This document shows positions 1 to 64,000 of a stretch of DNA of 64,000 nucleotides, piece after piece. Origin of the DNA: an uncultured bacterium (GTDB lineage: Bacteria; Hydrogenedentota; Hydrogenedentia; Hydrogenedentales; JAEUWI01); the NCBI GenBank assembly GCA_963977445.1, contig CAXBPH010000003.1, forward strand, positions 6,529-70,528. Direction: 5' to 3'. A model generated the notes under the pieces. The model was not told the origin of the DNA. It worked only from the letters and a program-made list of their open reading frames with translations, and did not search any database. The position numbers and the translations under genes were made by a program. Positions within the stretch are counted from its first letter, which is position 1; the number at the start of each line of letters is the position of its first letter.

Positions 1-882
1 CGAACGATTCAGTGCTGAAGTCGATTCCGGAATCGTGGGCATGATCGGAATCCCCCGGGGGGTAGGATGCATAAACACCGAGGTCCATCCGGCGTATCCA
101 ATATCCTTGAGCCCTTGAAGAATGGGTACGAAGTCGAGGGGACCAAAGCCGGGTAACTGCTGCATTTCCCGCGCACGGGGCATGGGCTTGTGGCTACCAA
201 AGCCGTGTTCCCAGGCATAAAAGTGACACAGCTTGGGGCCGATGTCACGAATCAGCTGGGCCTGTAACGGAGCGTCCTGGGGCAGATGGTAGGGCGCATA
301 GGCGATACCCAAAGCCGGGCTCGTCGCTAATTCCGCAAAGTAGCGGAGGGAATCGGGACTATTGATCAGGGCATTGCCATGATTTTCAATCCCGAGGACA
401 ACCCCCGCAGCTTCCGCCGCATCGGCCATAGGTTTAAGCTGCTCTACAAATTGCTGAACCGCCGCCTTCAGGCCGGACGCGTCCCCGTTGAATCCCGTAC
501 TGCCCGCAATAACAATCCGCGCACCGAGGCGTCCTGCAATCTTGAGCTCGTCCTGGAGCTTGAAGGGCCCGAGGTCATAGCGGGTCGTCATGCCCAATTG
601 GACATTATTTTCCGCAAGTAACTTCTGGAAAGCTTCCTCGCCCATAGCGTCAAGCTCTTCGCGCTGACTACCGTGACTCTTCGGCCAGATATCGATGTGC
701 GTCGCGCCGACCTTCGCCACCTCCGGGAGGATATCCTTCAGCGGGAGCTGACCATAGAGGCTTGAAGCCAGAATATAGTCCAGCTTGAAGCCCCCTTCAG
801 CCTGTGCGGCCCCAAGGGGCAGGGCGGCCGAAGCGGCGGCTACGGTCGTATACTTCAAAAATTCACGGCGTGTGGAAGCCAT
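1..882 (-). CDS. Sugar phosphate isomerase/epimerase (xylose-isomerase-like TIM barrel) with twin-arginine signal; 3-prime end runs off the window
   Basis: My translation of the minus strand from the ATG at 882 gives MASTRREFLKYTTVAAASAALPLGAAQA (RR TAT motif) followed by TIM-barrel isomerase-like sequence. AGGAGG RBS lies 6 nt upstream. No stop codon before position 1, so the ORF track does not list it. Confidence 0.6.
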   Translation of the reverse strand, partial: MASTRREFLKYTTVAAASAALPLGAAQAEGGFKLDYILASSLYGQLPLKDILPEVAKVGATHIDIWPKSHGSQREELDAMGEEAFQKLLAENNVQLGMTTRYDLGPFKLQDELKIAGRLGARIVIAGSTGFNGDASGLKAAVQQFVEQLKPMADAAEAAGVVLGIENHGNALINSPDSLRYFAELATSPALGIAYAPYHLPQDAPLQAQLIRDIGPKLCHFYAWEHGFGSHKPMPRAREMQQLPGFGPLDFVPILQGLKDIGYAGWTSVFMHPTPRGIPIMPTIPESTSALNRS

Positions 883-897
883 GGTATGCCTCCTGTC

Positions 898-1800
898 TTA
901 CGCTTTGATTTTCATCTGTCCATTTTTCACCATCTGGGTGAAAAGTTCACGTTGCTCGATCAAGGCTTTCACGCCATCTTCGACTTTCGTGCGGCACTCG
1001 AGCAAAATCCAGCCGTCATAATCCATGGCAACAAACATGTCCATGAGTTTCTGATAGGGATAATCACCCACATTCAATTCACGGATGTGGGTCGTGGGAC
1101 CGAAACGATCCTTCACGAGGTTGAAGTTGTGTTCAAGACCGTCACCAATCAAATCCTGGTCATTGGAATTCCAGCATATAAACACATTGGGATCATCGGC
1201 GATATCAAAGATAGCTTTCATGGTGGGCAGTTCGCAGCAGGAGCCGTGGACTTCCACCCGAATCTGCTGACCATGCTCGCCGGCAAACTTACCCACTTCG
1301 TTGAGGGACTTGCCAATCTGCTCGATGGTCTTTTCACGGTCGACGCCCTCGTGGAAACTGTTGGGCTTCACTTTTACACCCGTCGCGCCAATATCGTGGC
1401 TCAACAGAATAAAATCTTTCGTACCCTGAATATTTTCTTTGAGCTTTGCAGGGTCCGGTTCGTCGTAATGTTGGTTGGTGCCCGGTCCCAGGCACGTCAC
1501 CGGGCTATCCGCGAATTTCTTCTTAACTTCTTCGCGCTCGGCCTTGGAAATCGTCGGCTGTACACCATGGGCATGTTCGGTGCGCAGCTCCACGGCCAAT
1601 ACGTCACTCGCCGTACAATTCTTGATGATGGTATCGAGATCCCAGTGTTCGCCCCAAAGATAGGTCACCAGGCCCAGGTGCATCTTGCTGCCGGGCATAG
1701 CCTTGGCAAAGGCCGGTGAAGGAAGTAGCGAAGCACCAAGAAATGCCGCCGCTGCCGCACCGGAGGATTGGACGAAATTACGTCGTGACATTGATTTCAT
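898..1800 (-). CDS. Sugar phosphate isomerase/epimerase (xylose-isomerase-like TIM barrel), TAT signal; paralog of the downstream gene
   Basis: ORF 898..1914. Internal Met gives MKSMSRRNFVQSSGAAAAAFLGASLLPSPAFA (TAT signal), so I place the start at 1800. The fold call is from overall resemblance to that family. Confidence 0.6.
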   Translation of the reverse strand: MKSMSRRNFVQSSGAAAAAFLGASLLPSPAFAKAMPGSKMHLGLVTYLWGEHWDLDTIIKNCTASDVLAVELRTEHAHGVQPTISKAEREEVKKKFADSPVTCLGPGTNQHYDEPDPAKLKENIQGTKDFILLSHDIGATGVKVKPNSFHEGVDREKTIEQIGKSLNEVGKFAGEHGQQIRVEVHGSCCELPTMKAIFDIADDPNVFICWNSNDQDLIGDGLEHNFNLVKDRFGPTTHIRELNVGDYPYQKLMDMFVAMDYDGWILLECRTKVEDGVKALIEQRELFTQMVKNGQMKIKA

Positions 1801-1955
1801 GTGTGAAGCACTCCCAACCTGTTCATATTTCAGTAGATTGCCGTCGCGGCGACCACTATGGTGCGGACAAGCGTATATCGGCTGAGGATAGGCAATTCCT
1901 CGTGAAATTTCCAATTTTTTCTGGGATCGGCCATCACTACCTGGCGCGAGAAGCG

Positions 1956-3059
1956 CTATGGCTGACCAAAAAGCCGCCGGGACTGGGTCATTTCCACGTT
2001 TGGCATGGTTTCGAAGAGCGCGGGCGGATAGACGATATTTATGGGCCCCTCCCGCTCACCCCGATGCCAAGCGGCCAGCAATTCCAAGCCCTCCGCCGCC
2101 GCTTCGCGAACAGGTAGCCACAGGTGAGCACAGGCCTCCGTCAACACCGCCGCATCGTTTCCATAGGTCCAGACGACGGCCTCAAAGTCTTTTCCACACA
2201 CCCGACCGGCACGTCGGGAACCTTCGCGAATACTCGCCGCATCTTCGGTGGCACTGCAATCCACCATGGCCGTGACGTTGCCATCCACCAGAAGGCGATG
2301 CACAATATTGGCGTTATCATTCGTTTTGAAGTTGACCGACTGCATGAGTCGCTCATCGGGCGCGATGCCCGCTTCTGCCAACGCACGCAGGTAGCCCCGT
2401 TGCCGATCAAGACCCGGTTGAAAATTGGCGAAGGCACGGAGCAAGGCTATGGAGCGGTGGCCCCTGTCAATGAGGTACTTGGTGCTCATGTAGGCCCCCA
2501 ACTCATAATCGGCCGTGGCGCTGCTGCACTCGGGGAAGGAGTCGAGTCGACCGAGACTCAGGTAGGGAACGCCATAGCGGTGAATTCGCTCGATGACCGT
2601 ATCGCCGATCTCCAAGGGGTTGAGCAGAAGACAGGCGGAAAAGAGATTTTCCCAGATACTTCGACCATAGTCGCCCTGGGGATCATCGGCGCAGGGGCAC
2701 ATGTCGAAACAGATGCGTCCCCCCTGGGCACCGAAGACACGATGCATTTCACTGAAGAGCCACTGTATGAAGGGGTGGCTCAGGGGCAACTCTTCGGACG
2801 TCGACGAACGCACAACCCCGATACAGCTCGGACGACCACCACGAAGCGCACGGGCCCCCACATTGGGAAAATAGCCCAGCTCATCGATGATCTGTCGTAC
2901 GGCCTCACGGGTGGCCTGGCCAACCCCGCTTTTCTCATTGATCACCCGGCTGACGGTATTGGCCGAAACCCCGGCACGGGTCGCCACATCATAAATGGTC
3001 GGTCTCTTAGTACCCACGAAAATCAACTCCTGCTTCGGTCCGCCCCCGCCTATCGTCAC
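1956..3059 (-). CDS. LacI-family transcriptional regulator
   Basis: N-terminal HTH TIYDVATRAGVSANTVSRVINEKSGV is typical of LacI, and a periplasmic-binding-fold effector domain follows. An alternative GTG start at 3017 would give MGTKRPTIYDV. Confidence 0.8.
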   Translation of the reverse strand: MTIGGGGPKQELIFVGTKRPTIYDVATRAGVSANTVSRVINEKSGVGQATREAVRQIIDELGYFPNVGARALRGGRPSCIGVVRSSTSEELPLSHPFIQWLFSEMHRVFGAQGGRICFDMCPCADDPQGDYGRSIWENLFSACLLLNPLEIGDTVIERIHRYGVPYLSLGRLDSFPECSSATADYELGAYMSTKYLIDRGHRSIALLRAFANFQPGLDRQRGYLRALAEAGIAPDERLMQSVNFKTNDNANIVHRLLVDGNVTAMVDCSATEDAASIREGSRRAGRVCGKDFEAVVWTYGNDAAVLTEACAHLWLPVREAAAEGLELLAAWHRGEREGPINIVYPPALFETMPNVEMTQSRRLFGQP

Positions 3060-3073
3060 CGCCTATCGTAACA

Positions 3074-3083
3074 TTATCGATAA
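3074..3083. promoter_or_regulatory. Perfect 10-bp palindrome TTATCGATAA inside a TAACATTATC motif that recurs at ~3259; candidate LacI operator in an AT-rich divergent promoter
   Basis: Seen directly in the sequence. It lies ~0-40 nt upstream of the candidate LacI starts (ATG 3059, alternative GTG 3017). A second TAACATTATCAGTTACTC copy sits at 3258-3275. Confidence 0.3.
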
Positions 3084-3401
3084 CTCTTAGTCTACTCCCT
3101 ACTTTCCTCCCATAGAAGTTCGGCGCATTTCCAAAACACCAATTTTAATTAACTTGTTTATTTACAATATATTACAGCAACCAACAACAGAACAACCACC
3201 CAACATTAATCTATTCGTATATAATCAATTGACGTAACACCCCTTTCCTGCTACCATTTAACATTATCAGTTACTCACGAATTGATTCATTATTATTTGG
3301 TTGGCGGGGCCTGGAGACCCCCGCGCACGCACAGGGCAGTACCGGCAGTATCCCTTTTCTTTCGAACCGTACACCTATTCTGCTAAACCGTGGAGAGACC
3401 T

Positions 3402-4424
3402 ATGAAAAAAAGAGGCTTTACCTTAATCGAATTGCTCGTTGTTATCGCGATTATCGGGATACTGGCGGCCATATTACTACCAGCCCTGGCCCGCGCTCGG
3501 GAAGCGGCCCGTCGGGCGAGTTGCCAGAACAATCTGAAACAACTGGGGCTCGTGGCAAAAATGTATGCCGACGAGAGCAAAGGCAACCTCTATCCCAACC
3601 CACAGGGCAATGAATTCGGGGGACTGGATTGCGAAACGGGCGGCACAAACGCCAGCTTCACCTACAACAGCCCCTATTCAGCTGCGGCCTTCTTCATGCG
3701 GATGAAAGAGATCTACCCCGAATATCTGACGGACCAGAATGTTATCTATTGTCCGTCTGATCAGGAGCCCAATGTCTTAAAGAACCCCAATACCGGTGAG
3801 GCCTGGGCCCACCTCCCCTGTTCCGACAATGACTTTGGCATTGGCAAAGCCGACATCAGCTACGCCTACACCGCCTGGGTCTATGACGATATCGAAGAAG
3901 AAACCATGTCGGTCACGTTCATGAACCCGGACATTCCGGCCGATTGGCTCGCGGCGCCTCAGGTTGTCGGCTACCTTGCGGTCTTACTGGTAGCTGCACC
4001 GACACGCAATGTCATCGAAGGCGGTGGCGACCCGGAAACGGCCGTCGGCATCCAGTTTAAGCATACCCAAGAGGACATCAAGTTTTCGGACTATATTCCC
4101 TACGACAGTTCCGGCGGCATCAACATGGCCATCACGGCCAATGGCGGGCCCATAGGTAATGGCGGCAGTGATACCATGTTGCGTTTGCGGGATGGTATTG
4201 AACGCTTCCTCATTACCGACATAAACAATGCCGCCGGCTCAGCCCAGGCCCAGAGCAATATCCCGATCATCTATGATCAGGTAAGCGGCACCACCATCGC
4301 CTACTACAACCACATCCCCGGCGGCAGCAACGTGCTGTTTATGGATGGTCACGTGGAGTTCCAGAAGTATGGCTCGGGCGGTGTCACTTCGAAAGGCTTC
4401 GCGGCGGCCTCTTCAATTCCGTAA
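3402..4424 (+). CDS. Prepilin-type N-terminal cleavage/methylation domain protein (planctomycete DUF1559-type pseudopilin-like)
   Basis: [29 protein letters not shown] is the class III signal/N-methylation motif. The C-terminal [11 protein letters not shown] is the H-X9-DG-like end found in DUF1559. GGAGAG lies upstream of the ATG at 3402. Confidence 0.75.
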
Positions 4425-4453
4425 GCGCAAATCAGGCCCATTAAGGTCGTTTC

Positions 4454-4487
4454 GACGCCCCGGAGCAAATTTCGGCTCCGGGGCGTC
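4454..4487 (+). terminator. Perfect 13-bp stem hairpin GACGCCCCGGAGC-N8-GCTCCGGGGCGTC downstream of the pseudopilin-like gene
   Basis: Inverted repeat seen directly. The following T-tract is weak (CTCCGTTTAC). Confidence 0.45.
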
Positions 4488-4628
4488 CTCCGTTTACAGG
4501 GCCCACGGCGCACACGTGGAACGCTGAAAAAGAATGTCCGCGCCCCCAGTGCGCAATTGAAAAAAAACCGTGGGAGGGGTATCCTTAAGGTTGGACTGTA
4601 CTTAGCACCCGTCAGGTAATTTAAATCG

Positions 4629-7535
4629 ATGAAACTTGCCATACATAAGATAGCCGGCCTTTCCTTGGGGATTTTTTCGTCCCTGGCCGTTGGTCAACCC
4701 GCACCCGATCCCGATTTTTTCACAACGGCCGTCAAACCTGTCCTGGAAGCCAACTGCTTCAAGTGCCATGGCGGACGGCCCGCGATTAAAGGAGAATTTC
4801 GCATCACAAGCCAGGAAGGCCTTGCCCGGGGCACGACCCGGGGCCCTGCGATTGACGTGGAGAACCCGGCAGAGAGCGCCCTGCTCCAGATGATCAGCTA
4901 CAGCGATGAGCAACATCAGATGCCGCCATCGGGCAAGCTGTCGCAGGAAGACATTGACACCCTCACAAAATGGGTGACGATGGGTGCCCCATGGGCCCCT
5001 GAAGGCGAAGACTTCGGGGTACCGCCTGAGGAACATCATGGACCGACAGACAAGGGCAAGGACCACTGGGCGTATCAGCCCGTGACCCGTCCCGACGTGC
5101 CCCAGGTAGCCGACCCGAACTGGCAGGCCAATCCTATTGATGCCTTCGTCCGGGCCCGACTCGATGGGGCGGGCTTTACCCCGGCCGAACCGGCCTCCCG
5201 ACAGGTCATGATTCGCCGCCTCTACTATGATCTTACCGGCCTCCCCCCCGCCCCCGAAGCGGTGGAAGCCTTTATTCACGACGAACGGCCAGACGCCTAT
5301 GAACAGCTGGTGGATGCCCTGCTTGCCAGCCCCCACTATGGCGAGCGATGGGCCCGGCACTGGCTCGATGTGGTGGGCTATGCGGAAACCCATGGCTTTG
5401 AGCGAGATTCCGACAAGCCCTTCATGTGGCGCTACCGTGACTATGTCATCGATGCCCTCAATAAAGACAAGCCCTACGACCAATTTGTCCGTGAACAGAT
5501 TGCGGGCGATGAGATGCCCGAAGCCGGCCCCGAACAGTATATCGCGACGGGACTTTATCGCCTTGGCATCTGGGACGATGAGCCCGCCGACAAGGCCCTC
5601 GGTCGCTACGATGAGTTGGATGGCATGGTACAAACGGTAACCGCTACCTTTCTGGGCTCGACCCTCGGTTGCGCCCGGTGCCACGATCATAAAATCGACC
5701 CCTTCCCCACGGTCGACTACTACAGCATGATCGCCTTCTTCCAGGGCATCAAGTCAACCCAGCGTCAGTCAGAATTAACGCCCGTCATGACGAAAGAAGA
5801 ACAGGCCGCCTACGACGCCGGGGTGGCCCAGAAGAATGCCGATGTCGCCCATATCAATGACCAGATCTATCAGGAGGAGCAGCAATTTCTCACCGCCCTG
5901 AATGCCAAGGCGGGCACCGATGCCCCCCCCATTCGGCGGAGCGATCTCGTCGACCTGAACTTCCGCTTTTACCGTGATACGTGGGAAACACTCCCCGCCT
6001 TTGACACCCTCCGGGCCGAAACCGAGGGCAAGCTGGCCCACAATTTTGTAACCCTGTCGGCCGCGAGTCGTAAGGATGCCATGGGGCTGGTCTTCCAGGG
6101 CAAGTTGCGGGTCACAGAAGAAGGCGAACACCAATTCAAGATAAAGGCCAAGGATGGCATCCGCCTCACTATCGGCGAGAAGGTCGTCTATGAAGCCGTG
6201 GGTACCGGCACCCATGAAGAGACGGTTTCACTCCCCCTCTGGCCGGGCCAACACGCGTTCCGCGTTGACTATTTCAACACCTATGACGGGCCACTCCTCG
6301 ACCTCCAGTGGTCCGGGCCCTCCTTCGAGCTTCGCCCCCTGTCGCTGGACGCACCAACGGCGGAAACGCCCGATGTGCCCAAGCTCATCGCGGCACGTGG
6401 TGCTGAAGTCCTCAGTGAAGAAGCCCGCACCCACTATGACCAACTCAAAAAAGACCTCAAGGCGACCCAGGACCGACACGTACCGGGTCAGTGGGGCACG
6501 ACCGTAATTTCCACGGGCCCCCAGGTTGCCGATACCCATGTCCTCCTTCGCGGCAACCCCCATGTGGAAGGTGAGCTGGTCCAACCGAATTTCCCGGGCA
6601 TCTTGAGCCAGGGTGCCGCAGTCGTTCCTCCGGCAAATTCAGACGCAAAATCGCCGGGCCGTCGTCTCGTCCTCGCCAACTGGCTGGCCAGCACAGAAAA
6701 TCCCATGACCGCACGGGTGATGATGAATCGAATCTGGCAATACCATTTTGGACGTGGCATCGTGCGGACCTCCAATGATTTTGGCACCATGGGCGAGCCG
6801 CCGACCCACCCCGAATTGCTCGACTGGCTCGCCAGTGAGTTCGTCGCCCGGGATTGGTCCATAAAATCCATGCACCGCCTGATCTTACTGTCGAACACCT
6901 ATCGCATGTCGTCCAAGGGCGACGAAACCGCCCTGGCAAAAGATCCCCGAAACAATCTGCTGTGGCGCTTCGACGTGCGACGTCTGGAAGCCGAAGAAAT
7001 TCGGGACTCCATGCTCGCTGTAAATGGCAGCCTCAATTCCAAAATGGGGGGCCCACAGGTCTTCCCGCCCATGCCGGCCGCCGTGCTGGCCACGTCGTCT
7101 ACGCCGGATCACGTCTGGGGCAATTCCCCCGTAGAGGAGCACACCCGTCGCAGCATCTACACCCATGTGAAGCGTTCACTGAAGGACCCTCTGCTGGCCG
7201 ATTTTGATATGGCCGACACGGAATCGAATTGTGCCGTGCGCTTTACGACGACCCAGCCTACCCAGGCACTCAACATGCTGAACAGCGACTTCGTAAACAC
7301 CCAGGCCGAACGACTGGCCACGGAGATCACCGAAGAAAATGCCGCCAACCTGCAAACGAAGGTGTGGCTGGTCCTGAATAAAGTCACCCAGCGCACGCCG
7401 GACAACAGCGAAGTGGATATGGGCCTCGCCTTTATCGCCGAGGTCCAGGAGCGCTATGGCTATGATGAGGCCCAGGCCTTTGAGCGATTCTGCCTCCTGG
7501 CATTGAATCTGAATGAATTCTTATACGTTGACTAA
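4629..7535 (+). CDS. Planctomycete cytochrome-c domain (PSCyt) / DUF1549 / DUF1553 protein
   Basis: Signal peptide, then an N-terminal CFKCHGG heme-binding motif, then the large DUF1549 and DUF1553 regions. It is immediately followed by a DUF1501 gene, the canonical pairing. Confidence 0.8.
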   Translation: MKLAIHKIAGLSLGIFSSLAVGQPAPDPDFFTTAVKPVLEANCFKCHGGRPAIKGEFRITSQEGLARGTTRGPAIDVENPAESALLQMISYSDEQHQMPPSGKLSQEDIDTLTKWVTMGAPWAPEGEDFGVPPEEHHGPTDKGKDHWAYQPVTRPDVPQVADPNWQANPIDAFVRARLDGAGFTPAEPASRQVMIRRLYYDLTGLPPAPEAVEAFIHDERPDAYEQLVDALLASPHYGERWARHWLDVVGYAETHGFERDSDKPFMWRYRDYVIDALNKDKPYDQFVREQIAGDEMPEAGPEQYIATGLYRLGIWDDEPADKALGRYDELDGMVQTVTATFLGSTLGCARCHDHKIDPFPTVDYYSMIAFFQGIKSTQRQSELTPVMTKEEQAAYDAGVAQKNADVAHINDQIYQEEQQFLTALNAKAGTDAPPIRRSDLVDLNFRFYRDTWETLPAFDTLRAETEGKLAHNFVTLSAASRKDAMGLVFQGKLRVTEEGEHQFKIKAKDGIRLTIGEKVVYEAVGTGTHEETVSLPLWPGQHAFRVDYFNTYDGPLLDLQWSGPSFELRPLSLDAPTAETPDVPKLIAARGAEVLSEEARTHYDQLKKDLKATQDRHVPGQWGTTVISTGPQVADTHVLLRGNPHVEGELVQPNFPGILSQGAAVVPPANSDAKSPGRRLVLANWLASTENPMTARVMMNRIWQYHFGRGIVRTSNDFGTMGEPPTHPELLDWLASEFVARDWSIKSMHRLILLSNTYRMSSKGDETALAKDPRNNLLWRFDVRRLEAEEIRDSMLAVNGSLNSKMGGPQVFPPMPAAVLATSSTPDHVWGNSPVEEHTRRSIYTHVKRSLKDPLLADFDMADTESNCAVRFTTTQPTQALNMLNSDFVNTQAERLATEITEENAANLQTKVWLVLNKVTQRTPDNSEVDMGLAFIAEVQERYGYDEAQAFERFCLLALNLNEFLYVD

Positions 7536-7600
7536 ACGCCCCACGGCCCCCCGTATCGGTGGCTGGCCAACGAGGGCGCGTAAGACAGGAGTAAAAAGCG

Positions 7601-9073
7601 ATGGCTGACAATAAACCACGCGGTTCATTTTGCGGGCGTACCCGCCGGGAATTTCTCACCACCATGGGCGGCGGATTTACCTCCCTGGCCCTGACCGGAC
7701 TGCTCGCGAAGGATGGCTTCCTGAACAATCAGGCTTTCGCGGCCGATGGGGTATCTTCCTTTGAAAGTCCCCTCGCCTCAAAGATTGCCATGGCCGCCCC
7801 CAAAGCCAAGAGTGTCATCTTCCTCTTCATGTATGGTGGCCCCAGCCATGTGGATACCTTCGACTACAAGCCCGAGCTGTTCAAGCTGGACGGAAAGACC
7901 ATTCAGGTTAAAACAGCCGGACGAGGCGGCAAGAAAAACGAAGGTCGCGTCGTCGGCCCCAAATGGCGATTCAAGCAATATGGCCAATCGGGTGCCTGGG
8001 TGTCGGAACTCTTCCCCCATGTCTCCACCTGCGTGGATGACATCACCTTCCTGAAATCCATGACGGCCGACTCCCCCATTCACGGCTCGGCCATGCTCAT
8101 GATGAATTCGGGACGCATCCTCAGTGGCAACCCGTCCATGGGTTCGTGGGTCAACTATGGCCTGGGCTCCATGAACGAAAACCTCCCCGGCTATGTGGTC
8201 ATGCTCGACAAGACCGGCGGCCCTATCAGCGGTGCCCAGAACTGGAGCAGCGGCTTCATGCCCGCCAACTACGAGGCCACCGTATTCCGTCCCCAGGGCG
8301 ACCCCATCCTCAACCTCTCCAATGATCGTGGCATGTCGCGGGAAGAGCAACGAACGCTCCTGAACCACCTCAACCACTTCAATGACCAGCATCTGGCCGA
8401 CCGGGTCGACAACAGCGATCTCGCCGCCCGCATCGCAAGCTATGAGCTGGCCTATAACATGCAAGTCACCGCCCCGGAAGCCGTTGACCTGGCCCAGGAA
8501 CCGGAGCACGTTAAACGGCTCTACGGCATGGATCACGACCGGACGGAAGACTTTGGACGAAAGTGCCTCATGGCCCGGCGCATGGTCGAGCGGGGTGTGC
8601 GCTTTGTTCAGCTCTACTCCGGTGGCGCCCACAACGACGCCAACTGGGATGCCCACGCCGATCTGCAGGACAACCACAATTACCACGCAGGCAATACGGA
8701 CAAACCCATTGCCGGCCTCTTGAAAGATCTTAAACAGCGGGGACTGCTGGACGAGACCCTGGTCATCTGGGGCGGCGAATTTGGCCGTCAGCCCACGGCG
8801 GAATATGAAAAGGGCACGGGCCGCGACCACAATTCCATGGGCTTCACCATGTGGATGGCCGGTGGCGGCATCAAAGGCGGCATGTCTTACGGCGAGACCG
8901 ACGAGCTCGGCAGCACCGCCGTAACCAACCGCCTCCACGTGAAACGTCTCCACGCCACCGTACTCCATCAGATGGGCCTGGACCCCAACCACCTGAGCTA
9001 TTTCTACAACGGCCTCGATCAGAAGCTCGTCGGTGTAGAAGGTGCCGAGCCGATCTGGGATATTATCGCGTAG
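7601..9073 (+). CDS. DUF1501 protein (sulfatase/alkaline-phosphatase superfamily-like), TAT signal
   Basis: RREFLTTMGGGFTSLALTGLL twin-arginine N-terminus. ~490 aa and paired with the PSCyt/DUF1553 gene. Confidence 0.8.
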   Translation: MADNKPRGSFCGRTRREFLTTMGGGFTSLALTGLLAKDGFLNNQAFAADGVSSFESPLASKIAMAAPKAKSVIFLFMYGGPSHVDTFDYKPELFKLDGKTIQVKTAGRGGKKNEGRVVGPKWRFKQYGQSGAWVSELFPHVSTCVDDITFLKSMTADSPIHGSAMLMMNSGRILSGNPSMGSWVNYGLGSMNENLPGYVVMLDKTGGPISGAQNWSSGFMPANYEATVFRPQGDPILNLSNDRGMSREEQRTLLNHLNHFNDQHLADRVDNSDLAARIASYELAYNMQVTAPEAVDLAQEPEHVKRLYGMDHDRTEDFGRKCLMARRMVERGVRFVQLYSGGAHNDANWDAHADLQDNHNYHAGNTDKPIAGLLKDLKQRGLLDETLVIWGGEFGRQPTAEYEKGTGRDHNSMGFTMWMAGGGIKGGMSYGETDELGSTAVTNRLHVKRLHATVLHQMGLDPNHLSYFYNGLDQKLVGVEGAEPIWDIIA

Positions 9074-9331
9074 GATCGACCTCGTATAGCCCGGCCCCTT
9101 CTCGATACGTTGTTTTTTTAACCACAAAGAACGCAAAGAACACAGAGAAGAGGTAGCCGCAGGGGCGCACAAAACGTCCCTGTGTCTGTTAATTCTTTTA
9201 AGTCGTTCCGCGCGATCGGGTTTTGGACGCGACGCAGGCGCTCCAAAACGCGTTCGTGCGTGGGGACTCGAAATCTGCCGACACCCTGTCACTACTTTCC
9301 CCCACCGACGACACCTTCCCTGCAACAACGA

Positions 9332-9385
9332 CAAACGCCGCTCCCAGCGGCACGAAAAACCGGGAGCGACGTTTGTTTTGCTTTC
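9332..9385 (+). terminator. Imperfect hairpin (AAACGCCGCTCCC...GGGAGCGACGTTT) followed by TTTTGCTTT, in the convergent gap between DUF1501 and nirBD
   Basis: Inverted repeat plus T-rich tail seen directly. Confidence 0.3.
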
Positions 9386-9422
9386 CCAGTGATTCACCTT
9401 CTCTGGGAATATGGGTTCGAAG

Positions 9423-12356
9423 TCAGCAGGCGGCGGCGCAGTCCTTTTTCACCTGTCCGATGGCACCGGCCAATTCTTCGGCAGGGGGCAGGTGCAGATA
9501 GACAAAGCCGTCGTTAACTTTTACGTCAAAGGTCGCCACCCGAAGGTTGTCGCCTGAGACGCAAGAGCCGTCTTCGAGAGAGAACTGTTTCTTATGCATG
9601 GGGCAGGCCACCTTCGGCACGCCCTCGTCGTCACCGAGTAATCCACGGGCAAGAACCATGTCTTGCTTGTGGGGACACATATTCTGGGTGGCATACCATT
9701 TATCTTCTTCGCCATAACGAAATACGGCTAACTGCACCCCGCCGTAGCTGACCGCCATGCCCCCCTCTTCCGGGAAGGTACCCACACGTCCGGCTTTCCA
9801 CCAGGACTGGGTCGACCATTCAAAGCCATCGGACGATTTCGCCACAACAGGCCAGTCCACGGGACGTTTCTGGTCGCGCTCTTCCACGTAGCCGATGGTG
9901 GGGTCAGCCTCATCAACGTTGGCAAAGTGCCGGAACAAGGCCCGTTTTTCTGGGTTATTCACCACTTCAGCCCATTCGCACTGGTAGGTATCCACCAGTC
10001 GGGCCATGTCGGCCTCCAGCACTTCGCACAATCCGAGCACATCGCCAATAACGACGTCTTTCAGATGGGCGACGCCACCTTCCAACTTTTCCAACCAGAC
10101 AGAAGTTCGCTGAAGGGGGTCGGCCGTCTGAATGTAATACATGAGAAAGCGGTCGATGTATTTAATGGCCGTTTCCGTGTCGATTTCCGAGGCAAACAAG
10201 TCGGCATGACGGGGTTTGGTACCGCCATTACCGCAGAGGTAAAGATTCCAGCCTTTGTCGGTGGCAATCAGGCCCACATCCTTGCACTGGGCCTCGGCAC
10301 ACTCTCGGACGCAGCCGGACACGGCAAACTTGAGCTTGTGGGGCGAGCGAATGCCGCGATAGCGCTCTTCGATCTCGACAGCGAAGGCGGTGGAGTCCTG
10401 GACGCCATACCGGCACCAGGTCTGGCCTACGCAACTCTTTACGGTACGCACCGACTTACCATAGGCATGACCACTTTCGAAGCCCGCCTCGATGAGCTCT
10501 TCCCAAATGTCAGGAAGCTGCTCCACCCGGGCTCCGAGGAGGTCTACACGCTGGCCGCCGGTAATCTTACAGTAGAGATCATATTTCTTTGCCACCTTAC
10601 CGATGACGATGAGTTTATCGGGGGTTATTTCCCCACCGGGAACGCGGGGTACGACCGAGTAGGTACCCCCTCGTTGGATATTGGCAAGATAACGATCATT
10701 GGTATCCTGAATGGTGGCGTGCTTCACAATGTGGTCATTCCAAAGACTCGCCAGGATGGAGGCCACCACGGGCTTGCAGACTTCGCAGCCCTCGCCGCCG
10801 GTGCCACACCCGGCGAGAATCATCCGAAAGTTTGTGAGCTTCTTCACCTTGACGCTATGGAACAATTCCTGACGACTCATGGGAAAATGGGAGCAGACTA
10901 CCTTCTTCACCACCACACCGGCCCGCTTGAACTCCTCGGCCATAATATCTTTCACCAGGGGAATGCAGCCACCGCAGCCCGTACCAGCGCAGGTAGCACT
11001 CTGCACATCGCCCAAATCACTGAGTTTGTGTTTCCGGATGGCGGTGCAAATTGCCCCTTTACTCACATTATTACAGGAGCAAACCTGGGCGTCATCGGGC
11101 AGAGATGCGGCGCCAGCAGCGCCGTCTCCCCCACTCCCCAGGAGCAGGGTCTTGGGTTCTCCCACAATGCCGTCGAGGCTTCGATAGGTGTGCAGCAATT
11201 TGGCGTAGTCGGAAGTATCCCCCACCAGAATGCCCCCAAGAATCTGGCGGCGGTCCTCGGAGAGAATTATTTTCTTATACACGCCACTGACCGTATCCTT
11301 CACCACCACCGTGTCACTCTTCGGGCCCTCCGTATCAATCGATCCCAGGCTCGCCACTTCCACACCCATCAACTTCAACTTGGTGGACATGTCCGCGCCG
11401 GTAAAGTGGGCCTCATGTCCCATGAGGTTTTCCGCCAGGGTGTCGGCCATCTGGTAACCCGGGCCCACCAAGCCGTAGATCATGCCACCGTGCAGGGCCA
11501 ACTCGCCGATAGCAAAAACGTTGGGATCATTGGTCTGCATCGTATCGTCCACGATGACACCACCCCGTTCGCCTACGGCCAATCCAGACTCCCGGGCCAG
11601 TTCATCCCGTGGTCGGATACCAGCAGAAATGATGAGCATGTCCGTGTCGAGTAAGACATCGTCCATAAAGGTGAGGCCCGTAATCGCGCCGTTCCCTTCG
11701 ATTCGTTTCGTTTGATGCTGAAGCAACACCTTCACGCCGAGGGCTTCAATTTCCCGAACCAACAACTTGGAACCTTCGTCGTCGAGCTGACGGGGCATGA
11801 GTCGCGGGGCGAACTCCACCACGTGTACATCCAACCCCAGGTCGACTACCGCCTTGGCCGCTTCCAGTCCCAAAAGTCCGCCACCAATTACGGTGGCCGT
11901 CTTCGAGTTTTTCGCATAGGCTCTTATGGCATCAAGGTCTTCAATGGTTCGATAGACGAATACGCCTTTTTTATCGACCCCGGCAATGGGCGGCACAAAA
12001 GGTGCCGAGCCCGTAGCAAGTACAAGATAGTCGTAGTGCTCGATGTCACCATCATCGGTAACGATGGTATGGGATTCCCGATCAATCGAAGCCACCCGCT
12101 GACTCGTGTGGAGGGTAACGTCGTTGGCTTCATACCACCCGAGACCATCCAACGTAAGATCTTCGATGGTGTTCGTTCCGAAGTAACTGGTGAGCTGGAC
12201 ACGGTCATAGGCCGGCCGAGGCTCTTCGCCATAAACGACAATATCGTAGTGACTCTTGCCATCGAGTTCTCGGAGTTTTTTGCAGAAACGATGCCCAACC
12301 ATTCCGTTCCCCACCACCACAACTTTCTTTCGAATTATTTCTACGGTTGCTGACAT
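9423..12356 (-). CDS. nirB: Assimilatory NAD(P)H-nitrite reductase, large subunit fused to a C-terminal NirD Rieske domain (NirBD fusion)
   Basis: N-terminal VVVVGNGMVGHRF FAD/NAD fold, BFD-like and nitrite/sulfite reductase siroheme-[4Fe-4S] regions, and a C-terminal CPHKQ...CPMH Rieske-type NirD domain. ORF track starts at 12434; I prefer the ATG at 12356 (MSATVEII). Confidence 0.85.
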   Translation of the reverse strand: MSATVEIIRKKVVVVGNGMVGHRFCKKLRELDGKSHYDIVVYGEEPRPAYDRVQLTSYFGTNTIEDLTLDGLGWYEANDVTLHTSQRVASIDRESHTIVTDDGDIEHYDYLVLATGSAPFVPPIAGVDKKGVFVYRTIEDLDAIRAYAKNSKTATVIGGGLLGLEAAKAVVDLGLDVHVVEFAPRLMPRQLDDEGSKLLVREIEALGVKVLLQHQTKRIEGNGAITGLTFMDDVLLDTDMLIISAGIRPRDELARESGLAVGERGGVIVDDTMQTNDPNVFAIGELALHGGMIYGLVGPGYQMADTLAENLMGHEAHFTGADMSTKLKLMGVEVASLGSIDTEGPKSDTVVVKDTVSGVYKKIILSEDRRQILGGILVGDTSDYAKLLHTYRSLDGIVGEPKTLLLGSGGDGAAGAASLPDDAQVCSCNNVSKGAICTAIRKHKLSDLGDVQSATCAGTGCGGCIPLVKDIMAEEFKRAGVVVKKVVCSHFPMSRQELFHSVKVKKLTNFRMILAGCGTGGEGCEVCKPVVASILASLWNDHIVKHATIQDTNDRYLANIQRGGTYSVVPRVPGGEITPDKLIVIGKVAKKYDLYCKITGGQRVDLLGARVEQLPDIWEELIEAGFESGHAYGKSVRTVKSCVGQTWCRYGVQDSTAFAVEIEERYRGIRSPHKLKFAVSGCVRECAEAQCKDVGLIATDKGWNLYLCGNGGTKPRHADLFASEIDTETAIKYIDRFLMYYIQTADPLQRTSVWLEKLEGGVAHLKDVVIGDVLGLCEVLEADMARLVDTYQCEWAEVVNNPEKRALFRHFANVDEADPTIGYVEERDQKRPVDWPVVAKSSDGFEWSTQSWWKAGRVGTFPEEGGMAVSYGGVQLAVFRYGEEDKWYATQNMCPHKQDMVLARGLLGDDEGVPKVACPMHKKQFSLEDGSCVSGDNLRVATFDVKVNDGFVYLHLPPAEELAGAIGQVKKDCAAAC

Positions 12357-12828
12357 GGTTTGAAGTTTTCCCGCCCAAGCGACTATGGAAAACACCGCAT
12401 TTCGCCTAAGAAAGCGTTTCGGTGATTTACCCATTCAGGAGATCTTCCGACATTTCCGTCATATCGGGATTTGATCGAGAAATGCAATTCTCGTGCCAAT
12501 GAGGCCACACGATTCCGGTTTGAGCTGTTTTCCTGGCTCTCGGAATGGGGCAGTTTGAAAACAATCCACATAAACTAAGGCGTTTACGCACAAAATATGC
12601 CAGTTCGCGCCCACCGGGCTTCCTGTCGAAGTCACTTCCTCTTGTATTTTGCAATGCTGCGGCCACCGCTAGCCGCCCAGTATCGTCGACAAAAAAACTA
12701 CATTTCCGTAGGCATAACTCAAAACCATAACCAATAGGTACTTTTAAAATCCCCCCACCTCAACGACAAGCAGCATGTGCCAGGAATACAAACTACGTGG
12801 TCCATTGTACGCAATCAAGTAACTTTTT

Positions 12829-12844
12829 ACGTATCTAGATACGT
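12829..12844. promoter_or_regulatory. Perfect 16-bp palindrome ACGTATCTAGATACGT in the divergent nirBD/narK promoter region
   Basis: Seen directly. It sits in the AT-rich 630-bp intergenic region between the nitrite reductase and the nitrate transporter. Confidence 0.3.
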
Positions 12845-13062
12845 GCTTCTACCCATATCAATAAAGAATATCACCCAATAAAACAAGCAATTTTCATGCA
12901 GATTATGCGCCCACCTTTCCGGTAGAAACCGTCGACCGATGACGACAATCGCTATCCGTTACCGGGGCGTCAAGGGGCATCCGGGGACCTATTACGCCTT
13001 TGGCACAGATTTCGCGTTCATAGAGAAAATTTCCTGGCCTCCCTTACTGAAAGGAATCCTCT

Positions 13063-14409
13063 GTGGATATCAAGCACAAAGCTACCCGGATCGAACTATT
13101 TAACTTTAGAACGGTCCAGATGCGAGCCTTCCATATGTCGTGGTTTGCTTTCTTTCTTTGCTTTTTTGCCTGGTTCGGCATTGCTCCCATGATGGTTATC
13201 GTGCGAGACGAATTGTCCCTCACGAAGGCACAGATCGGAAACACGATCATCGCGTCGGTCGCCATCACCATCATTGCGCGCCTGTTTATCGGGTGGCTCT
13301 GTGATCGCATCGGCCCCCGTTTAACCTACACGTGGTTACTCGTTTTCGCGTCGATTCCAGTTATGGGTATCGGGCTGGCCCAGAGTTACGAAACCTTTCT
13401 TCTCTTTCGTCTGGGAATTGGTGCCATCGGTGCCTCATTCGTTATTACCCAATACCACACATCCGTCATGTTTGCACCCAACTGTGTGGGAACGGCCAAT
13501 GCCACCACGGCCGGCTGGGGCAATCTTGGCGGTGGTGTTACGCAGATGGTCATGCCCCTGCTTTTCAGCACCCTGCTGGTCATCGGCCTGAGTGAATTCT
13601 GGGCGTGGCGAACGGCCATGGTTATCGCTGGCGTAGTTTGCATGCTTACGGGTGTCGCCTATTATTTTGTTACGCAGGATACGCCGGACGGCAACTTCAA
13701 GGACCTCCGTGAACGGGGCCTGATGAGCTCGGCGAAGGACAACAAAGGTGCCTTTCTGGAGGCGGCGAAAGACTATCGCGTCTGGGCTTTGTTTTTTGTC
13801 TATGGCGCGTGTTTCGGCGTAGAACTCACCATCAACAACGTCATCGCCCTCTACTACACGGATTACTTCGGCATGGGTATGAAGGCCGCCGGTGCGTTGG
13901 CTGCCTGCTTCGGTCTCATGAACTTATTTGCCCGCACCCTGGGTGGCTTCTTTGGCGACAAACTTGGCATCAAGTATGGCCTGAAAGGACGGGTCCACTG
14001 GCTCACCGTCGCCCTCTTCATCGAAGGTCTTGCCCTCATGCTCTTCTCGCAGATGACCTTCCTCCCCCTGGCCCTGGGCACCATGATCATTTTCAGCCTC
14101 TTCGTGCAGATGTCGGAAGGCGCAACCTTCTCAGTCGTTCCCTTCATCAACAAACGGGCCCTTGGCGCGGTAGCCGGCATTGTCGGTGCCGGTGGAAACT
14201 TTGGTGCCGTATGCGCGGGCTTCCTCTTCAAGTCCGGTGCCATCACCTGGCCCCAGGCGCTACTTATTCTGGGCGTCATGGTAACCCTCTGTTCTGGGCT
14301 TACCGTGTTCGTCCGTTTCAGCGAAGCCGACGAACGGGCTGCCGAAGCCGCAAATGAACTCGCTCGGGACATGGAAGACGGGGCTGTTGCGGAACCCGCA
14401 TCCGCCTAG
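13063..14409 (+). CDS. narK: Nitrate/nitrite transporter (MFS, NNP family NarK/NrtP)
   Basis: GWGNLGGG NNP signature and 12-TM hydrophobicity. The N-terminus RAFHMSWFAFFLCFFAWF resembles NrtP. GTG start with AAAGGA RBS. Confidence 0.85.
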   Translation: MDIKHKATRIELFNFRTVQMRAFHMSWFAFFLCFFAWFGIAPMMVIVRDELSLTKAQIGNTIIASVAITIIARLFIGWLCDRIGPRLTYTWLLVFASIPVMGIGLAQSYETFLLFRLGIGAIGASFVITQYHTSVMFAPNCVGTANATTAGWGNLGGGVTQMVMPLLFSTLLVIGLSEFWAWRTAMVIAGVVCMLTGVAYYFVTQDTPDGNFKDLRERGLMSSAKDNKGAFLEAAKDYRVWALFFVYGACFGVELTINNVIALYYTDYFGMGMKAAGALAACFGLMNLFARTLGGFFGDKLGIKYGLKGRVHWLTVALFIEGLALMLFSQMTFLPLALGTMIIFSLFVQMSEGATFSVVPFINKRALGAVAGIVGAGGNFGAVCAGFLFKSGAITWPQALLILGVMVTLCSGLTVFVRFSEADERAAEAANELARDMEDGAVAEPASA

Positions 14410-14540
14410 ACATTGTGTTTTCCTGAAATGGGTTAACACCAGTAAAAGACCTCTTAATGTCGGGACGGATGGCAGCCAACGTGGCTACCATCCGTTGCGA
14501 CGTTAAACTCAAGCGCGACGAATGCGAAAAGAGTTACATT

Positions 14541-17500
14541 ATGGCACCCTCTGCAAAAGAAGCTATTAAGACCACATGTTCCTACTGTGGTGTGGGTTGC
14601 GGCATGGAGGTTACGCAGGATCACCTCGGACGGCTGAATCTCGAAGGCGATCCGTCCCACCCCGTCAGTCGCGGCATGCTCTGCACCAAAGGGCGCACCC
14701 TGCACCATGTTGTGCAGAATCAGCAGGACCGGTTGCTCCATCCCATGATGCGGCGTAGTCGCGCCCATCCGCTGGAACAGGTCAGCTGGGATGCTGCCCT
14801 GGAACGGGCCGCTGGTGTCTTTCGCTCTATCCTCAATCGTTTCGGGCCGGAATCGGTAGGGTTTTATGTGTCCGGACAGTGCCTTACGGAAGAATATTAT
14901 ATCGCCAACAAGCTGATGAAAGGGTTTATCGGCAGCAACAACATCGACACCAATTCACGACTCTGTATGAGTTCTGCCGTGGTCGGCTACAAGCTCTCAC
15001 TGGGCGACGATGCCTGTCCCATCAGTTATGAAGACATCGAGCTGGGCTCCTGCTTCCTCATCGCCGGTGCCAATCCGGCCTGGTGCCATCCCATTCTTTT
15101 TCGGCGCCTTGAACAACACAAGGAAGCCAATCCCGACACCAAAATCATTGTGGTGGACCCCCGGCGTACCCAGACCTGCGCCCAGGCGGATTTACATCTT
15201 CAAATTAAGCCCGGCACCGACGTGGTCGTATTCAATGCCATCGCCCGAGAACTCCACGAGCACGGCCATTGGGATGACGCCTTCATTCGGGATCACTGCA
15301 ATGGTGTCGAATCGCTGATCGATGCCGCCTACGCCATGACCGTTGCCGAGGCCGCCGAAGTCTGTGCCGTCCCAGCCGACGACATCCGGGCGGCAGCGCG
15401 ACTCATTGGGGAGAGCAACGCCTTTCAATCCTGGTGGGCCATGGGACTCAACCAATGCAGCAACGGCGTGGACAAAAATATCGCCCTCCTCAACCTGTCT
15501 CTGGTAACGGGCCAAATCGGAAAACCCGGTGCAGGTCCCTTCTCCCTCACGGGACAACCCAATGCCATGGGCGGCCGGGAAGTGGGTGGGCTATCCAACC
15601 TACTGGCAGCCCACCGGGATCTGGCCGATCCGAAAGAGCGCGCCTTTGTGCAAAACCATTGGGATTCGGGCCCCATCGCCGCAAAGCCGGGCCTGACGGC
15701 GACGGAAATGTTTGCCGCGCTCGAGTCGGGCACCATGAAGGCCATTTGGGTCATCTGCACCAATCCGGCCGTTTCCATGCCCAACTTGAGTCAAATCGAG
15801 CGGGCCCTGAAGAAGGCGCGCTTCGTCGTGGTCCAGGATATTTCCTCCCTGTCGGACACCGTTGAATACGCGGATCTGGTGTTGCCTGCTGCGGGCTGGC
15901 TCGAAAAACAGGGGACCATGACCAATTCGGAGCGTCGGGTGACCCACCTGCCCAAGTTACTGACACCGCCGGGTGAGGCCTTGCCGGATGTCGATATCTT
16001 GTGTCGATTCGCAAAGAAAATGGGCTGGTCGAAGCAGTTCACCTATGGCAGCGAAAGCGACATCTTTGATGAGCACTGCGCCCTGACCCGGGGCACCAAT
16101 ATCGACATGAGCGGTATGTCCTATGACCGCCTTAAAGCCGCTGGCAGCCTGCAATGGCCTTGTCCGACTGCAGACCACCCTGGCACCCCACGCCTCTTCA
16201 GCGACAAACGTTTTTTCACACCGGACCAACGGGCCGCGCTCCACGGTATTCTCCACGAGCCACGGTCGGAGGCCTTGAGTGAGGCCTACCCGATTGTGCT
16301 GACTACCGGTCGTATTCGTGATCAGTGGCATACCATGACGCGCACGGGCAAGGTGGCCAAGCTGCGGCAGCACCTGGACACGCCTTTCGTAGAAATTCAT
16401 CCCGACGATGCGCAGGCCCAATCCATCGCGGAAGGGGACACGGTCACGATTTATAATGACCGCGGTGCCGTGCGTGCACGCGCCCATATTTCCGACGCCA
16501 TCAAACAGGGCGTTGTCTTCCTGCCCATGCATTGGGGCAAGTCTCTCCAACGGGGCGCGGCCCGCGCCAATCTCGTGACGAGCACCCACGTGGATCCCAA
16601 ATCGAAAGAGCCCGACTTCAAGTTTGCTGCGGTGGCTCTGAGCAAGGCACCGGCGACCCGACTGCAAATCCTGATTGTGGGTGGTGGCACGGCGGCCCTG
16701 GCCTTTGTGCAGGAATACCGAAAACTGAACAACGACGATGAGCTCATTGTCTTTGGGAAAGAGGGCCACGGATTTTATAATCGCATACTTCTGCCCGACC
16801 TTATTGGCGGCGAGTGTACGTGGGATTCCATGCAGACCGCATCGGCGGAACGCCTCGCCCTGGATCGTATTCATTTTCACCCCGGCGTGCGAATCGATTC
16901 CATCAACCGGGACAAGCGGCTTATTATCGACAACACCGGTGCGTCTCATCCCTACGACCGTCTGGTCCTGGCAACGGGCAGCAGCCCCAGTCTACCCCCA
17001 GAAGCCCCCCGCAAATTGGATGGGGTCTTCACGCTACGCACGAAGAGTGATGCCGATAAGGTAATGGACCACGTCAAACCGGAACACCGGTGTATCGTTG
17101 TAGGGGGTGGGCTGCTCGGCCTCGAGCTGGTTGCAGCCCTTCGTCAGCGAGGTGCCTCCTGCCACCTCATCCACCGTTCCTCCCAGTTGATGGGCCGCCA
17201 ATTGGATGGCATGGCCGCGCAACTCCTCGCCGAAGAGCTCGCGGAACGTGGTATTACGTTGCACCTGAACGAATCGATTGCCTCCGTACACGGTCAACGT
17301 CACGTAGAGGGATTGCGCACGCGCAACGGCCACTATCTGCCCTGCGACGCCTTATTTTTCGCCACGGGCACGACACCCAATATAACCCTCGCCCGGCAGG
17401 CCAGTCTCCCCTGCGGCCACGGGGTGCATGTAGACGACACGATGGGCACGGTAGACCCCCATATATTTGCCATCGGAGAAATCGCGGAACACCGGCATCG

Positions 17501-18062
17501 CTGTTACGGCACCACCCCTGCCGCACAAGAACAGGCCCGGGTCGCGGCTGCCCAGATTTCCGGCGATCCGTGGACGCATTACGAAGGCAATATCCCTTTC
17601 AATGTATTGAAATTGAGCGGCCTGGCCCTGTGCAGTATGGGCCAGATCGAAGTAAAACGCGAGGATGGAAACTTTGAGGAGATTACCCTCCTCGACCGGG
17701 CAGAGCGGTATTACCAGAAGTGTATTGTCTATAAGAACCGTTTGGTGGGTGCCCTGCTATTTGGTGATATGAGTCAGATGGCCACCCTGAAAGATCTCAT
17801 TGCAACGGGCATCGAGCTAGATGACCGACGGCGGGAATTGCTCCGCGCGGGAAGCGCGACGACCCAGGTGCCTTTACAGGGGGCCTTGGTGTGCAGTTGC
17901 AACCAGGTGGGCAGGGGCAATTTGGAAGGTGCCCTCGCATCGGGATGCAGCAGCGTCGAGGAACTCTGTAATGCCACCGGAGCCGGACTTGGGTGTGGCA
18001 GCTGCAAACCGGAGGTGAGTGCCCTGTTTGAAGAACACAGCGCCGTAGTCACGGCAGGATAG
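14541..18062 (+). CDS. nasA: Assimilatory nitrate reductase: molybdopterin catalytic module (NasA-like) fused to a C-terminal FAD/NAD(P)H oxidoreductase plus BFD-like [2Fe-2S] module
   Basis: N-terminal CSYCGVGCG...C [4Fe-4S] motif of molybdopterin oxidoreductases. After ~aa 700 there is LQILIVGGGTAALAFV (Rossmann), then C-terminal CSCNQVG...CGSCKPEV BFD-like cysteines. ORF track starts at 14457; an ATG at 14541 gives MAPSAKEAIKTTCSYC. Confidence 0.85.
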   Translation: MAPSAKEAIKTTCSYCGVGCGMEVTQDHLGRLNLEGDPSHPVSRGMLCTKGRTLHHVVQNQQDRLLHPMMRRSRAHPLEQVSWDAALERAAGVFRSILNRFGPESVGFYVSGQCLTEEYYIANKLMKGFIGSNNIDTNSRLCMSSAVVGYKLSLGDDACPISYEDIELGSCFLIAGANPAWCHPILFRRLEQHKEANPDTKIIVVDPRRTQTCAQADLHLQIKPGTDVVVFNAIARELHEHGHWDDAFIRDHCNGVESLIDAAYAMTVAEAAEVCAVPADDIRAAARLIGESNAFQSWWAMGLNQCSNGVDKNIALLNLSLVTGQIGKPGAGPFSLTGQPNAMGGREVGGLSNLLAAHRDLADPKERAFVQNHWDSGPIAAKPGLTATEMFAALESGTMKAIWVICTNPAVSMPNLSQIERALKKARFVVVQDISSLSDTVEYADLVLPAAGWLEKQGTMTNSERRVTHLPKLLTPPGEALPDVDILCRFAKKMGWSKQFTYGSESDIFDEHCALTRGTNIDMSGMSYDRLKAAGSLQWPCPTADHPGTPRLFSDKRFFTPDQRAALHGILHEPRSEALSEAYPIVLTTGRIRDQWHTMTRTGKVAKLRQHLDTPFVEIHPDDAQAQSIAEGDTVTIYNDRGAVRARAHISDAIKQGVVFLPMHWGKSLQRGAARANLVTSTHVDPKSKEPDFKFAAVALSKAPATRLQILIVGGGTAALAFVQEYRKLNNDDELIVFGKEGHGFYNRILLPDLIGGECTWDSMQTASAERLALDRIHFHPGVRIDSINRDKRLIIDNTGASHPYDRLVLATGSSPSLPPEAPRKLDGVFTLRTKSDADKVMDHVKPEHRCIVVGGGLLGLELVAALRQRGASCHLIHRSSQLMGRQLDGMAAQLLAEELAERGITLHLNESIASVHGQRHVEGLRTRNGHYLPCDALFFATGTTPNITLARQASLPCGHGVHVDDTMGTVDPHIFAIGEIAEHRHRCYGTTPAAQEQARVAAAQISGDPWTHYEGNIPFNVLKLSGLALCSMGQIEVKREDGNFEEITLLDRAERYYQKCIVYKNRLVGALLFGDMSQMATLKDLIATGIELDDRRRELLRAGSATTQVPLQGALVCSCNQVGRGNLEGALASGCSSVEELCNATGAGLGCGSCKPEVSALFEEHSAVVTAG

Positions 18063-19513
18063 TGAAAATGGCCAAGCGAAATGCAAGCATGATTTATCAA
18101 TCCCAAGGCGGTCGGATAAGTTTTGGGCTCCTTCGGGAACTGGCCGAGTGCGCCTTGGTTCATGGTGCAGGAACCGTAGCGCTCGGAGGGCGACAGGAGA
18201 TCATATTAAATGGGATAGTTCCCGATGCCCATCGACATGTGCGCCACATTATTGGTTCCCGTCTCGCCGAACACCAACCCCGACGGCCCAATATTGTTAC
18301 CACCCGCGCCGTCTGCGCCCGCGCCCACCGCACGGGTTGGTTGAGTGAAGGAAGCTACGACACCGTTCTCGAAAAATTTCGTAGTGCCCCATTACTGGCC
18401 ATTGATATTGTAGACCCCCAGCAAGACTATGTCCCGTTGTTTTGTGGTGATGTACATTTTCTGGCCACCCCGGAGCCCGACTTCTGGATGGTCTACCTGA
18501 ACGAGGGTAACCAGCCCAATCGGGTTTCCATTTCCCGCCCCATTCACAGTGCGGATATTGCTGATGTTGTATCGCTCATTCAGGAAATACACGTCGAACA
18601 CAATGATTTTAACTTGCCCCTCTTGCAAACCCGACTCGAGGAGCGTTTTGGCGACCGGCTCAAAGCCCATGACGTGGCCACGCCCCCCTTTCCCACGCAG
18701 ACGCGACCGCTGGTTGGATTTGTGCTTGACCCGAAGAACGATACCTACTCGCTCGGTATCTCCGTGCAACTGCGTTCCCTCTCGAGCGCCTTCCTCGTCG
18801 ACCTAAGCCTGCTCGCCGATCGATTTGGACTTGCGACTGCCCACATCAGCACCTGGAAAAGCCTCTTGCTCCACGGCATTCCGCGGACGGAGCGTATCGC
18901 CTTTGAAAAGTTGCTCCTTCGCCATCGAATCGATCTCTTCCCCGGTGCGTGGAGCCAGGTGTGTGTCAACCAATGGGCCCATAGCGCCCTGGCACCCTAT
19001 GCCCGCAAGCTCATCGGTACGTTGAATGAAACAATACCCCACGTCGGCTCCCTGGGCATCTCTCTGGTAACGGCGGATAAACGTGCCTTTCCCGACACCC
19101 CCATAATCGTCCACGCCGAGCCCGCCCGAGGTGCCTTGTCATTTTTACGGCCACGCTATCGCTTTTCCCTCTTTGGGCGGGAGGACTTCGGACGGCACAG
19201 CCCGACACTCCTGTCCTATGGTCGCAACATCACGGCATCAGCCCTTGCCGAACAGGTCATCGCGTTGATCGACCGGTACAGCGAGTCAGAAGGTGCCTAC
19301 AGGAGTACAGCGGGTAACAGGAAGCGTCCAACGCGCACCCTCCATGCCCACCGTTGCGTATCCTGTGGCACCGAGTACAGCGAGCTTTATGGTGACCCCA
19401 TAAGCAACGTGAGCGCGGGTACGCCCTTTATCGAATTACCCGACGCCTGGTGTTGCCCCACCTGTGAAGCCCCCCGGAGCGCCTTCGCCGCAAGCGTCCG
19501 GGAGGTCGCCTGA
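18062..19513 (+). CDS. Nitrite/sulfite-reductase ferredoxin-like half-domain repeat protein lacking the siroheme cysteine cluster, with a C-terminal rubredoxin-type Cys4 domain
   Basis: GRQEIILNGI and STWKSLLLHGIP resemble the R-x-T-x-RQ-x-L-x-L-G NIR_SIR_ferr signature. The C-terminus CVSCG...CCPTCE is a rubredoxin-like knuckle pair. Its start overlaps the nasA stop. Confidence 0.5.
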   Translation: MKMAKRNASMIYQSQGGRISFGLLRELAECALVHGAGTVALGGRQEIILNGIVPDAHRHVRHIIGSRLAEHQPRRPNIVTTRAVCARAHRTGWLSEGSYDTVLEKFRSAPLLAIDIVDPQQDYVPLFCGDVHFLATPEPDFWMVYLNEGNQPNRVSISRPIHSADIADVVSLIQEIHVEHNDFNLPLLQTRLEERFGDRLKAHDVATPPFPTQTRPLVGFVLDPKNDTYSLGISVQLRSLSSAFLVDLSLLADRFGLATAHISTWKSLLLHGIPRTERIAFEKLLLRHRIDLFPGAWSQVCVNQWAHSALAPYARKLIGTLNETIPHVGSLGISLVTADKRAFPDTPIIVHAEPARGALSFLRPRYRFSLFGREDFGRHSPTLLSYGRNITASALAEQVIALIDRYSESEGAYRSTAGNRKRPTRTLHAHRCVSCGTEYSELYGDPISNVSAGTPFIELPDAWCCPTCEAPRSAFAASVREVA

Positions 19514-19622
19514 AAGGCCACGGAAACGGCACTCACGTTCACCAACAGAGGCCCATTGGGCTCGCAGGATACACGTGACATATCCTTGTGCCTTTATCTT
19601 ATTCCTGGATTCTGATCGCCCC

Positions 19623-20060
19623 TCAGCGCATTCCCGGCTCAATGCTTGCTGCCGAGAAATCCTCCCCCGCAATAGGGAATCCACTTAATCGACTCAGCAT
19701 GGCGAGTTGTCCAACATGGGCAAGCATATCCGCTATTGGCCCCTGCAGGATGCGCCGGGCCCCATTTTCCGCAATATTCCGGTGGACCAATACATCGTCC
19801 AGCGCGGTTAACGTTTCCAAAAACCGTTCCACTTCCTGTGAAAATTCACACACCGTAGCGGTGTAGCCCTCGAAACGCTCTTCTTCGATATAGACTTGAG
19901 TGGCATGGGAGACTTCATACATATGGCGAACAATCTCACGGGGCGTTCTCGTACCCGAACCCGCAGAGAAATCTCCAAAATCTACGCCGGAGTTCTGCAG
20001 CACATTCTGAAATCGATACACTATTGTGGCAACACTATGCCGCAGAAATTCATTGTTCAC
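19623..20060 (-). CDS. DinB/YfiT-like (DUF664/DinB_2) four-helix-bundle protein
   Basis: 145 aa. C-terminal ADMLAHVGQLAML resembles the H-x-x-HRGQ end of DinB-family proteins. Confidence 0.45.
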   Translation of the reverse strand: MNNEFLRHSVATIVYRFQNVLQNSGVDFGDFSAGSGTRTPREIVRHMYEVSHATQVYIEEERFEGYTATVCEFSQEVERFLETLTALDDVLVHRNIAENGARRILQGPIADMLAHVGQLAMLSRLSGFPIAGEDFSAASIEPGMR

Positions 20061-20105
20061 TACTTCTCCTTACAACCTACACGCTGCCTATGCGAAAAGC
20101 CCGCC

Positions 20106-21560
20106 CTACTTCTTACTCGCCTCGAGCAAGGCACCCAGGGCATCGACTTTTTCTGGCATAGCAGACCAGAGATTTGTCGTCTCGCCAATATCGTCAGTCA
20201 GATTATAGAGTTGAACGCGGGGCGCGTCGGGACCCGGCGCGCTTTTTCCATTACTACTCCAACCACCACTGCCGGCGCTATCAATAAATTTCCAGGGCCC
20301 TTGACGCACCGCAAAAACACCGTCAATCGAGTGGTGAATCGTGTAGTCCCGCAACGCATCCGCCCCAGCCTTACCCTCCAACGCGGAGAGCATACTCACA
20401 CTGTCCGGGCCCGCTCCGTCAGGCAGGGGCGCACCCACGATGTCGGCTACGGTGGCGAGTAAATCGGTGAGGGTGGTCACTTCCGTTGATGCGCTGCCCG
20501 CCTTAACATGATCGGGCCACCGCACGAAGAAGGGCACGTGGTGTCCCCCTTCCCACACATCGGATTTTCGCCCACGAAAGATATAGTTGGGCCGATGATT
20601 AAATTGTTTGACCATAGCACCCGTCGGCATGGTAGAGCCGTTGTCGCTCGTAACAATCACGAGGGTGTTTTCGGCCAGCCCGGCTTCGTCGAGGGCATCC
20701 AGCACCGCGCCTACCGTATAGTCCACTTGCGCCGTAAAGTCACCGTACTCGCCCGCCTCACTCCAACCCTTGACGAAGGGAGCGGGTACTACCGGTGTGT
20801 GGGGCGCCGTCAGGGGAAAATAGAGGAAGAAGGGCTCTCCCGGGCTCATTTCTTTTCGTCCCGCAATGTAGGAGACCGCCTTTTCGGTGAGGGTAGGCAA
20901 CACATCGACTGTTTCGAAGCCCTCGGCCGTGAGGCCCGACCGGAAGGTGGTGTCCTTCACCTCCGTAGGCACCGCCGTGGCGCGATCATTCTCGATATAG
21001 ACGTAGGGCGGCATGTCTAAGGATGCGGAGATTCCGTAGAAATAATCGAAGCCCAGATTACGGGGTCCATGGGTCAGGGGCTGATCGAAGGCCACCTTTT
21101 CTCCCGTAAGTTTCATCTCATCGCTCAGGGACGAGCCATCTTTGGTCTGCCACCCCAATCCCAGGTGCCATTTACCAATACAGGCCGTGGCATAGCCCTG
21201 CCCCTTCAAAAAACCGGCCACTGTAAGCTCACCCTGGTCGATAAGGGGCGGCGAATAGCCCCAGAGCACCCCCGACTTCAGCCGGGTCCGCCAGGCGTAA
21301 CGCCCCGTCAACACACCATAGCGGGTAGGCGTGCAAACCGCCGACGGTGAATGGGCATCGGTGAAGGTCATCCCCGCTGCGGCCAGGCGATCCATATGGG
21401 GCGTGGGGATCTTGGACTCCGGATTCAGGCAACGGACATCGCCATAGCCGAGGTCATCCGCCAGGATATAAACGATGTTGGGCCGTTCTGCCGCACCTGC
21501 GATGCATGTCAGGGCCAACGTGAGACTGAGTACTGTTGTTCGTATCGTGTTCATCATCAA
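20106..21560 (-). CDS. Arylsulfatase (formylglycine-dependent sulfatase family), signal peptide
   Basis: PNIVYILADDLGYGD followed by the C-T-P-T-R FGly motif CTPTRYGVLTGRY. Confidence 0.85.
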   Translation of the reverse strand: MMMNTIRTTVLSLTLALTCIAGAAERPNIVYILADDLGYGDVRCLNPESKIPTPHMDRLAAAGMTFTDAHSPSAVCTPTRYGVLTGRYAWRTRLKSGVLWGYSPPLIDQGELTVAGFLKGQGYATACIGKWHLGLGWQTKDGSSLSDEMKLTGEKVAFDQPLTHGPRNLGFDYFYGISASLDMPPYVYIENDRATAVPTEVKDTTFRSGLTAEGFETVDVLPTLTEKAVSYIAGRKEMSPGEPFFLYFPLTAPHTPVVPAPFVKGWSEAGEYGDFTAQVDYTVGAVLDALDEAGLAENTLVIVTSDNGSTMPTGAMVKQFNHRPNYIFRGRKSDVWEGGHHVPFFVRWPDHVKAGSASTEVTTLTDLLATVADIVGAPLPDGAGPDSVSMLSALEGKAGADALRDYTIHHSIDGVFAVRQGPWKFIDSAGSGGWSSNGKSAPGPDAPRVQLYNLTDDIGETTNLWSAMPEKVDALGALLEASKK

Positions 21561-21641
21561 ACTTTCCCAGGGTACAATGTTCCGCCATTAATCTGCGGTT
21601 CTTACCGACGACGGTGACCACGAGGCTCACGCATCGGCAGG

Positions 21642-23105
21642 TCACGCACCATCCTTTCCGAGCAGTCGCTTTTCCCAATAGGCCACATGTTCGGCGGGCG
21701 TCGACTCCAGGGTCAACCCTCGGGATTCCAAGGCTTTTTTGTGACGCCCCCGGGCCTCCTCCATCCAATAGTCGGTTATTTCCTTCGATTCGGGGATGGC
21801 CCCCATGTCGCCCGTGCTTTCGCTCCAACCCTGGAGGGTTTCGCGGAGGTTTTTCAGTATTTCGCTGTGCGCGGCATCCCCTGCGATATTGTTCACCTCC
21901 CAGGGGTCGGCGCTCAGGTCATAGAGCTCTTCTTCGGGACGTGTCGTCGCCATGAAGGGCTTTTGGGCTTCCGTGAGCTTGCCTTCGGCCTGCCATTGCT
22001 CCAGGACCGATACGGCGGGGTACTGCTTCTTCTTGTAGGCATTAAATTGAAGGTAGGGACGGTCGGGAAAATAGTTTTTGATGTATTTGTACCGGTGGGT
22101 CCGCACACAGCGAATACGGTCCACGGTTTCATCACAGCGGTCCCGGGCACACACCACATACTCCCTGGGTGTGCCAGAGTCAATGGGCTGCCCCTGCAGA
22201 TGCGATGGTGGCGAGATGCCCGCCCACGTCATCATGGTGGGTGCCAAATCGATGAGCGAAACCAGCGACTCCGAAACCGTACCCCCATCTTCCCCCTGGG
22301 GTTTCCGAACAATCAGTGGTACGCGGATGCCCCCTTCATAAAGCCACTGTTTGCCGCGAACCTGGGGACGGCCATGGTCGCCGTGATAGACCACGATGGT
22401 ATTTTCCGCCAGCCCATCCTCTTCCAATCGCTTGAGAAGCACACCAATTTGTCCATCCAGCACTTGCAGCGATTCGAGATAATCAGCCCAATCCCGGCGC
22501 AACAATGGCGTGTCTGGATAATAGGGCGGCAGGGTTACCGCATCGGAATCAATGGGTTGAGCAGGGTCCCGTTTGAAATCCCGGTGGGTCAGGGAAAAAT
22601 TAAATTGGGCAAAGAAGGGCTGGCCCTCCTTGCGTTGCCGCCAGTCCGTTCCGTCGAAAGGTTGCTCTCTGGGTGAAAAGTTCCAGTCCGTTTTTCCTGG
22701 CTTTTCCGGATTTGTCCCATTGCCATTGCTCACAAAATAGCCCGCATCGCGAAAGTAGGACGTAATGACCGCTACGGGCTCGGGCAGGTGGTAATTGTCA
22801 TCCCGGTGGCTGCGATGGTTCTGAACGCCAATGCTCGTCTGATACATGCCCGTCATCATGGCCGATCGGGCCGGTGAGCAAACGGGACAGGTGGCAAAGG
22901 CGTTGTCATAGCGAACGCCCTCCGCCGCAAGTGCATCAAGATGGGGCGTTTTTACGAGGGGATCGCCATAACATGCGATATCGGGCGAGGTATCTTCAGA
23001 GATTATCCAAAGAATATTGGGACGTGTCGCCGAGGCCGCGTGATGGCAATAGGCGTAGCCCAGTGCGGCCGTTCCTGCGGCGGCGAGGAAGGTTCTTCGT
23101 TTCAT
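21642..23105 (-). CDS. Sulfatase, TAT signal
   Basis: MKRRTFLAAAGTAALG TAT signal and the CSPARSAMMTGMY FGly motif. ORF track starts at TTG 23117; ATG at 23105 has GGAG 7 nt upstream. Confidence 0.85.
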   Translation of the reverse strand: MKRRTFLAAAGTAALGYAYCHHAASATRPNILWIISEDTSPDIACYGDPLVKTPHLDALAAEGVRYDNAFATCPVCSPARSAMMTGMYQTSIGVQNHRSHRDDNYHLPEPVAVITSYFRDAGYFVSNGNGTNPEKPGKTDWNFSPREQPFDGTDWRQRKEGQPFFAQFNFSLTHRDFKRDPAQPIDSDAVTLPPYYPDTPLLRRDWADYLESLQVLDGQIGVLLKRLEEDGLAENTIVVYHGDHGRPQVRGKQWLYEGGIRVPLIVRKPQGEDGGTVSESLVSLIDLAPTMMTWAGISPPSHLQGQPIDSGTPREYVVCARDRCDETVDRIRCVRTHRYKYIKNYFPDRPYLQFNAYKKKQYPAVSVLEQWQAEGKLTEAQKPFMATTRPEEELYDLSADPWEVNNIAGDAAHSEILKNLRETLQGWSESTGDMGAIPESKEITDYWMEEARGRHKKALESRGLTLESTPAEHVAYWEKRLLGKDGA

Positions 23106-23304
23106 GGATCGCTCCAAAATAAGCGTTGGTGGAAGGCTGTACTATAGCGATATACGGAAAGATCTACAAGATCTCGGGGTATGTCCAGCGGTCCCCTCGG
23201 CAACCGTCTGCGTCGACGGCGGGTCGACCTGGACCTTGAAGACCACCGCCGTCCTCGTCAATACTCTATCCAGTTTCAATCACCACCAACACAAAGGACG
23301 CCAC

Positions 23305-24735
23305 ATGAACTGTCCAGCATTCCTTCGGGGCGCACTGGTCCTCTGCACGCTATTCGCCATGGCTGCCAATGCCGCAGACCAGCCCAATATCCTATTCCTC
23401 TTCGCTGATGACCAGACCTACGCGTCGATTCACGCGATGGGCAATGAGGAAATCCAGACGCCCAACCTGGATCGCCTGGTGAAGGAAGGCACGACCTTTA
23501 CCCATGCCTACAATCAGGGGGGATGGCACGGTGCCGTATGTGTGGCCAGCCGGACTATGTTGAATACGGGCCGATTTCTCTGGCACGCACGGGACCGGGA
23601 GGACCATCTCGCAGAAGAACAGGCCCAGCGCAATTTCTGGCCCCAACTCCTCCACGACGGGGGCTACGACACCTATATGTCGGGGAAGTGGCATGTAAAG
23701 GGCATCGATCCCGTCAACGTCTTCGACCATGTCCGCCATGTCCGCGCGGGGATGCCTCGTGACAACTATGGCACGACGAAACTCGGTTACAATCGTCCTC
23801 TGGAGCAGGAGGAAGACCTGTGGAAACCCTGGGACACCTCCCAGGGCGGTTATTGGGCCGGTGGCAAACATTGGAGTGAAGTTCTCGGCGACGATGGCGT
23901 AGACTTTCTCAATCAGGCGTCAAAAGAGGAAAAGCCCTTCTTCATGTATCTGGCCTTTAACGCCCCCCACGATCCGAGGCAGTCGCCAAAGGAATATGTG
24001 GACCGGTATCCGCTGGAGGGTATCGCCGTTCCTGAGAATTTTATTCCCCGCCATCCCAACGATGTGGCCATGGGCTGTGGTCCCGGCTTGCGCGACGAAG
24101 ACCTGGCACCCTTTCCACGCACCCCGCAGGCGGTCAAAGTCCATCGTCAGGAATACTACGCCATTATCACCCACATGGACGCCCAGATTGGCCGCATTCT
24201 TGACGCGTTGACGCAGAGTGGAAAGGCGGACAACACCTACATCGTTTTTACCGCCGATCACGGACTGGCGGCCGGGAACCACGGCCTGCTGGGCAAGCAG
24301 AACATGTATGACCACAGTGTACGCGTACCCCTCACCCTGGTGGGTCCAGGCATCGCCGCCGACCAACGCATCAACACGCCCATCTACCTGCAGGACGTCA
24401 TGCCCACAAGTCTCCAGTGGGCGGGTCTGAATATTCCCGAACAAGTGGAATTCAAGCCCCTCACTCCGCTCCTCAACGAGGGCCAGCAAAGCCATTATGA
24501 CGCCATCTACGGGGCTTATATGGAACGTCAACGAATGGTGACGCAAGATGGATTCAAATTGATTTACTACCCGAAGAGCGACACAACCCTGCTCTTCGAC
24601 CTCGTAAAGGACCCCCAGGAGATGAATAATCTGTCGGAAAACAGCGCCTATCAAGGGAAAAAGGAAACACTCTGGGCAGCCCTTGCAAAGGAACAGACAC
24701 GGGTAGGTGATTCATTGAAGCTCGCGGCGAAGTAA
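23305..24735 (+). CDS. Sulfatase with a variant C-V-A-S-R motif (Ala at the usual Pro position)
   Basis: Signal peptide MNCPAFLRGALVLCTLFAMAANA, then QPNILFLFADDQ and AVCVASRTMLNTGRF. ORF track starts at 23104; the real start is the ATG at 23305 with AAAGGA RBS. Confidence 0.8.
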   Translation: MNCPAFLRGALVLCTLFAMAANAADQPNILFLFADDQTYASIHAMGNEEIQTPNLDRLVKEGTTFTHAYNQGGWHGAVCVASRTMLNTGRFLWHARDREDHLAEEQAQRNFWPQLLHDGGYDTYMSGKWHVKGIDPVNVFDHVRHVRAGMPRDNYGTTKLGYNRPLEQEEDLWKPWDTSQGGYWAGGKHWSEVLGDDGVDFLNQASKEEKPFFMYLAFNAPHDPRQSPKEYVDRYPLEGIAVPENFIPRHPNDVAMGCGPGLRDEDLAPFPRTPQAVKVHRQEYYAIITHMDAQIGRILDALTQSGKADNTYIVFTADHGLAAGNHGLLGKQNMYDHSVRVPLTLVGPGIAADQRINTPIYLQDVMPTSLQWAGLNIPEQVEFKPLTPLLNEGQQSHYDAIYGAYMERQRMVTQDGFKLIYYPKSDTTLLFDLVKDPQEMNNLSENSAYQGKKETLWAALAKEQTRVGDSLKLAAK

Positions 24736-24815
24736 GGTTTCAGCCCCGATCAATAGTCTGCACAGAGTTAAAAGCCAGAAATGCATCGGCGAAGTAATCG
24801 ATGAGTTCAAAGGCC

Positions 24816-24944
24816 AACGTCTGGGTGGCACGGACAAGTCCGCAAGACTTGCCCGTGGGATAGCACCCACATCGGTGTCTCCCTCGGACAACGTCGGGGT
24901 GGCACGGACAAGTCTGCAAGACTTGCCCGTGGGGTAGCACCCAT
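24816..24944. repeat. Two copies (period 73 bp) of a ~57-bp hairpin-forming element CAACGTC-GGGTGGCACGGACAAGTC-YGCAA-GACTTGCCCGTGGG-RTAGCACCC in a convergent intergenic gap
   Basis: Direct repeat seen at 24816-24870 and 24889-24944. Each copy has internal dyad symmetry (CACGGACAAGTC / GACTTGCCCGTG). Confidence 0.5.
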
Positions 24945-25022
24945 GTCGAGGCCTCCATCTAGAAACAAAAAATCGAGAGCGAACCAAGTCCGCTCCCGAA
25001 TTTATTTCGCAGGCTTTAGTAC

Positions 25023-25691
25023 CTACTTAAGCTCTTTAATCTTGATGTTCTTCCACATGACCGAATAGGGGCCCGTGCCACCTTTGATCCCATGGACCTG
25101 AAGGCCGATAAAACCGGTAGGATGGCTCTTGGCCTTCTCTTCGTCGACCAGGTCTTCTATGGCTTCGCCGTTGATCCAGGTCTGGATGCGTGCACCCTTG
25201 GCCACAATCTTGTAGTGATTCCACTCGCCATCTTTGAAGGCTTTGCTGCGCTTGGCTTCCGCATCGGGGGACATCCATCCACCACAGGCCTCGCCGTAGA
25301 TATAGCCGGACTGGGCACCTTCGGCACCGGCCGCTTCGATCTCAACCTGCGGACCGTTAACGCGACCATACTTCGCGTCGCCTTCGGGAGCCGCGGTGGT
25401 CGAGCGAATCTGGATGCCGGAGTTGAGCTCATTGTCCATCAACATCACGTCGACTTCCAGCTCAAAATCGCCGTAGTCTTTGTCGCTGCACAAGAAGGAG
25501 TTCGGGCTACCTTCTGCCGTCGTGCCCACAATGGCACCGTCTTTTACTTCATAGGAAGCGGTGCCATTTTTCTGGGTCCACCCGCTGAGGGTCTTTCCGT
25601 CAAAAATGGATACCGCGTCATCGGCCGCCATGACAGACAGGGGCAGAGCGAGCAGGCCAAGTGCGGCCACGGCGATAGTTTTCTTCATCAT
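25023..25691 (-). CDS. DUF1080 (3-keto-disaccharide hydrolase-like, LamG/GH16-like jelly roll) secreted protein
   Basis: Signal peptide MMKKTIAVAALGLLALPLSVMA. C-terminal GFIGLQVHG...VMWKNIKIKEL is typical of DUF1080. AGGAGAAAAGT RBS before the ATG at 25691. Confidence 0.75.
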   Translation of the reverse strand: MMKKTIAVAALGLLALPLSVMAADDAVSIFDGKTLSGWTQKNGTASYEVKDGAIVGTTAEGSPNSFLCSDKDYGDFELEVDVMLMDNELNSGIQIRSTTAAPEGDAKYGRVNGPQVEIEAAGAEGAQSGYIYGEACGGWMSPDAEAKRSKAFKDGEWNHYKIVAKGARIQTWINGEAIEDLVDEEKAKSHPTGFIGLQVHGIKGGTGPYSVMWKNIKIKELK

Positions 25692-25820
25692 ACTTTTCTC
25701 CTGAGTTCGAGGGGGAGTTGCCGCACACCCGCGAAAGAAAACCCAGGGCGGGGAAGGCAGCAACGGTGAATCCGTGCAATTTAATCAGATAAATGCTTTT
25801 CGATCAAGAACGAAGTCAAT

Positions 25821-28235
25821 TTAGTCAACGGACCAATCGGCCGCCTGGACCAGTTTCCAGTCCGTACCGCCCGATGAACTCGTCATCAGGGCACGACGGG
25901 TCTCCCGTCGATCCGTCCGATAGAACCAATAAGTAGGCCAATAATCGTAGGAGAGAAAGAGACTACCCTTACGATCAATAGTTAGACGATGGTAGAAGAC
26001 ACTATATTCAGAAAAAGCAGAAACCACGAGGGGGCGGGGCGCAGACCAGGGCTCTCCGGGCTTCTTTTCCATATAGGAAAGGCTCGCATACAGGCTCGCA
26101 GGAAAGTACGTCGTGTCTGAATTCCAGAGCCGAAACACCACGTGGAGGGTGTCGTCGGGACCACAAACGAACCCCACGTAGGTCTGGCGCAAGTCGGCCC
26201 CGAGGGGCTCGGGCTCCGTCCAGCCGCTGCCGGCATCGTTGGGCGCAAGGGAGCGGGCATAGAGAAAAGTGCTGCCGTGGGTGCCCACCAGAACGTGGAG
26301 GTAGCCCTGGCTGTCCATCGTGATGCTGGGCGTATTGTGGACGTCGTTGGCGGGCGGCCCATAGCCGACCAGGGCGGGCTCGGACAAGATACCGCTATCC
26401 CGGTCATAGGTCGCCACGTAGGTCGGCACCCCCGGCACCGTAACCGCCGGCTCGGTGGCCTCCCCCCAGGTTACGTGCACCTTGGAACCCCGCGACGCAA
26501 TCGTGGAGGGAATGCCCGAGTGGCTGGAGATCCCGATACACGATTCGGAGAGGCGTATGGGCTCACCAAGACTAAGCGTACCATCGGCATTTTTCGTGGG
26601 CACAAACAGGTCGAGATCATGGACACGACGCCATTTCAATTTGGGATCCACTTGGGTCCGCGTATACCGGACAATCGGCGGTGGACCATCCGGACGGTTA
26701 TGTCCCGAAAATTGCTCCAACTCAATGGCACCCTTACCGGGAACGGCGGTGGACGAAAAAGTCTTCCCGCCATCTTGGGAATGCTCTAAGGCGACGTTGC
26801 CGTCCGATGTGGCCAGCATGTAGATGTCGTTCTCACCGTCAAAGGCAATCTTGCTGTTCACGACCTTCCCGACAGACGTCTCGTTCCACTCACCATCACG
26901 TTGGGTAAATATGCCGTTTTCAGACAAAATGAACGGACGATTATCGTTGTCAAAGTAGACTTCTTCGGTGACGGGATAGTCGGGCGCATAACCGAACTGT
27001 GCGTTCTCATGGCGATAGGGCTGGAGCACCAGGGGCAAATCCAAGGGGGCGTTCACCGCATCCAGCCCCGGTATCACGCGCAACGTCGACCACGTGGTAA
27101 AACCCGACGGCGTGGTGGCGCGAAGATGTACCTGGCCTTCAACGTCCGCCCCGACAAAGCGCACCCTCACCGAAGCGGACCTACCCGGCCCCATCGTCAC
27201 CGTATCCGCCGACAGGGAACAGTCCAACGATTGTCCGTCCGGGAATACCAGATCCAACGCGACTTCCTTGGATGCCGGCCCGTTGTTGTGTAACTCGAAT
27301 TGGACTTCACCGGATTCGCCCGCCGCCACATTTCTTCGCTGGGTGTAGGGCGTGAGGAGCCAGCGATTCTCATAGAAAGGAAACCAGGTCGACGCCCGTG
27401 GGGACCAGAGAGAAAGATCACGAAATTCTCCATCCCATCGGGTCACCCCGTCGATGTTTATTGTACCCTGCGCCTTGGAGAAGCTAAGTTGCCAGGGCAC
27501 ATTCTCCCGTTGCTCCGATGGGGCGACGGTGTACTGTCCTTTTCCATCCGTCCCCACCGGTATCACCGCAATAACACCCCCGACAGCGTCGAGCAGTTGG
27601 AGTTCCGCCCCCGTAAAACCCGCCACATCCAGGGTCAACGCTTCGTTGCGTGGCACAAAACATACCGCCCCAGGCTGGTCTCCCCCGTGCAACACCAGCG
27701 GCTCCTGGTGGCGCTCATCTTTGTGTCCCCGCGACGTCTCCACGAGATAGCGGGGGCTATTGGTGCGGATGCCCCAGACCATATCCTGACCATAGCGATC
27801 TTCTGACGCCGTGATATTAACGCCATAGACGCCCTTGAGGGGGACGTCGACTGAAAAGCGATGGCGCTGAACGGATGCCGCGCCACTTCCCTTTTCCTGT
27901 CCCTGAAAGGGGAGATAGGTTTCGGCAAGAACAGCACGATCGGGCCCGAAAAATATCGCGCGCACGTGGGTCTTACGGCCAATACGGTTCAGGTCCTGCT
28001 TCTCTACCTCAATCCAGAGTTCCCCCGGCTCCGCAAGCACATAAACACCGCCGCAACCTTCGATACGGAAATCGCTGCTCCAATCAAGGTCCTCGCCATG
28101 GGCCGCTGGGGATAACAATCCGCCTATCACGGTCAACAGGAGCACCAGACTCGGAAAAAAACCCGCGCCAATCCCCTTGCAAAAAAAGGCCTCGTGCAAA
28201 CAACGATTTCTCTGGGTACTTCTGGACATCTTCAT
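25821..28235 (-). CDS. Secreted BNR/Asp-box repeat beta-propeller protein (sialidase/glycosidase-like)
   Basis: Signal peptide, then SxDxGxT(W/F) Asp-box motifs (SQDGGKTF, SSGGTDWK). 804 aa. Confidence 0.55.
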   Translation of the reverse strand: MKMSRSTQRNRCLHEAFFCKGIGAGFFPSLVLLLTVIGGLLSPAAHGEDLDWSSDFRIEGCGGVYVLAEPGELWIEVEKQDLNRIGRKTHVRAIFFGPDRAVLAETYLPFQGQEKGSGAASVQRHRFSVDVPLKGVYGVNITASEDRYGQDMVWGIRTNSPRYLVETSRGHKDERHQEPLVLHGGDQPGAVCFVPRNEALTLDVAGFTGAELQLLDAVGGVIAVIPVGTDGKGQYTVAPSEQRENVPWQLSFSKAQGTINIDGVTRWDGEFRDLSLWSPRASTWFPFYENRWLLTPYTQRRNVAAGESGEVQFELHNNGPASKEVALDLVFPDGQSLDCSLSADTVTMGPGRSASVRVRFVGADVEGQVHLRATTPSGFTTWSTLRVIPGLDAVNAPLDLPLVLQPYRHENAQFGYAPDYPVTEEVYFDNDNRPFILSENGIFTQRDGEWNETSVGKVVNSKIAFDGENDIYMLATSDGNVALEHSQDGGKTFSSTAVPGKGAIELEQFSGHNRPDGPPPIVRYTRTQVDPKLKWRRVHDLDLFVPTKNADGTLSLGEPIRLSESCIGISSHSGIPSTIASRGSKVHVTWGEATEPAVTVPGVPTYVATYDRDSGILSEPALVGYGPPANDVHNTPSITMDSQGYLHVLVGTHGSTFLYARSLAPNDAGSGWTEPEPLGADLRQTYVGFVCGPDDTLHVVFRLWNSDTTYFPASLYASLSYMEKKPGEPWSAPRPLVVSAFSEYSVFYHRLTIDRKGSLFLSYDYWPTYWFYRTDRRETRRALMTSSSGGTDWKLVQAADWSVD

Positions 28236-28280
28236 TCGCTTCCATTCGTTTTCAGGTGAGTCAGTTGATGTAATGTTATT

Positions 28281-29054
28281 TCATCGCGTATATCGCCCAT
28301 TGAAGGCGTGATGAATCGATTTGTCGTGATAGGGATCCGAAGGGTCAGCCAGGTCATCAGGCGTATAACCGGATAAGATACACCCTATCGTAACGTGACG
28401 CTCATCGGGGGCCGTGGTGAACGTGGCACGCCAGGTGCGATACGCGATTTCCCACGTCCCTTCCCCAAGGTCGCGCAAGCGCTTGCGCTTTCCATTGAGC
28501 GGCTCATCGCCCAGTTGCTGGTGCAAGAAACCAGCCACGCCTTCGACACCGTGTGCGCCGAGCCATTCCAGTTGCTCCGTAGCGAACGTCGACAGGGTAA
28601 CCTTCCATGCTTCACCCTGCAGCGCATCGGTCCAACCACCATTCGCCTCGGGAAAACAATCCGCATAGGGGATATAGGGTTTGATATCGAGAATCGGTGT
28701 GCCATCGAGGAGATCGTGTCCCGCGACTTCGATACGTCGGCCCGACACACGGACAAGTTGGACACAGGACATGCCGATGGCGTTGGGGCGATAGGGTGCC
28801 CGCGAGGCAAATACCCCCACTTTCTTGTCACCCCGGGGCGGCTGAACGCGGGGCTTCCAGTGGCTATTCTTGTGAAATTGGAAGATCAGCCAGATGTGAG
28901 AAAAACCGTCCAGGTCTTGTAGCGCCTGCTCGAAATTGTGTCCCCCATCGAGCTCAACGACCCCGGTGCTTTCTTCCGCGAGCACCCCTTGACGGGGCGC
29001 GTCGTAGGTATATTTTTCATTGCAGCGAAACAGGCCGATGGGAATAATTTCCAC
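28281..29054 (-). CDS. trmO: tRNA (adenine37-N6)-methyltransferase TrmO (TsaA/YaeB family)
   Basis: YRPNAIGMSCVQLVRV...LDGTPILDIKPYIPY is the TsaA/YaeB signature. Confidence 0.8.
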   Translation of the reverse strand: MEIIPIGLFRCNEKYTYDAPRQGVLAEESTGVVELDGGHNFEQALQDLDGFSHIWLIFQFHKNSHWKPRVQPPRGDKKVGVFASRAPYRPNAIGMSCVQLVRVSGRRIEVAGHDLLDGTPILDIKPYIPYADCFPEANGGWTDALQGEAWKVTLSTFATEQLEWLGAHGVEGVAGFLHQQLGDEPLNGKRKRLRDLGEGTWEIAYRTWRATFTTAPDERHVTIGCILSGYTPDDLADPSDPYHDKSIHHAFNGRYTR

Positions 29055-29417
29055 GAGAATTCTCTATCGTGTGTCTGGTGTAGCGGGGTTCAATACGGGT
29101 ATCCACCCGACCAACCCGTTACGGATTCGAAAGGACAGGGTAAGCGAGAATCCGTACTATACCATACGCCCCCGTGCGGTCCCATCAGTGTCCCGCGAAC
29201 GGAATGGTTCGGACTTTCAGCCCCAATCGTATCTTGAAAACCTTGTTCCTGGTGCACCACGGGTGCCACCCTCAAACGGAGGAGTGAAGCGGAGGAAGTT
29301 TGAGGGTGAGGAGGTGTCAGCCAAGGAGAGTCCTACCAACGCCAAAACAAACTGAACCTATCAACCGTTCCGCACGTCCATGGCTTGTCGTTGCCCGTGA
29401 TGGGGAGAATGACGCAT

Positions 29418-30836
29418 TTACGGCATGGCACACCCGGTTACAACCGTTCCACTGCCGCCACCACCACCTGTTCCGCCTCCGCCCCCACCACCTTCACCCT
29501 CTCCTTCGCCTTCTCCCTCCCCTTCACCTTCACCACCGGTGGCCGAGCCGGGATTCAGGTTAACAAAGGGGGCCAGGGCCATACCCGCCGGAATTTTGAA
29601 GATAGGATCATTGAAATCTGCGCCGAAGACCGCCGAGGCGTCTTCGCCAAACCAGTCCGCAATTACATTGGAATAAATGGCCCGAAAGTCGACTTTGTGG
29701 TTCAGGTTTCCCCGAATCAAATTATCCGGGTTGAGATTGGGCTGTCCACCGTAGACACCTCCATTGACCCCGCCACCGAAAGCCATGAGACAGTTGGCAC
29801 CACCATGGTCGGTACCGGCACTGCCATTTTCCTCGACGCGACGTCCAAACTCGCTGAAGGTAAGTACGAGCACCTTGTCCAGGTTGCCCGTGGCATCCAT
29901 ATCACCGAGAAATGCGTTCATGGAACCGTTGAATTCGCTCATCAGGTTACCATGGTCCCGACTCTGCCCGGCGTGGGTGTCATAGCCACCCTGACTGCAA
30001 TAATAAACTTTCGTTTCCCGACCGGAGCGAATTAACTTGGAAATATTGCGCAATCCCTGCCCGAAACGACCGTTGGGGTACGAGCGCAAATCCTGGGTGT
30101 TGCTGGCTTCGTCAAACTCGGCCACCGTCGCCTCCGCCACATTCTCCACCCGCTGGATGTAGTCCAGGTCATTGTTGGGCACATTGAGGCGGTTCAGGGC
30201 CGTCAGATACTTTGCCCGCAAGTCCGTTCCCGCACGCAGGCTGAAATCATCCAGGTTGCTCACGCGGGCCGGGAGGTAGTTTTCACTTCCACTCAGTGCA
30301 TCGGGCAGCTGACTGGTGTTAAGGGCCAATATAGAGAGGGCGGGAATATCTTCCGGGGCAACACCCGCGCAAGCGTTGTCGAAGAATCGCATAATCCAGC
30401 CCTTATCACCAGGCTGAACGGCGCTGCCCGGTGACGCACCGAATTCAAAGTAGTCGGTAGAAAGGAAGTGAGACAGGTTGGGGTTGGGGTAACCCACATT
30501 CTGCAGCAGGGCCATATAGCCTTCGTCATACCAGCGCTTCAAATCGCCCAACTGGGGGTGGAGGGCGTTGAGGTTATCCCCAAGTTCGTGGTAACCGGAG
30601 CGCTGGGCCAGCACCGGGCGGGCATTATAATACCGGTCATCCGCATAGGGAATGACTGTATTCAGGCCGTCATTCCCGCCGCCCATTTGAACAATGACCA
30701 GAATGCGATCATCGAATTGCGTTGCCGAAAGGCCATGGGCCGATTTGGCGACCCAGGCAGGAACCGCCGCCGAAGCACTCAAATAGGCAAAACCACCCAA
30801 ACCCGCTTTTATAAAATCACGTCGCGTAAGTTTCAT
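29418..30836 (-). CDS. DUF1501 protein, TAT signal, with an unusual C-terminal Gly/Glu low-complexity tail
   Basis: MKLTRRDFIKAGLGG TAT signal. The C-terminus ends ...GEGEGEGEGEGEGGGGGGGTGGGGGSGTVVTGCAMP. Confidence 0.8.
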   Translation of the reverse strand: MKLTRRDFIKAGLGGFAYLSASAAVPAWVAKSAHGLSATQFDDRILVIVQMGGGNDGLNTVIPYADDRYYNARPVLAQRSGYHELGDNLNALHPQLGDLKRWYDEGYMALLQNVGYPNPNLSHFLSTDYFEFGASPGSAVQPGDKGWIMRFFDNACAGVAPEDIPALSILALNTSQLPDALSGSENYLPARVSNLDDFSLRAGTDLRAKYLTALNRLNVPNNDLDYIQRVENVAEATVAEFDEASNTQDLRSYPNGRFGQGLRNISKLIRSGRETKVYYCSQGGYDTHAGQSRDHGNLMSEFNGSMNAFLGDMDATGNLDKVLVLTFSEFGRRVEENGSAGTDHGGANCLMAFGGGVNGGVYGGQPNLNPDNLIRGNLNHKVDFRAIYSNVIADWFGEDASAVFGADFNDPIFKIPAGMALAPFVNLNPGSATGGEGEGEGEGEGEGEGGGGGGGTGGGGGSGTVVTGCAMP

Positions 30837-30891
30837 AGTTCGTTCCTCCGTCCAATCCCATCGGCAGTCGTCCAGGCCATCATTGCCATCT

Positions 30892-32589
30892 TCACTTCAT
30901 TTGCCACATGGGCAAGGACATCAGCAGGAAGATGAGGCCGCGCACCTGACGTCTGAATCGCCGATCTTTATTGTTTTCATCCGCAGCCACTTCATTCATA
31001 TATTTGTCCAATTGACTGAGAGAACCGGGGGCCCAGACTTCGATGTCATCTTGAATAATGACCGTCACGAAATAATCAACAATGCCACGGTGAACGCTCG
31101 GATCGATAAACCCACCATTCAGGATCTTGAGATCGTCGATGTCCTGATCGCTCAGACCCCAGCCATCCTGGTTGCGCACAATCCGTTCCAGGAAGTAATA
31201 GCGGGTCAGCAGGTATTCGGCATTGATCCACGGCCGTCCCTGGCGCCAGCCCGAGACATCCGGCGGATTGAACAACTGCATGCCCATGCCACGCATAAGG
31301 TTTATGGGCGCGTCGCCATAGATTCCGCGATTGTAATCAAAATCTTCCGGCGCGATGCCGATGGCCGCCTGGCTGAGCCGCAGGGCAGATACGCAAAAGT
31401 CGGCAGGACTTTTCGTGATGGAGAAATAATTGTCCACATCATAAAAACACTGGGACGTAAAAACCTTACGCAGGCAGGCCCGAAGGTCGTAAGGATAGCG
31501 ACGTAGGGGGTATTCGGCGTCATCGCTGCCACGCATGTAGTCGGCCAGTTCCAGGACCGCTTGGTCGGGTGGGTCAAGGCTGATGTTCTGATTCAGAAAC
31601 CACCGCAACAGTTTCCACGACATGTAAACCGCTGCTGCAGGCAAGTCATTGTAGGGTGCCGCGAGACCACTCACATCGGGCTGTACGCTTCGCTTGCTAA
31701 GTATGAGATCGATTATTTGAATCAGCTCGCCACCGTCGTCAGCTTCCGTAACAACCTGACCAAACACGGTCTTATTTCCCGTTACGTGATTGCCACTGCG
31801 GAAACGGTGGTCGAAGGCATCGTTTGAGCCGTCATCGCGAAAACCATCGAGGGTCTCTCCCGTAATGCTCTTGGCAATTTCCCGAACGTCCTCTTCGCTG
31901 TAGTTATTGACGCCCATGGAAAACAGTTCCATGACTTCCCGCGCATAGTTTTCCTGGGCACGCCCATCCCCGGCACCATTAATCCAGTTGTCGAGATAGA
32001 GCAACATGGCCGCATTGCGAGAGACTTCCCGAAGTGTGTCGCTGAAGCGTTCCAGGCCTATTTCCCGAAACAGACGATTTTGCACCAGCAATTGTTCGCA
32101 GGTCGCCGCGCGACGATCAATGCTCCGTTGGTAATCACCGATAATCTGCTCTACCTTGGGAAACTCCGAGACAAAGTGGTCCTGAAAGAATAGACCGATT
32201 TGCTCTTGGAAAGGCTGGCTGGAATAGAAGAGCCGATAGAAGAGGTGCGCCTCCAGGCGGCGATCAGAGCGGGGACGTTTGGTCTGGCCCTCATTCGTGT
32301 CGTTGTCGTTAATTTCATCGATGAGGTCGTCGGGAAGACCGGCAATGGGTCCACCCCACGGACCGGGGCCCGACGGCCCATCCAGGTTGGGGTCTTCTGG
32401 CAACACATCAACCAGCCCATCGACGGCATCGAGCATCGCCTGGACGCTTCCATCGCCCACGGCGGTTTCGAGTTCTGCGGGCGTACCGCCAAAGGCAGCG
32501 CGGCGCCAGAGGTGGGCCGCCTCCATCGTTGACCACGTTCCGTTATATTCATCGAGTAACGCCATGGCAAAACTCCCCTCCTGGTCCAT
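30892..32589 (-). CDS. DUF1800 protein (partner of the adjacent DUF1501)
   Basis: LLYLDNWINGAG...ENYAREVMELFSMG is the DUF1800 core. The DUF1800-DUF1501 gene order is conserved. Confidence 0.75.
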   Translation of the reverse strand: MDQEGSFAMALLDEYNGTWSTMEAAHLWRRAAFGGTPAELETAVGDGSVQAMLDAVDGLVDVLPEDPNLDGPSGPGPWGGPIAGLPDDLIDEINDNDTNEGQTKRPRSDRRLEAHLFYRLFYSSQPFQEQIGLFFQDHFVSEFPKVEQIIGDYQRSIDRRAATCEQLLVQNRLFREIGLERFSDTLREVSRNAAMLLYLDNWINGAGDGRAQENYAREVMELFSMGVNNYSEEDVREIAKSITGETLDGFRDDGSNDAFDHRFRSGNHVTGNKTVFGQVVTEADDGGELIQIIDLILSKRSVQPDVSGLAAPYNDLPAAAVYMSWKLLRWFLNQNISLDPPDQAVLELADYMRGSDDAEYPLRRYPYDLRACLRKVFTSQCFYDVDNYFSITKSPADFCVSALRLSQAAIGIAPEDFDYNRGIYGDAPINLMRGMGMQLFNPPDVSGWRQGRPWINAEYLLTRYYFLERIVRNQDGWGLSDQDIDDLKILNGGFIDPSVHRGIVDYFVTVIIQDDIEVWAPGSLSQLDKYMNEVAADENNKDRRFRRQVRGLIFLLMSLPMWQMK

Positions 32590-32870
32590 CTTGAATAAAA
32601 AGTACTTCCGGAACCCTGCGTTCAGTCCAGGGAACCTTCACGGAAATGCGGGATAATCAGTTGACATCCATAAGTAATCATAAGGGTAAACGGGAAAAAG
32701 TCAATCCATGAATACTGCGCTATTCGATTTAAACGGTGCGGCACGTGACCCGCGCGGGTGACGGAATACTGTCGATGGAAGTATAAGTCGTTGAACGGGT
32801 TGCGGTTGTCCCGCTGTCAAATTTCTGCCAGCTTGCACCATGGCGTCGTAAAAAACAGGGGGAAATTCGA

Positions 32871-34508
32871 CTATAACCGGGAAATTCGCACGTCGTGAAA
32901 ATAGTGCTGTAAAATGGCGTCGTAACCTTGGTTGGCCTGGGCCATCCCACAGGCACCCTGTTGGCAAAGTCCCACCCCATGCCCCCGACCGGCACCGCGC
33001 ACCCGAATCACACTATTTTTACGATCGACGTCAATGGTGCACAGGGCACTGGGGAGATTGTCGAAGGCGCGGCGAATATTCAGTTCTTTCCGCACGACCT
33101 CGCTTTTCCGCGAGCCGACCAGTCGAATTTCTTTCAATCGCCCACTCACGCCGCGCTCCATCATCTCGACCCGTTGAAGCGTTCCAATGCCATACTGGTT
33201 GTTCAGTTGCTTGGATACGGAGGCAAGTGACAGGGACCGGTTCCACCGAAAGTATTCCTTGTCGTGGGAACAGTAGGACGCGGGATTGTCTCGAATCCAG
33301 GACTCGACCGATCCGTTGCCCTGAAGTCGCTCGCCCCCAACCTGGTCGCTGTGACCCCGCAACGCGGCCGCCGGCGCACCATCCCAGACATTCTCATTGT
33401 GCTCGGTCCAGCCGCCGCAGTTGGCAGAGAACACGGTCGGTACAATGGCATTCTCGCGGTCCACAAGCACTTGATCGGTGGTCTCATGGACAGCCTCATC
33501 GGTGCGCGCATGATGCCCTTCTTCTCCCGAAAAAGCCCGACAGTGTTGTTCGATACAAAAATCAAAACCCTCAAAAAAATGCTTTCCACCAGCGTGGGCA
33601 ATGATTTCGCTTCGCGCGGCCACCGCCTGGGCCTTGAGGGCTTCGAGGGGCCAGTCCGGATACATTTCTGCAGGTAGAATTCCCTGGAGATAGCTTTCCA
33701 GCGGGAGCGACCCACAGACCGACAGATTGCCCTTGGTATTCAGTTCAAACTCAATTGGAGCCGTTGTGCGCAAGGGCGGCTTACCGGATCGGGCCCCTTC
33801 CAGGGAAACAGGACCTGCCGACCGAATCCGCGCCGGCGAGGGCGAGACCAACTGGGTCGTGCCACTGGCATCGATGAAGGACAGTTTTCCTTCGGCAGGC
33901 GAGCGGACTTCGGGACGGATCCAGGCCCAAATTTTTTCGTTTTGTAGCGTACCCTTTAAGGCAAGGGCATCCCGCTCTGTAGGACAGCGGTCTATACCGA
34001 GCCAGTACTTCCGGCCATCGTAGACGGTGCCATCGGATGCGGTAATCGCCCGCCCCATGGTCGTCACAAAAGTCGCATAGCCTTCCCCACGCCACTGTTC
34101 CCGCTCCTCGGCAAGGAGTTTGGTTTCATGGTGTTCGAAGGCCTTTACATATACGGAATAGGCAATCGTTGCCGGGCGGCTTTGCTGGAAGCTGACCTTC
34201 CAGTCTCCCTCGGGCAATCGTTTCAGCCCCGCATCGGGCGTGGTCACGACCAAACTCTCCGAAGCGTGGAAGCGTTGTGGCGTAATGGTTTCCAGGTATT
34301 GCAATCGCACCAGAAAGGGCTCGTTCGGAGACGTGCGTTCAATGCGTGTAGCCTCTATCGGCTGCGATTCATCCACGGGCATCGGCGCAGACGTGGGTGT
34401 ACCCACGGGTGCCACTCCTGTCGATGTTGTGTGGGTACATCCGGGTACCAGCAACAGCAGTAGCCCAACAAAGACCGGGCACCAGACCCGCGTAGATAGA
34501 CCAATCAT
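32871..34508 (-). CDS. SpoIID/LytB domain lipoprotein (putative amidase enhancer)
   Basis: Lipoprotein-like N-terminus (LLLLVPGC). C-terminal GAGRGHGVGLCQQGACGMAQ...YDAILQHYFHDV is the SpoIID/LytB motif. Confidence 0.75.
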   Translation of the reverse strand: MIGLSTRVWCPVFVGLLLLLVPGCTHTTSTGVAPVGTPTSAPMPVDESQPIEATRIERTSPNEPFLVRLQYLETITPQRFHASESLVVTTPDAGLKRLPEGDWKVSFQQSRPATIAYSVYVKAFEHHETKLLAEEREQWRGEGYATFVTTMGRAITASDGTVYDGRKYWLGIDRCPTERDALALKGTLQNEKIWAWIRPEVRSPAEGKLSFIDASGTTQLVSPSPARIRSAGPVSLEGARSGKPPLRTTAPIEFELNTKGNLSVCGSLPLESYLQGILPAEMYPDWPLEALKAQAVAARSEIIAHAGGKHFFEGFDFCIEQHCRAFSGEEGHHARTDEAVHETTDQVLVDRENAIVPTVFSANCGGWTEHNENVWDGAPAAALRGHSDQVGGERLQGNGSVESWIRDNPASYCSHDKEYFRWNRSLSLASVSKQLNNQYGIGTLQRVEMMERGVSGRLKEIRLVGSRKSEVVRKELNIRRAFDNLPSALCTIDVDRKNSVIRVRGAGRGHGVGLCQQGACGMAQANQGYDAILQHYFHDVRISRL

Positions 34509-36325
34509 GGTGTAGCGCTTTCCTTAATCATTTCGTCTAACCGACCTTCGGATTTTTGATAGCGTTGACGAGCCACAGAGGCGTCCACGGCATGCCAGGC
34601 CATGATCAACGCAATGGGTATGTCATACTTCGCATCTTCCAGAAGCTTCGCACTGCGGGCTTCAGACACGTCGGCGAGGGCCGCGACCATGCGGACCGCC
34701 CGGGCACGAAGTTTTATATTGGAGGCCCTCATCTTGACCATGCAACCGGCATACACGTACCCCGATTGGGCCATCGCGCCCGTCGTGATAATATTCAGGG
34801 CGACCTTGGTGGCCGTACCCGCATTCAGCCGCGTCGAACCCGGTAGCACCTCCGGGCCGGTGGCCAAGGCAATTACATGGTCGACTGGGTGCCCGGCCAT
34901 CTGTGGGTTGCAACACAGCAATACCGTCGTGCAGCCAAGTTTCCGACCATGATCCAGCGCTGCGAGGACATAGGGTGTCGTCCCCGATGCGGCAATCCCG
35001 ATAAGGATATCCTGTGTTTCGGGGGACTGGGCCTGAAGGTCAGCCACGCCCTGAACCTCGTCGTCTTCGGCACCTTCTACGGCGTCCCGCAGGGCCCGCT
35101 CGCCGCCCGCAATAATGCCCACCACCTGGCTGGGGTCCGTGCCGAAGGTTGGCGGACACTCGGAGGCATCCAACACCCCCAAACGCCCACTGGTGCCTGC
35201 GCCCATATAAAGAATACGTCCACCCGCACGGAGAGCCGCACCGGCCTTGTCCACGACCTTCGTGAGCGCACCGTGTTGCTGCTGCAACGACCGCACGACG
35301 TGGCGCTGGTGGTCTACCATGGACGTCACAAAGGTGGCCGTATCGACCTGGTCTATGGGCGCCACATTTTCGCTTTGCCCTTCCGTAGAAGAAAGGGTGG
35401 GACTATCCACACCAATCTCATGGCACCAGGGGGCTGCCCCGTTCACGCCACGAAGGGATAGCACGGCCTCGTGGCCCCGCACGCGTAGTGCTTCATGGGT
35501 CAGGCGCGGTGTGCCGCTGAGATAATCGAAATAATAACGTCGAAACAATTCACTGTGTTCAATTACCCCCCCCTGGACAAACAGGGGAATGGTGCCGTCC
35601 CCGGCGATGGTGCCTGCCGCTGCTGCCGTCAATCGGGCATGGAGGCGCGCCTGGGTCTGAACGCATTCAAGGGCAACTCGGTCGCCCCCCTCGGCTGCCT
35701 CCGACACGACGGAGGCGAGGGCCGCCACAGACTGCTTGGTGGCCGCCAGGGACCACGGCACGAGGGCTGCCGCATCGGCCAATCCAAGCGCTTCGGGCAC
35801 GCCATGCTGCAGGGACGTGGGCGGTGCAATGCCATCTTCCCCATGGGCAATGGCCTGCAAGGCGGCGCAGCCCAGTTTGTAACCACTGCCGTCATCACCC
35901 ATAACCTGACCACGCCCACCAAAGCGACGAAAGCCGCCCTGTCCGTCATGAACCAGTATGGAGCTGCCCGTGCCCGCAATGGCGAGGATGCCGGGGCGGT
36001 CGGGAACATGGGCGTAGAGTAGTGGGTGCAAGTCGGTCGTGATCGATGCATGACGTAATCCCGGCAGGGTCGTGAGTTGCCCAACCATATCCCGCGCAAG
36101 TTCCTCCGACATCATGCCGGCAATACCGGCGAGGAGCGTGTAGGCTTCCACCCCGGGCGTGACCAGGCGAGTGGCCAATTCACTGATGACGCCGGCCGCA
36201 GCCGCGGTTCCATAGGCCAACGGATTGGAAGGTCCCGCCGTCGCTTCGGCAAGAAGCGTCGTGTCGTCATAGAAGCCACCCACGGTGCGGGTTCCGCCAC
36301 CTTCTATCGCAAGGTAAAAGGCCAT
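34505..36325 (-). CDS. murQ: Fusion of a BadF/BadG/BcrA/BcrD-type sugar kinase (GlcNAc/MurNAc kinase-like) with N-acetylmuramic acid 6-phosphate etherase MurQ (SIS domain)
   Basis: N-terminal MAFYLAIEGGGTRT ATPase motif. C-terminal half has ILYMGAGTSGRLGVLDASECPPTFG (SIS/MurQ). ORF track starts at 36535; the ATG at 36325 overlaps the GH1 stop (TGATG). Confidence 0.75.
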   Translation of the reverse strand: MAFYLAIEGGGTRTVGGFYDDTTLLAEATAGPSNPLAYGTAAAAGVISELATRLVTPGVEAYTLLAGIAGMMSEELARDMVGQLTTLPGLRHASITTDLHPLLYAHVPDRPGILAIAGTGSSILVHDGQGGFRRFGGRGQVMGDDGSGYKLGCAALQAIAHGEDGIAPPTSLQHGVPEALGLADAAALVPWSLAATKQSVAALASVVSEAAEGGDRVALECVQTQARLHARLTAAAAGTIAGDGTIPLFVQGGVIEHSELFRRYYFDYLSGTPRLTHEALRVRGHEAVLSLRGVNGAAPWCHEIGVDSPTLSSTEGQSENVAPIDQVDTATFVTSMVDHQRHVVRSLQQQHGALTKVVDKAGAALRAGGRILYMGAGTSGRLGVLDASECPPTFGTDPSQVVGIIAGGERALRDAVEGAEDDEVQGVADLQAQSPETQDILIGIAASGTTPYVLAALDHGRKLGCTTVLLCCNPQMAGHPVDHVIALATGPEVLPGSTRLNAGTATKVALNIITTGAMAQSGYVYAGCMVKMRASNIKLRARAVRMVAALADVSEARSAKLLEDAKYDIPIALIMAWHAVDASVARQRYQKSEGRLDEMIKESATP

Positions 36326-37629
36326 CAGATAACTTCCCGAGCGGTAGTTTGCCAACCCGCCGCAAAACGGGACACGGCGCCTGGATGTATCACACCCGTC
36401 CGAATAATATCCTGATAGAGAAAAGCACTCGGATTGGGTGTGCGCGTGAGGCTCTTCCAATCCACGTGGACCAGGCCATAGCGTTGCTGGTAACCCTGTT
36501 CCCAGGCAAAGCCATCCAGAAGGGCGTTGTAGCAAAATCCAAGCACCTTCACCCCCGTATCACGGAGATGGAGGGTTCGTTCGACATGGTCGAGCAAATG
36601 GTGACATCGCAGCCCGTCGTCTTCTGTGGCCACACCGATGCCGGTCATCAACAATGGTACCTTCCACGGGGCCAGGTGCGATGCCATTTCCTCCAGCGTA
36701 TCGCTATCGGGTTCCGCCTGATCGGGAGCACAGGCCACACCCTGAGCGTTCGCATATTGGACAAACCCGTTGCGCGGCCGCAGAAGCGCCCCATGGACCT
36801 GAAGTTGGCCGGGGCTGGAAAGAGCGATAAAGGAAAATGGGGGTGCATCCCGGTCCGTACCACACAAGGTGTCGGGGTACGTTTCAAGAAACCACTTGGA
36901 TTGCTTTTGCTCAAGGCGCTTGTCCCAGGGACTGTGAATATCCCGCGAGACAATGCGGGGTGCATAAATTGAGGCACCAATCTGGTTACGCTGATCTACT
37001 TCCCGCAAAAACGTCGCGACCTCACGATGGGCAGCGGCCATGCCTTTGATGGCCCGTGAGGCACGTCGGGCTTGCTCGGGTTTGGGCCAGCATCCTTCGC
37101 CGTAGGCCATGGCAATCCAGCGCATGGGCTCCAAATGGGGAATCCACCACTGGCACGTGGATCCCAGGGCGTCATAGAGTCGTTTCACATAGGCCAGGAA
37201 GTGGTCGGGACCATCGGGATGCTCCCAGCCGCCCCGTTTGCTGAACCAGGCAGGCAGCGTGCATTCCTGCAATACGCAGACAGGCGTCATGCCCTGCCGG
37301 GTCATCGCACGAAACACAGAAGCGTAGTGGGCCAAGGCGGCCGTATCAAACTCGCCGGGCTCGGGCTCAACACGGGCCCAGGAAACGCCGTATTGAAGGG
37401 CATTGAGCCCGATCTTCTTGGCAAGTTCCAAATCGGTCTTGTAGCGCTTCAGGTGGTCGGCGGCCACTTCCGACGTTCCACCGCCCCGGATATGGGCAGG
37501 TCGTTGCTCCCACCGCCACCAGTCGGCGTGAAAATCGGTGCCTTCCACCGCGTGGGCGCTCACCGTGGCACCCCACAGAAAGGTATTTTCGACGTCAACC
37601 ACAGTATCTCCGACCAGACATAGGAACAC
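36325..37629 (-). CDS. Glycoside hydrolase family 1 (beta-glucosidase / 6-phospho-beta-glycosidase-like)
   Basis: FLWGATVSAHAVEG and C-terminal ALLDGFAWEQGYQQRYGLVHVDW are GH1 signatures. Confidence 0.7.
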   Translation of the reverse strand: MFLCLVGDTVVDVENTFLWGATVSAHAVEGTDFHADWWRWEQRPAHIRGGGTSEVAADHLKRYKTDLELAKKIGLNALQYGVSWARVEPEPGEFDTAALAHYASVFRAMTRQGMTPVCVLQECTLPAWFSKRGGWEHPDGPDHFLAYVKRLYDALGSTCQWWIPHLEPMRWIAMAYGEGCWPKPEQARRASRAIKGMAAAHREVATFLREVDQRNQIGASIYAPRIVSRDIHSPWDKRLEQKQSKWFLETYPDTLCGTDRDAPPFSFIALSSPGQLQVHGALLRPRNGFVQYANAQGVACAPDQAEPDSDTLEEMASHLAPWKVPLLMTGIGVATEDDGLRCHHLLDHVERTLHLRDTGVKVLGFCYNALLDGFAWEQGYQQRYGLVHVDWKSLTRTPNPSAFLYQDIIRTGVIHPGAVSRFAAGWQTTAREVI

Positions 37630-37711
37630 TACACACCATATTGTATAGGCTCATTGTAACGTACAGAGATACGCCCCGTGCAAAAAACTGAATAACCCAA
37701 AAAAAATAAAC

Positions 37712-37739
37712 GGAGAAGTGCGCATTGACGCACTTCTCC
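37712..37739 (-). terminator. Rho-independent terminator of fdxA
   Basis: Perfect 11-bp stem GGAGAAGTGCG / CGCACTTCTCC with a 6-nt loop. On the minus strand it is followed by a T-run (TTTATTTTTTTTGGG). Confidence 0.6.
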
Positions 37740-37763
37740 GCAGGAGACGATGTCTAAAAGCTA

Positions 37764-38105
37764 TCAGGCGCTTTCGCCGGGCTCCGGGCTGAATTCGCCC
37801 TTCTTATCTTCAACGTCTTTAAAATCGTCGGCGGAATCAAGGGGCTCTTTGCCCTCTTCGATTACGGGCCATTCCGCCGCATACTTGGCGTTGAGCTCGA
37901 TGTAGCCCTGCCACTTCTCCGGCACTTCGTCCTGGGAGAAGATGGCCGTCACGGGGCATTCATCAACACACACGCCACAATCGATGCACTCTTCCGGATC
38001 GATGGTAAGCATGTTTTCGCCTTCGTGAAAACAGGCAACGGGACATACATCCACACAATCGGTGTATTTGCATTTGATGCAGGGTTCGGTGACTACGAAT
38101 GCCAT
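37764..38105 (-). CDS. fdxA: 7Fe ferredoxin (FdxA type)
   Basis: [23 protein letters not shown]...[12 protein letters not shown]. The cysteine spacing matches the Azotobacter-type [3Fe-4S][4Fe-4S] ferredoxin. Confidence 0.85.
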
Positions 38106-38310
38106 GGGTCTAGCTCCTTTTTACGGTACCTTCGCACCGATACTATGTAGTACATCACTGTCGCACACCCGGTCGGTGTTTGACTCGTTGGGGATTCTAG
38201 CAATGGAGCAGGCGATCCGTCAACGGACGACGTATACACTTGTATACGCCCTATAACAATATCATGCGCACCCCACGAAGTGTCCAGACCGCTAAGGGTA
38301 GGCAATTCCG

Positions 38311-39435
38311 CTAGTTATGACCTTTTTCCGCGTCGGCATGAAATTTTTCTTGATTGGGATAGGTCTTGCCCTCGGCAAGATCGTCAAACTCTTTCAGCAA
38401 ATCTTTCTGCTTTCGGCTGAGTTTTACCGGTGTCTCCACAATCACGCGAACGATTTGATCCCCCTGGCGATAGCCGCGCAGGTCGGGCATACCCATGCCA
38501 CGCAGGCGAAGCTGCGTGCCCGTCTGGGACCCGGCAGGGATTTTCAATTCCGCTTCCCCTTCCAGGGTGGGCACGCGAATGGACGCGCCCAGCGTGGCCT
38601 GGCTCAAGGTAATCGGAACTTCACAGACAATCGTGGTGCCATCCCGCTCAAAGAGGGCATGCTCTGCAATATCGATGAAGATATACAGGTCGCCACGACG
38701 TCCGCCGCGGTGTCCTGCTTCGCCTTCACCCGTAACCCGAAGGCGGGATCCGGAATCGACACCCGCAGGCACATCGACCGAAAGCTCCCGGGCATTCTTG
38801 GTCTGGCCTTTACCGGCGCAGGTCGTGCACGGCTTGGAAATGGTCTTGCCCGCACCCTGACACTGGGGACAGGTGCGTGTGACGCTGAAAAAGCCGTGGG
38901 CAACCCGAACCTGACCCTGGCCCTGGCATTGGGAGCAGACTTCCGCTTTTGAACCGGGGGACGCGCCGGAACCGCTGCAGTCGCCACAATTTTCGCGTCG
39001 GTTATAGCGGATTTTCTTCTTGGTACCAAAAGCGGCATCTTCAAGGGTGATGCTGAGGCGCAATTCGAGGTCATTCCCCGCTTTGGCACCGCCGCTGCCA
39101 CCCCGTTTGCCGCCCTGCCCAAAAAGCATGTCGAAAAAGTCTTCGAAGGGCGCTTCAAAGCCCTGGCCGCCAGCACCAAAACCACCACCGCCGCCAAAAC
39201 CGCCACCCTGGGCGTCGGTACTGCCAAAACGATCATACTGGGCACGCTTTTCGGCATTCTTGAGAATATCGTAAGCCCCATTGATCTGCTTCAGCTTATC
39301 TTCCGCTTCTTTATCCCCACCCGTCTTATCGGGGTGATACTTGTGTGCCAGTTTCAGATAGGCTTTGCGAATTTGGTCTTGCGGGGCATCCCGGGGGACG
39401 CCTAACAATTCATACAGATCGATCGACTGTGCCAT
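38311..39435 (-). CDS. dnaJ: Chaperone DnaJ
   Basis: J-domain with HPD (KYHPDKT), a G/F-rich linker and four CxxCxGxG zinc-finger repeats. Start at MAQSIDLYELLGV. Confidence 0.9.
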   Translation of the reverse strand: MAQSIDLYELLGVPRDAPQDQIRKAYLKLAHKYHPDKTGGDKEAEDKLKQINGAYDILKNAEKRAQYDRFGSTDAQGGGFGGGGGFGAGGQGFEAPFEDFFDMLFGQGGKRGGSGGAKAGNDLELRLSITLEDAAFGTKKKIRYNRRENCGDCSGSGASPGSKAEVCSQCQGQGQVRVAHGFFSVTRTCPQCQGAGKTISKPCTTCAGKGQTKNARELSVDVPAGVDSGSRLRVTGEGEAGHRGGRRGDLYIFIDIAEHALFERDGTTIVCEVPITLSQATLGASIRVPTLEGEAELKIPAGSQTGTQLRLRGMGMPDLRGYRQGDQIVRVIVETPVKLSRKQKDLLKEFDDLAEGKTYPNQEKFHADAEKGHN

Positions 39436-39471
39436 TTGGTTCCGGCTCCATAGGGCGGTATGAGATAGTAT

Positions 39472-39503
39472 CCCCATGCCCCGGTAAAACCGGGGTCATG
39501 GGG
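39472..39503 (-). other. Intergenic hairpin between dnaK and dnaJ (CCCCATGCCCCGG-TAAAA-CCGGGGTCATGGGG)
   Basis: Inverted repeat seen directly. Possible intra-operon attenuator or processing site. Confidence 0.35.
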
Positions 39504-39538
39504 AGTGAAACTTTATTGTACTATAGGGATAGAGACGC

Positions 39539-41461
39539 TTACTTGTCTTCTTCTTCGTCGTCGTCCACCACGGTGAAATCAGCATCAACGGCGTCGCCAT
39601 TGGATTCGTCGTCATCGGCAGGTGCTTCACCACCGGCGGCCGCTGCGGCTGCGGGATCGGCACCGGCATCCTTGTACATGGCTTCGGCAAGCTTATGGGA
39701 GGCCTTGGTCAGGTTTTCTACCGACTGTTCGATGGCGGCGATGTCGTCCCCTTCCAGGGCTTTTTTCAAATCAGCGATGGCCGCTTCGATGCTTTTCTTT
39801 TCGCCTTCGTCGATCTTTTCCGCGTTTTCAGTCAGCAGTTTCTCGGTCTGGTAGATCATGCTGTCTGCATTGTTGCGTACTTCGATTTTCTTCCGGCGAG
39901 ACTTATCTTCATCAGCATGGGTCTCGGCTTCGTTGACCATCTTCTCGATTTCGTCTTCGGAGAGGCCACTGGACGTTTCGACTTTGAGCTTCTGCTCTTT
40001 TCCGGTCGCCAGGTCTTTTGCCGATGCGTGGAAGATACCGTTGGCATCCAGATCAAAGGAAACCTGAATCTGAGGGACCCCACGGGGCGCTGGGGGAATA
40101 CCCATCAGGTCGAAATGCGCGAGAGTCCGGTTGTCGCCGGCCATTTCCCGCTCACCCTGCAGCACGTGAATCGTAACGGCAGTCTGATTATCGGCTGCCG
40201 TGGAGAAAATCTGCTGCTTCGTAACGGGGATCGTCGTATTGCGTTCAATCAGTTTCGTGCAGACGCCGCCTAAGGTCTCAATACCCAGAGAGAGGGGCGT
40301 GACGTCGAGAAGGAGTACATCCTTCACGTCGCCGGACAGCACACCGGCCTGAACCGCGGCACCAATGGCAACCACTTCGTCGGGATTCACGCCACGGTGG
40401 GGCGTCTTTCCGAAGATTTCTTCGACAACCGCGCCAACGGCGGGCATGCGGGTCATACCACCCACAAGAATGACTTCGTTGATTTCGGAAGCCGCAAGAC
40501 CGGCATCTTCCAGAGCGCGGTGGCAAGGATTCTTGCTGCGCTGAAGAAGGTGGTCTGCCAACTGCTCAAACTTGGAGCGGGTCAACGTGTAGTTCAGGTG
40601 CTTGGGACCGGAAGCATCGGCCGTGATGAATGGCAGATTGACGTCGGTCGACATGGCACTGGAAAGCTCGCACTTCGCCTTTTCACCGCCCTCTTTCAAG
40701 CGCTGAAGGGCCATGGGATCTTTACGCAGGTCGATGCCCTGTTCTTTTTGAAATTCTTCGGCCAGCCAATCGATGATTACCTGGTCAAAATCGTCACCAC
40801 CAAGGTGCGTGTCGCCACTGGTGCTGAGCACTTCAAAGCTGTCATCACCGATGGCCAGGATGGATACGTCGAAGGTACCGCCGCCGAGATCGTAGACCGC
40901 TACTTTTTCGTCCCGCTTCTTATCAAGACCATAGGCCAACGCGGCTGCGGTGGGCTCGTTGATAATGCGCAGCACTTCCAGACCAGCGATTTTACCGGCG
41001 TCTTTGGTCGCCTGGCGCTGAGAATCGTTGAAATACGCCGGCACCGTCACCACGGCCTGGGTCACTTCCGTGCCCAGATAGGACTCGGCCGTTTCCTTCA
41101 TCTTCTGCAGAATCATGGCAGAGATTTCAGGGGGACGGTAAGAGTTGCCCATGATTTCGACCTGGCAGTCTCCCGTGGAGGTCTCGCCGATCTTATAGGG
41201 GACGATTTTTTCTTCAGTGGAGACTTCGTCGTGACGACGTCCCATGAAGCGCTTGATTGAAAAGATGGTGTTGGTCGGGTTGGTCACGGCCTGACGCTTG
41301 GCGACAGCGCCGATAAGGCGTTCCCCGTCCTTGTTGAAGGCCACCACGGATGGAGTCGTGCGGTTACCTTCGGCATTGGCTATGACCACAGGTTCGCCGC
41401 CCTCCATGACAGCAACGCAGGAGTTGGTGGTGCCCAGGTCAATTCCAATTACTTTGCCCAT
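39539..41461 (-). CDS. dnaK: Chaperone DnaK (Hsp70)
   Basis: [18 protein letters not shown]..., [10 protein letters not shown] and the EEVD-like acidic C-terminus. Confidence 0.95.
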
Positions 41462-41572
41462 TGTATTTATTCCTCCTGATAGTACAACCCGACGGGGGCT
41501 GCCTGGCTCGTGGTATGAACGACGCTCCGCTCGGGAAGCGATGTGTAACGGTATAACTTCAGTTCGTCAGTT

Positions 41573-42268
41573 TTATTCGGCAGTATCGGAAGCCGGGGCC
41601 TCCGTTGATGTTGTTTCTTCGGCAACGTTGCCATCTTTCGTGGCGGCAGGTCCGCTGCTCACGACCACCTGGGCCGGTCGCAGGACGAAGTCACCCAGGC
41701 GATAGCCCCGCTGAAATTCTTCCATGACCGTGTCGGCTGGAAATTCATCCGACGGCTGGTGGGTCAGGGCTTCGTGTATGTTGGGGTCGAAGGGTTCACC
41801 CTTGGCGGGTATGGGCTCCAGCCCCTTGCCGCTCAATATGTCGGAAAATTGGCGTACCACCATCTCCACACCCAGCGCCAAACCGTCACTCTTGTCTTCC
41901 ACGTGGCTCAGGGCACGTTCCAGATTGTCGACAATGGGGAGCAGGTCACGCAACAGACCTTCGGCGGCCGTCTTGCGAATTCGCTCGCTCTCCCGCGCCA
42001 TACGTTTCCGATAGTTATCGAATTCCGCACGGGCACGAAGGGCCTGATCCTTGAGCTCATCGCGCTCGGCCCGCAGGGCAGCATTTTCGGCCTCCAACGG
42101 ATCGACATCAGCGTCGTCGTCGCTCAATTCCATATCGGGAAGGGCGTCACCATCTTCGGGCATTACGCCTTCCGCTGTGGACACATTATCTTCGTCCACC
42201 GCACTTCCTTCGATTATTTCGACCTCTTCGTTCACCTGAACCTCTTCTTTATGATTGTTTTTTTTCAT
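41573..42268 (-). CDS. grpE: Nucleotide exchange factor GrpE
   Basis: Coiled-coil N-terminus and the RAEFDNYRKR...LLPIVDNLERAL GrpE motifs. Confidence 0.85.
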   Translation of the reverse strand: MKKNNHKEEVQVNEEVEIIEGSAVDEDNVSTAEGVMPEDGDALPDMELSDDDADVDPLEAENAALRAERDELKDQALRARAEFDNYRKRMARESERIRKTAAEGLLRDLLPIVDNLERALSHVEDKSDGLALGVEMVVRQFSDILSGKGLEPIPAKGEPFDPNIHEALTHQPSDEFPADTVMEEFQRGYRLGDFVLRPAQVVVSSGPAATKDGNVAEETTSTEAPASDTAE

Positions 42269-42352
42269 AGTTAGTCGTACTTCTATAAGTCAGATTGAAT
42301 TGGCACTGCAAACGCCGTTTGGGGGCATAGGCTATGCGGCCCCGGTTGGGGT

Positions 42353-43405
42353 CTAGCGTGCCAGACGCGTCAGCATCCGGCTAACCATGCCTGCCGTATA
42401 GTCCACGATTGAGGTCAATCGCGAATAGGGCATACGCCGGGGACCGAGTATCCCAATCATGCCAATGGGCTCATCTTTGCAATAGTAAGGCGAGGCCACT
42501 ACGCTGATATCTTCCAGTCCTTTGGACCCATCGATTCGTCCGATGTGAATTGAACAGCTGATTCGTTTCTCATCGAGGAGTGCGTTCCTCAACATATCTG
42601 TCAGGACCGTTCGCTCTTCAAACAGGTCGAAGACCTCACGGGCACGATCCACACCCTGAAACTCAGGCTGGGCAAACAAGTGTCCTGCACCTTCCAGAAA
42701 CAATTGCGTCCGGCCGTGCTGTGGTGCCAGACCCAAGAGGCGTAAGGCCAGTTCAGCCGTCTTCCGACGCTCATCCAGGAAAGTCTTCAGCCGTTCTTCA
42801 ATGGCCTGGCTCAGACCGTCCAGTCGAACGCGATATAGATGGTCATTTAAGAACTGGCTGAGCGACTGCAACTGCTCCGGCCCGACCGTTTCATTCAGAT
42901 TCACGGTCTGCGTCCGCACCCGACCGTAGTTATCTACGATCAGCATAACCACCCGATGGGGCCCGACCGCCATTACCTCGATACGATTTACATAGGCATG
43001 TGAATCGCCCGGCGCTTCGGCCAAACCCGCCTGATTGGATATGAGCGCCAGCAATTGGCTGGTGTGCTGCAGCACCTCATCGGCATCATTCAATTTTTCG
43101 GTGAACTCATGCTCGATACGATTGCGCTCACGCAAGGTAAGCTCCTGCACGTGCATGAGGTAGTTCACATAATAGCGGTAGCCGGCATCCGTTGGAATAC
43201 GGCCAGAGCTGGTATGAATCTGCTGGAGAAAGCCCATCTCTTCGAGGTCGGCCATTACATTGCGCACGGTCGCGGGGCTTAACCCCAACTCGAAACGTTT
43301 AACGACAGAACGAGAACCCACCGGATCCGCCGTGGTAATGTAACTATTTACTACCGCTTGGAGGATTCGTTGTTCACGTTCGTTAAGATCACGGGCATCC
43401 GTCAT
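42353..43405 (-). CDS. hrcA: Heat-inducible transcription repressor HrcA
   Basis: LNEREQRILQAVVNSYITTADPVGSRSV winged-HTH N-terminus. First gene of the hrcA-grpE-dnaK-dnaJ order. ATG at 43405; ORF track uses an upstream GTG. Confidence 0.85.
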   Translation of the reverse strand: MTDARDLNEREQRILQAVVNSYITTADPVGSRSVVKRFELGLSPATVRNVMADLEEMGFLQQIHTSSGRIPTDAGYRYYVNYLMHVQELTLRERNRIEHEFTEKLNDADEVLQHTSQLLALISNQAGLAEAPGDSHAYVNRIEVMAVGPHRVVMLIVDNYGRVRTQTVNLNETVGPEQLQSLSQFLNDHLYRVRLDGLSQAIEERLKTFLDERRKTAELALRLLGLAPQHGRTQLFLEGAGHLFAQPEFQGVDRAREVFDLFEERTVLTDMLRNALLDEKRISCSIHIGRIDGSKGLEDISVVASPYYCKDEPIGMIGILGPRRMPYSRLTSIVDYTAGMVSRMLTRLAR

Positions 43406-43423
43406 GGGCTTGCATCCACACAC

Positions 43424-43450
43424 TTAGCACTCAGCCAGCGGGAGTGCTAA
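43424..43450. promoter_or_regulatory. CIRCE operator (HrcA binding site) TTAGCACTC-N9-GAGTGCTAA
   Basis: Perfect match to the CIRCE consensus. It lies 19 nt upstream of the hrcA start and just downstream of the putative -10. Confidence 0.85.
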
Positions 43451-43461
43451 CAGGTGCCCAA

Positions 43462-43490
43462 AGTCTAACACACCCATGGGGTCGTGTCAA
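43462..43490 (-). promoter_or_regulatory. Putative sigma-70-type promoter of the hrcA operon (-35 TTGACA, 16 nt, -10 TTAGACT)
   Basis: Read on the minus strand: TTGACA (43485-43490) and TAGACT (43462-43467), immediately upstream of CIRCE. Confidence 0.4.
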
Positions 43491-43620
43491 GTTGGCGACC
43501 GTTGCAAGTACCATGCCCCGAAGTATATAACGGGGCCGTACCCGTGGTGTCCTTGTTGTATCGCGCCGCTGGGTAAATTCGAATTTCAGGAAGGGTTGCG
43601 GAGTGAATGACGTAGGAGCC

Positions 43621-44754
43621 ATGCAGAAATCAATGGGGGTCACCGGTTCCCCCCGCGACACGATATTGACCCTTCTCGAGATCATCGATGTGCAGGAAAA
43701 TGGCGACCGACCCTGGGACATACAAATCAAGCAACCCACGGCATACCAACGTTTTATGAGCGAAGGACGCCTCGGTCTCGGCGAAGCCTATATGGATGGC
43801 GACTGGGATTGTGACGATCTCGCCGAATTCTTCCATCGCATCCTTTCTGCCAATTTCACCGACCGGGTGGACTGGTGGCGCATGATTATCCCGTATCTCC
43901 GGGCCCGACTCCTCAATCTCCAGAGTGTACACCGCTCGCGGGAAGTTGCGGAGCGCCATTATGATCTCGGCAATGGCTTGTATGAAAAAATGCTCGACAA
44001 GCGCATGGTATATTCCTGTGGTTACTGGAAAGATGCGACCGACCTGGAAACGGCCCAGGAACACAAGCTCGACCTGGTTTGTCGTAAACTTGGGCTAAAA
44101 CCCGGCATGAAAGTCCTCGATGTGGGCTGTGGCTGGGGCTCCTTTGCCCGGTTCGCCGCCGAGCGCTATGGCGTTGAGGTCGAGGGCATCACTATCTCGA
44201 AGGAGCAGTTGAGCCTGGCCAGGGAACATTGTGCCGGCCTCCCGGTCAACCTCCATCTCAAAGATTACCGCGATCTGACGGGCCAGTGGGACCGGGTGGT
44301 CTCCATCGGCATGCTGGAGCACGTCGGCCGAAAGAACTACGATGGATTCATGACCCAACTGCGCGATTGGCTCACCCCGGATGGCCTGGCCCTCGTCCAC
44401 ACCATCGTGGGGCGCTATCCCGTGCGGCGGAGCGACCCATGGATTACGAAATACATCTTCCCCGGTGGCATGTTGCCCACGCCCGGTCAATTGGGCGCAT
44501 CCTTCGAGGGCAAACTGGTCCTGGAAGACCTTCACAATATCGGCGCGGATTATGACAAGACGATCATGGCGTGGTGGGCCAATTTTGAGAAGGCCTGGCC
44601 CGAATTGGAGGCGGAATATGGGGAGCGTTTCTATCGGATGTGGCGCTACTACCACCACTACTGTGCCGGCTCCTTTCGCGCACGGTACAATCACGTGTTT
44701 CAAATGGTTTTGTCGCGACACGGCGTGCCCGGTGGTTATGAAGCCGTTCGATAG
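43621..44754 (+). CDS. cfa: Cyclopropane-fatty-acyl-phospholipid synthase
   Basis: HYDLGNGLYEKMLD, the VLDVGCGWG SAM-binding motif and C-terminal YYHHYCAGSF. The start is ambiguous (GTG 43603, ATG 43621 or ATG 43633). Confidence 0.85.
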   Translation: MQKSMGVTGSPRDTILTLLEIIDVQENGDRPWDIQIKQPTAYQRFMSEGRLGLGEAYMDGDWDCDDLAEFFHRILSANFTDRVDWWRMIIPYLRARLLNLQSVHRSREVAERHYDLGNGLYEKMLDKRMVYSCGYWKDATDLETAQEHKLDLVCRKLGLKPGMKVLDVGCGWGSFARFAAERYGVEVEGITISKEQLSLAREHCAGLPVNLHLKDYRDLTGQWDRVVSIGMLEHVGRKNYDGFMTQLRDWLTPDGLALVHTIVGRYPVRRSDPWITKYIFPGGMLPTPGQLGASFEGKLVLEDLHNIGADYDKTIMAWWANFEKAWPELEAEYGERFYRMWRYYHHYCAGSFRARYNHVFQMVLSRHGVPGGYEAVR

Positions 44755-44824
44755 CAGCCCGTGGCCCCCACGGATTGCCCACCACCAATCCAATTCCATC
44801 TAACCGAAGCAGGAGACGACCGGA

Positions 44825-45925
44825 GTGCGAGTCCTCTTCAATGCCATGCAGGCAGGCAACCAGAGCGGCACCGGGCGCTATGTGGAGGAACTCCTCCCTG
44901 CCCTCGCGGCCCTGGAGGATGCGCCCGAGTTCACGGTCGTCTGGCCGGAAGACGTGCCCCTGCCCGCAGGAAGCGACCGGCTGGAAATACGCCTCCAGCC
45001 CCGGGGACTGCGCCACCGTTTGGCCCTGGAGCGACGTCTTTACACGATGGCGGGGCAATTTGATGTCGTCCACTACCCCGCGACCATCGGCCCCCTGTGG
45101 CGCAAACCCAACCTGGTCATCACGGTACACGATTGTATTTTTCTCCACCACCCCGAGTGGTTCCGCAGAGAACGGGCTCTCTATTATCGATGGGCCGGAG
45201 CCTGGAGCATAGGGCGGGCCGCCCACCTTATTGCAGATTCAACGCATACCGCCCGGGATCTGGAGGCTTGGCTGTCCCCTCCCCCACCGAATATCACCAC
45301 CATTCCCCTGGGCGTAAGCGAGTCCTTTCGGCCGCAGGGCGCGGATGCTGTGGAGCGCGTCCGGAAACGCTATCAACTTCCTGAACGCTTCTTCCTCTAC
45401 GTCGGCACCCTCGAACCCCGCAAAAATCTTGCCCGTATCGTCCGCGCCTGGGATCAGGTTGCCGCCACCCTGCCCGAAGACCTGGTTATCGCGGGGCGGA
45501 TCGGTTGGAAAACCGGCGAACTGGAGGGAGCCATAGCCGCTGCGACGCACCAGGACCGCATCCACTGCCCCGGCTTCATTGAGTCCTCCGACCTGCCCGC
45601 GCTACTCTCCGCCGCCCACGCCTTCGTCTGGCCCAGCCTCTACGAAGGCTTCGGCCTGCCCGTGCTGGAGGCCATGGCCTGCGGCACCCCGGTCATCACC
45701 GCCAACACCACGAGCCTCCTGGAAATTGCAGACGGCGCGGCTCTCACTGTAGATCCTCGGGATGAAGGAGCCCTCGCCCGGGCGTTAACCCAAATCTCGA
45801 CGGATGGGGACCTTCACCGCACACTCGGAACGGCGGGACGTAAACGGGCTGATGAATTCACCTGGCAGCGTTGTGCCCAGGAAACCCGGGCGGTCTATGC
45901 CACGGTGGCCAACGCCCGCATCTGA
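44825..45925 (+). CDS. Glycosyltransferase family 4
   Basis: EGFGLPVLEAMACGTPVI GT4 motif. GTG start with AGGAG 9 nt upstream. Confidence 0.8.
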   Translation: MRVLFNAMQAGNQSGTGRYVEELLPALAALEDAPEFTVVWPEDVPLPAGSDRLEIRLQPRGLRHRLALERRLYTMAGQFDVVHYPATIGPLWRKPNLVITVHDCIFLHHPEWFRRERALYYRWAGAWSIGRAAHLIADSTHTARDLEAWLSPPPPNITTIPLGVSESFRPQGADAVERVRKRYQLPERFFLYVGTLEPRKNLARIVRAWDQVAATLPEDLVIAGRIGWKTGELEGAIAAATHQDRIHCPGFIESSDLPALLSAAHAFVWPSLYEGFGLPVLEAMACGTPVITANTTSLLEIADGAALTVDPRDEGALARALTQISTDGDLHRTLGTAGRKRADEFTWQRCAQETRAVYATVANARI

Positions 45926-46149
45926 GCCCCACACGGGCCATCCGGAGCCCTTGGGCGGACCCCAAGTCGTCCTGCATGCCGCCAACGTGGGATATCTACA
46001 GAAGAAACGAATCCCGGCCTATCACAGATTTTTTGCCGCAAGAGAACGCAAAGAGCGCAAAGGATTCACTTCTTTGCGATCGCTTGCGGCCAATACCATT
46101 GTCCCTGCGTTTATAATCGCCAAGGGTGTCGGCTTCAACGGTATTAGTC

Positions 46150-46199
46150 CATGAACCCCAAAAAAAAACGACGCGCTTCGGAGGGCCAAGGCTCTCACA
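46150..46199 (-). terminator. Rho-independent terminator of the repeat-protein gene
   Basis: 10-bp stem CGACGCGCTT / AAGCGCGTCG with a 20-nt loop. On the minus strand it is followed by T9 (the plus strand shows A9 at 46150-46158). Confidence 0.5.
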
Positions 46200-46233
46200 A
46201 AGCGCGTCGTAGAATTACGAACCGATATTGAAA

Positions 46234-47043
46234 TTAGACGGCGTCGGAAACGATTTTCTTTCCGGTAACCGGGCAAACTTTGGCTTCACCTTCGGAAGAA
46301 GCGGCTTTGGCCTTGTCACACTCAGACTTGGCTTTGTCGCAGGTCTTGGCTTCGCCTTCGGAAGAAGCAGCCTTGGCCTTGTCACACTCAGCTTTCGCTT
46401 TGTCACAAGTCTTGGCTTCACCTTCGGAAGAAGCAGCCTTGGCCTTGTCACAAGCGGACTTGGGGCATTCGCCTTCAGAGGAAGCAGCCTTCGCTTTGTC
46501 ACAGGTCTTGGCTTCACCTTCAGAAGAAGCGGCTTTGGCCTTGTCACACTCAGACGTGGCTTTGTCACAGGTCTTGGCTTCGCCTTCGGAAGAAGCAGCC
46601 TTGGCCTTGTCACAGGTCTTGGCTTCACCTTCGGAAGAAGCGGCCTTCGCTTTATCGCACTGCTTCGCTTCACCTTCGGAGGAAGCAGCCTTGGCTACCT
46701 TCGTCTTGCAGCAGCTGGACGCTTCACCTTCAGAGGAAGCCGCCAACGCCTTATCGAAGGTCGCCTGCCGGTCGGCGATCAGCTTGGCTTTCTTTTCGCA
46801 TGGCTGAAAGGCATCTTCATTCGCTGCGGAAACCGTCTGCATGCCGAAGAAGGAGGCAACACTGTTCTTAGCACTCGTGATGGCGCAGGAACCTGATGCT
46901 CCGTTGTTCGCAACAACGCCAGCAGTCGCCACGCCGGATACGACGACCATAGCAGCAACGAAGGATGCCCATTTGCCTTTGTTACGTTTCGGTGCTTGAG
47001 CCGTTTCTTCGGTCACAAGCTCTTCCTGATGTTCTTCGTTCAT
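46234..47043 (-). CDS. Single-pass membrane protein with ~10 tandem 15-aa Cys/Lys/Ala-rich repeats (CDKAKAASSEGEAKT), function unknown
   Basis: Short cytoplasmic N-terminus, TM helix WASFVAAMVVVSGVATAGVVA, then the repeat array with ~17 Cys including C-x6-C and C-x4-C pairs. C-terminus VCPVTGKKIVSDAV. ATG at 47043 has GGAG 9 nt upstream. Shadow ORFs exist in the other frames. Confidence 0.55.
   Translation of the reverse strand: MNEEHQEELVTEETAQAPKRNKGKWASFVAAMVVVSGVATAGVVANNGASGSCAITSAKNSVASFFGMQTVSAANEDAFQPCEKKAKLIADRQATFDKALAASSEGEASSCCKTKVAKAASSEGEAKQCDKAKAASSEGEAKTCDKAKAASSEGEAKTCDKATSECDKAKAASSEGEAKTCDKAKAASSEGECPKSACDKAKAASSEGEAKTCDKAKAECDKAKAASSEGEAKTCDKAKSECDKAKAASSEGEAKVCPVTGKKIVSDAV
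46270..46745. repeat. ~10 tandem copies of a 45-bp coding repeat (with 12-21-bp insert variants)
   Basis: Near-identical units GCTTCACCTTCGGAAGAAGCGGCTTTGGCCTTGTCACA... are visible directly. The repeat is continuous and in frame, so it is not spacer/repeat organised like a CRISPR array. Confidence 0.8.
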
Positions 47044-47562
47044 TGAATATTGCTCCACAAGTGTTTAAATAAGTTACCCATGCAATCTACACGATAAACA
47101 TAGATTCAAAATTGACCCGATTTCATGTCAAAACCTGGAATTATTCGTAGGGTTCAGCATAACAAAAACTCCGCCACTTCGCAATCCTGTCGAAGCGCGC
47201 ATTTCCACGAACCCGAAAGAAATGAAAACAACCTAACCATCTCAATTTAAAGGCGTTACATAAAGTGTGTCTTTAACCCACAATCGCTGGAACGGCTACG
47301 TCGTCAGCTCACCAAGTTTCAATGCAGTGCAATTTGTCCGAAAAATCGCTGAAAACAGGTTGGTTGGCCGAGAACATTCATGAAATAACTGCCCCATAGG
47401 CCATGCCCCCACGAAGCCCCGACTCAACCGGTATTTTGCCGACTTCCGACGATGTTGCCGATGTTTTTGAGGAAGTGGTGGCGGAGTCTTGTGCGGGTGT
47501 CTTGGTGGCTTGGGTCGTTGTCGGTCATCGTCGGCTGCCTTTTAAGATTGCCGAAAAGGGGC

Positions 47563-47766
47563 CTACTCTGCGGGATGCGCAGCCGTGATCGCGACGGGCT
47601 CCGAGGCCTCGCGGCTCTTGCGCATGAGTTCCTGGTCGATCATGCCAAGTTCGGCGGCCAAACCGGCTGCGGCTACGGACAGGCAGGTTTCTTCCACTTC
47701 CGCCGCGTGGCGCATCCATTCGGGAAAAGGAAACGCATCACTTGTGCTATTCATATCCATGGTCAT
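47563..47766 (-). CDS. Small hypothetical protein (67 aa); its start overlaps the stop of the upstream GNAT-like gene by 4 nt
   Basis: ORF only. No motif recognised. The overlap suggests translational coupling. Confidence 0.3.
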   Translation of the reverse strand: MTMDMNSTSDAFPFPEWMRHAAEVEETCLSVAAAGLAAELGMIDQELMRKSREASEPVAITAAHPAE

Positions 47767-48329
47767 AGGTGCCTTTCCAGAATTCTCTCTGCATTGTCGC
47801 GCGAAAGTTCAAAGTACGTCAAGTTTTCGAAATCCACGTCAGGGCCCAACGGTGTCATCCAACACGCCCCTCCGTAGAAGGGTACGGACTGCGGCAAGGC
47901 ATGTAGGCCCACTCGACCTCCAAAGCCTTCGTCCCAGCTTTGCCGGACGGCGCGCTCGAACAGGTGGGGACCAATCAGGCCGTATTTTCGCGTTTGCCCG
48001 ATACCTGGAATGGTCCAGTTCCAAGGGGCGACTTCCAGGAAGTCTATATATACCAGCGGCTTGCCATGATCTTCGCCGAGTTGGGAGAAATGTGTCCCAG
48101 ACTTGGTCAGCATGGCACCCTGCCATTCGTCGTCACAGACCACGGCGAATCCAGATGCAGGAACCAGGCGCAGGTGCTGCGCCTTGGCCCGCCAGTTCCA
48201 GTTGAGGCTCTGGGGTCGCTCGGAATAGGGAAGACCCGCGCGGGCTATTTCGAGAAGGATGCGGGAGCGTTCTGGAGTCCACACCGATTCCAGTGTCAGC
48301 AGGTCTTCAGGCGCGACGAGGAGGGCCAA
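47763..48329 (-). CDS. GNAT-fold acyltransferase-like protein (tentative)
   Basis: 188 aa. VYIDFLEVAPWNW and EGFGGRVGLHAL weakly resemble GNAT motif regions. It sits between the low-GC acpS and the small ORF. Confidence 0.4.
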   Translation of the reverse strand: MALLVAPEDLLTLESVWTPERSRILLEIARAGLPYSERPQSLNWNWRAKAQHLRLVPASGFAVVCDDEWQGAMLTKSGTHFSQLGEDHGKPLVYIDFLEVAPWNWTIPGIGQTRKYGLIGPHLFERAVRQSWDEGFGGRVGLHALPQSVPFYGGACWMTPLGPDVDFENLTYFELSRDNAERILERHL

Positions 48330-48348
48330 GCTGTTCTGCCTTCACGGC

Positions 48349-48732
48349 CTACTCACCCGTTGCGATGGCACTGGCGAAAGCGATTCCGCTCGAATAGCTA
48401 ATACTCACATGCCAATCTAAGATACCGAGCTCATCAGAAAACTTTGCCACGTCATGATTTAGCCTTACATATGGAGCCCCGTTCTTCCCCCGAAGAATTT
48501 CTATTCCATGCCACGTTATTTTTCCAGAAAACCCAGTACCAAGAGCCTTTGCGATGGCCTCCTTTGCGGCGTATCTACCTGCATAGTAACGATAGTGGGC
48601 TGGGGGAGGGTCGGCGGCTTCTCGCTCGTCTATTGAGCAAAAGCAATTGACCCAGCTATTCGTACCTGAGTCAATTTCATTTCTTATACGTTGAATTCTT
48701 TCAATATCGATTCCGTGACCAATGATTCGCAT
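48349..48732 (-). CDS. acpS: Holo-[acyl-carrier-protein] synthase (4-prime-phosphopantetheinyl transferase, AcpS type), low GC and probably island-borne
   Basis: MRIIGHGIDIERIQRI...YAAKEAIAKALGTG...WHVSISYSSGIAFASAIA aligns along its whole length with the AcpS family. The gene is ~40-50% GC in a ~60% GC genome. Confidence 0.85.
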   Translation of the reverse strand: MRIIGHGIDIERIQRIRNEIDSGTNSWVNCFCSIDEREAADPPPAHYRYYAGRYAAKEAIAKALGTGFSGKITWHGIEILRGKNGAPYVRLNHDVAKFSDELGILDWHVSISYSSGIAFASAIATGE

Positions 48733-48740
48733 GCATCCCC

Positions 48741-50624
48741 CTATTTTATTTCTCGAACTACGATATCTCTCTTGTCAAGATCCAGGTCAACAGTTCCGCC
48801 TCCACGAGATTTCAACTCTCTCCAAACTTTGAAGCCCTGCAGGATAGCGCGTTCCCATTCTCCCGTTGTGCATGCTGACACCTCAAGATGAAGGACGGTA
48901 TTCTTTATCATTCGTAACAATTCACTACTGACCGACAATTTACCCTCTAGGAAGTTGTAGTCACGAGCGTAGGCAAAAATCATTGCCGATAGTGCCTCTT
49001 CCGTGACAATCGCCCTTGCACCATCTTCCACTTCGTCAACTTTCGGATCACTCTTTCGCTTCGCTGTGAACATTTTCCTGACGAGTGGAGACCAACCTAG
49101 AACCGCAGCGAAAGACAAATGGATTACATCGTGGAGTCCGTAACCATCGTTCTCGTAAGCGTTGTCAGTCAAGTCATCACCAAACTGCTGACCCTTGTAC
49201 ATCACCCGTATTTTTGGGTTGTTGAATTCGTCATGGTATGTGCTGAAATCGAGTGAAAAACTACGTGGAAATTGTTCATTTTCGGGATATCCTGCATCGA
49301 ACGGAGTTCGCGAAGGTAACGTGCCCCACCGTTCATCACATTTCGCCAAGTTAAGCTCGGCGATCTCCTTCAGATCGAGATTAAACTTCGTGGCGACGTT
49401 TGCCACATACCACAGCAAGTCTCCGAGTTCCTCGCTTAAGCGGTCCTTAAACAATTTATGCGTGTCACCGTCCCGAAGATATTTCTTGTATTCACTCAAC
49501 AATTCACCGGATTCGCTTGCGAGGCCCAACAGAGGAATCGTTAGCGAAGACTCGTCCACACCGGGATTTTGATCTGTCCCGGCAACTTTCTCTTGGTATT
49601 TGCCCATATCCATGGCTCTTGTCTCCAGGTTCACCCCCGTACTCGATCGATTTTCTTCGTTTGAGCTGGTACGGCTGATTAATTCGTTTATGCCCCACTT
49701 GGGTGGGTACCAATAGTCGATTGGTTCTAAAATAGGCTTCAGCTTCTGCTTTATGCGACTTCGCCCTGATTTTCCGACGAATTCTGGATGTACAACTCGC
49801 GCGTACTTGTCTACTTCACAAAACAGGTTTTGGCAATCAATCAATTGAAGCGGCCTTCCCCATAAGTCGGAAAAATCTATGCCCAGTCGATTAAATTCCT
49901 CATCCTGCCTCTCGGTCACCCACCGGATTATTTGTGCAGTATCCTTCTTTCCCGGGTTTAGAAAGCACTTCTGGATTCCATCGAGTGCTCCGGGGCCTGC
50001 GACCACAAAGTCCATTTCAGAGAAGTTAATGATGGTGCTGTAGTTCAAATCGGTAACATACTGATAGGCTAGAAAGTTGCCTATCCCAGGTGATGACCGC
50101 ATTGATTCGAACGCCTCTTCCATGGACTCCGAATCAGCAATTCGTTTCGGTAGCTCCGAAGACATCATGTATTCAAGTAACTTAAGATGGTTCTGGTGTT
50201 TGAATGTTAGCGAAAATTTTCGGACGGAGGGCATTATATAGGCTGCGGAATAGATCCGCTGGCCTCGCGTCATCGCCTGACTTAAGACACGGTCATATGC
50301 CTTGTATGAGTAATCGGCGTATGTGAGATGGCCAAGCTCATTCTCAAGTAGTTTCCATGTATCGATGCGATTGAAAAGTTTGAATAGAATTATGCGAAAA
50401 AACACTTCAGCTGGATGAGTCGGGAGGTCTTCGTTGTATATTACGTTCCTAATGAGATATTGGCTCACTCTGTCAGAGGCTCTGTAGGCGTTCGTGAATT
50501 TGTGGTTTTGAAGCACAGCGTCATCCGTCCACGGAAGAGGGCGCTTACTTATTCGTCGAAAGAAGATTCTCTGTCGCTCGGCGGCGAATTTCCAATACGT
50601 ATCGTATACAGGAGTAGTTTTCAT
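48741..50624 (-). CDS. 627-aa multidomain protein: N-terminal uncharacterised domain (possibly aGPT-pyrophosphorylase-like) plus a central MazG-like NTP pyrophosphohydrolase domain
   Basis: Central ESGELLSEYKK...EELGDLLWYVANVATKFNLDLKEIAELNLAKCDERW matches the MazG EExxE / ELGDxL motifs. The N-terminal 300 aa (MKTTPVYDTYWKFAAERQRIFFRR...PWTDDAVLQNHKFTNAYRASDRVSQYL) reminds me of nucleotide-base hypermodification-associated families, but I cannot verify that here. Confidence 0.6.
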   Translation of the reverse strand: MKTTPVYDTYWKFAAERQRIFFRRISKRPLPWTDDAVLQNHKFTNAYRASDRVSQYLIRNVIYNEDLPTHPAEVFFRIILFKLFNRIDTWKLLENELGHLTYADYSYKAYDRVLSQAMTRGQRIYSAAYIMPSVRKFSLTFKHQNHLKLLEYMMSSELPKRIADSESMEEAFESMRSSPGIGNFLAYQYVTDLNYSTIINFSEMDFVVAGPGALDGIQKCFLNPGKKDTAQIIRWVTERQDEEFNRLGIDFSDLWGRPLQLIDCQNLFCEVDKYARVVHPEFVGKSGRSRIKQKLKPILEPIDYWYPPKWGINELISRTSSNEENRSSTGVNLETRAMDMGKYQEKVAGTDQNPGVDESSLTIPLLGLASESGELLSEYKKYLRDGDTHKLFKDRLSEELGDLLWYVANVATKFNLDLKEIAELNLAKCDERWGTLPSRTPFDAGYPENEQFPRSFSLDFSTYHDEFNNPKIRVMYKGQQFGDDLTDNAYENDGYGLHDVIHLSFAAVLGWSPLVRKMFTAKRKSDPKVDEVEDGARAIVTEEALSAMIFAYARDYNFLEGKLSVSSELLRMIKNTVLHLEVSACTTGEWERAILQGFKVWRELKSRGGGTVDLDLDKRDIVVREIK

Positions 50625-50672
50625 ATTAACCGGCCGAAAGTATACGAGTACAGTGGAGTCATTTTTGTCTTT

Positions 50673-51497
50673 CTAAAAATCGTCATGAATAGGCTCGGAA
50701 ACTGTGCTCGTCACAGATTTGCAAAGTATTTTGTTAGAGCGCGTGATCAAGTCACGTGCATTGCGTACCCCCCAAGGAAATTGTTTTGAATCCTTAATTC
50801 TGGCTGGGCCTTTATCAATTTCGGCATGTGTGGAGACACAGGTGAGCGAACCGACGGTTAGGCCAGCTCGCTCTGCCACAAACGCCTGAAGTTGCCCCAA
50901 ACCGATTAGATTGCCAAGGCACCGAGATATGTACGTGTGGTTACGGTACATTGCTGTAAGCATCAAGCCCTTGTTTGGATGACATTTAAAGCTCAAAAAA
51001 CTGAGGCATTGTCCCCCCCATCGACTACGCCCATCCTCCAAGGGATCGTAAACCGCTAGCTCATATGCCGACTTGAACTTCTGACCACCATTCTCGCGTT
51101 CTTGTAGCTTACCGATCAGCTGTTCTAGTGGATTGTATGTCTTGCCGAGCCTAGTCTGATGCCTGGTCATTCGCTCAAAGTACCTACCCCAGCGCCGGGT
51201 CTTCGTCAGTCTATCGAACGCTTCATGGTATTTCTCGTAGAACACCGGAGCCCCGTGCTGATTGTAGAGTGATTGGGGAAAAATCGTGTTACAGACCGTG
51301 GATATGGGGTAGCAATCGTACTTTCGTAGAAAATCGTCTACCTCTGAAATGATTTCATTGTCAGTTGAATCGAACGATACGGGATTTTCTACATCAACAA
51401 TAACGTTGTATCCCTCATCATTGTGCTTCATGATCTCCATTGCAGCCGCTACCCACGCTCGCGCACAACTCTTCTGTGTCGGGATGGCGATGTACAT
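50673..51497 (-). CDS. Thymidylate-synthase-fold enzyme (ThyA / dCMP-dUMP hydroxymethylase superfamily, divergent)
   Basis: GGQCLSFLSFKCHPNKGLMLTAMYRNHTYISRCLGNLIGLGQLQAFVAERAGLTVGSLTCVSTHAEID aligns with the ThyA core PCHAFFQFYV...[21 protein letters not shown]...VGDFVWTGGDTHLY. QCL sits at the position of the catalytic PCH. Confidence 0.55.
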   Translation of the reverse strand: MYIAIPTQKSCARAWVAAAMEIMKHNDEGYNVIVDVENPVSFDSTDNEIISEVDDFLRKYDCYPISTVCNTIFPQSLYNQHGAPVFYEKYHEAFDRLTKTRRWGRYFERMTRHQTRLGKTYNPLEQLIGKLQERENGGQKFKSAYELAVYDPLEDGRSRWGGQCLSFLSFKCHPNKGLMLTAMYRNHTYISRCLGNLIGLGQLQAFVAERAGLTVGSLTCVSTHAEIDKGPARIKDSKQFPWGVRNARDLITRSNKILCKSVTSTVSEPIHDDF

Positions 51498-51509
51498 AGA
51501 AAGGTCTCC

Positions 51510-52157
51510 CTAATGCGTAATAAATGCGGAAAAGATTCGCGACCCGAGATAACGTTTGCTCAACCAGGCGTAGCCATGAAGGCCCCAGGATTCACCCCAA
51601 CTGTTTCTGATAGCGATATACTTTTCGCTGTTTTTCGTAGCTGTTGCGACGGCAACAACAGCGTGTCGTCGAACCGGGTCGATAGGCTCAGTTGAATCAA
51701 CGATTCCAACGTTGTCCGGGGTATAGAACGCATCTGAGAACGACATCGCGAGGACGACGGGCTTGTCGGTTTGGATGCAGTCCCAAACGGCGTCAAATGT
51801 GGCGGTTAAGGCGCTAGTATGGCATTGGAAAAGTTGCCCTACGTTGTTGGGAGGCTTCCAGTGCGAAATTGGGCTTGGCAATGCCTTGAGGTAGGGCCAG
51901 GCGAGTTCGTTCGGTTGCCCGTCCCCAGTTAATGCAGAGCATACCCCCGGAATGGAAACACCCAAATCTGGAGAGCTTCTCTCCCACTTTATCGCGTAGT
52001 AGTATAGGTACTCACACGACAAGGGTTGCCAATTCCTCTCCAGTGCGGCGGAATGTGCGTCGCTCGTGGCGAACGCCAGGCATGTCGGGCGCGCTCCTTG
52101 ATCGCGAGCGCTGCCAAAATATGGTCGTAGGTCGTGACGGATAATCATCGAACTCAT
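51510..52157 (-). CDS. Papain-like cysteine peptidase (C1A-like, compact, no pro-region)
   Basis: QGARPTCLAFA matches the QG-x-C-G-S-C-W-A-F spacing of the catalytic Cys. HAVVAVA matches the His region. NSWGESWGLHGYAWL matches papain NSWG..WG..GY. Confidence 0.7.
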   Translation of the reverse strand: MSSMIIRHDLRPYFGSARDQGARPTCLAFATSDAHSAALERNWQPLSCEYLYYYAIKWERSSPDLGVSIPGVCSALTGDGQPNELAWPYLKALPSPISHWKPPNNVGQLFQCHTSALTATFDAVWDCIQTDKPVVLAMSFSDAFYTPDNVGIVDSTEPIDPVRRHAVVAVATATKNSEKYIAIRNSWGESWGLHGYAWLSKRYLGSRIFSAFITH

Positions 52158-53167
52158 GGGCGACTCAACATTGCTTGGCGTTGAGCTGGCAGGAGGCCGG
52201 TTTGTAGTGGTCCTGTCAAGTTTACATCAAATTCGAGCGACTGTAGAGATTCATCATCTGAGAGCCATGGTCGCTGTTCACGAAGATTCACGTGACCGAG
52301 TGCCGACTGCTCCGGTTCAGCCACGATCTTACGTTCGACAATACTACCGATTGCATTTTCAGTCGAGCGGGCCTCTCGGATGTCCTCAACTATTTTGAGG
52401 CCGACTTTGGAGAGACTGTCAAACGACCACATGTACCCTGATGAAGCGTGTTCGATCAGCTCGAGAATCACGATGTCGTGCGCGCTTCCTTCAATTAGGA
52501 GCCTTTGATCGCCCATGCCAAGCACCCATATATCCGCATACCATGATTCTGGGGTGTGCTGTTTGGTGAGCTGCTGCTTGATAGATTTTGGTTGGGTTTT
52601 GAGCAGGGAGTCTCGTACTGATTTCGAAATCGCATTGTGCTTGAGGAGCGCATGACAAGTCGCCGCATAGCTTGACCCCATCCGTAAGGCCAATTGGTAG
52701 ACTATTTTCGGAGACGTTAGGTCTGAGCTCGCCCACCCTTGTTGACCCATGTGGTGCGTGATTAGCCATTTCGGTGTAAGCAGTTCGGAGGCAAACGCAT
52801 TTGCCTGCAGTTCTATGAGATCAAGAGCTGCCCCGCTCTCAAACGGAGTTCGGTTTAGCCTGGATTCGTCATCTAGACTAGACGAGTGCCCCATGACCGC
52901 GTGACCCAATTCGTGTGCTGCCGTGAAGCGCTGTACGGAAAGGGGGCGTTGTGTGGTCAACAGAACTCCAGATCCATTTTCTTCCAAATAGCATCCGAGC
53001 AGCCCCTTCATCGGTTGGAACATGACAGGTATGTCGAGAGCTGCGAGAAGTCCAAACACATCGATGCGTCCCACCCCACTCTTTACCTTTTTTTTGACAC
53101 CATGGCTAGCATGTAATCGGTTAGCAGCAAGAGCCGCCTCGAGTATAGCCTTACGAACGTCTGGCAT
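52154..53167 (-). CDS. ImmA/IrrE-family zinc metallopeptidase (COG2856) with a ~190-aa C-terminal domain of unknown function
   Basis: HEXXH in AAHELGHAVMGH, preceded by the typical ImmA helix. Its start overlaps the C1 peptidase gene by 4 nt. Confidence 0.75.
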   Translation of the reverse strand: MPDVRKAILEAALAANRLHASHGVKKKVKSGVGRIDVFGLLAALDIPVMFQPMKGLLGCYLEENGSGVLLTTQRPLSVQRFTAAHELGHAVMGHSSSLDDESRLNRTPFESGAALDLIELQANAFASELLTPKWLITHHMGQQGWASSDLTSPKIVYQLALRMGSSYAATCHALLKHNAISKSVRDSLLKTQPKSIKQQLTKQHTPESWYADIWVLGMGDQRLLIEGSAHDIVILELIEHASSGYMWSFDSLSKVGLKIVEDIREARSTENAIGSIVERKIVAEPEQSALGHVNLREQRPWLSDDESLQSLEFDVNLTGPLQTGLLPAQRQAMLSRP

Positions 53168-53170
53168 AGG

Positions 53171-53551
53171 TCAGCCCCCTTTTTGCGCTTTCCTCGATTT
53201 CAAGAATTCTGCGAATCTGGCGAGTTCGCTGCGATCTTCCGGGGCCAATTCAGATACCTGCCGTGCCAGATGAGCGACTTCCTTGTCAACTGGATGCGTG
53301 TCAGCGGTTTCACCGGTAAAAAAGTTCAGAGACCTCCCGTAGAGTTCGGCTAATTTCTTGAGTTCAAACACTTCAACTTTCCTCAGCCCTGCTTCCATCA
53401 AAGATAGCGCGGAACGAGAAGTACCTACTTTCGTGGCTATTTCGTTCTGGGAGAATCCAACATACTCTCGGGCTTCACGTAGCCGGTCACCAAGTACCTT
53501 TCTATCGCTATCACCTTCAACTTTTTTATTGTTGGGAGCTCTACTACTCAT
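53171..53551 (-). CDS. XRE-family (Cro/C1-type) helix-turn-helix transcriptional regulator
   Basis: LGDRLREAREYVGFSQNEIATKVGTSRSALSLMEAG is the HTH_3 motif. The ATG at 53551 overlaps the stop of the upstream ACP-like gene in an ATGA arrangement. Confidence 0.8.
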   Translation of the reverse strand: MSSRAPNNKKVEGDSDRKVLGDRLREAREYVGFSQNEIATKVGTSRSALSLMEAGLRKVEVFELKKLAELYGRSLNFFTGETADTHPVDKEVAHLARQVSELAPEDRSELARFAEFLKSRKAQKGG

Positions 53552-53868
53552 TTGCTTCCCTTTCTTTTTTCCTCTTCTTGGCACAATTTATCTATACGCA
53601 GCATCATATCGTCAATTGCTTCATCAACACTTTGATAGCCGCCTTTTCGTATAGTCTTGTCTGGAGGTAGTCGAAAACCAACGATTGGCTCGATGGCTAA
53701 CAAAGTGCTTACGACGGCAAAGGAGTCCAAAAGTGGCTCCCAAACCTTGCGCAACAGAGCCCCCTCATCCACAATCTCGTCAAGCTTGTCAGTCAAAACT
53801 GCCCGAATTTCGCAAGAAGTCAAATGAACATCTTCGTCGATTTGAAACGCTGTGGATGTGTTTGCCAT
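53548..53868 (-). CDS. Acyl-carrier-protein-like (phosphopantetheine-binding) small protein
   Basis: LLDSFAVVSTLLAIEPIVGFRLPPDKTI...SVDEAIDDMMLRI parallels ACP helix II/III (DSLDTVELVMALEE...FGIEIPDE...TVGDLVDYI), with Ser in DSF at the 4-prime-PP attachment position. Confidence 0.55.
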   Translation of the reverse strand: MANTSTAFQIDEDVHLTSCEIRAVLTDKLDEIVDEGALLRKVWEPLLDSFAVVSTLLAIEPIVGFRLPPDKTIRKGGYQSVDEAIDDMMLRIDKLCQEEEKRKGSK

Positions 53869-53935
53869 ACCGAATCTCCTGTGCTACTTGGTTAGGATAC
53901 CAAAATTCAGTTGGAAAATCAAACACAAAATATCA

Positions 53936-53958
53936 ATATGTTAGATTTTCTAACATAT
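53936..53958. promoter_or_regulatory. Perfect palindrome ATATGTTAGA-TTT-TCTAACATAT upstream of the island operon; candidate XRE-repressor operator
   Basis: 10-bp arms seen directly, ~70 nt upstream of the ACP-like gene start. A second long dyad (TATAGCCCAGGG...CCCTGGGCTATA) lies at 53961-54024. Confidence 0.45.
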
Positions 53959-54059
53959 GGTATAGCCCAGGGTTTTGCTTGTTCGCGCTTGGGGCGTGAA
54001 CTTGCTGCGCCCTGGGCTATAGTGTGTCACCCCGTTGGGGCTATTCAGATCGCCCTGTA

Positions 54060-54294
54060 CGGATTCGCCGAAGAATGACACTTCGCCCGAAGTGGGCGCC
54101 AGCAACCCCATGAGCACCTTGATGGTCGTGCTCTTACCCGCGCCATTGGGCCCGAGAAGGCCGAAGGCGGCCCCACGCTTTATTTGGAGATTGAGGCCGT
54201 GGACACCATCTCCGTGTTCGTAGGTTTTTACGAGTTCTGAGATTTCGACCACCGACTCGGTCTTCACCGGGGCCTGTTTATCCATAACCTGCAC
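54060..54294 (-). pseudogene. N-terminal fragment of an ABC transporter ATP-binding protein (Walker A GPNGAGKST) with nonsense readthrough after ~78 aa
   Basis: ORF 53950..54294. Homology is recognisable only to ...SGEVSFFGESV; the remaining 35 aa are unrelated junk before the stop. The break coincides with the island boundary. Confidence 0.5.
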
Positions 54295-54436
54295 GAAAAC
54301 AACTCCCCTTGTTCTTCGCTGCAGAACCTGCGTGCAGCGGGAAAACTGCCAACGAAATAGCCCGATACGCTATAGTACAAGACATTAATCTATCTGACAA
54401 TCCCCAAAGATTAACCGGAAAGCCCAATCAAAATTC

Positions 54437-55765
54437 ATGGCCGAAGATCTATTTGAAAATGCCGCCGCTGAGCGGATGCGGAAGGAAGCCCCGCTGGCCC
54501 GCCGTATCGCCCCCCGCACCCTCGATGACTTTGTGGGGCAGGAGCATATCCTCGGGCATGGCAAACTCTTGCGTCGCGCCATCGAAGCCGATCGCATCAC
54601 CTCCCTCCTCCTTTATGGTCCCCCGGGCACGGGCAAGACCGCGCTGGCGCGTATTATCGCCATGCGGACCAAATCGGCCTTTGAACCCTTAAATGCGGTG
54701 ACGTCGGGCGTGAAAGAGCTGCGGGAACTCCTGGCCCAGGCCAAGCAACGGCGCATCCACCAACAGAAGCGCACCATCGTTTTCGTGGACGAAATTCACC
54801 GATTCAATAAGGCCCAGCAGGACGCCCTCCTCCCCGATGTGGAGAATGGCAACATCACCATGATCGGTGCCACCACGGAGAACCCCTTCTTCTCCGTCGT
54901 CGCGCCTCTCCTCTCCCGTTCCCAGATTTTTGAATTCAAACGTCACACGGAAGAAGCCCTCGTCGGCTTACTGCGCCGCGCCCTCACACATCCCGAGCTG
55001 GGGATGGACCCCGAGACCATCACGGTAGACGACGACGCCTTCGCTCATATCGCGCGCTATGCCGAAGGGGATGTGCGCCGTTCCCTCAATGCCTTGGAAG
55101 TGGCCCTGCTTACCACGCCGGTGGTCGATGAGAAGATTCACATCACCGTGGAAGAAGCCCGGGAATCCATCCAGCGCAAACTCCTCCACTACGATGGCAC
55201 GGGCGATGGCCACTATGACGCGGCCTCGGCTTTTATCAAATCCATGCGGGGGAGCAATCCCGATTCGGCCCTCTATTGGATGGCCCGCATGCTGGAAGCC
55301 GGTGAAACGCCGCGCTTTGTGGCGCGACGCATCTGCATCGCCGCGTCGGAAGATGTGGGCAATGCCGACCCCATGGCGCTGGTGCTGGCGAACGCCGCCT
55401 TCCAGACCTGTGAGTTCATCGGCATGCCCGAAGCGCGCATCATGCTCGCCCAGGCCGTGACCTACATCGCCGCCGCCCCCAAGAGCAATGCGTCCTACGC
55501 GGCCATCGACGCCGCCATCGCGGCCGTGCGGGAAGAAAAAACCACCGAAATTCCCAAACACCTCCAGGATGCCCACTACAAGGGGGCCAAACGACTGGGT
55601 CACGGGGCCAACTATCAGTATGCCCACGATTTTGAAGACAACTACGTCACCCAGGACTACGGCATCCCCCGGGGCACCTTCTATCAGCCCACGAAAAATG
55701 GCAAGGAAGCCGAAATAAAGGCCTGGATGGATGAACTCGACGCCCGGGACCGGGGAGAGAACTAG
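54437..55765 (+). CDS. rarA: Replication-associated recombination protein A (AAA+ ATPase RarA/MgsA)
   Basis: [19 protein letters not shown] Walker [13 protein letters not shown] Walker B/sensor, and a C-terminal MgsA helical domain. Confidence 0.9.
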
Positions 55766-55865
55766 TCCACACCGATACGCACTGGACAGCACGACGTCTT
55801 CGGGGGTATCGTAGTCGTAGCATCCTACTGCACTGACCCCATTGACCGATTGGAGGGCCTTTACC

Positions 55866-56303
55866 ATGCTGACCTATTTTATATTGACGGGCATCATTGT
55901 CTTTGGATTTGCCTTTGCCATGTGGCTGGGCACCTTTCTGCTTAACCGCAGCATAAACACGACCCTGGAAACCGAAGATGAGGCGCGGCACAATGTCGCC
56001 GGTCAACTCGGCTATGGCACCCTGCTGCTGGGCGCTACCATCATTCTCACGGTCGTATTCTTCCAAATGGATCGGGCACCCATCATCCCCCCCATGCCCC
56101 CGGGGCTGCAGCCCGAGGGGATACGCCGGGAGGCTGAAGCGGAAAAAAAGGACACCAAGGCCATCGTCCCGGAGTCCAAGAAAGAAGCAGCGCCCCCTGC
56201 ACCGGTCAATGGAGCACCCGAGGTCACCCCGCCGACCGATATTAAACCGGCGGAGCCGAAAGAAGCCATACAGCCGGAGGCATCATCCGCGCTATCGGTG
56301 TAG
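55866..56303 (+). CDS. Small two-TM membrane protein with a Pro/Glu/Lys-rich C-terminal tail
   Basis: Two hydrophobic helices (LTYFILTGIIVFGFAFAMWLGTFLL; LGYGTLLLGATIILTVVFF), then PPMPPGLQPEG...PEVTPPTD. Confidence 0.4.
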   Translation: MLTYFILTGIIVFGFAFAMWLGTFLLNRSINTTLETEDEARHNVAGQLGYGTLLLGATIILTVVFFQMDRAPIIPPMPPGLQPEGIRREAEAEKKDTKAIVPESKKEAAPPAPVNGAPEVTPPTDIKPAEPKEAIQPEASSALSV

Positions 56304-56336
56304 ACGCTGAAGCGCTCAACGACCTTGGAACCTTCC

Positions 56337-57941
56337 ATGCACAAGTCTACGCGTTTCGCCTTGCTACTCTGCACCCTGCTGTCCTTCGCGGCAGTCGGGA
56401 GCCCTACCTTCACGATGGTGCCCATGGACGACGGCACCAAACTCGCAACCGATGTCCATCTGCCCGGTGGTGAAGCACCCTGGCCCGCCATTGTCCTCCG
56501 CAGTACCTACGGGCGCATGGGTTCCGTGGCCCGCGAGTGGCTCGAACTGAATTATGCCGTCGTCATTCAGGATGTCCGCGGCATGGGCGACAGCGAAGGT
56601 GAAGCCCATGTCTTCTATGCCGATGGATGGCGCGAGGACCAGCACGATGGGGCCGACACGGTCGCGTGGGTCAAGGCCCAGCCCTGGTGTGACGGCAAGA
56701 TCGGCACCTGGGGCGGCTCCGCACTGGCCATCACCGAAATGCTCATGGCACCCACCACGCCGGATATAGCCGTGCAGCACATGGTCGCCACGCCCGCTAA
56801 CCTCTATTTCGACACGGCCTACCATGGCGGCGTGTTGCGCAAAATGCTTATCGAAGGCTGGCTGACTTCGATTAGACAACCCCATATGATCGACGTCTAC
56901 AAAAGTCACCCCCGTTACGACGACTATTGGGCCCACTTTGACACCGTGGCAAAGGCGGCTGACATCAACGCACCGGCCCTCTTTGAAAACGGGTGGTATG
57001 ACATCTTTCAGCAGGGCACCATCGACGGATTTCTCGCCCGGGAAGGACAGGGCGCAGCCCCGGCAAAAGGCAACAACTTTCTCATCATGAAATGGTCGAG
57101 TCATGGCCCCGACGTGGAAGACGATTACAAACTCAACGAAAACCGTTTCGACCTCAAAATCAGCAAACTACGCGACCAGATATTTCGACACTACCTCCGG
57201 GGCAACGACGACATCAGCGAGATCCCCAAGGTCCATTATTACGTCATGGGGGCGGACACCCCCAACGCGCCCGGCAACGAATGGCGCACAGCCAATCAGT
57301 GGCCGCCCTACGAAACAACGGCGACGACCTACTACTTACATCAGGACAGCACGCTCAGCACGAACACACCGAATGCAGATGGCGTGCGCAGCTATGTCTT
57401 CGATCCCGCCAATCCCGTCCCCACCCATGGCGGCAACAACCTCCTCATGCCGTCCGGCGCCTTCAACCAGAAAAAGCACACCGAAGGCCGGGCGGATATC
57501 CTCCATTTCATGACCGAGCCGCTGGACGCACCAATTGAGATTACCGGCCGTGTCACCGTGCGACTGAACATCAGTACCGATGCCCCCGACACCGATTTCA
57601 CGGCCATGCTCCTCGACATCTATCCCGATGGAGACGGCCGGGAGCTGAACATCCTGGACAACATTCGCCGCGTGAAGACGCGCAATGGCTTTGCCGAAGC
57701 CGCCCCGCTGTTGACGGGCACCGAGGAAATTGTCACCTTGGAAATTGACCTCTGGAGCACGGCATGGGTCTTCGACACGGGCCACCGCATCGGCCTGAAC
57801 ATCTCCAGCAGTAACCACCCCCGCTTTGAAGTGAACCCCAACACCGGCGAAGACTTCCCCGGCGAGGAACTGCGCAAAGCGACGAACATCATACACCTGA
57901 GCGCCGAACACCCGAGTGCATTGATACTGCCCCTGCGGTAG
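56337..57941 (+). CDS. CocE/NonD-family hydrolase (S15 X-Pro dipeptidyl-peptidase-like), secreted
   Basis: Signal peptide MHKSTRFALLLCTLLSFAAVG. DVRGMGDSEGE and GTWGGSALA (nucleophile elbow) are typical of the CocE/NonD family. Confidence 0.75.
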   Translation: MHKSTRFALLLCTLLSFAAVGSPTFTMVPMDDGTKLATDVHLPGGEAPWPAIVLRSTYGRMGSVAREWLELNYAVVIQDVRGMGDSEGEAHVFYADGWREDQHDGADTVAWVKAQPWCDGKIGTWGGSALAITEMLMAPTTPDIAVQHMVATPANLYFDTAYHGGVLRKMLIEGWLTSIRQPHMIDVYKSHPRYDDYWAHFDTVAKAADINAPALFENGWYDIFQQGTIDGFLAREGQGAAPAKGNNFLIMKWSSHGPDVEDDYKLNENRFDLKISKLRDQIFRHYLRGNDDISEIPKVHYYVMGADTPNAPGNEWRTANQWPPYETTATTYYLHQDSTLSTNTPNADGVRSYVFDPANPVPTHGGNNLLMPSGAFNQKKHTEGRADILHFMTEPLDAPIEITGRVTVRLNISTDAPDTDFTAMLLDIYPDGDGRELNILDNIRRVKTRNGFAEAAPLLTGTEEIVTLEIDLWSTAWVFDTGHRIGLNISSSNHPRFEVNPNTGEDFPGEELRKATNIIHLSAEHPSALILPLR

Positions 57942-58056
57942 CCGATTCTTCTGCGGGCGGAGCCATCCGACACACACCGTGCAACCCTCGGACGCTCCAC
58001 ATTGCTTCGCCGTCTTTGCCCGGTTATATTGAATGCCAACGCGAAAGGGCACGACC

Positions 58057-59310
58057 ATGAGTACCAATTACGGCGACTACCAATTGGGCGTCTATTTCCA
58101 GGGCATGATGGGCCACCTACCCGACTTTCCGTTTGACATCGACGAAGTGGAAGAACAGGCAAAGGCCTGCCTCGACCCCAGGGCCTATTGGTATGTGGCT
58201 GGCGGGGCCGGGGCCAGCGAAACGGTACGCCGCAACCGCGTCGCCTTTTCAGGCTGGCAAATCATCCCCCGTATGCTGGCCGACGTGTCGCAACGCGACC
58301 ACCGCATCGAACTCTTCGGCCAGACCTACAACGCGCCCCTTTTCCTGGGACCAGTGGGTGTCCAGGAGATCATCCACCCCGAAGGGGAACTGGCCGTGGC
58401 CCGGGCCGCCAAGTCTCTGGCCATCCCCATGGTCTTGTCCACCCTGTCATCCCACCCGCTGGAAGACGTGGCGGAGACCTTGGGCGATTCGCCGAAGTGG
58501 TTTCAGCTCTATTGGCCCGGTGACCCCGAATTGGCCACAAGCCTCATCGAGCGGGCCGAAGCAGCAGGCTACACGGCCATTGTCGTGACCCTGGACACCA
58601 AACTCATGGGCTGGCGTGAAAAGGACCTGCAGACGGCCTACCTTCCCTTTCTGGAAGGCAAGGGCATCGCCAACTACGTCACCGACCCGGTCTTTTGCGA
58701 CGCCCTCGAAAAGCCCCCCATGGATGATATGCAGGCCGCCATCGGACACTGGACCCAGGTTTACGCCGACGCCAGCCAGACGTGGAAAAATATTGCCGAC
58801 CTGCGTAAGGTCACTACGCTACCCATCATCTTGAAGGGCATCCTCCATCCCGACGATGCACGCCTGGCCTTCGACCACGGTGTCGATGGCATCATCGTCT
58901 CCAACCATGGCGGACGTCAGGTAGATGGGGCCATCGCCGCACTCGATGCCTTGCCTGCCATCGTGGACCGGGTACCGGAATTGCCTGTCTTATTCGACAG
59001 CGGCATCCGCCATGGGGCCGACATGGTCAAGGCCCTGGCCCTCGGTGCGAAGGCCGTCTTACTCGGTCGGCCCTATGTCTACGGCCTGGCGGTGGATGGC
59101 GAAAATGGCGTGAAGAATGTGGTGCAGCGCCTCCTCGCAGAATTTGACGTGACCATGGCCCTCGCCGGTGTCGCGAAGGCGAGTACCTTGACGCGGGAAC
59201 ACATCGTGCGGGGCGAAATCTTGCACCCCACCGTCGTCGAGAGCCCTGCCCAGCCGCCGCCCACCGATACGAGGTACGCCTACATTCCCGCCATGCCAAC
59301 CGGCGAATAA
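58057..59310 (+). CDS. FMN-dependent alpha-hydroxy-acid dehydrogenase/oxidase (LldD / lactate monooxygenase family)
   Basis: SNHGGRQVDGAIAALDALP and GADMVKALALGAKAVLLGRPYVYGLA are the family signatures. Confidence 0.8.
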   Translation: MSTNYGDYQLGVYFQGMMGHLPDFPFDIDEVEEQAKACLDPRAYWYVAGGAGASETVRRNRVAFSGWQIIPRMLADVSQRDHRIELFGQTYNAPLFLGPVGVQEIIHPEGELAVARAAKSLAIPMVLSTLSSHPLEDVAETLGDSPKWFQLYWPGDPELATSLIERAEAAGYTAIVVTLDTKLMGWREKDLQTAYLPFLEGKGIANYVTDPVFCDALEKPPMDDMQAAIGHWTQVYADASQTWKNIADLRKVTTLPIILKGILHPDDARLAFDHGVDGIIVSNHGGRQVDGAIAALDALPAIVDRVPELPVLFDSGIRHGADMVKALALGAKAVLLGRPYVYGLAVDGENGVKNVVQRLLAEFDVTMALAGVAKASTLTREHIVRGEILHPTVVESPAQPPPTDTRYAYIPAMPTGE

Positions 59311-59521
59311 GCCCGCGAGATGCGCCGTGTTACGTACTGGTTCCATGGCGTAAATTCGTATCCGGCGATTGGCGTTGACGTTGTCTCAGGCAGGAATGCC
59401 CAAGCCCCGTTTGGCGAATCGTCTTTAAGGGGCTTAGGCATTCCTGCCTGAGACAAAGCACATCAAGGGACATGCATGGGCCATCAACGTCATGAAATAG
59501 CGAAGGGGAACCTACCCCCCT

Positions 59522-60601
59522 TTACTTCGTCACCAACCGCCCCACGGGATAGCCCGCCGAATAGTCAAATGCCCAACACCCATTGGGCGTGGTGTAGCAA
59601 ATCGTTTCCTTGCGCTCAAAATCGGTCTTGCCCTGCCGCACCGCCGCATCAGGGCTGTCTGGCAACAACTGGGGATCGGCCACGACTTCCAGCATTTTGG
59701 TCGGGTCACCCATCCCATGTCCAGTGCCCGTGAAAATGACGCCATCCAAATCTTTTTCTTCCGGATACCGTGCCACCACGGGCAGTCCCGCCGCCTTCAT
59801 ATTGGCAACCACCACCCGCTTGTCCTCGACCGGACAGACCTCGTCCGTCGCGCCGTGGACCACAAAAATCTGCGTTTCCTGCCCATAGTCTTTCATTTGC
59901 TTGAGGTGGGTGGTCTCCCCGAGATCCCGAAGGACCTGGGCATCGGCCGTAAGATAGGCGGGACTCTCGGGGTCCTGCGAATACCCCGCGTTCAGGGGCG
60001 AACCCCCTTCGAGATTAAAGGCGATGTCATCGCTCAACACGGCCATCCCACAGAAATCGATAATGGCGGCAAAGGTGCGTGGGGCCAGTTTGTTCGCCAT
60101 CTGGGTCACATTGCCTCCGCCCGAATACCCGGTGCAGTAAATTCGACCGGTATGAAAAGCGATGCGCTCCCGTTCCAGCCCGCTATACATCCAATGAAGA
60201 GAACGCAGGGCATCTAAGGCCTGGAGGTAGCCATAGTCATAGGGCGGCATGGTCGTGCCATCATAGGGACCGCTCTGAAGATAGTCCACGCAAATAGCCA
60301 CCACATTATAGCGGTCCGCCAGGGTCTGGGGATCGGGCACGCCGTCCGCATGGGTACCGGTCCAATAATGGAGGGTCAGAAAGAGGCCCGTCTTTTCATT
60401 AATATTCGCCTGCTTCATTCCCGGGTAATACACATAAGCCCGAATCGTCCGGGGACCTTCCTGAAACGCCCATTCCTGTGCCGGGAGCTCCGCCGTGCCA
60501 TTTTCGGCAGGCAAGGGCGGCCAGGGGCGATCGTCGGCGAAGGCACCACAGGCCAGACTCAACACAACAAGGACGATAGGGAATAATGACTTCATGGACA
60601 A
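59522..60601 (-). CDS. Secreted alpha/beta-hydrolase (esterase/lipase-like), paralog 1
   Basis: Signal peptide and the GYSGGGN nucleophile elbow. ~70% identical to the gene at 61944..63017. Confidence 0.7.
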   Translation of the reverse strand: MSMKSLFPIVLVVLSLACGAFADDRPWPPLPAENGTAELPAQEWAFQEGPRTIRAYVYYPGMKQANINEKTGLFLTLHYWTGTHADGVPDPQTLADRYNVVAICVDYLQSGPYDGTTMPPYDYGYLQALDALRSLHWMYSGLERERIAFHTGRIYCTGYSGGGNVTQMANKLAPRTFAAIIDFCGMAVLSDDIAFNLEGGSPLNAGYSQDPESPAYLTADAQVLRDLGETTHLKQMKDYGQETQIFVVHGATDEVCPVEDKRVVVANMKAAGLPVVARYPEEKDLDGVIFTGTGHGMGDPTKMLEVVADPQLLPDSPDAAVRQGKTDFERKETICYTTPNGCWAFDYSAGYPVGRLVTK

Positions 60602-60706
60602 ACTCCAAATTGTTTCGACTTAAGACTTCCCGCCTCAGGAGCTTAAGAAACTGGCCCCTGACGCAGCAAGATCACCGTGACTTATTCTTGTCGGTTTTCT
60701 AAATTG

Positions 60707-61897
60707 CTACCGAAGGCGAAACTCACCAATCAATCCAGGCCGTCGCGCAAGCAAACTCTCTAAGTGACTATCTGCCCACATTTCGATGCGAAGTGCCGAA
60801 TCTGATTGGTTGTGGTTCTCGATTATTTGAATAGCATCTGTGCTGAATCTGCCGGACGTCGCAATAATGTGAACATCAACTCGCGGCGGCTCCCAGAGTT
60901 TCATTTGCTCTCTCAAAGTCGCAATTTCCTTAGCACCGACGCTTTTCGACAGCCAATGCTTGCATTGAATAATCACTCGCAGGCGAAACGTTCCGCCTAG
61001 TTTGTCGAGAAACACTCTTTGGCACGAAAGATCCCGTCCTCTGTCTGACGCGTTCGTCTTAGTAAGCCACTCCGCATTTTCGTAACCTTCGGTTTGCGAT
61101 ATCAGATTGAAAACCAATCTCTCGAAATCATCCTCATCGATGGCTTCCCAGTTTAGCTTGGTTGCGATTTCTCCGACGGGCCTAGCCTTAACTAACTCAC
61201 CCAAATCGTCGACGGCCACCGGTAATGGGTCGGAACTACCGTATAAAATCTCCGTCATCCCCGCGTCGACAGCTGGCCAATCGTGCTTTATTATGTCTCG
61301 AAGATCGCCAATCATACCGTAATGAAGGTGCCTTTTCAGATCACCCCATCTCGGAGGACGCTTGGCACTACTTCCCAAGATAGTATCGATTCTGGAAACA
61401 CTGGAGACCAATACTTCCCAGTCGTCACCGTCGACAGAACCGTTAGCCTCGAGTTTGCTCGGATAGTCTGTGCGAAGACGCGCCAGCGCTAAATTGGCGA
61501 TACGTATCTCTTCAAGTAATGCGTGACGAAATACCGTTCTCCGTGACCTATTCAACCGATAACGGTACTCTTTGAGGTCTTTCTCTGGCGAGAATATGTG
61601 CTCATCTATTATTACGGCACTCTCAAAGTCGCCAATCTCCATGGCGTCAAATCTGAATTGTCCGATTTCATTTAGCTCTAAGAGTGAATCTGGCATTGTC
61701 CATCCATCAATCTTAGGAAGAGCTTCACGTACTTGACGATAATCTCGGCAGCAATCATCGTACACTCCGTCGGTCATGTCCCCGAACGAAACACTTTCAG
61801 GAATCATCGATTTGATCTTTTCCCACAAAGCTTCTAACTTCACAAGATTGGCTTCGGTTGCTTCAAATTGCTTCAATGCATCGTTCAATGAGCTCAT
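60707..61897 (-). CDS. Restriction-endonuclease-like (Mrr-cat type PD-(D/E)xK) domain protein with an uncharacterised N-terminal domain; low GC (~48%)
   Basis: The C-terminal region RGRDLSCQRVFLDKLGGTFRLRVIIQCKHW fits the D-x-G-x-D...Q-x-K pattern of the Mrr catalytic domain. Base composition is far below that of its neighbours. Confidence 0.55.
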   Translation of the reverse strand: MSSLNDALKQFEATEANLVKLEALWEKIKSMIPESVSFGDMTDGVYDDCCRDYRQVREALPKIDGWTMPDSLLELNEIGQFRFDAMEIGDFESAVIIDEHIFSPEKDLKEYRYRLNRSRRTVFRHALLEEIRIANLALARLRTDYPSKLEANGSVDGDDWEVLVSSVSRIDTILGSSAKRPPRWGDLKRHLHYGMIGDLRDIIKHDWPAVDAGMTEILYGSSDPLPVAVDDLGELVKARPVGEIATKLNWEAIDEDDFERLVFNLISQTEGYENAEWLTKTNASDRGRDLSCQRVFLDKLGGTFRLRVIIQCKHWLSKSVGAKEIATLREQMKLWEPPRVDVHIIATSGRFSTDAIQIIENHNQSDSALRIEMWADSHLESLLARRPGLIGEFRLR

Positions 61898-61943
61898 CTA
61901 GATTTGCTCCACCCTACAGCTGGCCGCGGTCACCCAACCCACC

Positions 61944-63017
61944 TTATTTCGTCACCATCCGCCCCACGGGATAGCCCGCCGAATAGTCGATTTCCCAACA
62001 CCCATTGGGCGTGGTGTAGCAAATCGTTTCCTTGCGCTCAAAGTCGGCCGTACCCTGCCGCACCGCCGCATCGGGGCTGTCCGCAAGCAACTGGGGGTCG
62101 GCCATATGCTGCACAATCTTCGTGCGGTCACCGAGACTGTGACCCGTACCCTTGAACACCACGTCGTCCAAGTGCGCATCGGTCAGGAACAACGCCGTCA
62201 CCGGCATACCCGCCGCCACCATGTTCCGCACCACCTCTTCCTTGTCCGCCACGGGACAAACGTCGTCGGTTGTTCCATGGACCACAAAAATCTTCGTTTC
62301 CTGCCCGTAGTCCACCATCTGCTTCAGGTGGGTGGGATTGCTGAGATCACGCAGGGCCTGGGCGTCGGGGGAGAGGTATTCGGGAGTTGCCGGGTCCTTA
62401 CTGTAGCCCGCGTTAAGCCGTGAGCCCCCTTCGATACCAAAGGCGATATCGTCGCTCAGTTTGGCCATGCCGCACATATCGACAATCGCGGCGAAGGTCC
62501 GGGGCGCAAGCTTATTGACCATCTGGGTCACGTTACCGCCGCCCGAGCCGCCGGTAGAGTAGATACGCCCCGCGTTAAAGGCCGTACCCCCTTCCTGGAG
62601 TCCATTGTAGACCCAATACAGGGCACGAAGCGCATCAAGCCCTTGCAGATAGCCATAGTCATAGGGCGGCATGTCGTCTTCGTATTTGCCGCTCTGAAGA
62701 TAGTCCAGGCAGATGGCAACCGTGTTGTAGCGGTCCGCCAATAGCTGGGGGTCGGCCGTGCCTGACGCATTGGTGCCACCCCAATTGTGGAGGCTGAGGA
62801 AAAGACCCGTGTGTTCGTTCACATTGGCGAGGGCCTTGCCGGGGTAATACACATAGGCCACAAACGTCCGTGGACCGTCCTGAAAGGCCCATTCCTGCGC
62901 GGGGAGTTCCGCCGATGCGTTTTCAGCGGGCAACGCGGGCCAGGGCCGCTCATCGGCGGCATAGGCTGAAATAGAAGCAAGACAGGCCAACAAGGCAAGG
63001 GCGATTCGAAAACGCAT
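61944..63017 (-). CDS. Secreted alpha/beta-hydrolase (esterase/lipase-like), paralog 2
   Basis: Signal peptide MRFRIALALLACLASISAYA and GGSGGGN. The 3-prime ~150 bp is ~90% identical at DNA level to the paralog 1 gene. Confidence 0.7.
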   Translation of the reverse strand: MRFRIALALLACLASISAYAADERPWPALPAENASAELPAQEWAFQDGPRTFVAYVYYPGKALANVNEHTGLFLSLHNWGGTNASGTADPQLLADRYNTVAICLDYLQSGKYEDDMPPYDYGYLQGLDALRALYWVYNGLQEGGTAFNAGRIYSTGGSGGGNVTQMVNKLAPRTFAAIVDMCGMAKLSDDIAFGIEGGSRLNAGYSKDPATPEYLSPDAQALRDLSNPTHLKQMVDYGQETKIFVVHGTTDDVCPVADKEEVVRNMVAAGMPVTALFLTDAHLDDVVFKGTGHSLGDRTKIVQHMADPQLLADSPDAAVRQGTADFERKETICYTTPNGCWEIDYSAGYPVGRMVTK

Positions 63018-63156
63018 TAAATTCTCCTGGTAGAACGACTCCGTGGCGAGTCATTTTTACAGTTCTGGAAATATGGGAATGGGCCAGCGTAATCAGCGGA
63101 CAGCAGGGGGCACCCAGGCCCGGTGGTCCTGGGAACGTTATCCGTTGGACACCCAA

Positions 63157-63606
63157 TTAGGCGGTTTTCTTGCTCCCACAGCCGCCCGAGCCACAGCCGC
63201 CGCTTCCGCAACCACCGCCGCCGCCACCACTGGCCGCTGCCGCAACGAGTTGTTCTTCGGTGGGCCGTGCGTTGCGATACCAGACGACTACAAGGCAGGC
63301 CATCCAGAGTGCCGCAATGAGTACCCCGCCGCCTTCGCGGGTCAATTCGCTCTTGAGATAGGGCGCTTCAAAGCTGGGGATGAGATAGGCAAAGCCACCG
63401 AGATAGCCCAGCACCCCGGGGATGGCCCAGGGGGAATAGAGTCCAAAGATGGCCGGAACGGTCATGAGGATGCTGTAGCCATAGATAAACATCCAGACCA
63501 CACCGTCGGGGTCGTTGTATTGGACCGCCACCGACGCACCGAGGGGCAGGAGCATGAACACGCAGACCGCGCGAAACAGGGGAAAGGTACTTTTTTTCGT
63601 AGCCAT
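63157..63606 (-). CDS. Four-TM membrane protein with a C-terminal (GGCGS)x3 Cys/Gly repeat tail
   Basis: Hydrophobic helices, then ...AAAASGGGGGGCGSGGCGSGGCGSKKTA at the C-terminus. Confidence 0.5.
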   Translation of the reverse strand: MATKKSTFPLFRAVCVFMLLPLGASVAVQYNDPDGVVWMFIYGYSILMTVPAIFGLYSPWAIPGVLGYLGGFAYLIPSFEAPYLKSELTREGGGVLIAALWMACLVVVWYRNARPTEEQLVAAAASGGGGGGCGSGGCGSGGCGSKKTA

Positions 63607-63696
63607 GGGAGATACCTCGTTGGGTTGTATACCCTGAGTTTACCGCGCATGACCGGCGAATCCAAAATATGCCATCGACCGGGATCGGGCGAATAA

Positions 63697-64000
63697 CTAC
63701 TCCACGTCGGTCAGCGGTAATTCTGTGGGCAGGGTTATCTCAAAGAGCCCCATAAACTGGGTCAAAATGCGATAGGTCAGGCCCCAAATCGTGTAGGGGC
63801 CGTGGTTAAAGCAGGAAAAGGCACGCTGTTCCGGGTCCGGCGGGTAATAATACGCCTCGATGTTGTTCACATCGCCCAGATAGCGGAGCGGCACCCACAC
63901 GGTGGCCGCCACTTCGTAGTTGTGGGTCAAGGGACCCGGCGCGGGACAATAATAGACTATCGGACACACGGCCAACTCAAAGGTGCGCAACCGACCACCG
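63697..64000 (-). CDS. NUDIX hydrolase (CoA pyrophosphatase-like), C-terminal portion; 5-prime end beyond the window
   Basis: YTIWGLTYRIL resembles the conserved C-terminal motif of NudL-type CoA pyrophosphatases. The reading frame is open to the window edge. Confidence 0.45.
   Translation of the reverse strand, partial: GGRLRTFELAVCPIVYYCPAPGPLTHNYEVAATVWVPLRYLGDVNNIEAYYYPPDPEQRAFSCFNHGPYTIWGLTYRILTQFMGLFEITLPTELPLTDVE

Follow-up and report, generated by a model that had tools for sequence, protein, structure and literature searches.

What does the array of short Cys-, Lys- and Ala-rich repeats on the reverse strand of the window encode, and what might its product do? By the window we mean the whole stretch of DNA that was analysed, 64,000 nts in length. 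The list of open reading frames and the sequence place the repeats in one ORF of 269 aa plus a stop codon (46234..47043), with an ATG at 47043 and an in-frame GTG at 47058. Seven repeat units encode the identical peptide CDKAKAASSEGE, and comparing them in pairs gives 82 nucleotide differences, which fall on codon positions 1, 2 and 3 as 0, 0 and 82. Because all 82 are at the third position, they fix the Cys/Lys/Ala frame, and they also identify purifying selection on the CDKAKAASSEGE peptide. In this same frame, the one proposed in an earlier note on this DNA, the homologues keep the MNEE.. start, the hydrophobic helix and the repeat. This is a real protein-coding gene under purifying selection. 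Plasmid and phage collections have no match to it. In Table 1, we report the features of the locus.

Table 1. Annotated features of the repeat gene and its surroundings, in window coordinates.
Feature	Coordinates	Strand	Basis
Intrinsic terminator: GC-rich hairpin 46210..46168 and U9 run	46160..46210	-	Folding compared with shuffles
Repeat-protein CDS, start MNEEHQEE, end ..CPVTGKKIVSDAV	46234..47043	-	Codon-position test and MNEE.. start of homologues
C-terminal tail CPVTGKKIVSDAV	46237..46275	-	Comparison with relatives
Repeat array, residues 97-257, nine ..AKAASSEGEAKxC.. modules	46273..46755	-	Tandem-repeat and composition analysis
Hydrophobic segment, residues 26-44, ASFVAAMVVVSGVATAGVV	46912..46968	-	Kyte-Doolittle, AF2 helix 22-44
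Acidic N-terminal tail, residues 1-24, MNEEHQEELVTEE.., ending in basic KRNKGK	46972..47043	-	Family alignment, charge count
Shine-Dalgarno GGAG, 9 nt 5' of the ATG	47053..47056	-	Sequence; conserved in L001, L003, L004, L012
Candidate sigma-70-type promoter	47156..47184	-	Gap-free conserved block in window, L003, L004, L012
mgsA/rarA-type AAA+ ATPase gene	54437..55765	+	Pfam MgsA_C, E = 1.6e-66

The repeats were described in the earlier note as about ten near-identical units of 15 aa. The tandem array stands, as the TRF periods of 45, 66 and 162 bp show (scores up to 524, matches 76-87%), but we count nine AASSEGE modules, and their spacing is 15, 17, 18 or 22 residues rather than a uniform 15. 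The exact 12-mer CDKAKAASSEGE occurs in 7/9 of them, and the linkers in between are DKAK, DKA(T/K)(S/A)ECDKAK, PKSACDKAK or SSCCKTKV. The conserved unit is a 13-residue module, A-K-A-A-[S/T]-S-E-G-E-A-K-x-C, not a 15-residue repeat. The cysteines number 16 in the whole protein and 14 within residues 96-269, which replaces the earlier figure of about 17 in some 170 residues. This repeat domain of 174 residues includes 41 Ala, 33 Lys and 21 Glu, its charges cancel to net zero (33 K+R and 33 D+E), and it has a single aromatic residue (a Phe) and no His, Met, Trp or Tyr. Twelve residues follow the last repeat. Relatives end in ..CPITG(K/N)KTTA(A/S)V or in ..CPKAAAAKAA(A/V)AAV, and in one divergent member (P0009) a CPVTG is also found internally.

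About 20 relatives were found. A search of clustered proteins gives 6 matches among 5.8e9, a profile search gives 9 among 1.84e9 representatives, and the gene is found at 7 genome loci, all in Hydrogenedentota MAGs, and at 5 metagenome loci. All relatives that can be placed belong to Candidatus Hydrogenedentota, and in that sense this is a small family confined to the phylum. We define its members by an MNEE-type tail, one hydrophobic helix with SGVAT(A/T)G, at least 3 modules of the form AA[ST]SE[GE]E-x3-C, and a divergent mgsA neighbour. The window protein has all of these features, which are common to P0001-P0004, L003-L005, L007, L009 and L011. The repeat gene occurs in genomes from the oxic ocean, lakes and groundwater. 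Family members are 190-330 aa long and have 5 to 14 modules each. All relatives keep the module, which is identical across proteins with N-regions merely 43-62% identical, and it is the Cys-bearing linkers that vary. The Cys occupies module position +10 in 100/121 instances; in 13 instances that position is a Gly, and the Cys is then usually at +11. Linkers with a second Cys (vicinal CC, Cx4C, Cx5C, Cx6C) recur in most members. The earlier note did not recognise a known family, and our searches agree: Pfam and NCBIfam (E up to 10) and PDB sequences (single-sequence and profile) return nothing but noise, such as DUF7263 over the hydrophobic helix (E = 0.09) and a YSIRK lipase (E = 0.26). In the literature we found nothing on this repeat protein.

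The N-terminus, MNEE[HQY].E, is conserved across the family, and the family alignment shows no variation at W25, F28, G37, A39 and T40. In line with the single TM helix of the earlier note, one hydrophobic helix precedes the Cys-bearing repeats: residues 26-44 are the sole hydrophobic segment, with a 19-residue Kyte-Doolittle mean of 2.11 (the later maximum is <=0.44), and AF2 predicts a helix at 22-44. This segment is a possible membrane anchor, or a signal that is either uncleaved or cleaved, with a possible signal-peptidase site A-T-A↓G. The ten residues before the helix have four positive charges and no negative ones, and the 15 residues after it have one positive charge. By the positive-inside rule, this asymmetry predicts a cytoplasmic tail, and we propose a bitopic protein in which the acidic tail would be cytoplasmic, one helix would cross the inner membrane, and the repeat domain would be extracytoplasmic. 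A lipobox of the form [LVI][ASTVI][GAS]C, as at the end of a lipoprotein signal peptide, is not found. The first Cys of the window protein is in an A-S-G-S-C context, which differs or is missing in relatives (P0004 has no Cys there).

The repeat domain is predicted to be without a hydrophobic core, since Ala is its only abundant apolar residue, and to be either helical, with breaks at the module Ser-Ser, or disordered. AF2 with the family alignment gives pLDDT 50 and no globular fold. In single-sequence mode (pLDDT 66) the repeat region comes out helical, interrupted at the SS in three modules and at CPKS. The pTM values of the two models are 0.25 and 0.34, neither model is good enough to assign a fold, and Foldseek against the PDB finds nothing significant for them (E of 6.9 or worse). 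We also considered that all cysteines could share a single face of a helix. A whole number of turns accommodates spacings of 15, 18, 21 and 22 but not those of 16, 17 and 24, and in L003 and L004 the register is lost at 6-residue inserts, so the idea was dropped as evidence.

Several signals around the gene suggest high expression, as judged from the DNA. The block that we read as a sigma-70-type promoter has a putative -35 box TTGCGA (47184..47179), a 17-nt spacer and an extended -10 TGtTATGCT (47164..47156). It is conserved as TTGC[GA]A-N17-TATGCT in the window, L003, L004 and L012, and predicts a transcript start near 47149 and a 5' UTR of about 106 nt. A promoter and terminator scanner lists no promoter for the gene, because the candidate matches 8/12 consensus positions, one under the scan threshold. 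It also missed the terminator, because the hairpin loop is over its limit. That terminator is nonetheless as strong as the earlier note had it: it folds at -37.7 kcal/mol, shuffled sequences average -22.6 (z = -5.0), and 0/200 of them are as stable. The codon bias is like that of dnaK or beyond (Ala GCT 21/59, Gly GGT 7/16, Glu GAA 25/29). The AT-rich upstream region, put at about 500 nt by the earlier note, is AT-rich indeed (GC 0.41-0.48, compared with about 0.6 in the flanks), but it divides into some 220 nt of AT-rich DNA, the conserved candidate promoter and the predicted 5' UTR, and the distal part, 47430-47560, has GC of 0.55 or more. Compared with L001, nothing upstream is conserved but the Shine-Dalgarno site. 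An Rfam scan of 45800-48000 gives sub-threshold miRNA noise, with no riboswitch or known leader upstream, and inspection by eye finds no recognisable metal-regulator operator upstream of the gene.

Across the family, the gene occurs as a single copy in conserved synteny. In the loci of the window and its relatives, the sole conserved neighbour is mgsA/rarA, in divergent orientation, and no other conserved gene points to a functional partner. The distance between the two is 200-350 nt in L001, L005, L006, L007 and L009, 2-3.6 kb in L003 and L004, and 7.4 kb in the window; mgsA is a synteny marker of the repeat gene rather than a demonstrated functional partner. Downstream genes vary by clade: L001 and L003-L005 have yqeY, a sigma-70_r4 protein and an NTP transferase, L009 has uppP, and the window has GT4, cfa and hrcA-grpE-dnaK. 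We discarded phosphopantetheinylation by the nearby AcpS, which is encoded in a block missing from this position in the relatives; the target domain, moreover, is predicted to be extracytoplasmic.

Our tentative reading, to which we give a probability of roughly 0.3, is that the repeat domain would be a membrane-tethered, multivalent thiol array outside the cytoplasm that binds soft metals or sulfur. The earlier note had raised a metal or redox role, and our version of it is a guess from composition. In each module, an acidic S-E-G-E segment would start a helix, and one Lys-flanked Cys would be presented at a set distance from it. Neighbouring modules and linker cysteines could then jointly chelate Cu(I), Zn, Cd or Hg, or carry sulfane sulfur or disulfides, and the domain would gain structure upon binding. 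Binding capacity would scale with the number of modules, which would explain a copy number that drifts while the module sequence stays fixed. Speaking for a thiol array are the purifying selection on the module, the restricted family, the Cys pattern and composition of the repeat domain, the charge asymmetry around the helix, and the AF2 models. A more specific version, which we hold to be unlikely, describes a new extracytoplasmic metal or sulfur handler: a ladder of Ser-capped, Ala-rich short helices tethered to the membrane, each with one thiol at a fixed position. Soft metal ions, in chains or clusters, would be wrapped by the folding ladder, or it would be a carrier of sulfane sulfur, with a capacity tuned by module number. 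Its mechanism would be distinct from both the Cys-dense cytosolic metallothioneins and the four-helix bundles of Csp proteins. Such a handler would belong to Hydrogenedentota alone, and Planctomycetota would have a counterpart that is possibly convergent.

Several observations do not favour a thiol array. The Cys density is just 8% of the ectodomain, compared with 20-30% in metallothioneins, and the upstream region has no recognisable metal-regulator operator. The best conserved residues are A-A-S-S-E-G-E, not the neighbourhood of the Cys, which suggests a specific part in recognition or structure; simple chelation would not call for one. The thiols may be plain disulfides in an oxidising periplasm. 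The loci of the window and its relatives include no metal transporter, metal sensor or thiol-disulfide oxidoreductase as a conserved neighbour. A single-copy, syntenic gene with dnaK-like codons, present in genomes from the oxic ocean, lakes and groundwater, resembles a housekeeping component of the envelope more than a stress gene.

The main rival to the thiol array is a disulfide-linked periplasmic tether, which we regard as a doubtful but possible alternative. On this reading, an abundant protein anchored in the inner membrane would span the periplasm as an Ala/Lys/Glu-rich element, helical or flexible, in a role like that of TolA domain II or Lpp. Its cysteines would form disulfides between modules or between molecules, stapling it or cross-linking it to other envelope proteins, and the copy number would set its length. 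Such a tether is suited by the N-terminal anchor and the long K/A/E-rich domain behind it, for which helices are predicted, and by the conserved and predicted cytoplasmic tail, which suggests that the N-terminus is retained. Signals that fit high constitutive expression (the conserved near-consensus candidate promoter with its extended -10, GGAG, the terminator and the dnaK-like codons), single-copy synteny and tolerated variation in length also suit it. On the other hand, a spacer has no need of an invariant motif of 11-13 residues; TolA domain II and similar linkers are poorly conserved. Disulfides that define a fold do not usually have spacings as variable as those of the linker cysteines (CC, Cx4C, Cx5C, Cx6C), and a disulfide is rare within a vicinal CC pair. 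Some members, moreover, have an odd total of cysteines (15 in L009, 19 in L011). The protein also has no C-terminal globular domain, no domain that binds peptidoglycan or the outer membrane, and no tolQR or pal neighbours.

The module could also be a repeated recognition site for an enzyme or other partner, so that the product would be a multiply modified envelope polymer. Examples would be O-glycosylation or phosphorylation of the Ser-Ser in its Ala-rich context, or a Ser/Thr-to-Cys cross-link. We find this improbable. In its favour, conservation is strongest in A-A-[S/T]-S-E-G-E and in the Cys that follows at a constant +4, across proteins with as little as 43% identity elsewhere; short linear motifs that another protein recognises typically look like this. 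The general O-oligosaccharyltransferases of Neisseria and Burkholderia target Ala/Ser-rich low-complexity segments of periplasmic proteins. The conserved neighbours of the repeat gene, however, include no modifying enzyme. The GT4 glycosyltransferase (44825..45925) is convergent and does not adjoin the gene in any relative, and the AcpS block is missing from relatives.

The earlier note had also suggested recent expansion or contingency variation, on the grounds that the DNA repeats are nearly identical. A contingency-type surface antigen, in which slippage of the repeat number would produce rapid phenotypic variation, is very unlikely. Length does vary, as that note suggested: near-identical relatives have 8 and 14 modules (P0001 and L011, with N-regions 98% identical) or 12 and 11 (L003 and L004, 95% identical), although these counts are uncertain because short-read assemblies may collapse repeats, and five contigs break inside the gene. 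Exact direct repeats of 44-60 nt are also present in the family's genes. In the window gene, however, the 36-nt repeat cores are just 89% identical; one pair of 107-nt blocks (46280-46386 and 46508-46614) reaches 97%. At third positions the units have an identity of 0.675, compared with 0.69-0.70 for mgsA of the window organism against its nearest sequenced relatives. About one third of the third codon positions differ between units, and recent expansion does not hold, since this synonymous divergence equals that between related species and the units within a gene are no more similar than those of orthologues. Nor does the locus look phase-variable, with perfect short repeats that shift a frame or promoter spacing: the units are 45 nt long and in frame, so that slippage alters length and gives no on/off switching. 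The peptide, in addition, is invariant rather than diversifying.

We give very little credence to a multi-core, RiPP-like precursor (lanthipeptide- or ranthipeptide-like) from which each module would be released as a peptide. The reiterated Ser/Thr-plus-Cys cores flanked by Lys and the many copies of an identical peptide resemble one, but about 12 loci, including the window, L001 and L003-L009, have no conserved neighbouring maturase, protease or exporter, the N-terminus is a transmembrane or signal segment with no leader peptide, and members are as long as 190-330 aa. Finally, the chance is negligible that the real product is a shadow frame such as the Pro/Lys/Arg-rich ORF 46215..46673, which the earlier note had raised against its own reading, or that the repeats do not code for protein at all: long ORFs are indeed open in more than one frame on each strand, but these are by-products of the repeat, the 82/82 third-position differences belong to the Cys/Lys/Ala frame, and that frame alone runs into a conserved N-terminal region with a Shine-Dalgarno site and an ATG and is kept in all relatives.

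The repeat gene appears to encode a lineage-defining, probably abundant envelope protein of Hydrogenedentota, a globally distributed phylum of which PMC11406978 counts 179 genomes. In titles and abstracts we found no report of cultured Hydrogenedentota or of their cell-envelope biology. A module of 11-13 residues that stays invariant while the rest diverges to about 43% identity marks a specific molecular interaction. If the thiol array were true, it would be a new design for handling metal or sulfur outside the cytoplasm, and could provide a natural template for repeat-tunable metal-binding polymers. The gene also breaks short-read assemblies. Trypsin should yield AASSEGEAK in about seven copies per molecule, a metaproteomic marker for expression and modification.

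Amongst known systems, the sole significant matches outside the family are secreted proteins of Planctomycetota/Phycisphaerae (P0005, P0015, P0018, P0020, P0022 and others), with E = 9e-8 and 64% identity over 28% of the query. They share the Cys-punctuated Lys/Ala/Ser/Thr repeats, such as CAKTCDKAKTASAEGG and GCSKSKEAQTASAEGGC, and the predicted export. Unlike the repeat protein, they have a folded N-terminal region of 'MTYKVGDxETxC' modules and a conserved C-terminal helix, and they have neither the AASSEGE module nor the MNEE tail. All are hypothetical proteins without a Pfam domain or a functional name, and their gene contexts differ and are uninformative (one adjoins feoAB). The similarity may be compositional convergence.

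The cysteine-rich proteins of Helicobacter, with Sel1-like repeats and one disulfide per helix pair, are likewise exported and have cysteines in each short helical unit. Their units are 36 residues long, compared with 15-24 here, where a unit often has a single Cys, and the repeat protein has neither a Sel1 Pfam match nor the hydrophobic Sel1 consensus. TolA domain II and Lpp share with it an inner-membrane anchor at the N-terminus, a long helical region rich in Lys, Ala, Glu and Asp, and signals for high expression. A TolA-like arrangement of one N-terminal anchor and a Lys/Ala/Glu-rich helical domain is indeed found, with the helices predicted at low confidence, but there is no TolA domain III, no tolQ-tolR-tolA-tolB-pal context, and no TolA or TonB_C match in Pfam. 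The repeat protein further differs in having no lipobox, regularly placed cysteines, and an invariant motif in place of a loosely conserved spacer.

The copper storage proteins Csp1 and Csp3, four-helix bundles of the DUF326 family with Cys lining the core, share Ala-rich helices and a comparable Cys density; Csp proteins have about 10-13% Cys. Csp1 is exported, and the repeat protein is predicted to be extracytoplasmic. Pfam searches of the window protein (E up to 10) and of six family members (E up to 1) do not find DUF326. The repeat protein has no twin-arginine motif. A helical bundle is not modelled with confidence: the low-confidence AF2 models (pLDDT 50 and 66) predict helices, and Foldseek gives them no significant match.

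The composition of residues 96-269 resembles that of metallothioneins, both the bacterial SmtA/BmtA type and the modular ones of animals. Both combine Cys with Lys, Ser, Ala, Asp, Gly and Thr in a domain without His, Trp or Tyr, both have CC and CxnC pairs and no hydrophobic core, and residues 96-269 show the scarcity of aromatics and His expected of a metallothionein. Metallothioneins, however, have about 15-30% Cys, compared with 16/269 (6%) overall and 14/174 (8%) in the repeat domain, where the cysteines mostly come singly, one in 15 residues, along with a few CC, Cx4C and Cx6C, and not in the CxC, CC or CxxC clusters of metallothioneins. At 269 aa, membrane-anchored and predicted extracytoplasmic, with a long invariant non-Cys motif between its cysteines, the repeat protein differs in architecture as well. 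No metallothionein matches it in Pfam or NCBIfam at E up to 10, or amongst PDB sequences (single-sequence and profile). Animal metallothioneins are known to expand their metal-binding Cys domains as modules in tandem (PMC8476144), a precedent for the thiol array, and a module number that changes by tandem duplication is common to modular metallothioneins and the repeat protein.

The repeat gene is a 269-codon ORF on the minus strand (46234..47043) whose product opens MNEEHQEELVTEETAQAPKRNKGKW-ASFVAAMVVVSGVATAGVV-..., continues with repeated CDKAKAASSEGEAKT and has the C-terminal end CPVTGKKIVSDAV. Tandem Repeats Finder reports array periods of 45, 66 and 162 bp with matches of 76-87% and a top score of 524. 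The repeated element is a 13-residue Cys-bearing unit that we name the AASSEGE module. The window protein has nine modules, spaced in order by 18, 15, 15, 22, 15, 17, 22 and 22 residues, and the exact 12-mer CDKAKAASSEGE is found in seven of them. It has 16 Cys, 14 of them within residues 96-269. The earlier note's description of a tandem Cys/Lys/Ala repeat protein is essentially right, and its counts (~10 repeats, ~17 Cys) need correction. In 21 pairwise comparisons of the seven units with identical 12-mers, all 82 differences fall at codon position 3 (0/0/82 for positions 1/2/3), which settles the coding frame and shows that the peptide of the units is under purifying selection. The Pro/Lys/Arg ORF at 46215..46673, which that note had offered as a possible refutation of the Cys/Lys/Ala frame, and the plus-strand ORFs are rejected as repeat shadows. 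The proposal of nearly identical DNA and recent expansion fails: the 36-nt cores are 89% identical among units, with third-position identity of 0.675, similar to the 0.69-0.70 of the ATPase gene mgsA (amino-acid identity 96%) between the window organism and its nearest sequenced relatives, and units within one gene are no more similar than between orthologues. The segments 46280-46386 and 46508-46614 (107 nt) are 97% identical, evidence that some blocks were duplicated more recently. The window includes no paralogue of the gene.

Relatives are few. Among 5.8 billion clustered proteins a word-indexed search gives six matches; with a profile, nine are found among 1.84 billion representatives. 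A genome scan finds seven loci, and every one lies in a MAG assigned to Candidatus Hydrogenedentota or Hydrogenedentales; these MAGs are of marine, lake and groundwater origin. A metagenome scan adds five, among them a Tara Oceans contig that matches window positions 45347-47183 at 100% identity. The family is tiny and phylum-restricted. The window itself comes from a marine member of the Hydrogenedentota, because two of these MAGs carry an mgsA with 97% identity to its own. Taken over 15 proteins, 121 module instances give the consensus A-K-A-A-[S/T]-S-E-G-E-A-K-x-C, in which A, A, S, E and E never vary, a constancy that goes beyond the demands of the search pattern, and the Gly is present in 106. 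Cys occupies module position +10 in 100 instances; in 13 others that position is Gly, usually with Cys at +11. Module spacings are 15 (43 cases), 16 (12), 17 (12), 18 (9), 21 (14), 22 (8) and 24 (4), and the linkers often carry a second Cys, as CC, Cx4C, Cx5C or Cx6C. Outside the modules the protein evolves fast: N-region identity to the close locus L003 is 58%, against 97% for mgsA, and to loci L005 and L009 it is 43%. Proteins have between 5 and 14 modules, and even near-identical pairs differ in their number (8 vs 14 with N-regions 98% identical, 12 vs 11 with 95%), although short-read counts are uncertain and may be collapsed, since five MAG or metagenome contigs (L006, L007, L008, L012, L013) break off inside the gene. 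L006 and L008 are its two halves from one MAG; the repeat is a systematic short-read assembly breakpoint.

The sole hydrophobic segment of the window protein, residues 26-44 (Kyte-Doolittle mean 2.11), agrees with the single TM helix placed before the repeats in the earlier note. There are four positive charges in the 10 residues preceding it and one in the 15 following, so that by the positive-inside rule the acidic tail is predicted to be cytoplasmic and the repeats outside. The segment could be an anchor or a cleaved signal: the conserved SGVATAG contains A-T-A|G, a candidate signal-peptidase site, and the conserved MNEE tail speaks for a retained N-terminus. Residues 96-269 comprise 41 Ala, 33 Lys, 24 Ser, 21 Glu, 14 Cys, 12 Asp and 10 Gly, with K+R and D+E at 33 each, one Phe, and no His, Met, Trp or Tyr; the repeat domain therefore has no hydrophobic core. 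AF2 reaches pLDDT 50 with the family alignment and 66 for residues 125-269 as a single sequence, the latter with five helices and breaks at the Ser-Ser of three modules and at CPKS. S-E-G-E as a helix N-cap would fit, weakly, the breaks in this low-confidence model. Foldseek of the model against PDB gives no match. As had been supposed, the protein matches no known family in Pfam, NCBIfam, PDB sequences or PDB folds, and six other members have no Pfam match.

We take ATG 47043 as the start and reject GTG 47058, because every homologue begins MNEE. The gap-free block upstream, in the alignment with the three closest loci (L003, L004, L012), we read as a putative sigma-70-type promoter that has an extended -10; transcripts from it would carry a 5' UTR of ~106 nt. 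A promoter scanner left it out, one match short of threshold. The more distant L001 has only the Shine-Dalgarno site in common with the window upstream, and an Rfam scan of the upstream and gene region finds no match. The strong terminator described before is confirmed by folding. Codon choice (Ala GCT 21/59, Gly GGT 7/16, Glu GAA 25/29, Ser TCT+TCC 28/32) resembles or surpasses the bias of the window's dnaK and is unlike that of other neighbouring genes, a hint of high expression. A possible 34-codon ORF, MTDNDPSHQDTRTRLRHHFLKNIGNIVGSRQNTG (47425-47527, minus), spotted by eye, occupies the GC-richer distal part of what had been called the upstream region, directly after the stop of the 67-aa ORF.

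Signals of the repeat gene and features of the adjacent block
Feature	Position	Strand	Detail
Shine-Dalgarno GGAG	9 nt 5' of ATG at 47043	minus	sequence
Terminator hairpin + U9 run	46210..46168	minus	folding, -37.7 kcal/mol, z = -5.0
Candidate promoter TTGC(G/A)A-N17-TATGCT, TG before -10	47184..47156	minus	gap-free block in upstream alignment
ORF	47563-47766		67 aa, no Pfam match
ORF	47763-48329		no Pfam match
AcpS-type phosphopantetheinyl transferase	48349-48732		
5-hmdU DNA kinase helical domain + MazG + MazG_C	48741-50624	minus	627-aa fusion; PF18723, E = 2.5e-114
Unknown ORF	50673-51497		
Papain-like peptidase C1	51510-52157		partial
IrrE/M78 peptidase	52154-53167		fused to chagasin-type inhibitor domain
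XRE helix-turn-helix protein	53171-53584		
ABC ATPase	53950-54294		truncated

The only conserved neighbour is the divergently oriented mgsA/rarA (54437..55765, plus). Its distance from the repeat gene is 200-350 nt in five loci and 2-3.6 kb in two; in the window it is 7.4 kb. Downstream genes vary between clades. Across the loci compared, the repeat gene has no constant companion among transporters, oxidoreductases, glycosyltransferases, maturases or regulators, and plasmid and phage collections have no match to it. The ~7-kb block between the repeat gene and mgsA (47560-54400) is absent at this position in relatives, has lower GC (0.43-0.49 at 48.5-50 kb), and shows no tRNA or flanking direct repeats. 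Other inserts occupy this site in L003 and L004, which makes the region between mgsA and the repeat gene an apparent insertion hotspot. The kinase-MazG domains originate in phage thymidine-hypermodification systems; here the gene lies in a bacterial chromosome block near XRE and IrrE-like genes. On the other side, a canonical hrcA-grpE-dnaK set (39539-43423, minus) lies 3-7 kb downstream, followed by a cyclopropane-fatty-acid synthase (43603-44754) and a GT4 glycosyltransferase (44825-45925). There is no synteny with relatives on this side; theirs carries genes for yqeY, a sigma-70_r4 protein and an NTP transferase.

The window protein is a selected, phylum-restricted protein with one Cys per invariant module and extra Cys in variable linkers, probably well expressed and extracytoplasmic. 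We tentatively favour, at a probability of about 0.3, a membrane-tethered multivalent thiol array: the tethered repeat domain would offer many thiols to soft metals, or would carry sulfur or disulfide equivalents. This preference comes from its likeness to a diluted metallothionein, with no hydrophobic core, no His and almost no aromatics (the one Phe), balanced charges, vicinal CC pairs, tolerance of variable Cys-Cys spacing and a freely changing module number. Against it stand a low Cys density, invariance that lies in a non-Cys motif, a genomic context with nothing metal-related in it, and the housekeeping look of the gene. The main rival, possible though doubtful, is an abundant tether spanning the periplasm, disulfide-stapled or cross-linked; that the module is a repeated modification or recognition site is improbable. 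A contingency locus, a peptide precursor and a wrong frame are unlikely or refuted. The family is real and previously unrecorded, and its module unusually rigid; this conservation is striking, yet the present data show no new mechanism.

The only outside similarity is to exported Planctomycetota/Phycisphaerae proteins (L002, L015-L018; P0005, P0013-P0044), in uninformative genomic contexts and without Pfam domains. They combine three or four 'MTYKVGDxETxC...A' modules with a low-complexity region of Lys, Ala, Ser and Thr punctuated by Cys, and share a conserved C-terminal helix, 'EDTPELAxAKxxVREIVE(Y/F)'; one gene copy is divergent from feoAB. All are hypothetical and, unlike the window protein, have a separate folded N-terminal region. 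They share with it Cys-punctuated repeats such as GCSKSKEAQTASAEGGC, and may be an analogue.

Follow-up and report, generated by a model that had tools for sequence, protein, structure and literature searches.

A mobile bacterial operon that combines thymidylate-synthase-fold and MazG-like enzymes with a carrier protein is a candidate inducible defence system acting on pyrimidine nucleotides

A seven-gene operon of low GC content in the 64-kb window (the whole stretch of DNA that was analysed) probably constitutes an uncharacterised inducible anti-phage or anti-mobile-element system that acts on pyrimidine nucleotides. Its products are referred to here as p1 to p7 in operon order. Nearly all domain calls made in the first-pass annotation (ACP-like carrier, XRE HTH, Peptidase_M78, Peptidase_C1, TS fold, MazG and ACPS) were right. 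On a more specific reading, which we hold tentatively and with somewhat less than even confidence, this is a defence operon that would be induced by damage or infection and would remodel uracil nucleotides at C5 with the participation of a phosphopantetheinylated carrier.

Extent and recurrence of the operon

The island was initially described as comprising nine genes, and nine ORFs are indeed co-directional on the minus strand between positions 47563 and 53868. However, only seven genes (48349-53868, minus strand) make up the island, as the two 3' ORFs are host-like in GC content. These ORFs, p8 (188 aa, TTG start) and p9 (67 aa), occupy 47563..48329 on the minus strand and lie in the flank, outside the system. 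Their GC (0.58-0.60) and GC3 (0.65-0.69) values resemble those of the host, and neither was matched in any of 80 related loci. Homologues of p8 are ~208 aa long and alignments start at about their residue 25, with ~20 N-terminal residues missing from p8. Weak Acetyltransf_10 matches were obtained with 12 of 30 members of the p8 family. The homologues sit between two small overlapping genes (locus L085), and the contig carrying another copy (L086) also encodes a TrwC relaxase. p8 and p9 are a truncated remnant of a separate small three-gene GNAT-like module, and the GNAT-like ORF noted next to acpS belongs to this different module and is no partner of AcpS.

The reported drop in GC content holds for the seven genes: GC is 48.7% over 48349-53868 versus 56.9% in the remaining window, and this interval is the lowest-GC 5.5-kb stretch of the window, lying 3.4 SD under the mean. 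The GC3 values of island genes (0.43-0.59) are likewise lower than those of host genes (0.65-0.75). Overlapping ATGA junctions are present as claimed, but there are three (p1/p2, p3/p4 and p8/p9) rather than four, and the intergenic gaps among the nine ORFs measure 3, 12, 48, 8 and 19 nt.

Both genes flanking the island are truncated in the window. The proposed truncation of an ABC ATPase gene at one border was borne out by a 5' fragment of this host ABC-transporter gene (53950..54294, minus strand; flank, outside the system), which keeps only N-terminal ABC_tran positions 2-66 of 137. Homology ends at approximately residue 80, near nucleotide 54048, with NCBIfam matches stopping at residues 79-82, and is followed by an inverted repeat (53961-54021) with perfect 12-nt outer arms (TATAGCCCAGGG / CCCTGGGCTATA). 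Copies of this horizontally mobile operon are widespread, and the island (~48349-54045), itself acquired horizontally, is one of them.

Gene neighbourhoods were surveyed at the 80 related loci, 64 of which have adequate flanks. Co-occurrence of the proposed components proved to be the rule, with the carrier, HTH, ImmA, TS-like, HMUDK_hel, MazG and MazG_C regions encoded in the same order and on the same strand in 49 of the 64. Because this order recurs across at least eight phyla, the grouping is not due to chance. They derive from Planctomycetota, Cyanobacteria, Alpha-, Beta- and Gammaproteobacteria, Bacteroidota, Acidobacteria, Chloroflexi, Verrucomicrobia and Gemmatimonadota-type MAGs, and a cyanobacterial copy has identical Pfam content. 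An AcpS gene is located no more than 5 kb from the cassette in 38 of the 49 full loci and is missing nearby in the other 11, and at 25 of the 64 loci a dCTP-deaminase-like gene is associated with the cassette. The genes flanking the cassette vary between genomes and include those for integrase, AbiEii, N6_Mtase and HipA; one copy (L083) is adjoined by an integrase and a transposase.

Nucleotide enzymes and the carrier pair

The p5 gene (50673..51497, minus strand) encodes a 274-aa thymidylate-synthase-fold enzyme with a candidate catalytic Cys164 (GQCLS) and with Asn196 at the base-specificity position. The previously noted QCL motif is present at residues 163-165. PF00303 was not matched by p5, and TIGR03283 (1.7e-10) was matched with a score of 40.8 against a cut-off of 174.55. 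Together with the variable flanks, these results uphold the view that the TS-like and MazG-like proteins are not housekeeping thyA and mazG products. When an AF2 model of p5 (pLDDT 88.1) was searched with Foldseek, the 50 PDB matches listed, with a probability of 1.00, were all ThyA, MilA or two TS-fold dCMP hydroxylase entries. Matches in a viral library were mostly TS or dCMP hydroxymethylase entries, some others being unnamed. Residues invariant in the p5 family are Cys164, Asn196, Asp155 and the Tyr106-Phe107-x-Arg109 segment.

Among solved structures, the best match to the p5 family profile is the CMP hydroxymethylase MilA (4.2e-5), with which p5 shares the TS fold and an aligned catalytic Cys. 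This likeness to MilA/BcmA partly sustains an earlier suggestion that the operon is linked to bacimethrin and mildiomycin. However, p5 carries Asn where MilA has Asp, and the analogy is weakened because Asn is the residue found in uracil-specific ThyA. Moreover, the glycosidase, methyltransferase and kinase partners known from mildiomycin/bacimethrin biosynthesis are absent here.

The adjacent gene (48741..50624, minus strand) encodes p6, a 627-aa three-domain enzyme composed of HMUDK_hel (residues 4-282), MazG (~366-432) and MazG_C (440-625), with Pfam E-values of 2.5e-114, 5.4e-6 and 8.3e-70, respectively. The first of these matches assigns the N-terminal domain that had been listed as unassigned. 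HMUDK_hel corresponds to a phage 'clade-1 aGPT-Pplase'-like domain, and its CExDK residues (269-273) do not vary among the bacterial, phage and DS-4 members. The MazG NTP pyrophosphohydrolase motifs are intact (ESGELLSE, 371-378; EELGD, 398-402). There are more than 8000 homologues of p6, and all 120 of those listed have HMUDK_hel and MazG_C, most with a recorded MazG hit as well. Matches in the PDB are MazG structures only, and p6 was poorly modelled by AF2 (pLDDT 65).

The proposed link to phage pyrimidine hypermodification is supported by homologues of the p6 N-terminal domain in 494 phage records, those sampled including ViI-like and Pseudomonas phages. In both of the two phage regions inspected, the HMUDK_hel gene shares a cluster with a thymidylate-synthase gene, and in phage Sonora an HMUDK_hel paralogue is flanked by a kinase gene on one side and by the genes for Nmad5 and TS on the other. 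The thymidine hypermodification clusters of phages M6, ViI, PaMx11 and SH-Ab 15599 (PMC8989533, PMC13458397) have in common with the operon a TS-fold hydroxymethylase class, a dTTP/dUTP-depleting NTP pyrophosphatase and a dCMP/dCTP deaminase, and their 'aGPT-Pplase clade 1' protein is an HMUDK_hel paralogue. In contrast, the cassette is bacterial, is under repressor control and has neither of the two enzymes demonstrated to carry out the post-replicative steps, the P-loop 5-hmdU DNA kinase and the clade-2 Pplase, whereas its carrier and PPTase are extra components found neither in the phage regions inspected nor in the cited papers. In clade-2 Pplases, a Cys and a neighbouring Glu are catalytic, and a thiol can trap a C5 exocyclic methylene intermediate (PMC8989533).

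The carrier p1 (106 aa; 53548..53868, minus strand) is encoded by the first gene of the operon and has a predicted phosphopantetheine-attachment site at Ser49 (LDS, 47-49). In alignment A2, Pro45 and Ser49 are the sole invariant residues. By itself p1 gives just a weak ACP match (NF005480, E = 0.013), and Pfam PP-binding is matched by 4 of 19 family members. The family profile yields 118 PDB matches (best 2.7e-6), and the 60 of these that were listed are acyl carrier proteins or complex-I ACP subunits, except for one unnamed entry. In the two PDB alignments inspected, the Ser of p1 is aligned with the DS motif of the ACP, and a small protein is encoded at the p1 position in 54 of 64 loci.

The gene for p7 (48349..48732, minus strand) encodes a 127-aa AcpS-type (group I) 4'-phosphopantetheinyl transferase (Pfam ACPS, 2.9e-16) and is island-like in composition (GC 0.47, GC3 0.43). 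Scores for TIGR00516 and TIGR00556 exceed their cut-offs, and PDB holo-ACP synthases are matched with E-values as low as 1.5e-13, the GxD and AAKEAxxKALGTG motifs being aligned. No further acpS was found within the 64-kb window. Of the 64 loci, 42 have an AcpS gene next to the cassette, and all but one of these (41) also have the carrier. Domains capable of loading the carrier (adenylation, acyltransferase or ketosynthase) are not encoded in the cassette, and any role given to the carrier is therefore a guess. A literature search returned no description of a system with such a carrier/PPTase pair, in agreement with the first-pass annotation.

Operator, repressor and peptidases

Upstream of p1, a promoter/operator region (53894..53958, minus strand) contains two boxes and -35/-10-like elements. 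Box 1 is the palindrome ATATGTTAGAAAATCTAACATAT (53936-53958), and box 2, TGTTTGATTTTC (53914-53925), overlaps the -35-like TTGATT (53917-53922), which is separated by a 17-nt spacer from the -10-like TATCCT (53894-53899). Only two exact matches to GAAAATCNRACA occur in the window, both in the operator region and in inverted orientation. Both boxes and the -35/-10 spacing are kept 5' of the carrier gene at five loci (L001, L002, L003, L083 and L084), although the proteins are just 40-65% identical. We infer that these boxes are bound by the p2 repressor.

This protein (126 aa; 53171..53551, minus strand) is an XRE-family HTH repressor resembling CapH. Its ATG overlaps the p1 stop codon as ATGA, and the ORF extends further to a GTG at 53584. 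Pfam matches are HTH_31 (6.7e-12) and HTH_3 (3.2e-11), and the PADLOC capH profile is matched over almost its full length (3.5e-15). The next gene (52154..53167, minus strand) encodes p3, a 337-aa ImmA/IrrE (M78) metallopeptidase with HELGH at residues 85-89 (Peptidase_M78, 9.2e-11; PADLOC capP, 4.7e-16). The best PADLOC matches of p2 and p3 thus confirm that the regulators are CapH/CapP-like. The CapH/CapP arrangement is matched in that the XRE repressor has an M78 HExxH peptidase as its partner and a palindromic operator is located at the promoter. However, the CapH/CapP genes of CBASS and other immune operons are positioned 5' of the operon on the opposite strand, whereas here the pair is co-directional, inside the operon and behind the carrier gene.

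A second difference is that CapP has a ssDNA-sensing GAF domain, in place of which p3 has a C-terminal chagasin-like (I42) cysteine-peptidase-inhibitor domain (~230-306) with GYMW at 244-247 and RPW at 299-301. The Inhibitor_I42 match (5.8e-5) is under Pfam's cut-off, and the best solved relative of the C-terminal 137 aa is amoebiasin-2 (3m86, E = 0.006), aligned over almost the whole length. This long ImmA C-terminal region is confined to loci that also have the C1 peptidase.

The latter, p4 (51510..52157, minus strand), is a compact 215-aa papain-family enzyme (Peptidase_C1, 1.7e-11, residues 121-201) with a candidate triad of Cys26, His165 and Asn185; the TCLAF at 25-29 was identified by inspection of the sequence. 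Its PDB matches are papain-family enzymes, the best being ervatamin B (3.6e-8), and the His and NSWG segments align. There are 887 homologue clusters, and the 120 listed are 211-253 aa long, nearly all 211-218. A counterpart occupies the same position at L001-L003, L007, L083 and L084. Judged from its 215-aa length alone, p4 has no apparent pro-region or N-terminal extension, and it is probably a cytoplasmic form of the C1 peptidase. The p3 C-terminal domain keeps the GYxW and RPW motifs and adjoins a C1 peptidase, as in chagasin/papain pairs, but the inhibitor is here fused to an ImmA metallopeptidase within a repressor-controlled operon. We know of no description of an inhibitor-ImmA fusion beside a C1 peptidase, and a literature search was likewise negative.

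Possible functions of the operon

The closest validated relative is DS-4 ('NTTI'), an E. coli anti-phage system from DefensePredictor (Science 2026, PMC13092281), in which operons with MazG, MazG-C and aGPT-Pplase are listed as predicted, unvalidated defence systems. The HMUDK_hel protein of DS-4 is 29% identical to the p6 N-terminal domain (E = 7e-29), with CExDK in common, and DS-4 also has a thymidylate-synthase-fold protein. However, BLAST detects no similarity between p5 and the latter, a canonical-type TS of 361 aa (E = 0.95). DS-4 also includes a TIR protein, Nmad2 and a dNMP kinase but lacks MazG, MazG_C, carrier, AcpS, HTH/ImmA and C1 peptidase. DS-4-type TS350, TIR and Nmad genes are sometimes found beside or inside variant cassettes (L059, L060, L066, L070 and L078). 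The first-pass annotation was silent on DS-4, on the conserved operator and on the chagasin-like domain of the ImmA protein.

If the operon is defensive, p2 would keep it off by occupying the operator, whose two boxes overlap the promoter. On a signal of damage or infection, p3 would become active and cleave p2 in the way that CapP cleaves CapH (10.1101/2022.04.27.489752; PMC13228613). The chagasin-like p3 domain may, in this subtype, also hold p4 inactive until p3 is activated, forming a second proteolytic layer. Remodelling of the pyrimidine pool by the induced enzymes would follow. MazG would hydrolyse a (d)NTP, and Cys164 of p5 would attack C6 of a uracil nucleotide, the base suggested by Asn196, for modification at C5. 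HMUDK_hel, through its Cys269-Glu270 pair, and MazG_C could process the p5 product further, and p7 would convert p1 to the holo form, whose phosphopantetheine thiol might tether or accept an intermediate. Replication of the invader might be blocked by loss of the normal dTTP supply or by aberrant nucleotides or DNA bases.

PADLOC (2023) recognised only the regulators and has no model for any effector gene. The flanking genes are just occasionally defence-related, and a clear defence-island signal is therefore absent. Prophages, ICEs and the damage regulon of Deinococcus are likewise under the control of HTH/ImmA pairs, and the regulators alone are thus no proof of immunity. One unlikely, though not negligible, alternative is that the operon is no defence effector but a self-DNA modification module of a mobile element, turned on by its ImmR/ImmA-type regulators at induction or transfer, that replaces or hypermodifies thymine in element or host DNA, as in phages, so that restriction is evaded or self is marked. 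The HMUDK_hel homologues are phage thymidine-hypermodification genes, the enzyme classes fit the phage pre-replicative dUMP hydroxymethylase, dTTPase/dUTPase and dCMP/dCTP deaminase (PMC13458397), an integrase adjoins the L083 copy, and the induction of ICEs and prophages is governed by ImmR/ImmA pairs (10.1101/2022.04.27.489752). However, the cassette mostly stands alone amid ordinary chromosomal genes and is not accompanied by a P-loop 5-hmdU DNA kinase, a clade-2 Pplase, a DNA polymerase or replication/transfer genes, and DS-4, a relative, has been validated as a defence system (PMC13092281).

Patchy distribution, foreign GC and variable flanks are ill-suited to a housekeeping stress role, and it is quite improbable that the operon is an IrrE/DdrO-type DNA-damage regulon providing alternative dTMP synthesis and MazG dNTP clean-up with no role against phage. 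Such a regulon would accord with the TS fold of p5 and its Asn at the uracil-specificity position, with the M78/XRE control of damage responses reported for Deinococcus (PMC12828697), and with the role of MazG enzymes as house-cleaning NTP pyrophosphohydrolases (PMC3855555). It leaves the carrier, AcpS, HMUDK_hel and the C1 peptidase with its inhibitor without a role, and p5 is far from bona fide ThyA by the profile scores given above. Similarly doubtful is a carrier-dependent route to a diffusible hydroxymethyl-pyrimidine antimetabolite of the bacimethrin/mildiomycin type, directed against competitors. Although no solved structure matches the TS-like family better than MilA, the CMP hydroxymethylase of mildiomycin biosynthesis, and a carrier protein with a PPTase is a hallmark of secondary-metabolite pathways, the specificity residue is that of ThyA rather than MilA, and no N-glycosidase, methyltransferase, ThiD-like kinase, loading or condensation enzyme or exporter is encoded. 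Phage-type repressor/protease control is also atypical of metabolite clusters, and the cassette is highly compact and uniform across phyla. Finally, each domain family has housekeeping members, but a chance cluster of thyA, mazG, acpS and acpP with odd composition is already refuted: generic AcpS domain models excepted, no effector protein reaches a housekeeping equivalog cut-off, GC departs markedly from the window mean, and gene order, promoter and operator are conserved.

Extent, borders and putative operator DNA of the island

ORF calling in the window identified nine co-directional minus-strand ORFs within 47563-53868, a region that a first-pass annotation of this DNA had described as a nine-gene island. 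However, the ORFs p8 and p9 (47563-48329, minus strand) have a host-like GC content and no counterpart among 80 related loci, and p8 belongs to a separate family. We therefore place these two ORFs outside the island, which consists of seven genes (p1 through p7, minus strand, 48349-53868). The annotated drop in GC content is borne out for this shorter segment, which at 48.7% GC versus 56.9% in the remaining window is the lowest-GC 5.5-kb stretch of the window (3.4 SD under the mean), with GC3 values of 0.43-0.59 in island genes compared with 0.65-0.75 in flanking host genes. A base-by-base check of the junctions likewise confirmed that the genes overlap or are separated by short gaps, but yielded three ATGA overlaps (p1/p2, p3/p4 and p8/p9) instead of the four ATGA or 4-nt overlaps previously proposed, along with gaps of 3, 12, 48, 8 and 19 nt.

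The island is flanked by two truncated genes, with an ABC ATPase fragment on one side and the p8/p9 remnant on the other. Profile searches confirmed that the ORF at 53950-54294 carries only the N-terminal part of the ABC ATPase, with homology stopping near nt 54048, and the remainder of this gene is missing beyond the far border of the island. An inverted repeat, whose outer arms (TATAGCCCAGGG ... CCCTGGGCTATA) match perfectly over 12 nt, resides at 53961-54021, where the ABC ATPase homology ends, and may represent either a terminator-like hairpin or the end of an element; the window contains only this one copy. Also in the window, no att-like direct repeats, tRNA genes or integrase were found at the island ends.

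The p8/p9 segment is a remnant of a separate module comprising a small gene, a GNAT-like gene and another small gene. The p8 family includes ~930 representative clusters with a typical length of ~208 aa, and its members sit between two small overlapping genes in a three-gene layout that resembles a toxin-antitoxin module. One copy of this module is located on the same contig as a gene for a TrwC relaxase. The p8 ORF of the window, which begins with TTG and is not preceded by a ribosome-binding site, is short by ~20 residues at its N terminus, and the small gene that should lie upstream of it is absent. Weak GNAT matches were obtained for 12 of 30 family members, and the predicted 'GNAT-like' label for p8 is weakly supported.

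Upstream of the carrier gene p1 are two boxes, GTnnGAAAATCnnAC and TTTGATTTTCnnAC, the second of which overlaps a -35-like TTGATT, with a 17-nt spacer separating the latter from a -10-like TAnnnT. These boxes and the spacing are retained in the window and in five relatives, and GAAAATCNRACA has just two exact matches within the 64 kb of the window, both of them in this upstream region. The putative operator/promoter arrangement fits an autoregulated operon under the control of p2, an XRE HTH protein. Scans with sigma-70 and terminator consensus sequences performed no better than with shuffled sequence.

Proteins encoded by the operon

Profile searches upheld nearly all of the domain calls made earlier, including XRE HTH, Peptidase_M78, Peptidase_C1, MazG and ACPS. 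Protein p2 matches the PADLOC model capH (3.5e-15, profile positions 4-101 of 103), and p3 matches Peptidase_M78 (9.2e-11) and PADLOC capP (4.7e-16), with HELGH at residues 85-89. To this extent, the proposal that these regulators form a CapH/CapP-type pair holds, given that the cassette has a homologous XRE repressor and HExxH M78 peptidase. However, no GAF domain match was found on p3. The C-terminal 137 residues instead match Inhibitor_I42 (5.8e-5, below the cut-off), have the chagasin-family inhibitor amoebiasin-2 as their best solved relative (E = 0.006), and retain the GYxW (as GYMW) and RPW motifs. The gene arrangement also differs, as the CapH/CapP pair is located upstream of its regulated operon on the opposite strand (10.1101/2022.04.27.489752), whereas p2 and p3 are genes 2 and 3 of one co-directional operon in both the window and the related loci. 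The next gene encodes p4, a 215-aa papain-family (Peptidase_C1) peptidase whose His and Asn segments align with those of ervatamin and cathepsins, and whose candidate Cys26 was read directly off the sequence from a TCLAF motif. The I42-like domain with its loop motifs and the adjacent C1 peptidase may form a chagasin (I42)/papain (C1) pair. Neither the long ImmA form nor the C1 peptidase was seen without the other (related loci L001-L003, L007, L068, L083 and L084).

The AF2 model of p5 (pLDDT 88.1) was used in Foldseek searches, where the 50 PDB matches listed are all thymidylate synthases, MilA or TS-fold dCMP hydroxylases with a probability of 1.00, and where most of the viral-library matches are to TS or dCMP hydroxymethylase. 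Of the solved structures, the CMP hydroxymethylase MilA matches the p5-family profile best (4.2e-5), and the catalytic Cys falls in register. Both Cys164 and Asn196 are invariant in the family, and Asn196 aligns with the Asp of MilA at the position of ThyA Asn177. The p5 substrate is therefore probably a uracil rather than a cytosine nucleotide. As a candidate counterpart of the phage TS-fold dUMP hydroxymethylase, p5 has the TS fold, the catalytic Cys and a uracil-type Asn.

Protein p6 (627 aa) carries HMUDK_hel (2.5e-114), MazG and MazG_C (8.3e-70) domains, and thus the large N-terminal region originally left unassigned is HMUDK_hel. The glutamate and aspartate motifs of MazG are intact, and the CExDK motif is invariant across HMUDK_hel members from bacteria, phages and DS-4, an E. 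coli anti-phage system. The AF2 model of p6 is poor (pLDDT 65, pTM 0.41), and a fold search returned MazG matches only. The family exceeds 8000 clusters at 90% identity, and the 120 matches listed, apart from the window's own copy, are 60-69% identical. Most phyla encode p6 as two separate genes. The C1 peptidase does not track the fused form of p6, as a processing protease might be expected to, since fused p6 also occurs where the peptidase is missing (L004-L006, L023, L025, L028 and L034).

The 106-aa carrier protein p1, when searched alone, yields no Pfam match, and PADLOC, NCBIfam and PHROGs gave no match for p1, p8 or p9. A small protein occupies this first position in most related loci, and only Pro45 and Ser49 are invariant in the p1-family alignment. 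The family profile yields 118 PDB matches (best 2.7e-6), and the 60 listed are all acyl carrier proteins or complex-I ACP subunits, bar one that is unnamed. In the printed alignments, Ser49 falls on the phosphopantetheine-attachment DS motif of ACPs. Protein p7 is a canonical AcpS-type PPTase, as judged by profile and PDB matches.

Distribution and relationship to phage and defence systems

A scan of representative genomes yielded 80 related loci from Planctomycetota, Cyanobacteria, three proteobacterial classes, Bacteroidota, Acidobacteria, Chloroflexi, Verrucomicrobia and others, such that the operon family spans at least eight phyla, with the nearest relatives of the window cassette in Planctomycetota MAGs. 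Family HMMs were built and searched against all ORFs of these loci, and counts were made over the 64 loci with adequate flanks. Co-occurrence of the cassette in other genomes, which had been expected, is evident in 49 of the 64 loci, where carrier, HTH, ImmA, TS-like, HMUDK_hel, MazG and MazG_C are present in the same order and on the same strand. An AcpS gene lies within 5 kb of 38 of these 49 full cassettes, often convergent and immediately 3', and among the 42 loci (of 64) that carry AcpS, 41 also carry the carrier. Culturable genomes with HTH, ImmA, TS-like, HMUDK_hel, MazG/MazG_C and AcpS include Bradyrhizobium centrosematis LMG 29515 (L056), Sphingomonas floccifaciens (L019), Mucilaginibacter sp. 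SP1R1 (L029) and Shinella sumterensis (L041).

Several variants of the cassette were observed. A dCTP-deaminase/dUTPase-fold membrane protein with a hydrophobic C-terminal tail accompanies it in 25 of 64 loci (for example, L001 12288-13094 and L030 12304-13143). The other frequent accessory gene is DUF1643, which cyanobacterial copies carry instead of the dCTP-deaminase-like gene. One cyanobacterial copy of the cassette was shown to have the same Pfam content. Neither accessory protein matches a PADLOC model, and neither is encoded in the window. In L059, L060 and L078 (~9200-12100 in each), the MazG/MazG_C gene is swapped for a second, 350-aa thymidylate synthase of the DS-4 type, with carrier, HTH, ImmA, TS-like and HMUDK_hel all still in place, which suggests modular exchange around an HMUDK_hel core. 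In a few variants the cassette abuts TIR and Nmad genes. The C1-peptidase subtype, to which the window copy belongs, comprises 887 peptidase clusters and 1738 TS-like clusters, and its exact seven-gene layout recurs in two independent assemblies (L083 8290-16795 and L084 833-13889). Both have genes for a homoserine dehydrogenase and a phosphoglycerate-mutase-like protein close by, and in L083 these neighbours are separated by genes for an excisionase-like HTH_17 protein and a 509-aa integrase, with a transposase gene also adjoining. The shared surroundings hint at a preferred integration site. Genes flanking the cassette vary from genome to genome, and profiling them found no strong enrichment for defence genes.

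HMUDK_hel homologues are present in 494 phage records, and those sampled include ViI-like and Pseudomonas phages among others, which corroborates the suspected link to phage thymidine hypermodification. In phage Sonora, the HMUDK_hel gene has a nucleotide-kinase gene on one side and the genes for Nmad5 and thymidylate synthase on the other, in a cluster that also holds a second aGPT-Pplase gene, and the phage HMUDK_hel protein corresponds to the second 'aGPT-Pplase' paralogue. For phage M6, a mixture of five lysates included gp55, a candidate paralogue of the HMUDK_hel type, but gp54 and gp51 were sufficient without it (PMC8989533). Clade-2 enzymes use a catalytic Cys and a neighbouring Glu, and their exocyclic-methylene intermediate can be trapped by thiol (PMC8989533). 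The CExDK motif of HMUDK_hel echoes this catalytic pair.

DS-4 encodes a TS, a dNMP kinase, HMUDK_hel, TIR and Nmad2, and was validated against phages in 2026 in the DefensePredictor study, which also lists MazG, MazG-C and aGPT-Pplase operons as predicted, unvalidated defence systems (PMC13092281). The HMUDK_hel domains of p6 and DS-4 are 29% identical (E = 7e-29), which makes DS-4 a validated distant relative of the cassette. In contrast, the canonical-type 361-aa TS of DS-4 aligns with p5 at E = 0.95 and is not in the window cassette, nor are kinase, TIR or Nmad domains. Of the cassette proteins, the regulators alone are recognised by PADLOC, which returned no match for any effector. Consistent with the initial view that no described system includes a carrier/PPTase pair, literature searches outside the comparative genomics of Iyer 2013 and Burroughs 2015 found no description of a cassette with this pair or with an ImmA-chagasin fusion, and Kaur 2020 does not mention the domains of the cassette.

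Possible roles of the operon and other features of the window

These findings firmly support the conclusions that the island was acquired horizontally and belongs to a widespread family of repressor-controlled operons, and that it encodes a predicted pyrimidine C5-directed enzyme set alongside a dedicated carrier protein. What distinguishes the operon is its carrier/PPTase pair and its ImmA-chagasin/C1 pair. Damage-sensing repressor/peptidase switches are in use by immune operons. We infer that the most likely function is a damage- or infection-induced depletion or corruption of thymidine-pathway nucleotides that blocks invader replication. A damage or infection signal would lead the M78 peptidase p3 to cleave the repressor p2 and, in this subtype, the same step would release the chagasin-gated C1 peptidase p4. 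The induced MazG, TS-fold, HMUDK_hel and MazG_C activities would then deplete or corrupt thymidine-pathway nucleotides, perhaps with the holo-carrier thiol as a handle or nucleophile, such that the invader's replication would be blocked.

Other readings must be weighed against this one. The cassette might modify the DNA of its own mobile element, and it shares an HMUDK_hel-type paralogue with phage thymidine hypermodification systems, but it lacks their clade-2 aGPT-Pplase (the amino acid:DNA transferase), and no P-loop 5-hmdU DNA kinase domain was found in any cassette protein. It might alternatively constitute a damage-response regulon for pool sanitation. Carrier-dependent antimetabolite synthesis is another candidate, since a putative carrier with a conserved Ser attachment site and a PPTase are both present, as in FAS/PKS/NRPS-type systems. 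However, the loading and condensing partners of such systems (adenylation, acyltransferase, ketosynthase or condensation domains) were found neither in the window cassette nor in a typical cassette (L010). The suggested likeness to bacimethrin/mildiomycin-type clusters was not sustained, because the Asp of their cytosine-specific hydroxymethylase corresponds to the invariant Asn196 in p5, and no glycosidase/tailoring partner enzymes of these clusters were found in the cassette. A chance grouping of housekeeping genes is already refuted by the data. As had been anticipated, the TS-like and MazG-like genes are not housekeeping thyA/mazG: p5 has no PF00303 match and scores 40.8 against a TIGR03283 cut-off of 174.55, and heterogeneous flanks and foreign GC content are seen rather than conserved host synteny.

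A bolder hypothesis, which we consider improbable, is that the carrier itself takes part in the chemistry by which nucleotides or DNA bases are modified. The phosphopantetheine thiol of holo-p1 would attack a C5 exocyclic-methylene intermediate, the product of either the TS-fold enzyme or the Cys-Glu HMUDK_hel domain, and the resulting carrier-tethered pyrimidine nucleotide or protein-DNA adduct would be the immune effector step, with the chagasin-gated papain-like peptidase adding a proteolytic licensing layer. If true, nucleobase chemistry that depends on phosphopantetheine would have its first example here.

The operon family has thousands of members over at least eight phyla, yet is absent from defence-system catalogues. 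Its cassette joins three formerly separate things, namely phage-style pyrimidine C5 chemistry, a damage-sensing repressor/peptidase switch, and a carrier with its own PPTase. Should the operon prove defensive, nucleotide-based immunity would reach further than depletion and chain terminators, and the operon would also help to explain DS-4, which was validated without a mechanism. The cassette also offers a bacterial setting for studying HMUDK_hel ('clade-1 Pplase') and MazG_C, orphan domains that also occur in phage hypermodification, and the ImmA-chagasin fusion with its C1 peptidase suggests a new proteolytic gating of an immune operon.

Two other features of the window were observed. A second low-GC segment (0.47-0.50) at 60707-61897 (minus strand) encodes a protein of 396 aa whose C-terminal domain is of the Mrr_cat restriction-endonuclease type, flanked by paralogous DUF2920/Peptidase_S9 genes (59522-60601 and 61944-63017). 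This segment, ~7 kb away from the island, may represent a further small insertion of the defence type. On the other side, a 274-aa protein with no Pfam match (46234-47058, minus strand) has a hydrophobic N-terminal segment followed by tandem repeats (46280-46696) with DNA periods of 45, 66 and 162 and Cys-containing units such as CDKAKAASSEGEAKT.

Follow-up and report, generated by a model that had tools for sequence, protein, structure and literature searches.

Carrier proteins and phosphopantetheinyl transferases (PPTases) are known from lipid, polyketide, nonribosomal peptide, and teichoic acid chemistry. The locus analyzed here raises the question of what an AcpS-type PPTase and a small carrier-like protein do at the two ends of an operon that otherwise encodes a regulator, two peptidases, and putative nucleotide enzymes. 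The original prediction, made from the 64-kb stretch of DNA that we analyzed (hereafter, the window), was that the two proteins form a private pair for thiotemplated transfer of an acyl or aminoacyl group to downstream enzymes, such as a GNAT-like protein. Our results argue for the pair and point to another kind of pathway. On balance, we consider it probable that the dedicated PPTase and its own carrier operate within a horizontally mobile, inducible nucleotide-modifying cassette, most likely one directed against phages.

The cassette consists of seven tightly packed open reading frames (ORFs) on the minus strand, spanning positions 53868 to 48349 (5.6 kb) and encoding, in this order, the carrier, an XRE-HTH regulator, an M78 peptidase fused to a chagasin-like domain, a papain-like peptidase, a thymidylate synthase (TS)-like enzyme, an HMUDK_hel/MazG/MazG_C fusion protein, and AcpS. 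The successive junctions are an ATGA overlap, 3 nt, a 4-nt overlap, 12 nt, 48 nt, and 8 nt. As read from the sequence, an AGGAG ribosome-binding site lies 8 nt upstream of the carrier ATG, within an AT-rich leader (53869..53949, minus strand) that is the probable promoter region and was not flagged in a consensus promoter scan of the window. The low-GC island in which AcpS had been placed is real: the GC content of the cassette is 49.6% (45-53% for the individual genes) compared to 57.0% for the remainder of the window. Both flanks of the cassette are truncated genes, one of them the N-terminal piece of an ABC ATPase gene (53950-54294), and a 28-nt inverted repeat at this truncated gene is the sole feature seen at the island borders, where neither flanking direct repeats nor a tRNA was found.

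AcpS (48349..48732, minus strand), a protein of 127 aa, is encoded by the final low-GC gene of the cassette, with a GC content of 47.1%, within the range of about 40-50% initially given. The protein matches Pfam ACPS (PF01648) with E=2.9e-16 and 59.9 bits (cut-off 25) as well as the NCBIfam models TIGR00516 acpS (64.3 bits; cut-off 59.8) and TIGR00556 (72 bits; cut-off 45.35), and aligns over its entire length with solved AcpS structures, such as 3qmn (E=1.5e-13). Residues D9, E58, and K62 are invariant among 28 cassette AcpS proteins and the Vibrio cholerae AcpS 3qmn; we take the Mg2+- and CoA-binding residues of Bacillus subtilis AcpS to be D8, E58, and K62. Judging from these features, the protein is a genuine and complete PPTase that retains all catalytic residues, and it is predicted to be active. 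A word-indexed search yielded 366 AcpS relatives. Almost all of the best 120 have a length of 127 aa, their identity to the window protein is 56-68%, and cassette AcpS proteins from other phyla fall within the same range of identity. Some of the relatives are encoded on conjugative plasmids, for instance, Sinorhizobium fredii pSfreNXT3a, where a housekeeping role is unlikely. Neither a second acpS nor an acpP was found in the 64-kb window.

The first gene of the operon (53548..53868, minus strand) encodes a 106-aa protein that contains WEPLLDSFAVVSTLLAIEPIVGFRLPPDK, and the DSF motif previously noticed as that of an ACP helix II corresponds to D48-S49-F50. Among 65 family members, W43, P45, L46, L47, D48, S49, P68, P69, D70, G76, G77, and Y78 are invariant, defining a family signature of W-x-P-L-L-D-S followed by P-P-D...G-G-Y. 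The family comprises 317 proteins, none of which contains a Pfam domain, and the window protein has no match in Pfam, NCBIfam, PADLOC, or PHROGs; in a scan with the PP-binding model (PF00550), neither this protein nor the 65 family members were matched even at E=10. The AlphaFold2 (AF2) model of the protein (pLDDT 72.8) contains helices at residues 18-36, 49-63, 69-72, and 81-104, a carrier-like order that would place Ser49, the predicted phosphopantetheine attachment site, at the N terminus of helix II. When this model was compared to the PDB with Foldseek, the outcome was suggestive of a carrier: carrier proteins (CurD-associated ACP, DltC, and the CurA ACP) ranked on top, but none of these matches was significant (E of about 0.3, TM 0.40-0.49). 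A profile search of the PDB with the family likewise returned only nonsignificant ACP matches (E=0.5-1.1). In the hhalign comparison of the family with ACP/DltC, for which a small, partly hand-typed alignment was used, the probability was 85% (E=6e-6) over 42 columns, and Ser49 fell on the attachment serine.

The strongest support for the assignment of the 106-aa protein as a carrier comes from its positional equivalents in related cassettes, where a small ORF in the same position bears the classical GFDSL motif. Of ten such ORFs examined, seven match PF00550, with scores that exceed the gathering threshold in two cases (22.7 and 21.7 compared to 20.8 bits) and fall short of it in five, and their full-length hhalign match to ACP has a probability of 97% (E=2e-11); one of them, on a cyanobacterial plasmid, is named 'acyl carrier protein' at NCBI. 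The direct hhalign match between the 106-aa family and these canonical cassette carriers is weak (25% probability). We interpret the window ORF as a probable divergent, carrier-like protein. AcpS enzymes paired with ACP or DltC serve fatty acid synthesis and D-alanylation of teichoic acids, respectively, and the window proteins share with them the AcpS fold, the catalytic Asp/Glu/Lys, and a carrier modeled with four helices, the second of which begins at Asp-Ser. The DltC motif, which we take to be LLDSFGTVELLLAIE, resembles the corresponding motif of the window carrier, LLDSFAVVSTLLAIE. Unlike ACP and DltC, however, the window carrier has a nonacidic helix II, no PF00550 match, a length of 106 aa, and a long helix IV, and its cassette includes no partner ligase, acyltransferase, or synthase.

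Whether AcpS and the carrier belong together was assessed from conserved synteny and from the covariation between the presence of AcpS and the sequence of carrier helix II. AcpS is encoded in 35 of 83 loci, essentially only alongside the carrier (29/18/6/30, p=4e-5), and of the six loci where it appears without the carrier, five represent contig ends or ORF-picking artifacts. Ordinary AcpS enzymes recognize the acidic face of carrier helix II. With nonacidic helices defined as those lacking Asp or Glu in the seven residues following the serine, cassette AcpS accompanies 27 of 30 nonacidic carriers compared to 6 of 34 carriers with the canonical Glu (odds ratio 42, Fisher p=3e-9, calculated with no phylogenetic correction on related loci that amount to an effective sample of about 4-6 independent lineages). 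The lineages behind this covariation are the type A cassettes, cyanobacterial cassettes with the DSMLWPVAI motif, Bacteroidota cassettes with T/S-S-Q-V-L, and single loci from Rhodospirillales and Sphingobacteriales. Two plasmid-borne cassettes considered subsequently conform to this pattern, namely, S. fredii with an FNSKVWPVAA carrier and acpS, and Allocoleopsis with a GFDSLLCIEA carrier and no acpS. All 80 loci recovered in a carrier-first search of metagenomes encode carriers with the canonical DSLxG(V/I)E helix II, and none of them encodes AcpS. Given the specificity of ordinary AcpS, these patterns suggest that the private AcpS accompanies those carriers that the host PPTase would probably not accept. 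The near restriction of AcpS to cassettes in which carrier helix II has lost its acidic residues argues for AcpS and the 106-aa carrier being a dedicated pair, in line with the original prediction of a private PPTase/carrier pair. Because most cassettes, including all 80 carrier-first loci, lack AcpS, the PPTase is an accessory in the cassette family as a whole, and phosphopantetheinylation of these carriers is a prediction. The covariation also provides a rule for orthogonal PPTase/carrier pairs that is both simple and testable.

The same seven-gene order was found around AcpS relatives on contigs of 3 Mb, 10.9 Mb, and 290 kb and in five further genomes, with AcpS in an identical position in loci L001-L006, L008, and L010; integrase or recombinase genes are located near the cassette in two of the three long contigs. 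Since the order recurs in unrelated genomes and the presence of AcpS tracks the carrier type, the carrier/AcpS arrangement is not due to chance. Beyond the window, the seven-gene cassette is present in Planctomycetota, Armatimonadota, and other phyla, and wider variants occur in Cyanobacteria, Bacteroidota, and Rhizobia and on conjugative plasmids, including full-length relatives on those of Sinorhizobium, Rhizobium, and cyanobacteria; the S. fredii plasmid cassette adjoins an ABC-three-component system. A scan with the 627-aa fusion protein, restricted to one genome per species, identified 80 loci in Planctomycetota, Cyanobacteria, Bacteroidota, Chloroflexota, Acidobacteriota, Verrucomicrobiota, Pseudomonadota, and others. 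Clustering of these loci yielded two architectures, both of which contain the TS-like and HMUDK_hel proteins. One adds ThsB-TIR and Nmad2, the layout of the DS-4 system, whereas the other consists of the carrier, HTH, M78, TS-like, and HMUDK_hel genes, with MazG/MazG_C, dCTP-deaminase, a second TS, radical SAM, DUF1643, AcpS, and C1 peptidase as optional components. The window cassette is a subtype of the latter, in which the 106-aa carrier type, the C1 peptidase, and the chagasin-M78 protein occur together (8/8 loci).

Where an HTH/M78-type cassette includes the TS-like and HMUDK_hel genes, a carrier gene almost always comes first. In the carrier-first metagenome search, which used a four-sequence carrier alignment, all 80 loci had the order carrier, HTH, M78, TS-like, and HMUDK_hel wherever the contig was long enough; a generic carrier-HTH-M78 triad with varied cargo was not seen among them. 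Altogether, the widespread cassette family in which the carrier gene holds a conserved first position is represented by about 130 loci, spread over many phyla and conjugative plasmids. We found a single cassette relative among 2.9 million viral contigs, and the matches to HMUDK_hel in 493 phage records cover the N-terminal domain only, with at most 37% identity; we accordingly rejected a phage-borne hypermodification module as the main reading of the cassette.

The remaining cassette genes, all on the minus strand, encode a regulatory pair, a second peptidase, and two proteins related to nucleotide enzymes. The XRE-family HTH regulator (53171..53584) matches Pfam HTH_31/HTH_3 and PADLOC capH (E=3.5e-15), and its probable start is the ATG at 53551, which overlaps the carrier stop as ATGA. 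It is directly followed by the M78 zinc peptidase of the ImmA/IrrE/CapP-like type (52154..53167; Peptidase_M78, E=9e-11; PADLOC capP, E=4.7e-16), in which H85, E86, and H89 are conserved and the HExxH motif is kept, so that an XRE HTH and an M78 peptidase with HExxH are adjacent as in CapH/CapP-type pairs. The C-terminal chagasin-like (I42) domain of this protein scores 23.7 bits with Inhibitor_I42, under the 27.2-bit cut-off, compared to 29.3 bits for the L003 orthologue, and is missing from cassettes without the C1 peptidase. The latter, a cytoplasmic papain-family (C1) cysteine peptidase (51510..52157; Peptidase_C1, E=1.7e-11), has a Q20/C26 motif evident from the sequence and invariant H165 and N185, and strictly co-occurs with the 106-aa carrier type in all eight loci. 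The 274-aa TS-like enzyme (50673..51497) has a sub-threshold match to TIGR03283 (E=1.7e-10), the NCBIfam model of an archaeal thymidylate synthase, and none to PDB sequences; at least 90% of 60 homologues from cassettes retain Cys164, R109, and G195-N196, and plasmid homologues carry the NCBI name 'thymidylate synthase'. The 627-aa fusion protein (48741..50624) combines an HMUDK_hel domain, similar to clade 1 of aGPT-Pplases, with MazG and MazG_C (Pfam E=2.5e-114, 5.4e-6, and 8.3e-70, respectively); C269 and E270 of HMUDK_hel are invariant, and the metal-binding motifs of MazG are present. HMUDK_hel and MazG_C were reportedly defined by Iyer et al. in 2013.

This combination of genes places the cassette close to known conflict systems. 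The core of DS-4 ('NTTI'), an anti-phage system validated in Escherichia coli, consists, according to the DefensePredictor report (Science 2026; PMC13092281), of a TS-family enzyme adjoining an HMUDK_hel protein, as in the window cassette, so that the latter has an enzymatic core in common with an experimentally validated defense system. The HMUDK_hel domain of the window protein and DS-4 gene 3 share 29% identity (E=7e-29), and the DS-4 effectors ThsB-TIR and Nmad2 are encoded in sister loci of the cassette. DS-4, however, comprises an adenylate-kinase-like gene along with TIR and Nmad2 and lacks the carrier, AcpS, HTH/M78, MazG/MazG_C, and the papain peptidase, whereas TIR and Nmad2 are absent from the window cassette and present only in the other architecture; furthermore, the TS-like proteins of the two systems are barely alignable (E=0.95). 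By these comparisons, the window cassette is a relative of DS-4, not a member. Predicted defense systems built around MazG, MazG-C, and dUTPase as well as aGPT-Pplase are highlighted in Fig. 6F and S12B-C of the same report (PMC13092281) and, compared by domain annotations and text rather than by locus identity, share HMUDK_hel/aGPT-Pplase, MazG, MazG_C, DCD/dUTPase, DUF1643/UDG-like, and HTH components with the wider cassette family. In the domain annotations and text that were searched, neither a carrier nor a PPTase is mentioned for these systems, and 'holo-ACP synthase' is among the product names in one supplementary table (PMC13092281).

The cassette also resembles CapH/CapP of CBASS and ImmR/ImmA in having an XRE HTH gene followed by an M78 zinc peptidase gene and differs from both in that a carrier gene precedes this pair, the cargo is different, and the M78 protein bears the chagasin-like domain beside a papain-like peptidase. 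With phage thymidine hypermodification systems (5-HMUDK and aGPT-Pplase; M6, ViI, and PaMx11; PMC8989533), it shares a TS-family enzyme and an HMUDK_hel homologue: the N-terminal domain of the window protein is 25% identical to M6 gp55 (E=7e-20), with an aligned C-E-x-D-K-Y motif that includes the Cys-Glu common to both. M6 gp55 itself could be dispensed with in vitro, and no activity is known for it. The differences are that the window type of cassette resides in cells and on plasmids rather than in phages, that it is under repressor/peptidase control, and that it contains neither a P-loop 5-hmdU DNA kinase (by Pfam) nor a clade-2 aGPT-Pplase (E=1.9 to M6 gp51). Taken together, the capH/capP matches, the homology to DS-4, the ThsB-TIR and Nmad2 genes in sister loci, and the integrase/recombinase neighbors form a defense context, in which the cassette architecture most likely has an anti-phage role.

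The scheme that we favor would operate as follows. AcpS would convert the apo-carrier into its holo form on Ser49, using CoA, and possession of its own AcpS would free the cassette from dependence on host PPTases following horizontal transfer. Pending an infection or DNA-damage signal, the operon would be kept off by the XRE repressor together with the CapP-like M78 peptidase and, in the window subtype, the chagasin domain may restrain the papain-like peptidase. The nucleotide enzymes of the cassette are expected to act on dUMP- or dUTP-type substrates, given the metal motifs of MazG, Cys164 of the TS-like enzyme, and the invariant Cys269-Glu270 of HMUDK_hel aligned with M6 gp55; MazG, along with dCTP deaminase in sister cassettes, would feed dUMP-type substrates to the TS-like enzyme and to the Cys-Glu HMUDK_hel protein, the chemistries of which may both proceed via an electrophilic C5 exocyclic methylene. 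What the carrier contributes chemically can be proposed by elimination. Because no variant of the cassette encodes an acyl- or aminoacyl-loading enzyme, the pantetheine arm would most parsimoniously serve through its thiol. Clade-2 aGPT-Pplases (aGPT-Pplase2) form a C5 exocyclic methylene that is captured by amines, hydroxyls, or an added thiol (PMC8989533); in particular, beta-mercaptoethanol traps the methylene as a thioether (PMC8989533), which makes capture by a carrier thiol chemically plausible. In the least certain step of the scheme, the thiol of the holo-carrier would capture or carry this intermediate, yielding a protein-tethered modified pyrimidine nucleotide. We put this step forward as a tentative and rather unlikely one, by analogy with the published chemistry. 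If true, it would amount to a thiotemplate serving nucleotide chemistry in immunity instead of acyl chemistry, and the adduct could be a toxic or signaling output or a crosslinker that joins protein to phage DNA.

The most mundane alternative, a housekeeping acpS that happens to lie in the same operon as an unrelated small protein with a coincidental DS motif, draws on the lack of Pfam matches and significant fold matches in the 106-aa family, but is highly improbable given that AcpS belongs to a cassette of low GC content, has neither fab, pdxJ, nor era as a neighbor in the window, failed all lineage-specific housekeeping equivalogs of NCBIfam, far under their cut-offs (e.g., 83 compared to 165), is closely related to cassette AcpS proteins of other phyla, and covaries with the type of a carrier in which the DS pair is invariant (65/65). 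No more credible is the model originally put forward, in which a carrier-bound acyl or aminoacyl group is handed to the GNAT-like protein encoded after AcpS. Indeed, the gene starting 19 nt downstream on the same strand (47763-48329, minus strand; 188 aa) encodes a protein with a confidently modeled GNAT fold (AF2 pLDDT 96) and 83 Foldseek matches at E<=1e-3, GNATs throughout among the matches listed, and half of its relatives have weak GNAT Pfam matches. The best structural matches, however, are the toxins 7byy, AtaT, and GmvT (E=7e-6 to GNAT toxins), which are CoA-dependent rather than ACP-dependent enzymes. The gene has a host-like GC content of 58.4%, outside the 45-53% range of the cassette genes; no homologue was found in 164 related loci; and among the 11 closest cassettes, 6 have a dCTP-deaminase-like gene after AcpS in its place. 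It belongs to a large family independent of the cassette (about 930 clusters), whose members are around 208 aa long, and the window protein lacks about 20 N-terminal residues found in these relatives. We therefore rejected the GNAT as a pathway member: the gene is a truncated neighbor of the inserted cassette with no part in the pathway. Moreover, a loading gene for an adenylation enzyme, acyltransferase, ketosynthase, or ligase is absent from every cassette version examined and the partners of the pair are nucleotide enzymes, which leaves classical thiotemplated acyl transfer unsupported and the acyl-to-GNAT model largely refuted.

The main rival to thiol capture assigns the holo-carrier to a switch rather than to chemistry. 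The carrier, HTH, and M78 proteins would form a three-gene sensor, in which the pantetheine arm, depending on whether it ends in a free thiol or is acylated, oxidized, or removed, reports a metabolic or phage-induced disturbance and gates cleavage of the repressor by the M78 peptidase. The carrier always travels with HTH and M78, its gene lying directly upstream of theirs and being translationally coupled to HTH, and is not encoded in DS-4-type loci, where the TS-like and HMUDK_hel genes occur without HTH/M78; a regulatory role thus fits equally well, and the absence of a loading enzyme from all cassettes agrees with it. A generic sensor module should, however, vary its cargo, whereas TS-like and HMUDK_hel, and no other effector, come after the triad in all 80 carrier-first loci. 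To our knowledge, no ImmA/ImmR or CapH/CapP system uses a carrier protein, and our literature search, of incomplete coverage, identified no paper on such a combination; all considered, the sensor is unlikely. Immunity might also not be the function at all if the cassette served hypermodification of DNA or nucleotides belonging to the cell or to the element itself, or a nucleoside-metabolite pathway, with the carrier delivering a group loaded by host enzymes. The homology of HMUDK_hel to phage thymidine-hypermodification proteins, among them M6 gp55, and the presence of TS-like, MazG, and dCTP-deaminase proteins typical of modified-nucleotide supply speak for this possibility, which we nonetheless regard as quite improbable: relatives are nearly absent from the viral contigs searched, with distant, N-terminal matches in phages, a polymerase and a glycosylase are missing along with the P-loop 5-hmdU kinase and clade-2 transferase, and the repressor/peptidase control, the patchy spread on plasmids and islands, and the homology to a validated defense system all point to conflict.

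For the favored reading of a dedicated PPTase and carrier in an inducible, probably anti-phage nucleotide-modifying cassette, in which the chemical role of the carrier is proposed from its gene context, the small size of the locus is an advantage, as the cassette can readily be cloned and both the role of Ser49 and the cargo of the pantetheine arm are directly accessible to mass spectrometry. Our literature search, again of incomplete coverage, found no report of a carrier/PPTase pair inside a phage-defense or nucleotide-modification system. Annotation pipelines name the genes of such cassettes piecemeal, as 'holo-ACP synthase', 'acyl carrier protein', 'thymidylate synthase', and 'nucleotide kinase domain-containing protein'.

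Within the cassette, the M78 peptidase (52154-53167, minus strand) carries a C-terminal domain of the chagasin family (I42), members of which are inhibitors of papain-like peptidases. The gene for a cytoplasmic papain-family C1 peptidase (51510-52157, minus strand) lies directly downstream. Across the related loci, I42 is confined to cassettes that also contain the C1 gene: it was detected in locus L003, with a score of 29.3 bits, and was absent from loci L012 and L055. The combination of I42 on M78 with the adjoining C1 peptidase suggests a built-in protease/inhibitor latch.

The 106-aa carrier displays a conserved feature of its own. Gly76-Gly77-Tyr78 is invariant in the carrier family and is preceded by the nearly invariant Arg74-Lys75, with residues 74-78 (window positions 53635-53649) located between predicted helices III and IV. 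Of the carrier types, just the one that accompanies the papain-like peptidase has this Arg-Lys-Gly-Gly-Tyr stretch, and residues 74-78 might represent a putative processing site.

The cassette is bordered by two incomplete genes. On the AcpS side, a gene with a TTG start (47763-48329, minus strand) encodes a GNAT-fold protein that lacks approximately 20 N-terminal residues compared to its family of ~208-aa proteins; its top structural matches are the toxin GNATs 7byy, AtaT and GmvT, and its GC content of 58.4% is host-like. This truncation probably dates from the arrival of the cassette. On the carrier side, an ABC-transporter ATPase fragment (53950-54294, minus strand) retains the N-terminal ~85 residues, followed by unrelated sequence and a stop codon, with an imperfect 28-nt inverted repeat located exactly at the break (53961-54021); this appears to be the opposite boundary of the insertion. 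Neither direct repeats nor a tRNA were found at the cassette borders.

In the cyanobacterial cassettes (L012-L018, L020, L026 and L028), the AcpS gene and the MazG/MazG_C gene lie on different strands and converge, and a DUF1643 gene follows AcpS (for instance, L012, 11920-12928). In Sinorhizobium fredii, the cassette resides on the conjugative plasmid pSfreNXT3a (L165; positions 5687-17595 of the record), flanked by a second thymidylate synthase and a dCTP deaminase on one side, and by an AAA ATPase and an "ABC-three component system" on the other, a defence-island-like setting.

Elsewhere in the window, a 274-aa protein (46234-47058, minus strand) with an N-terminal hydrophobic stretch contains numerous near-identical KAKAASSEGEAKTCDKA-type repeats, had no match across the family libraries, and is encoded by DNA holding tandem repeats of 45, 66 and 162 nt. 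The 1-kb bins 12001-13000 and 61001-62000, with a GC content of ~48-49% compared to the window average of 56%, may be further acquired segments.
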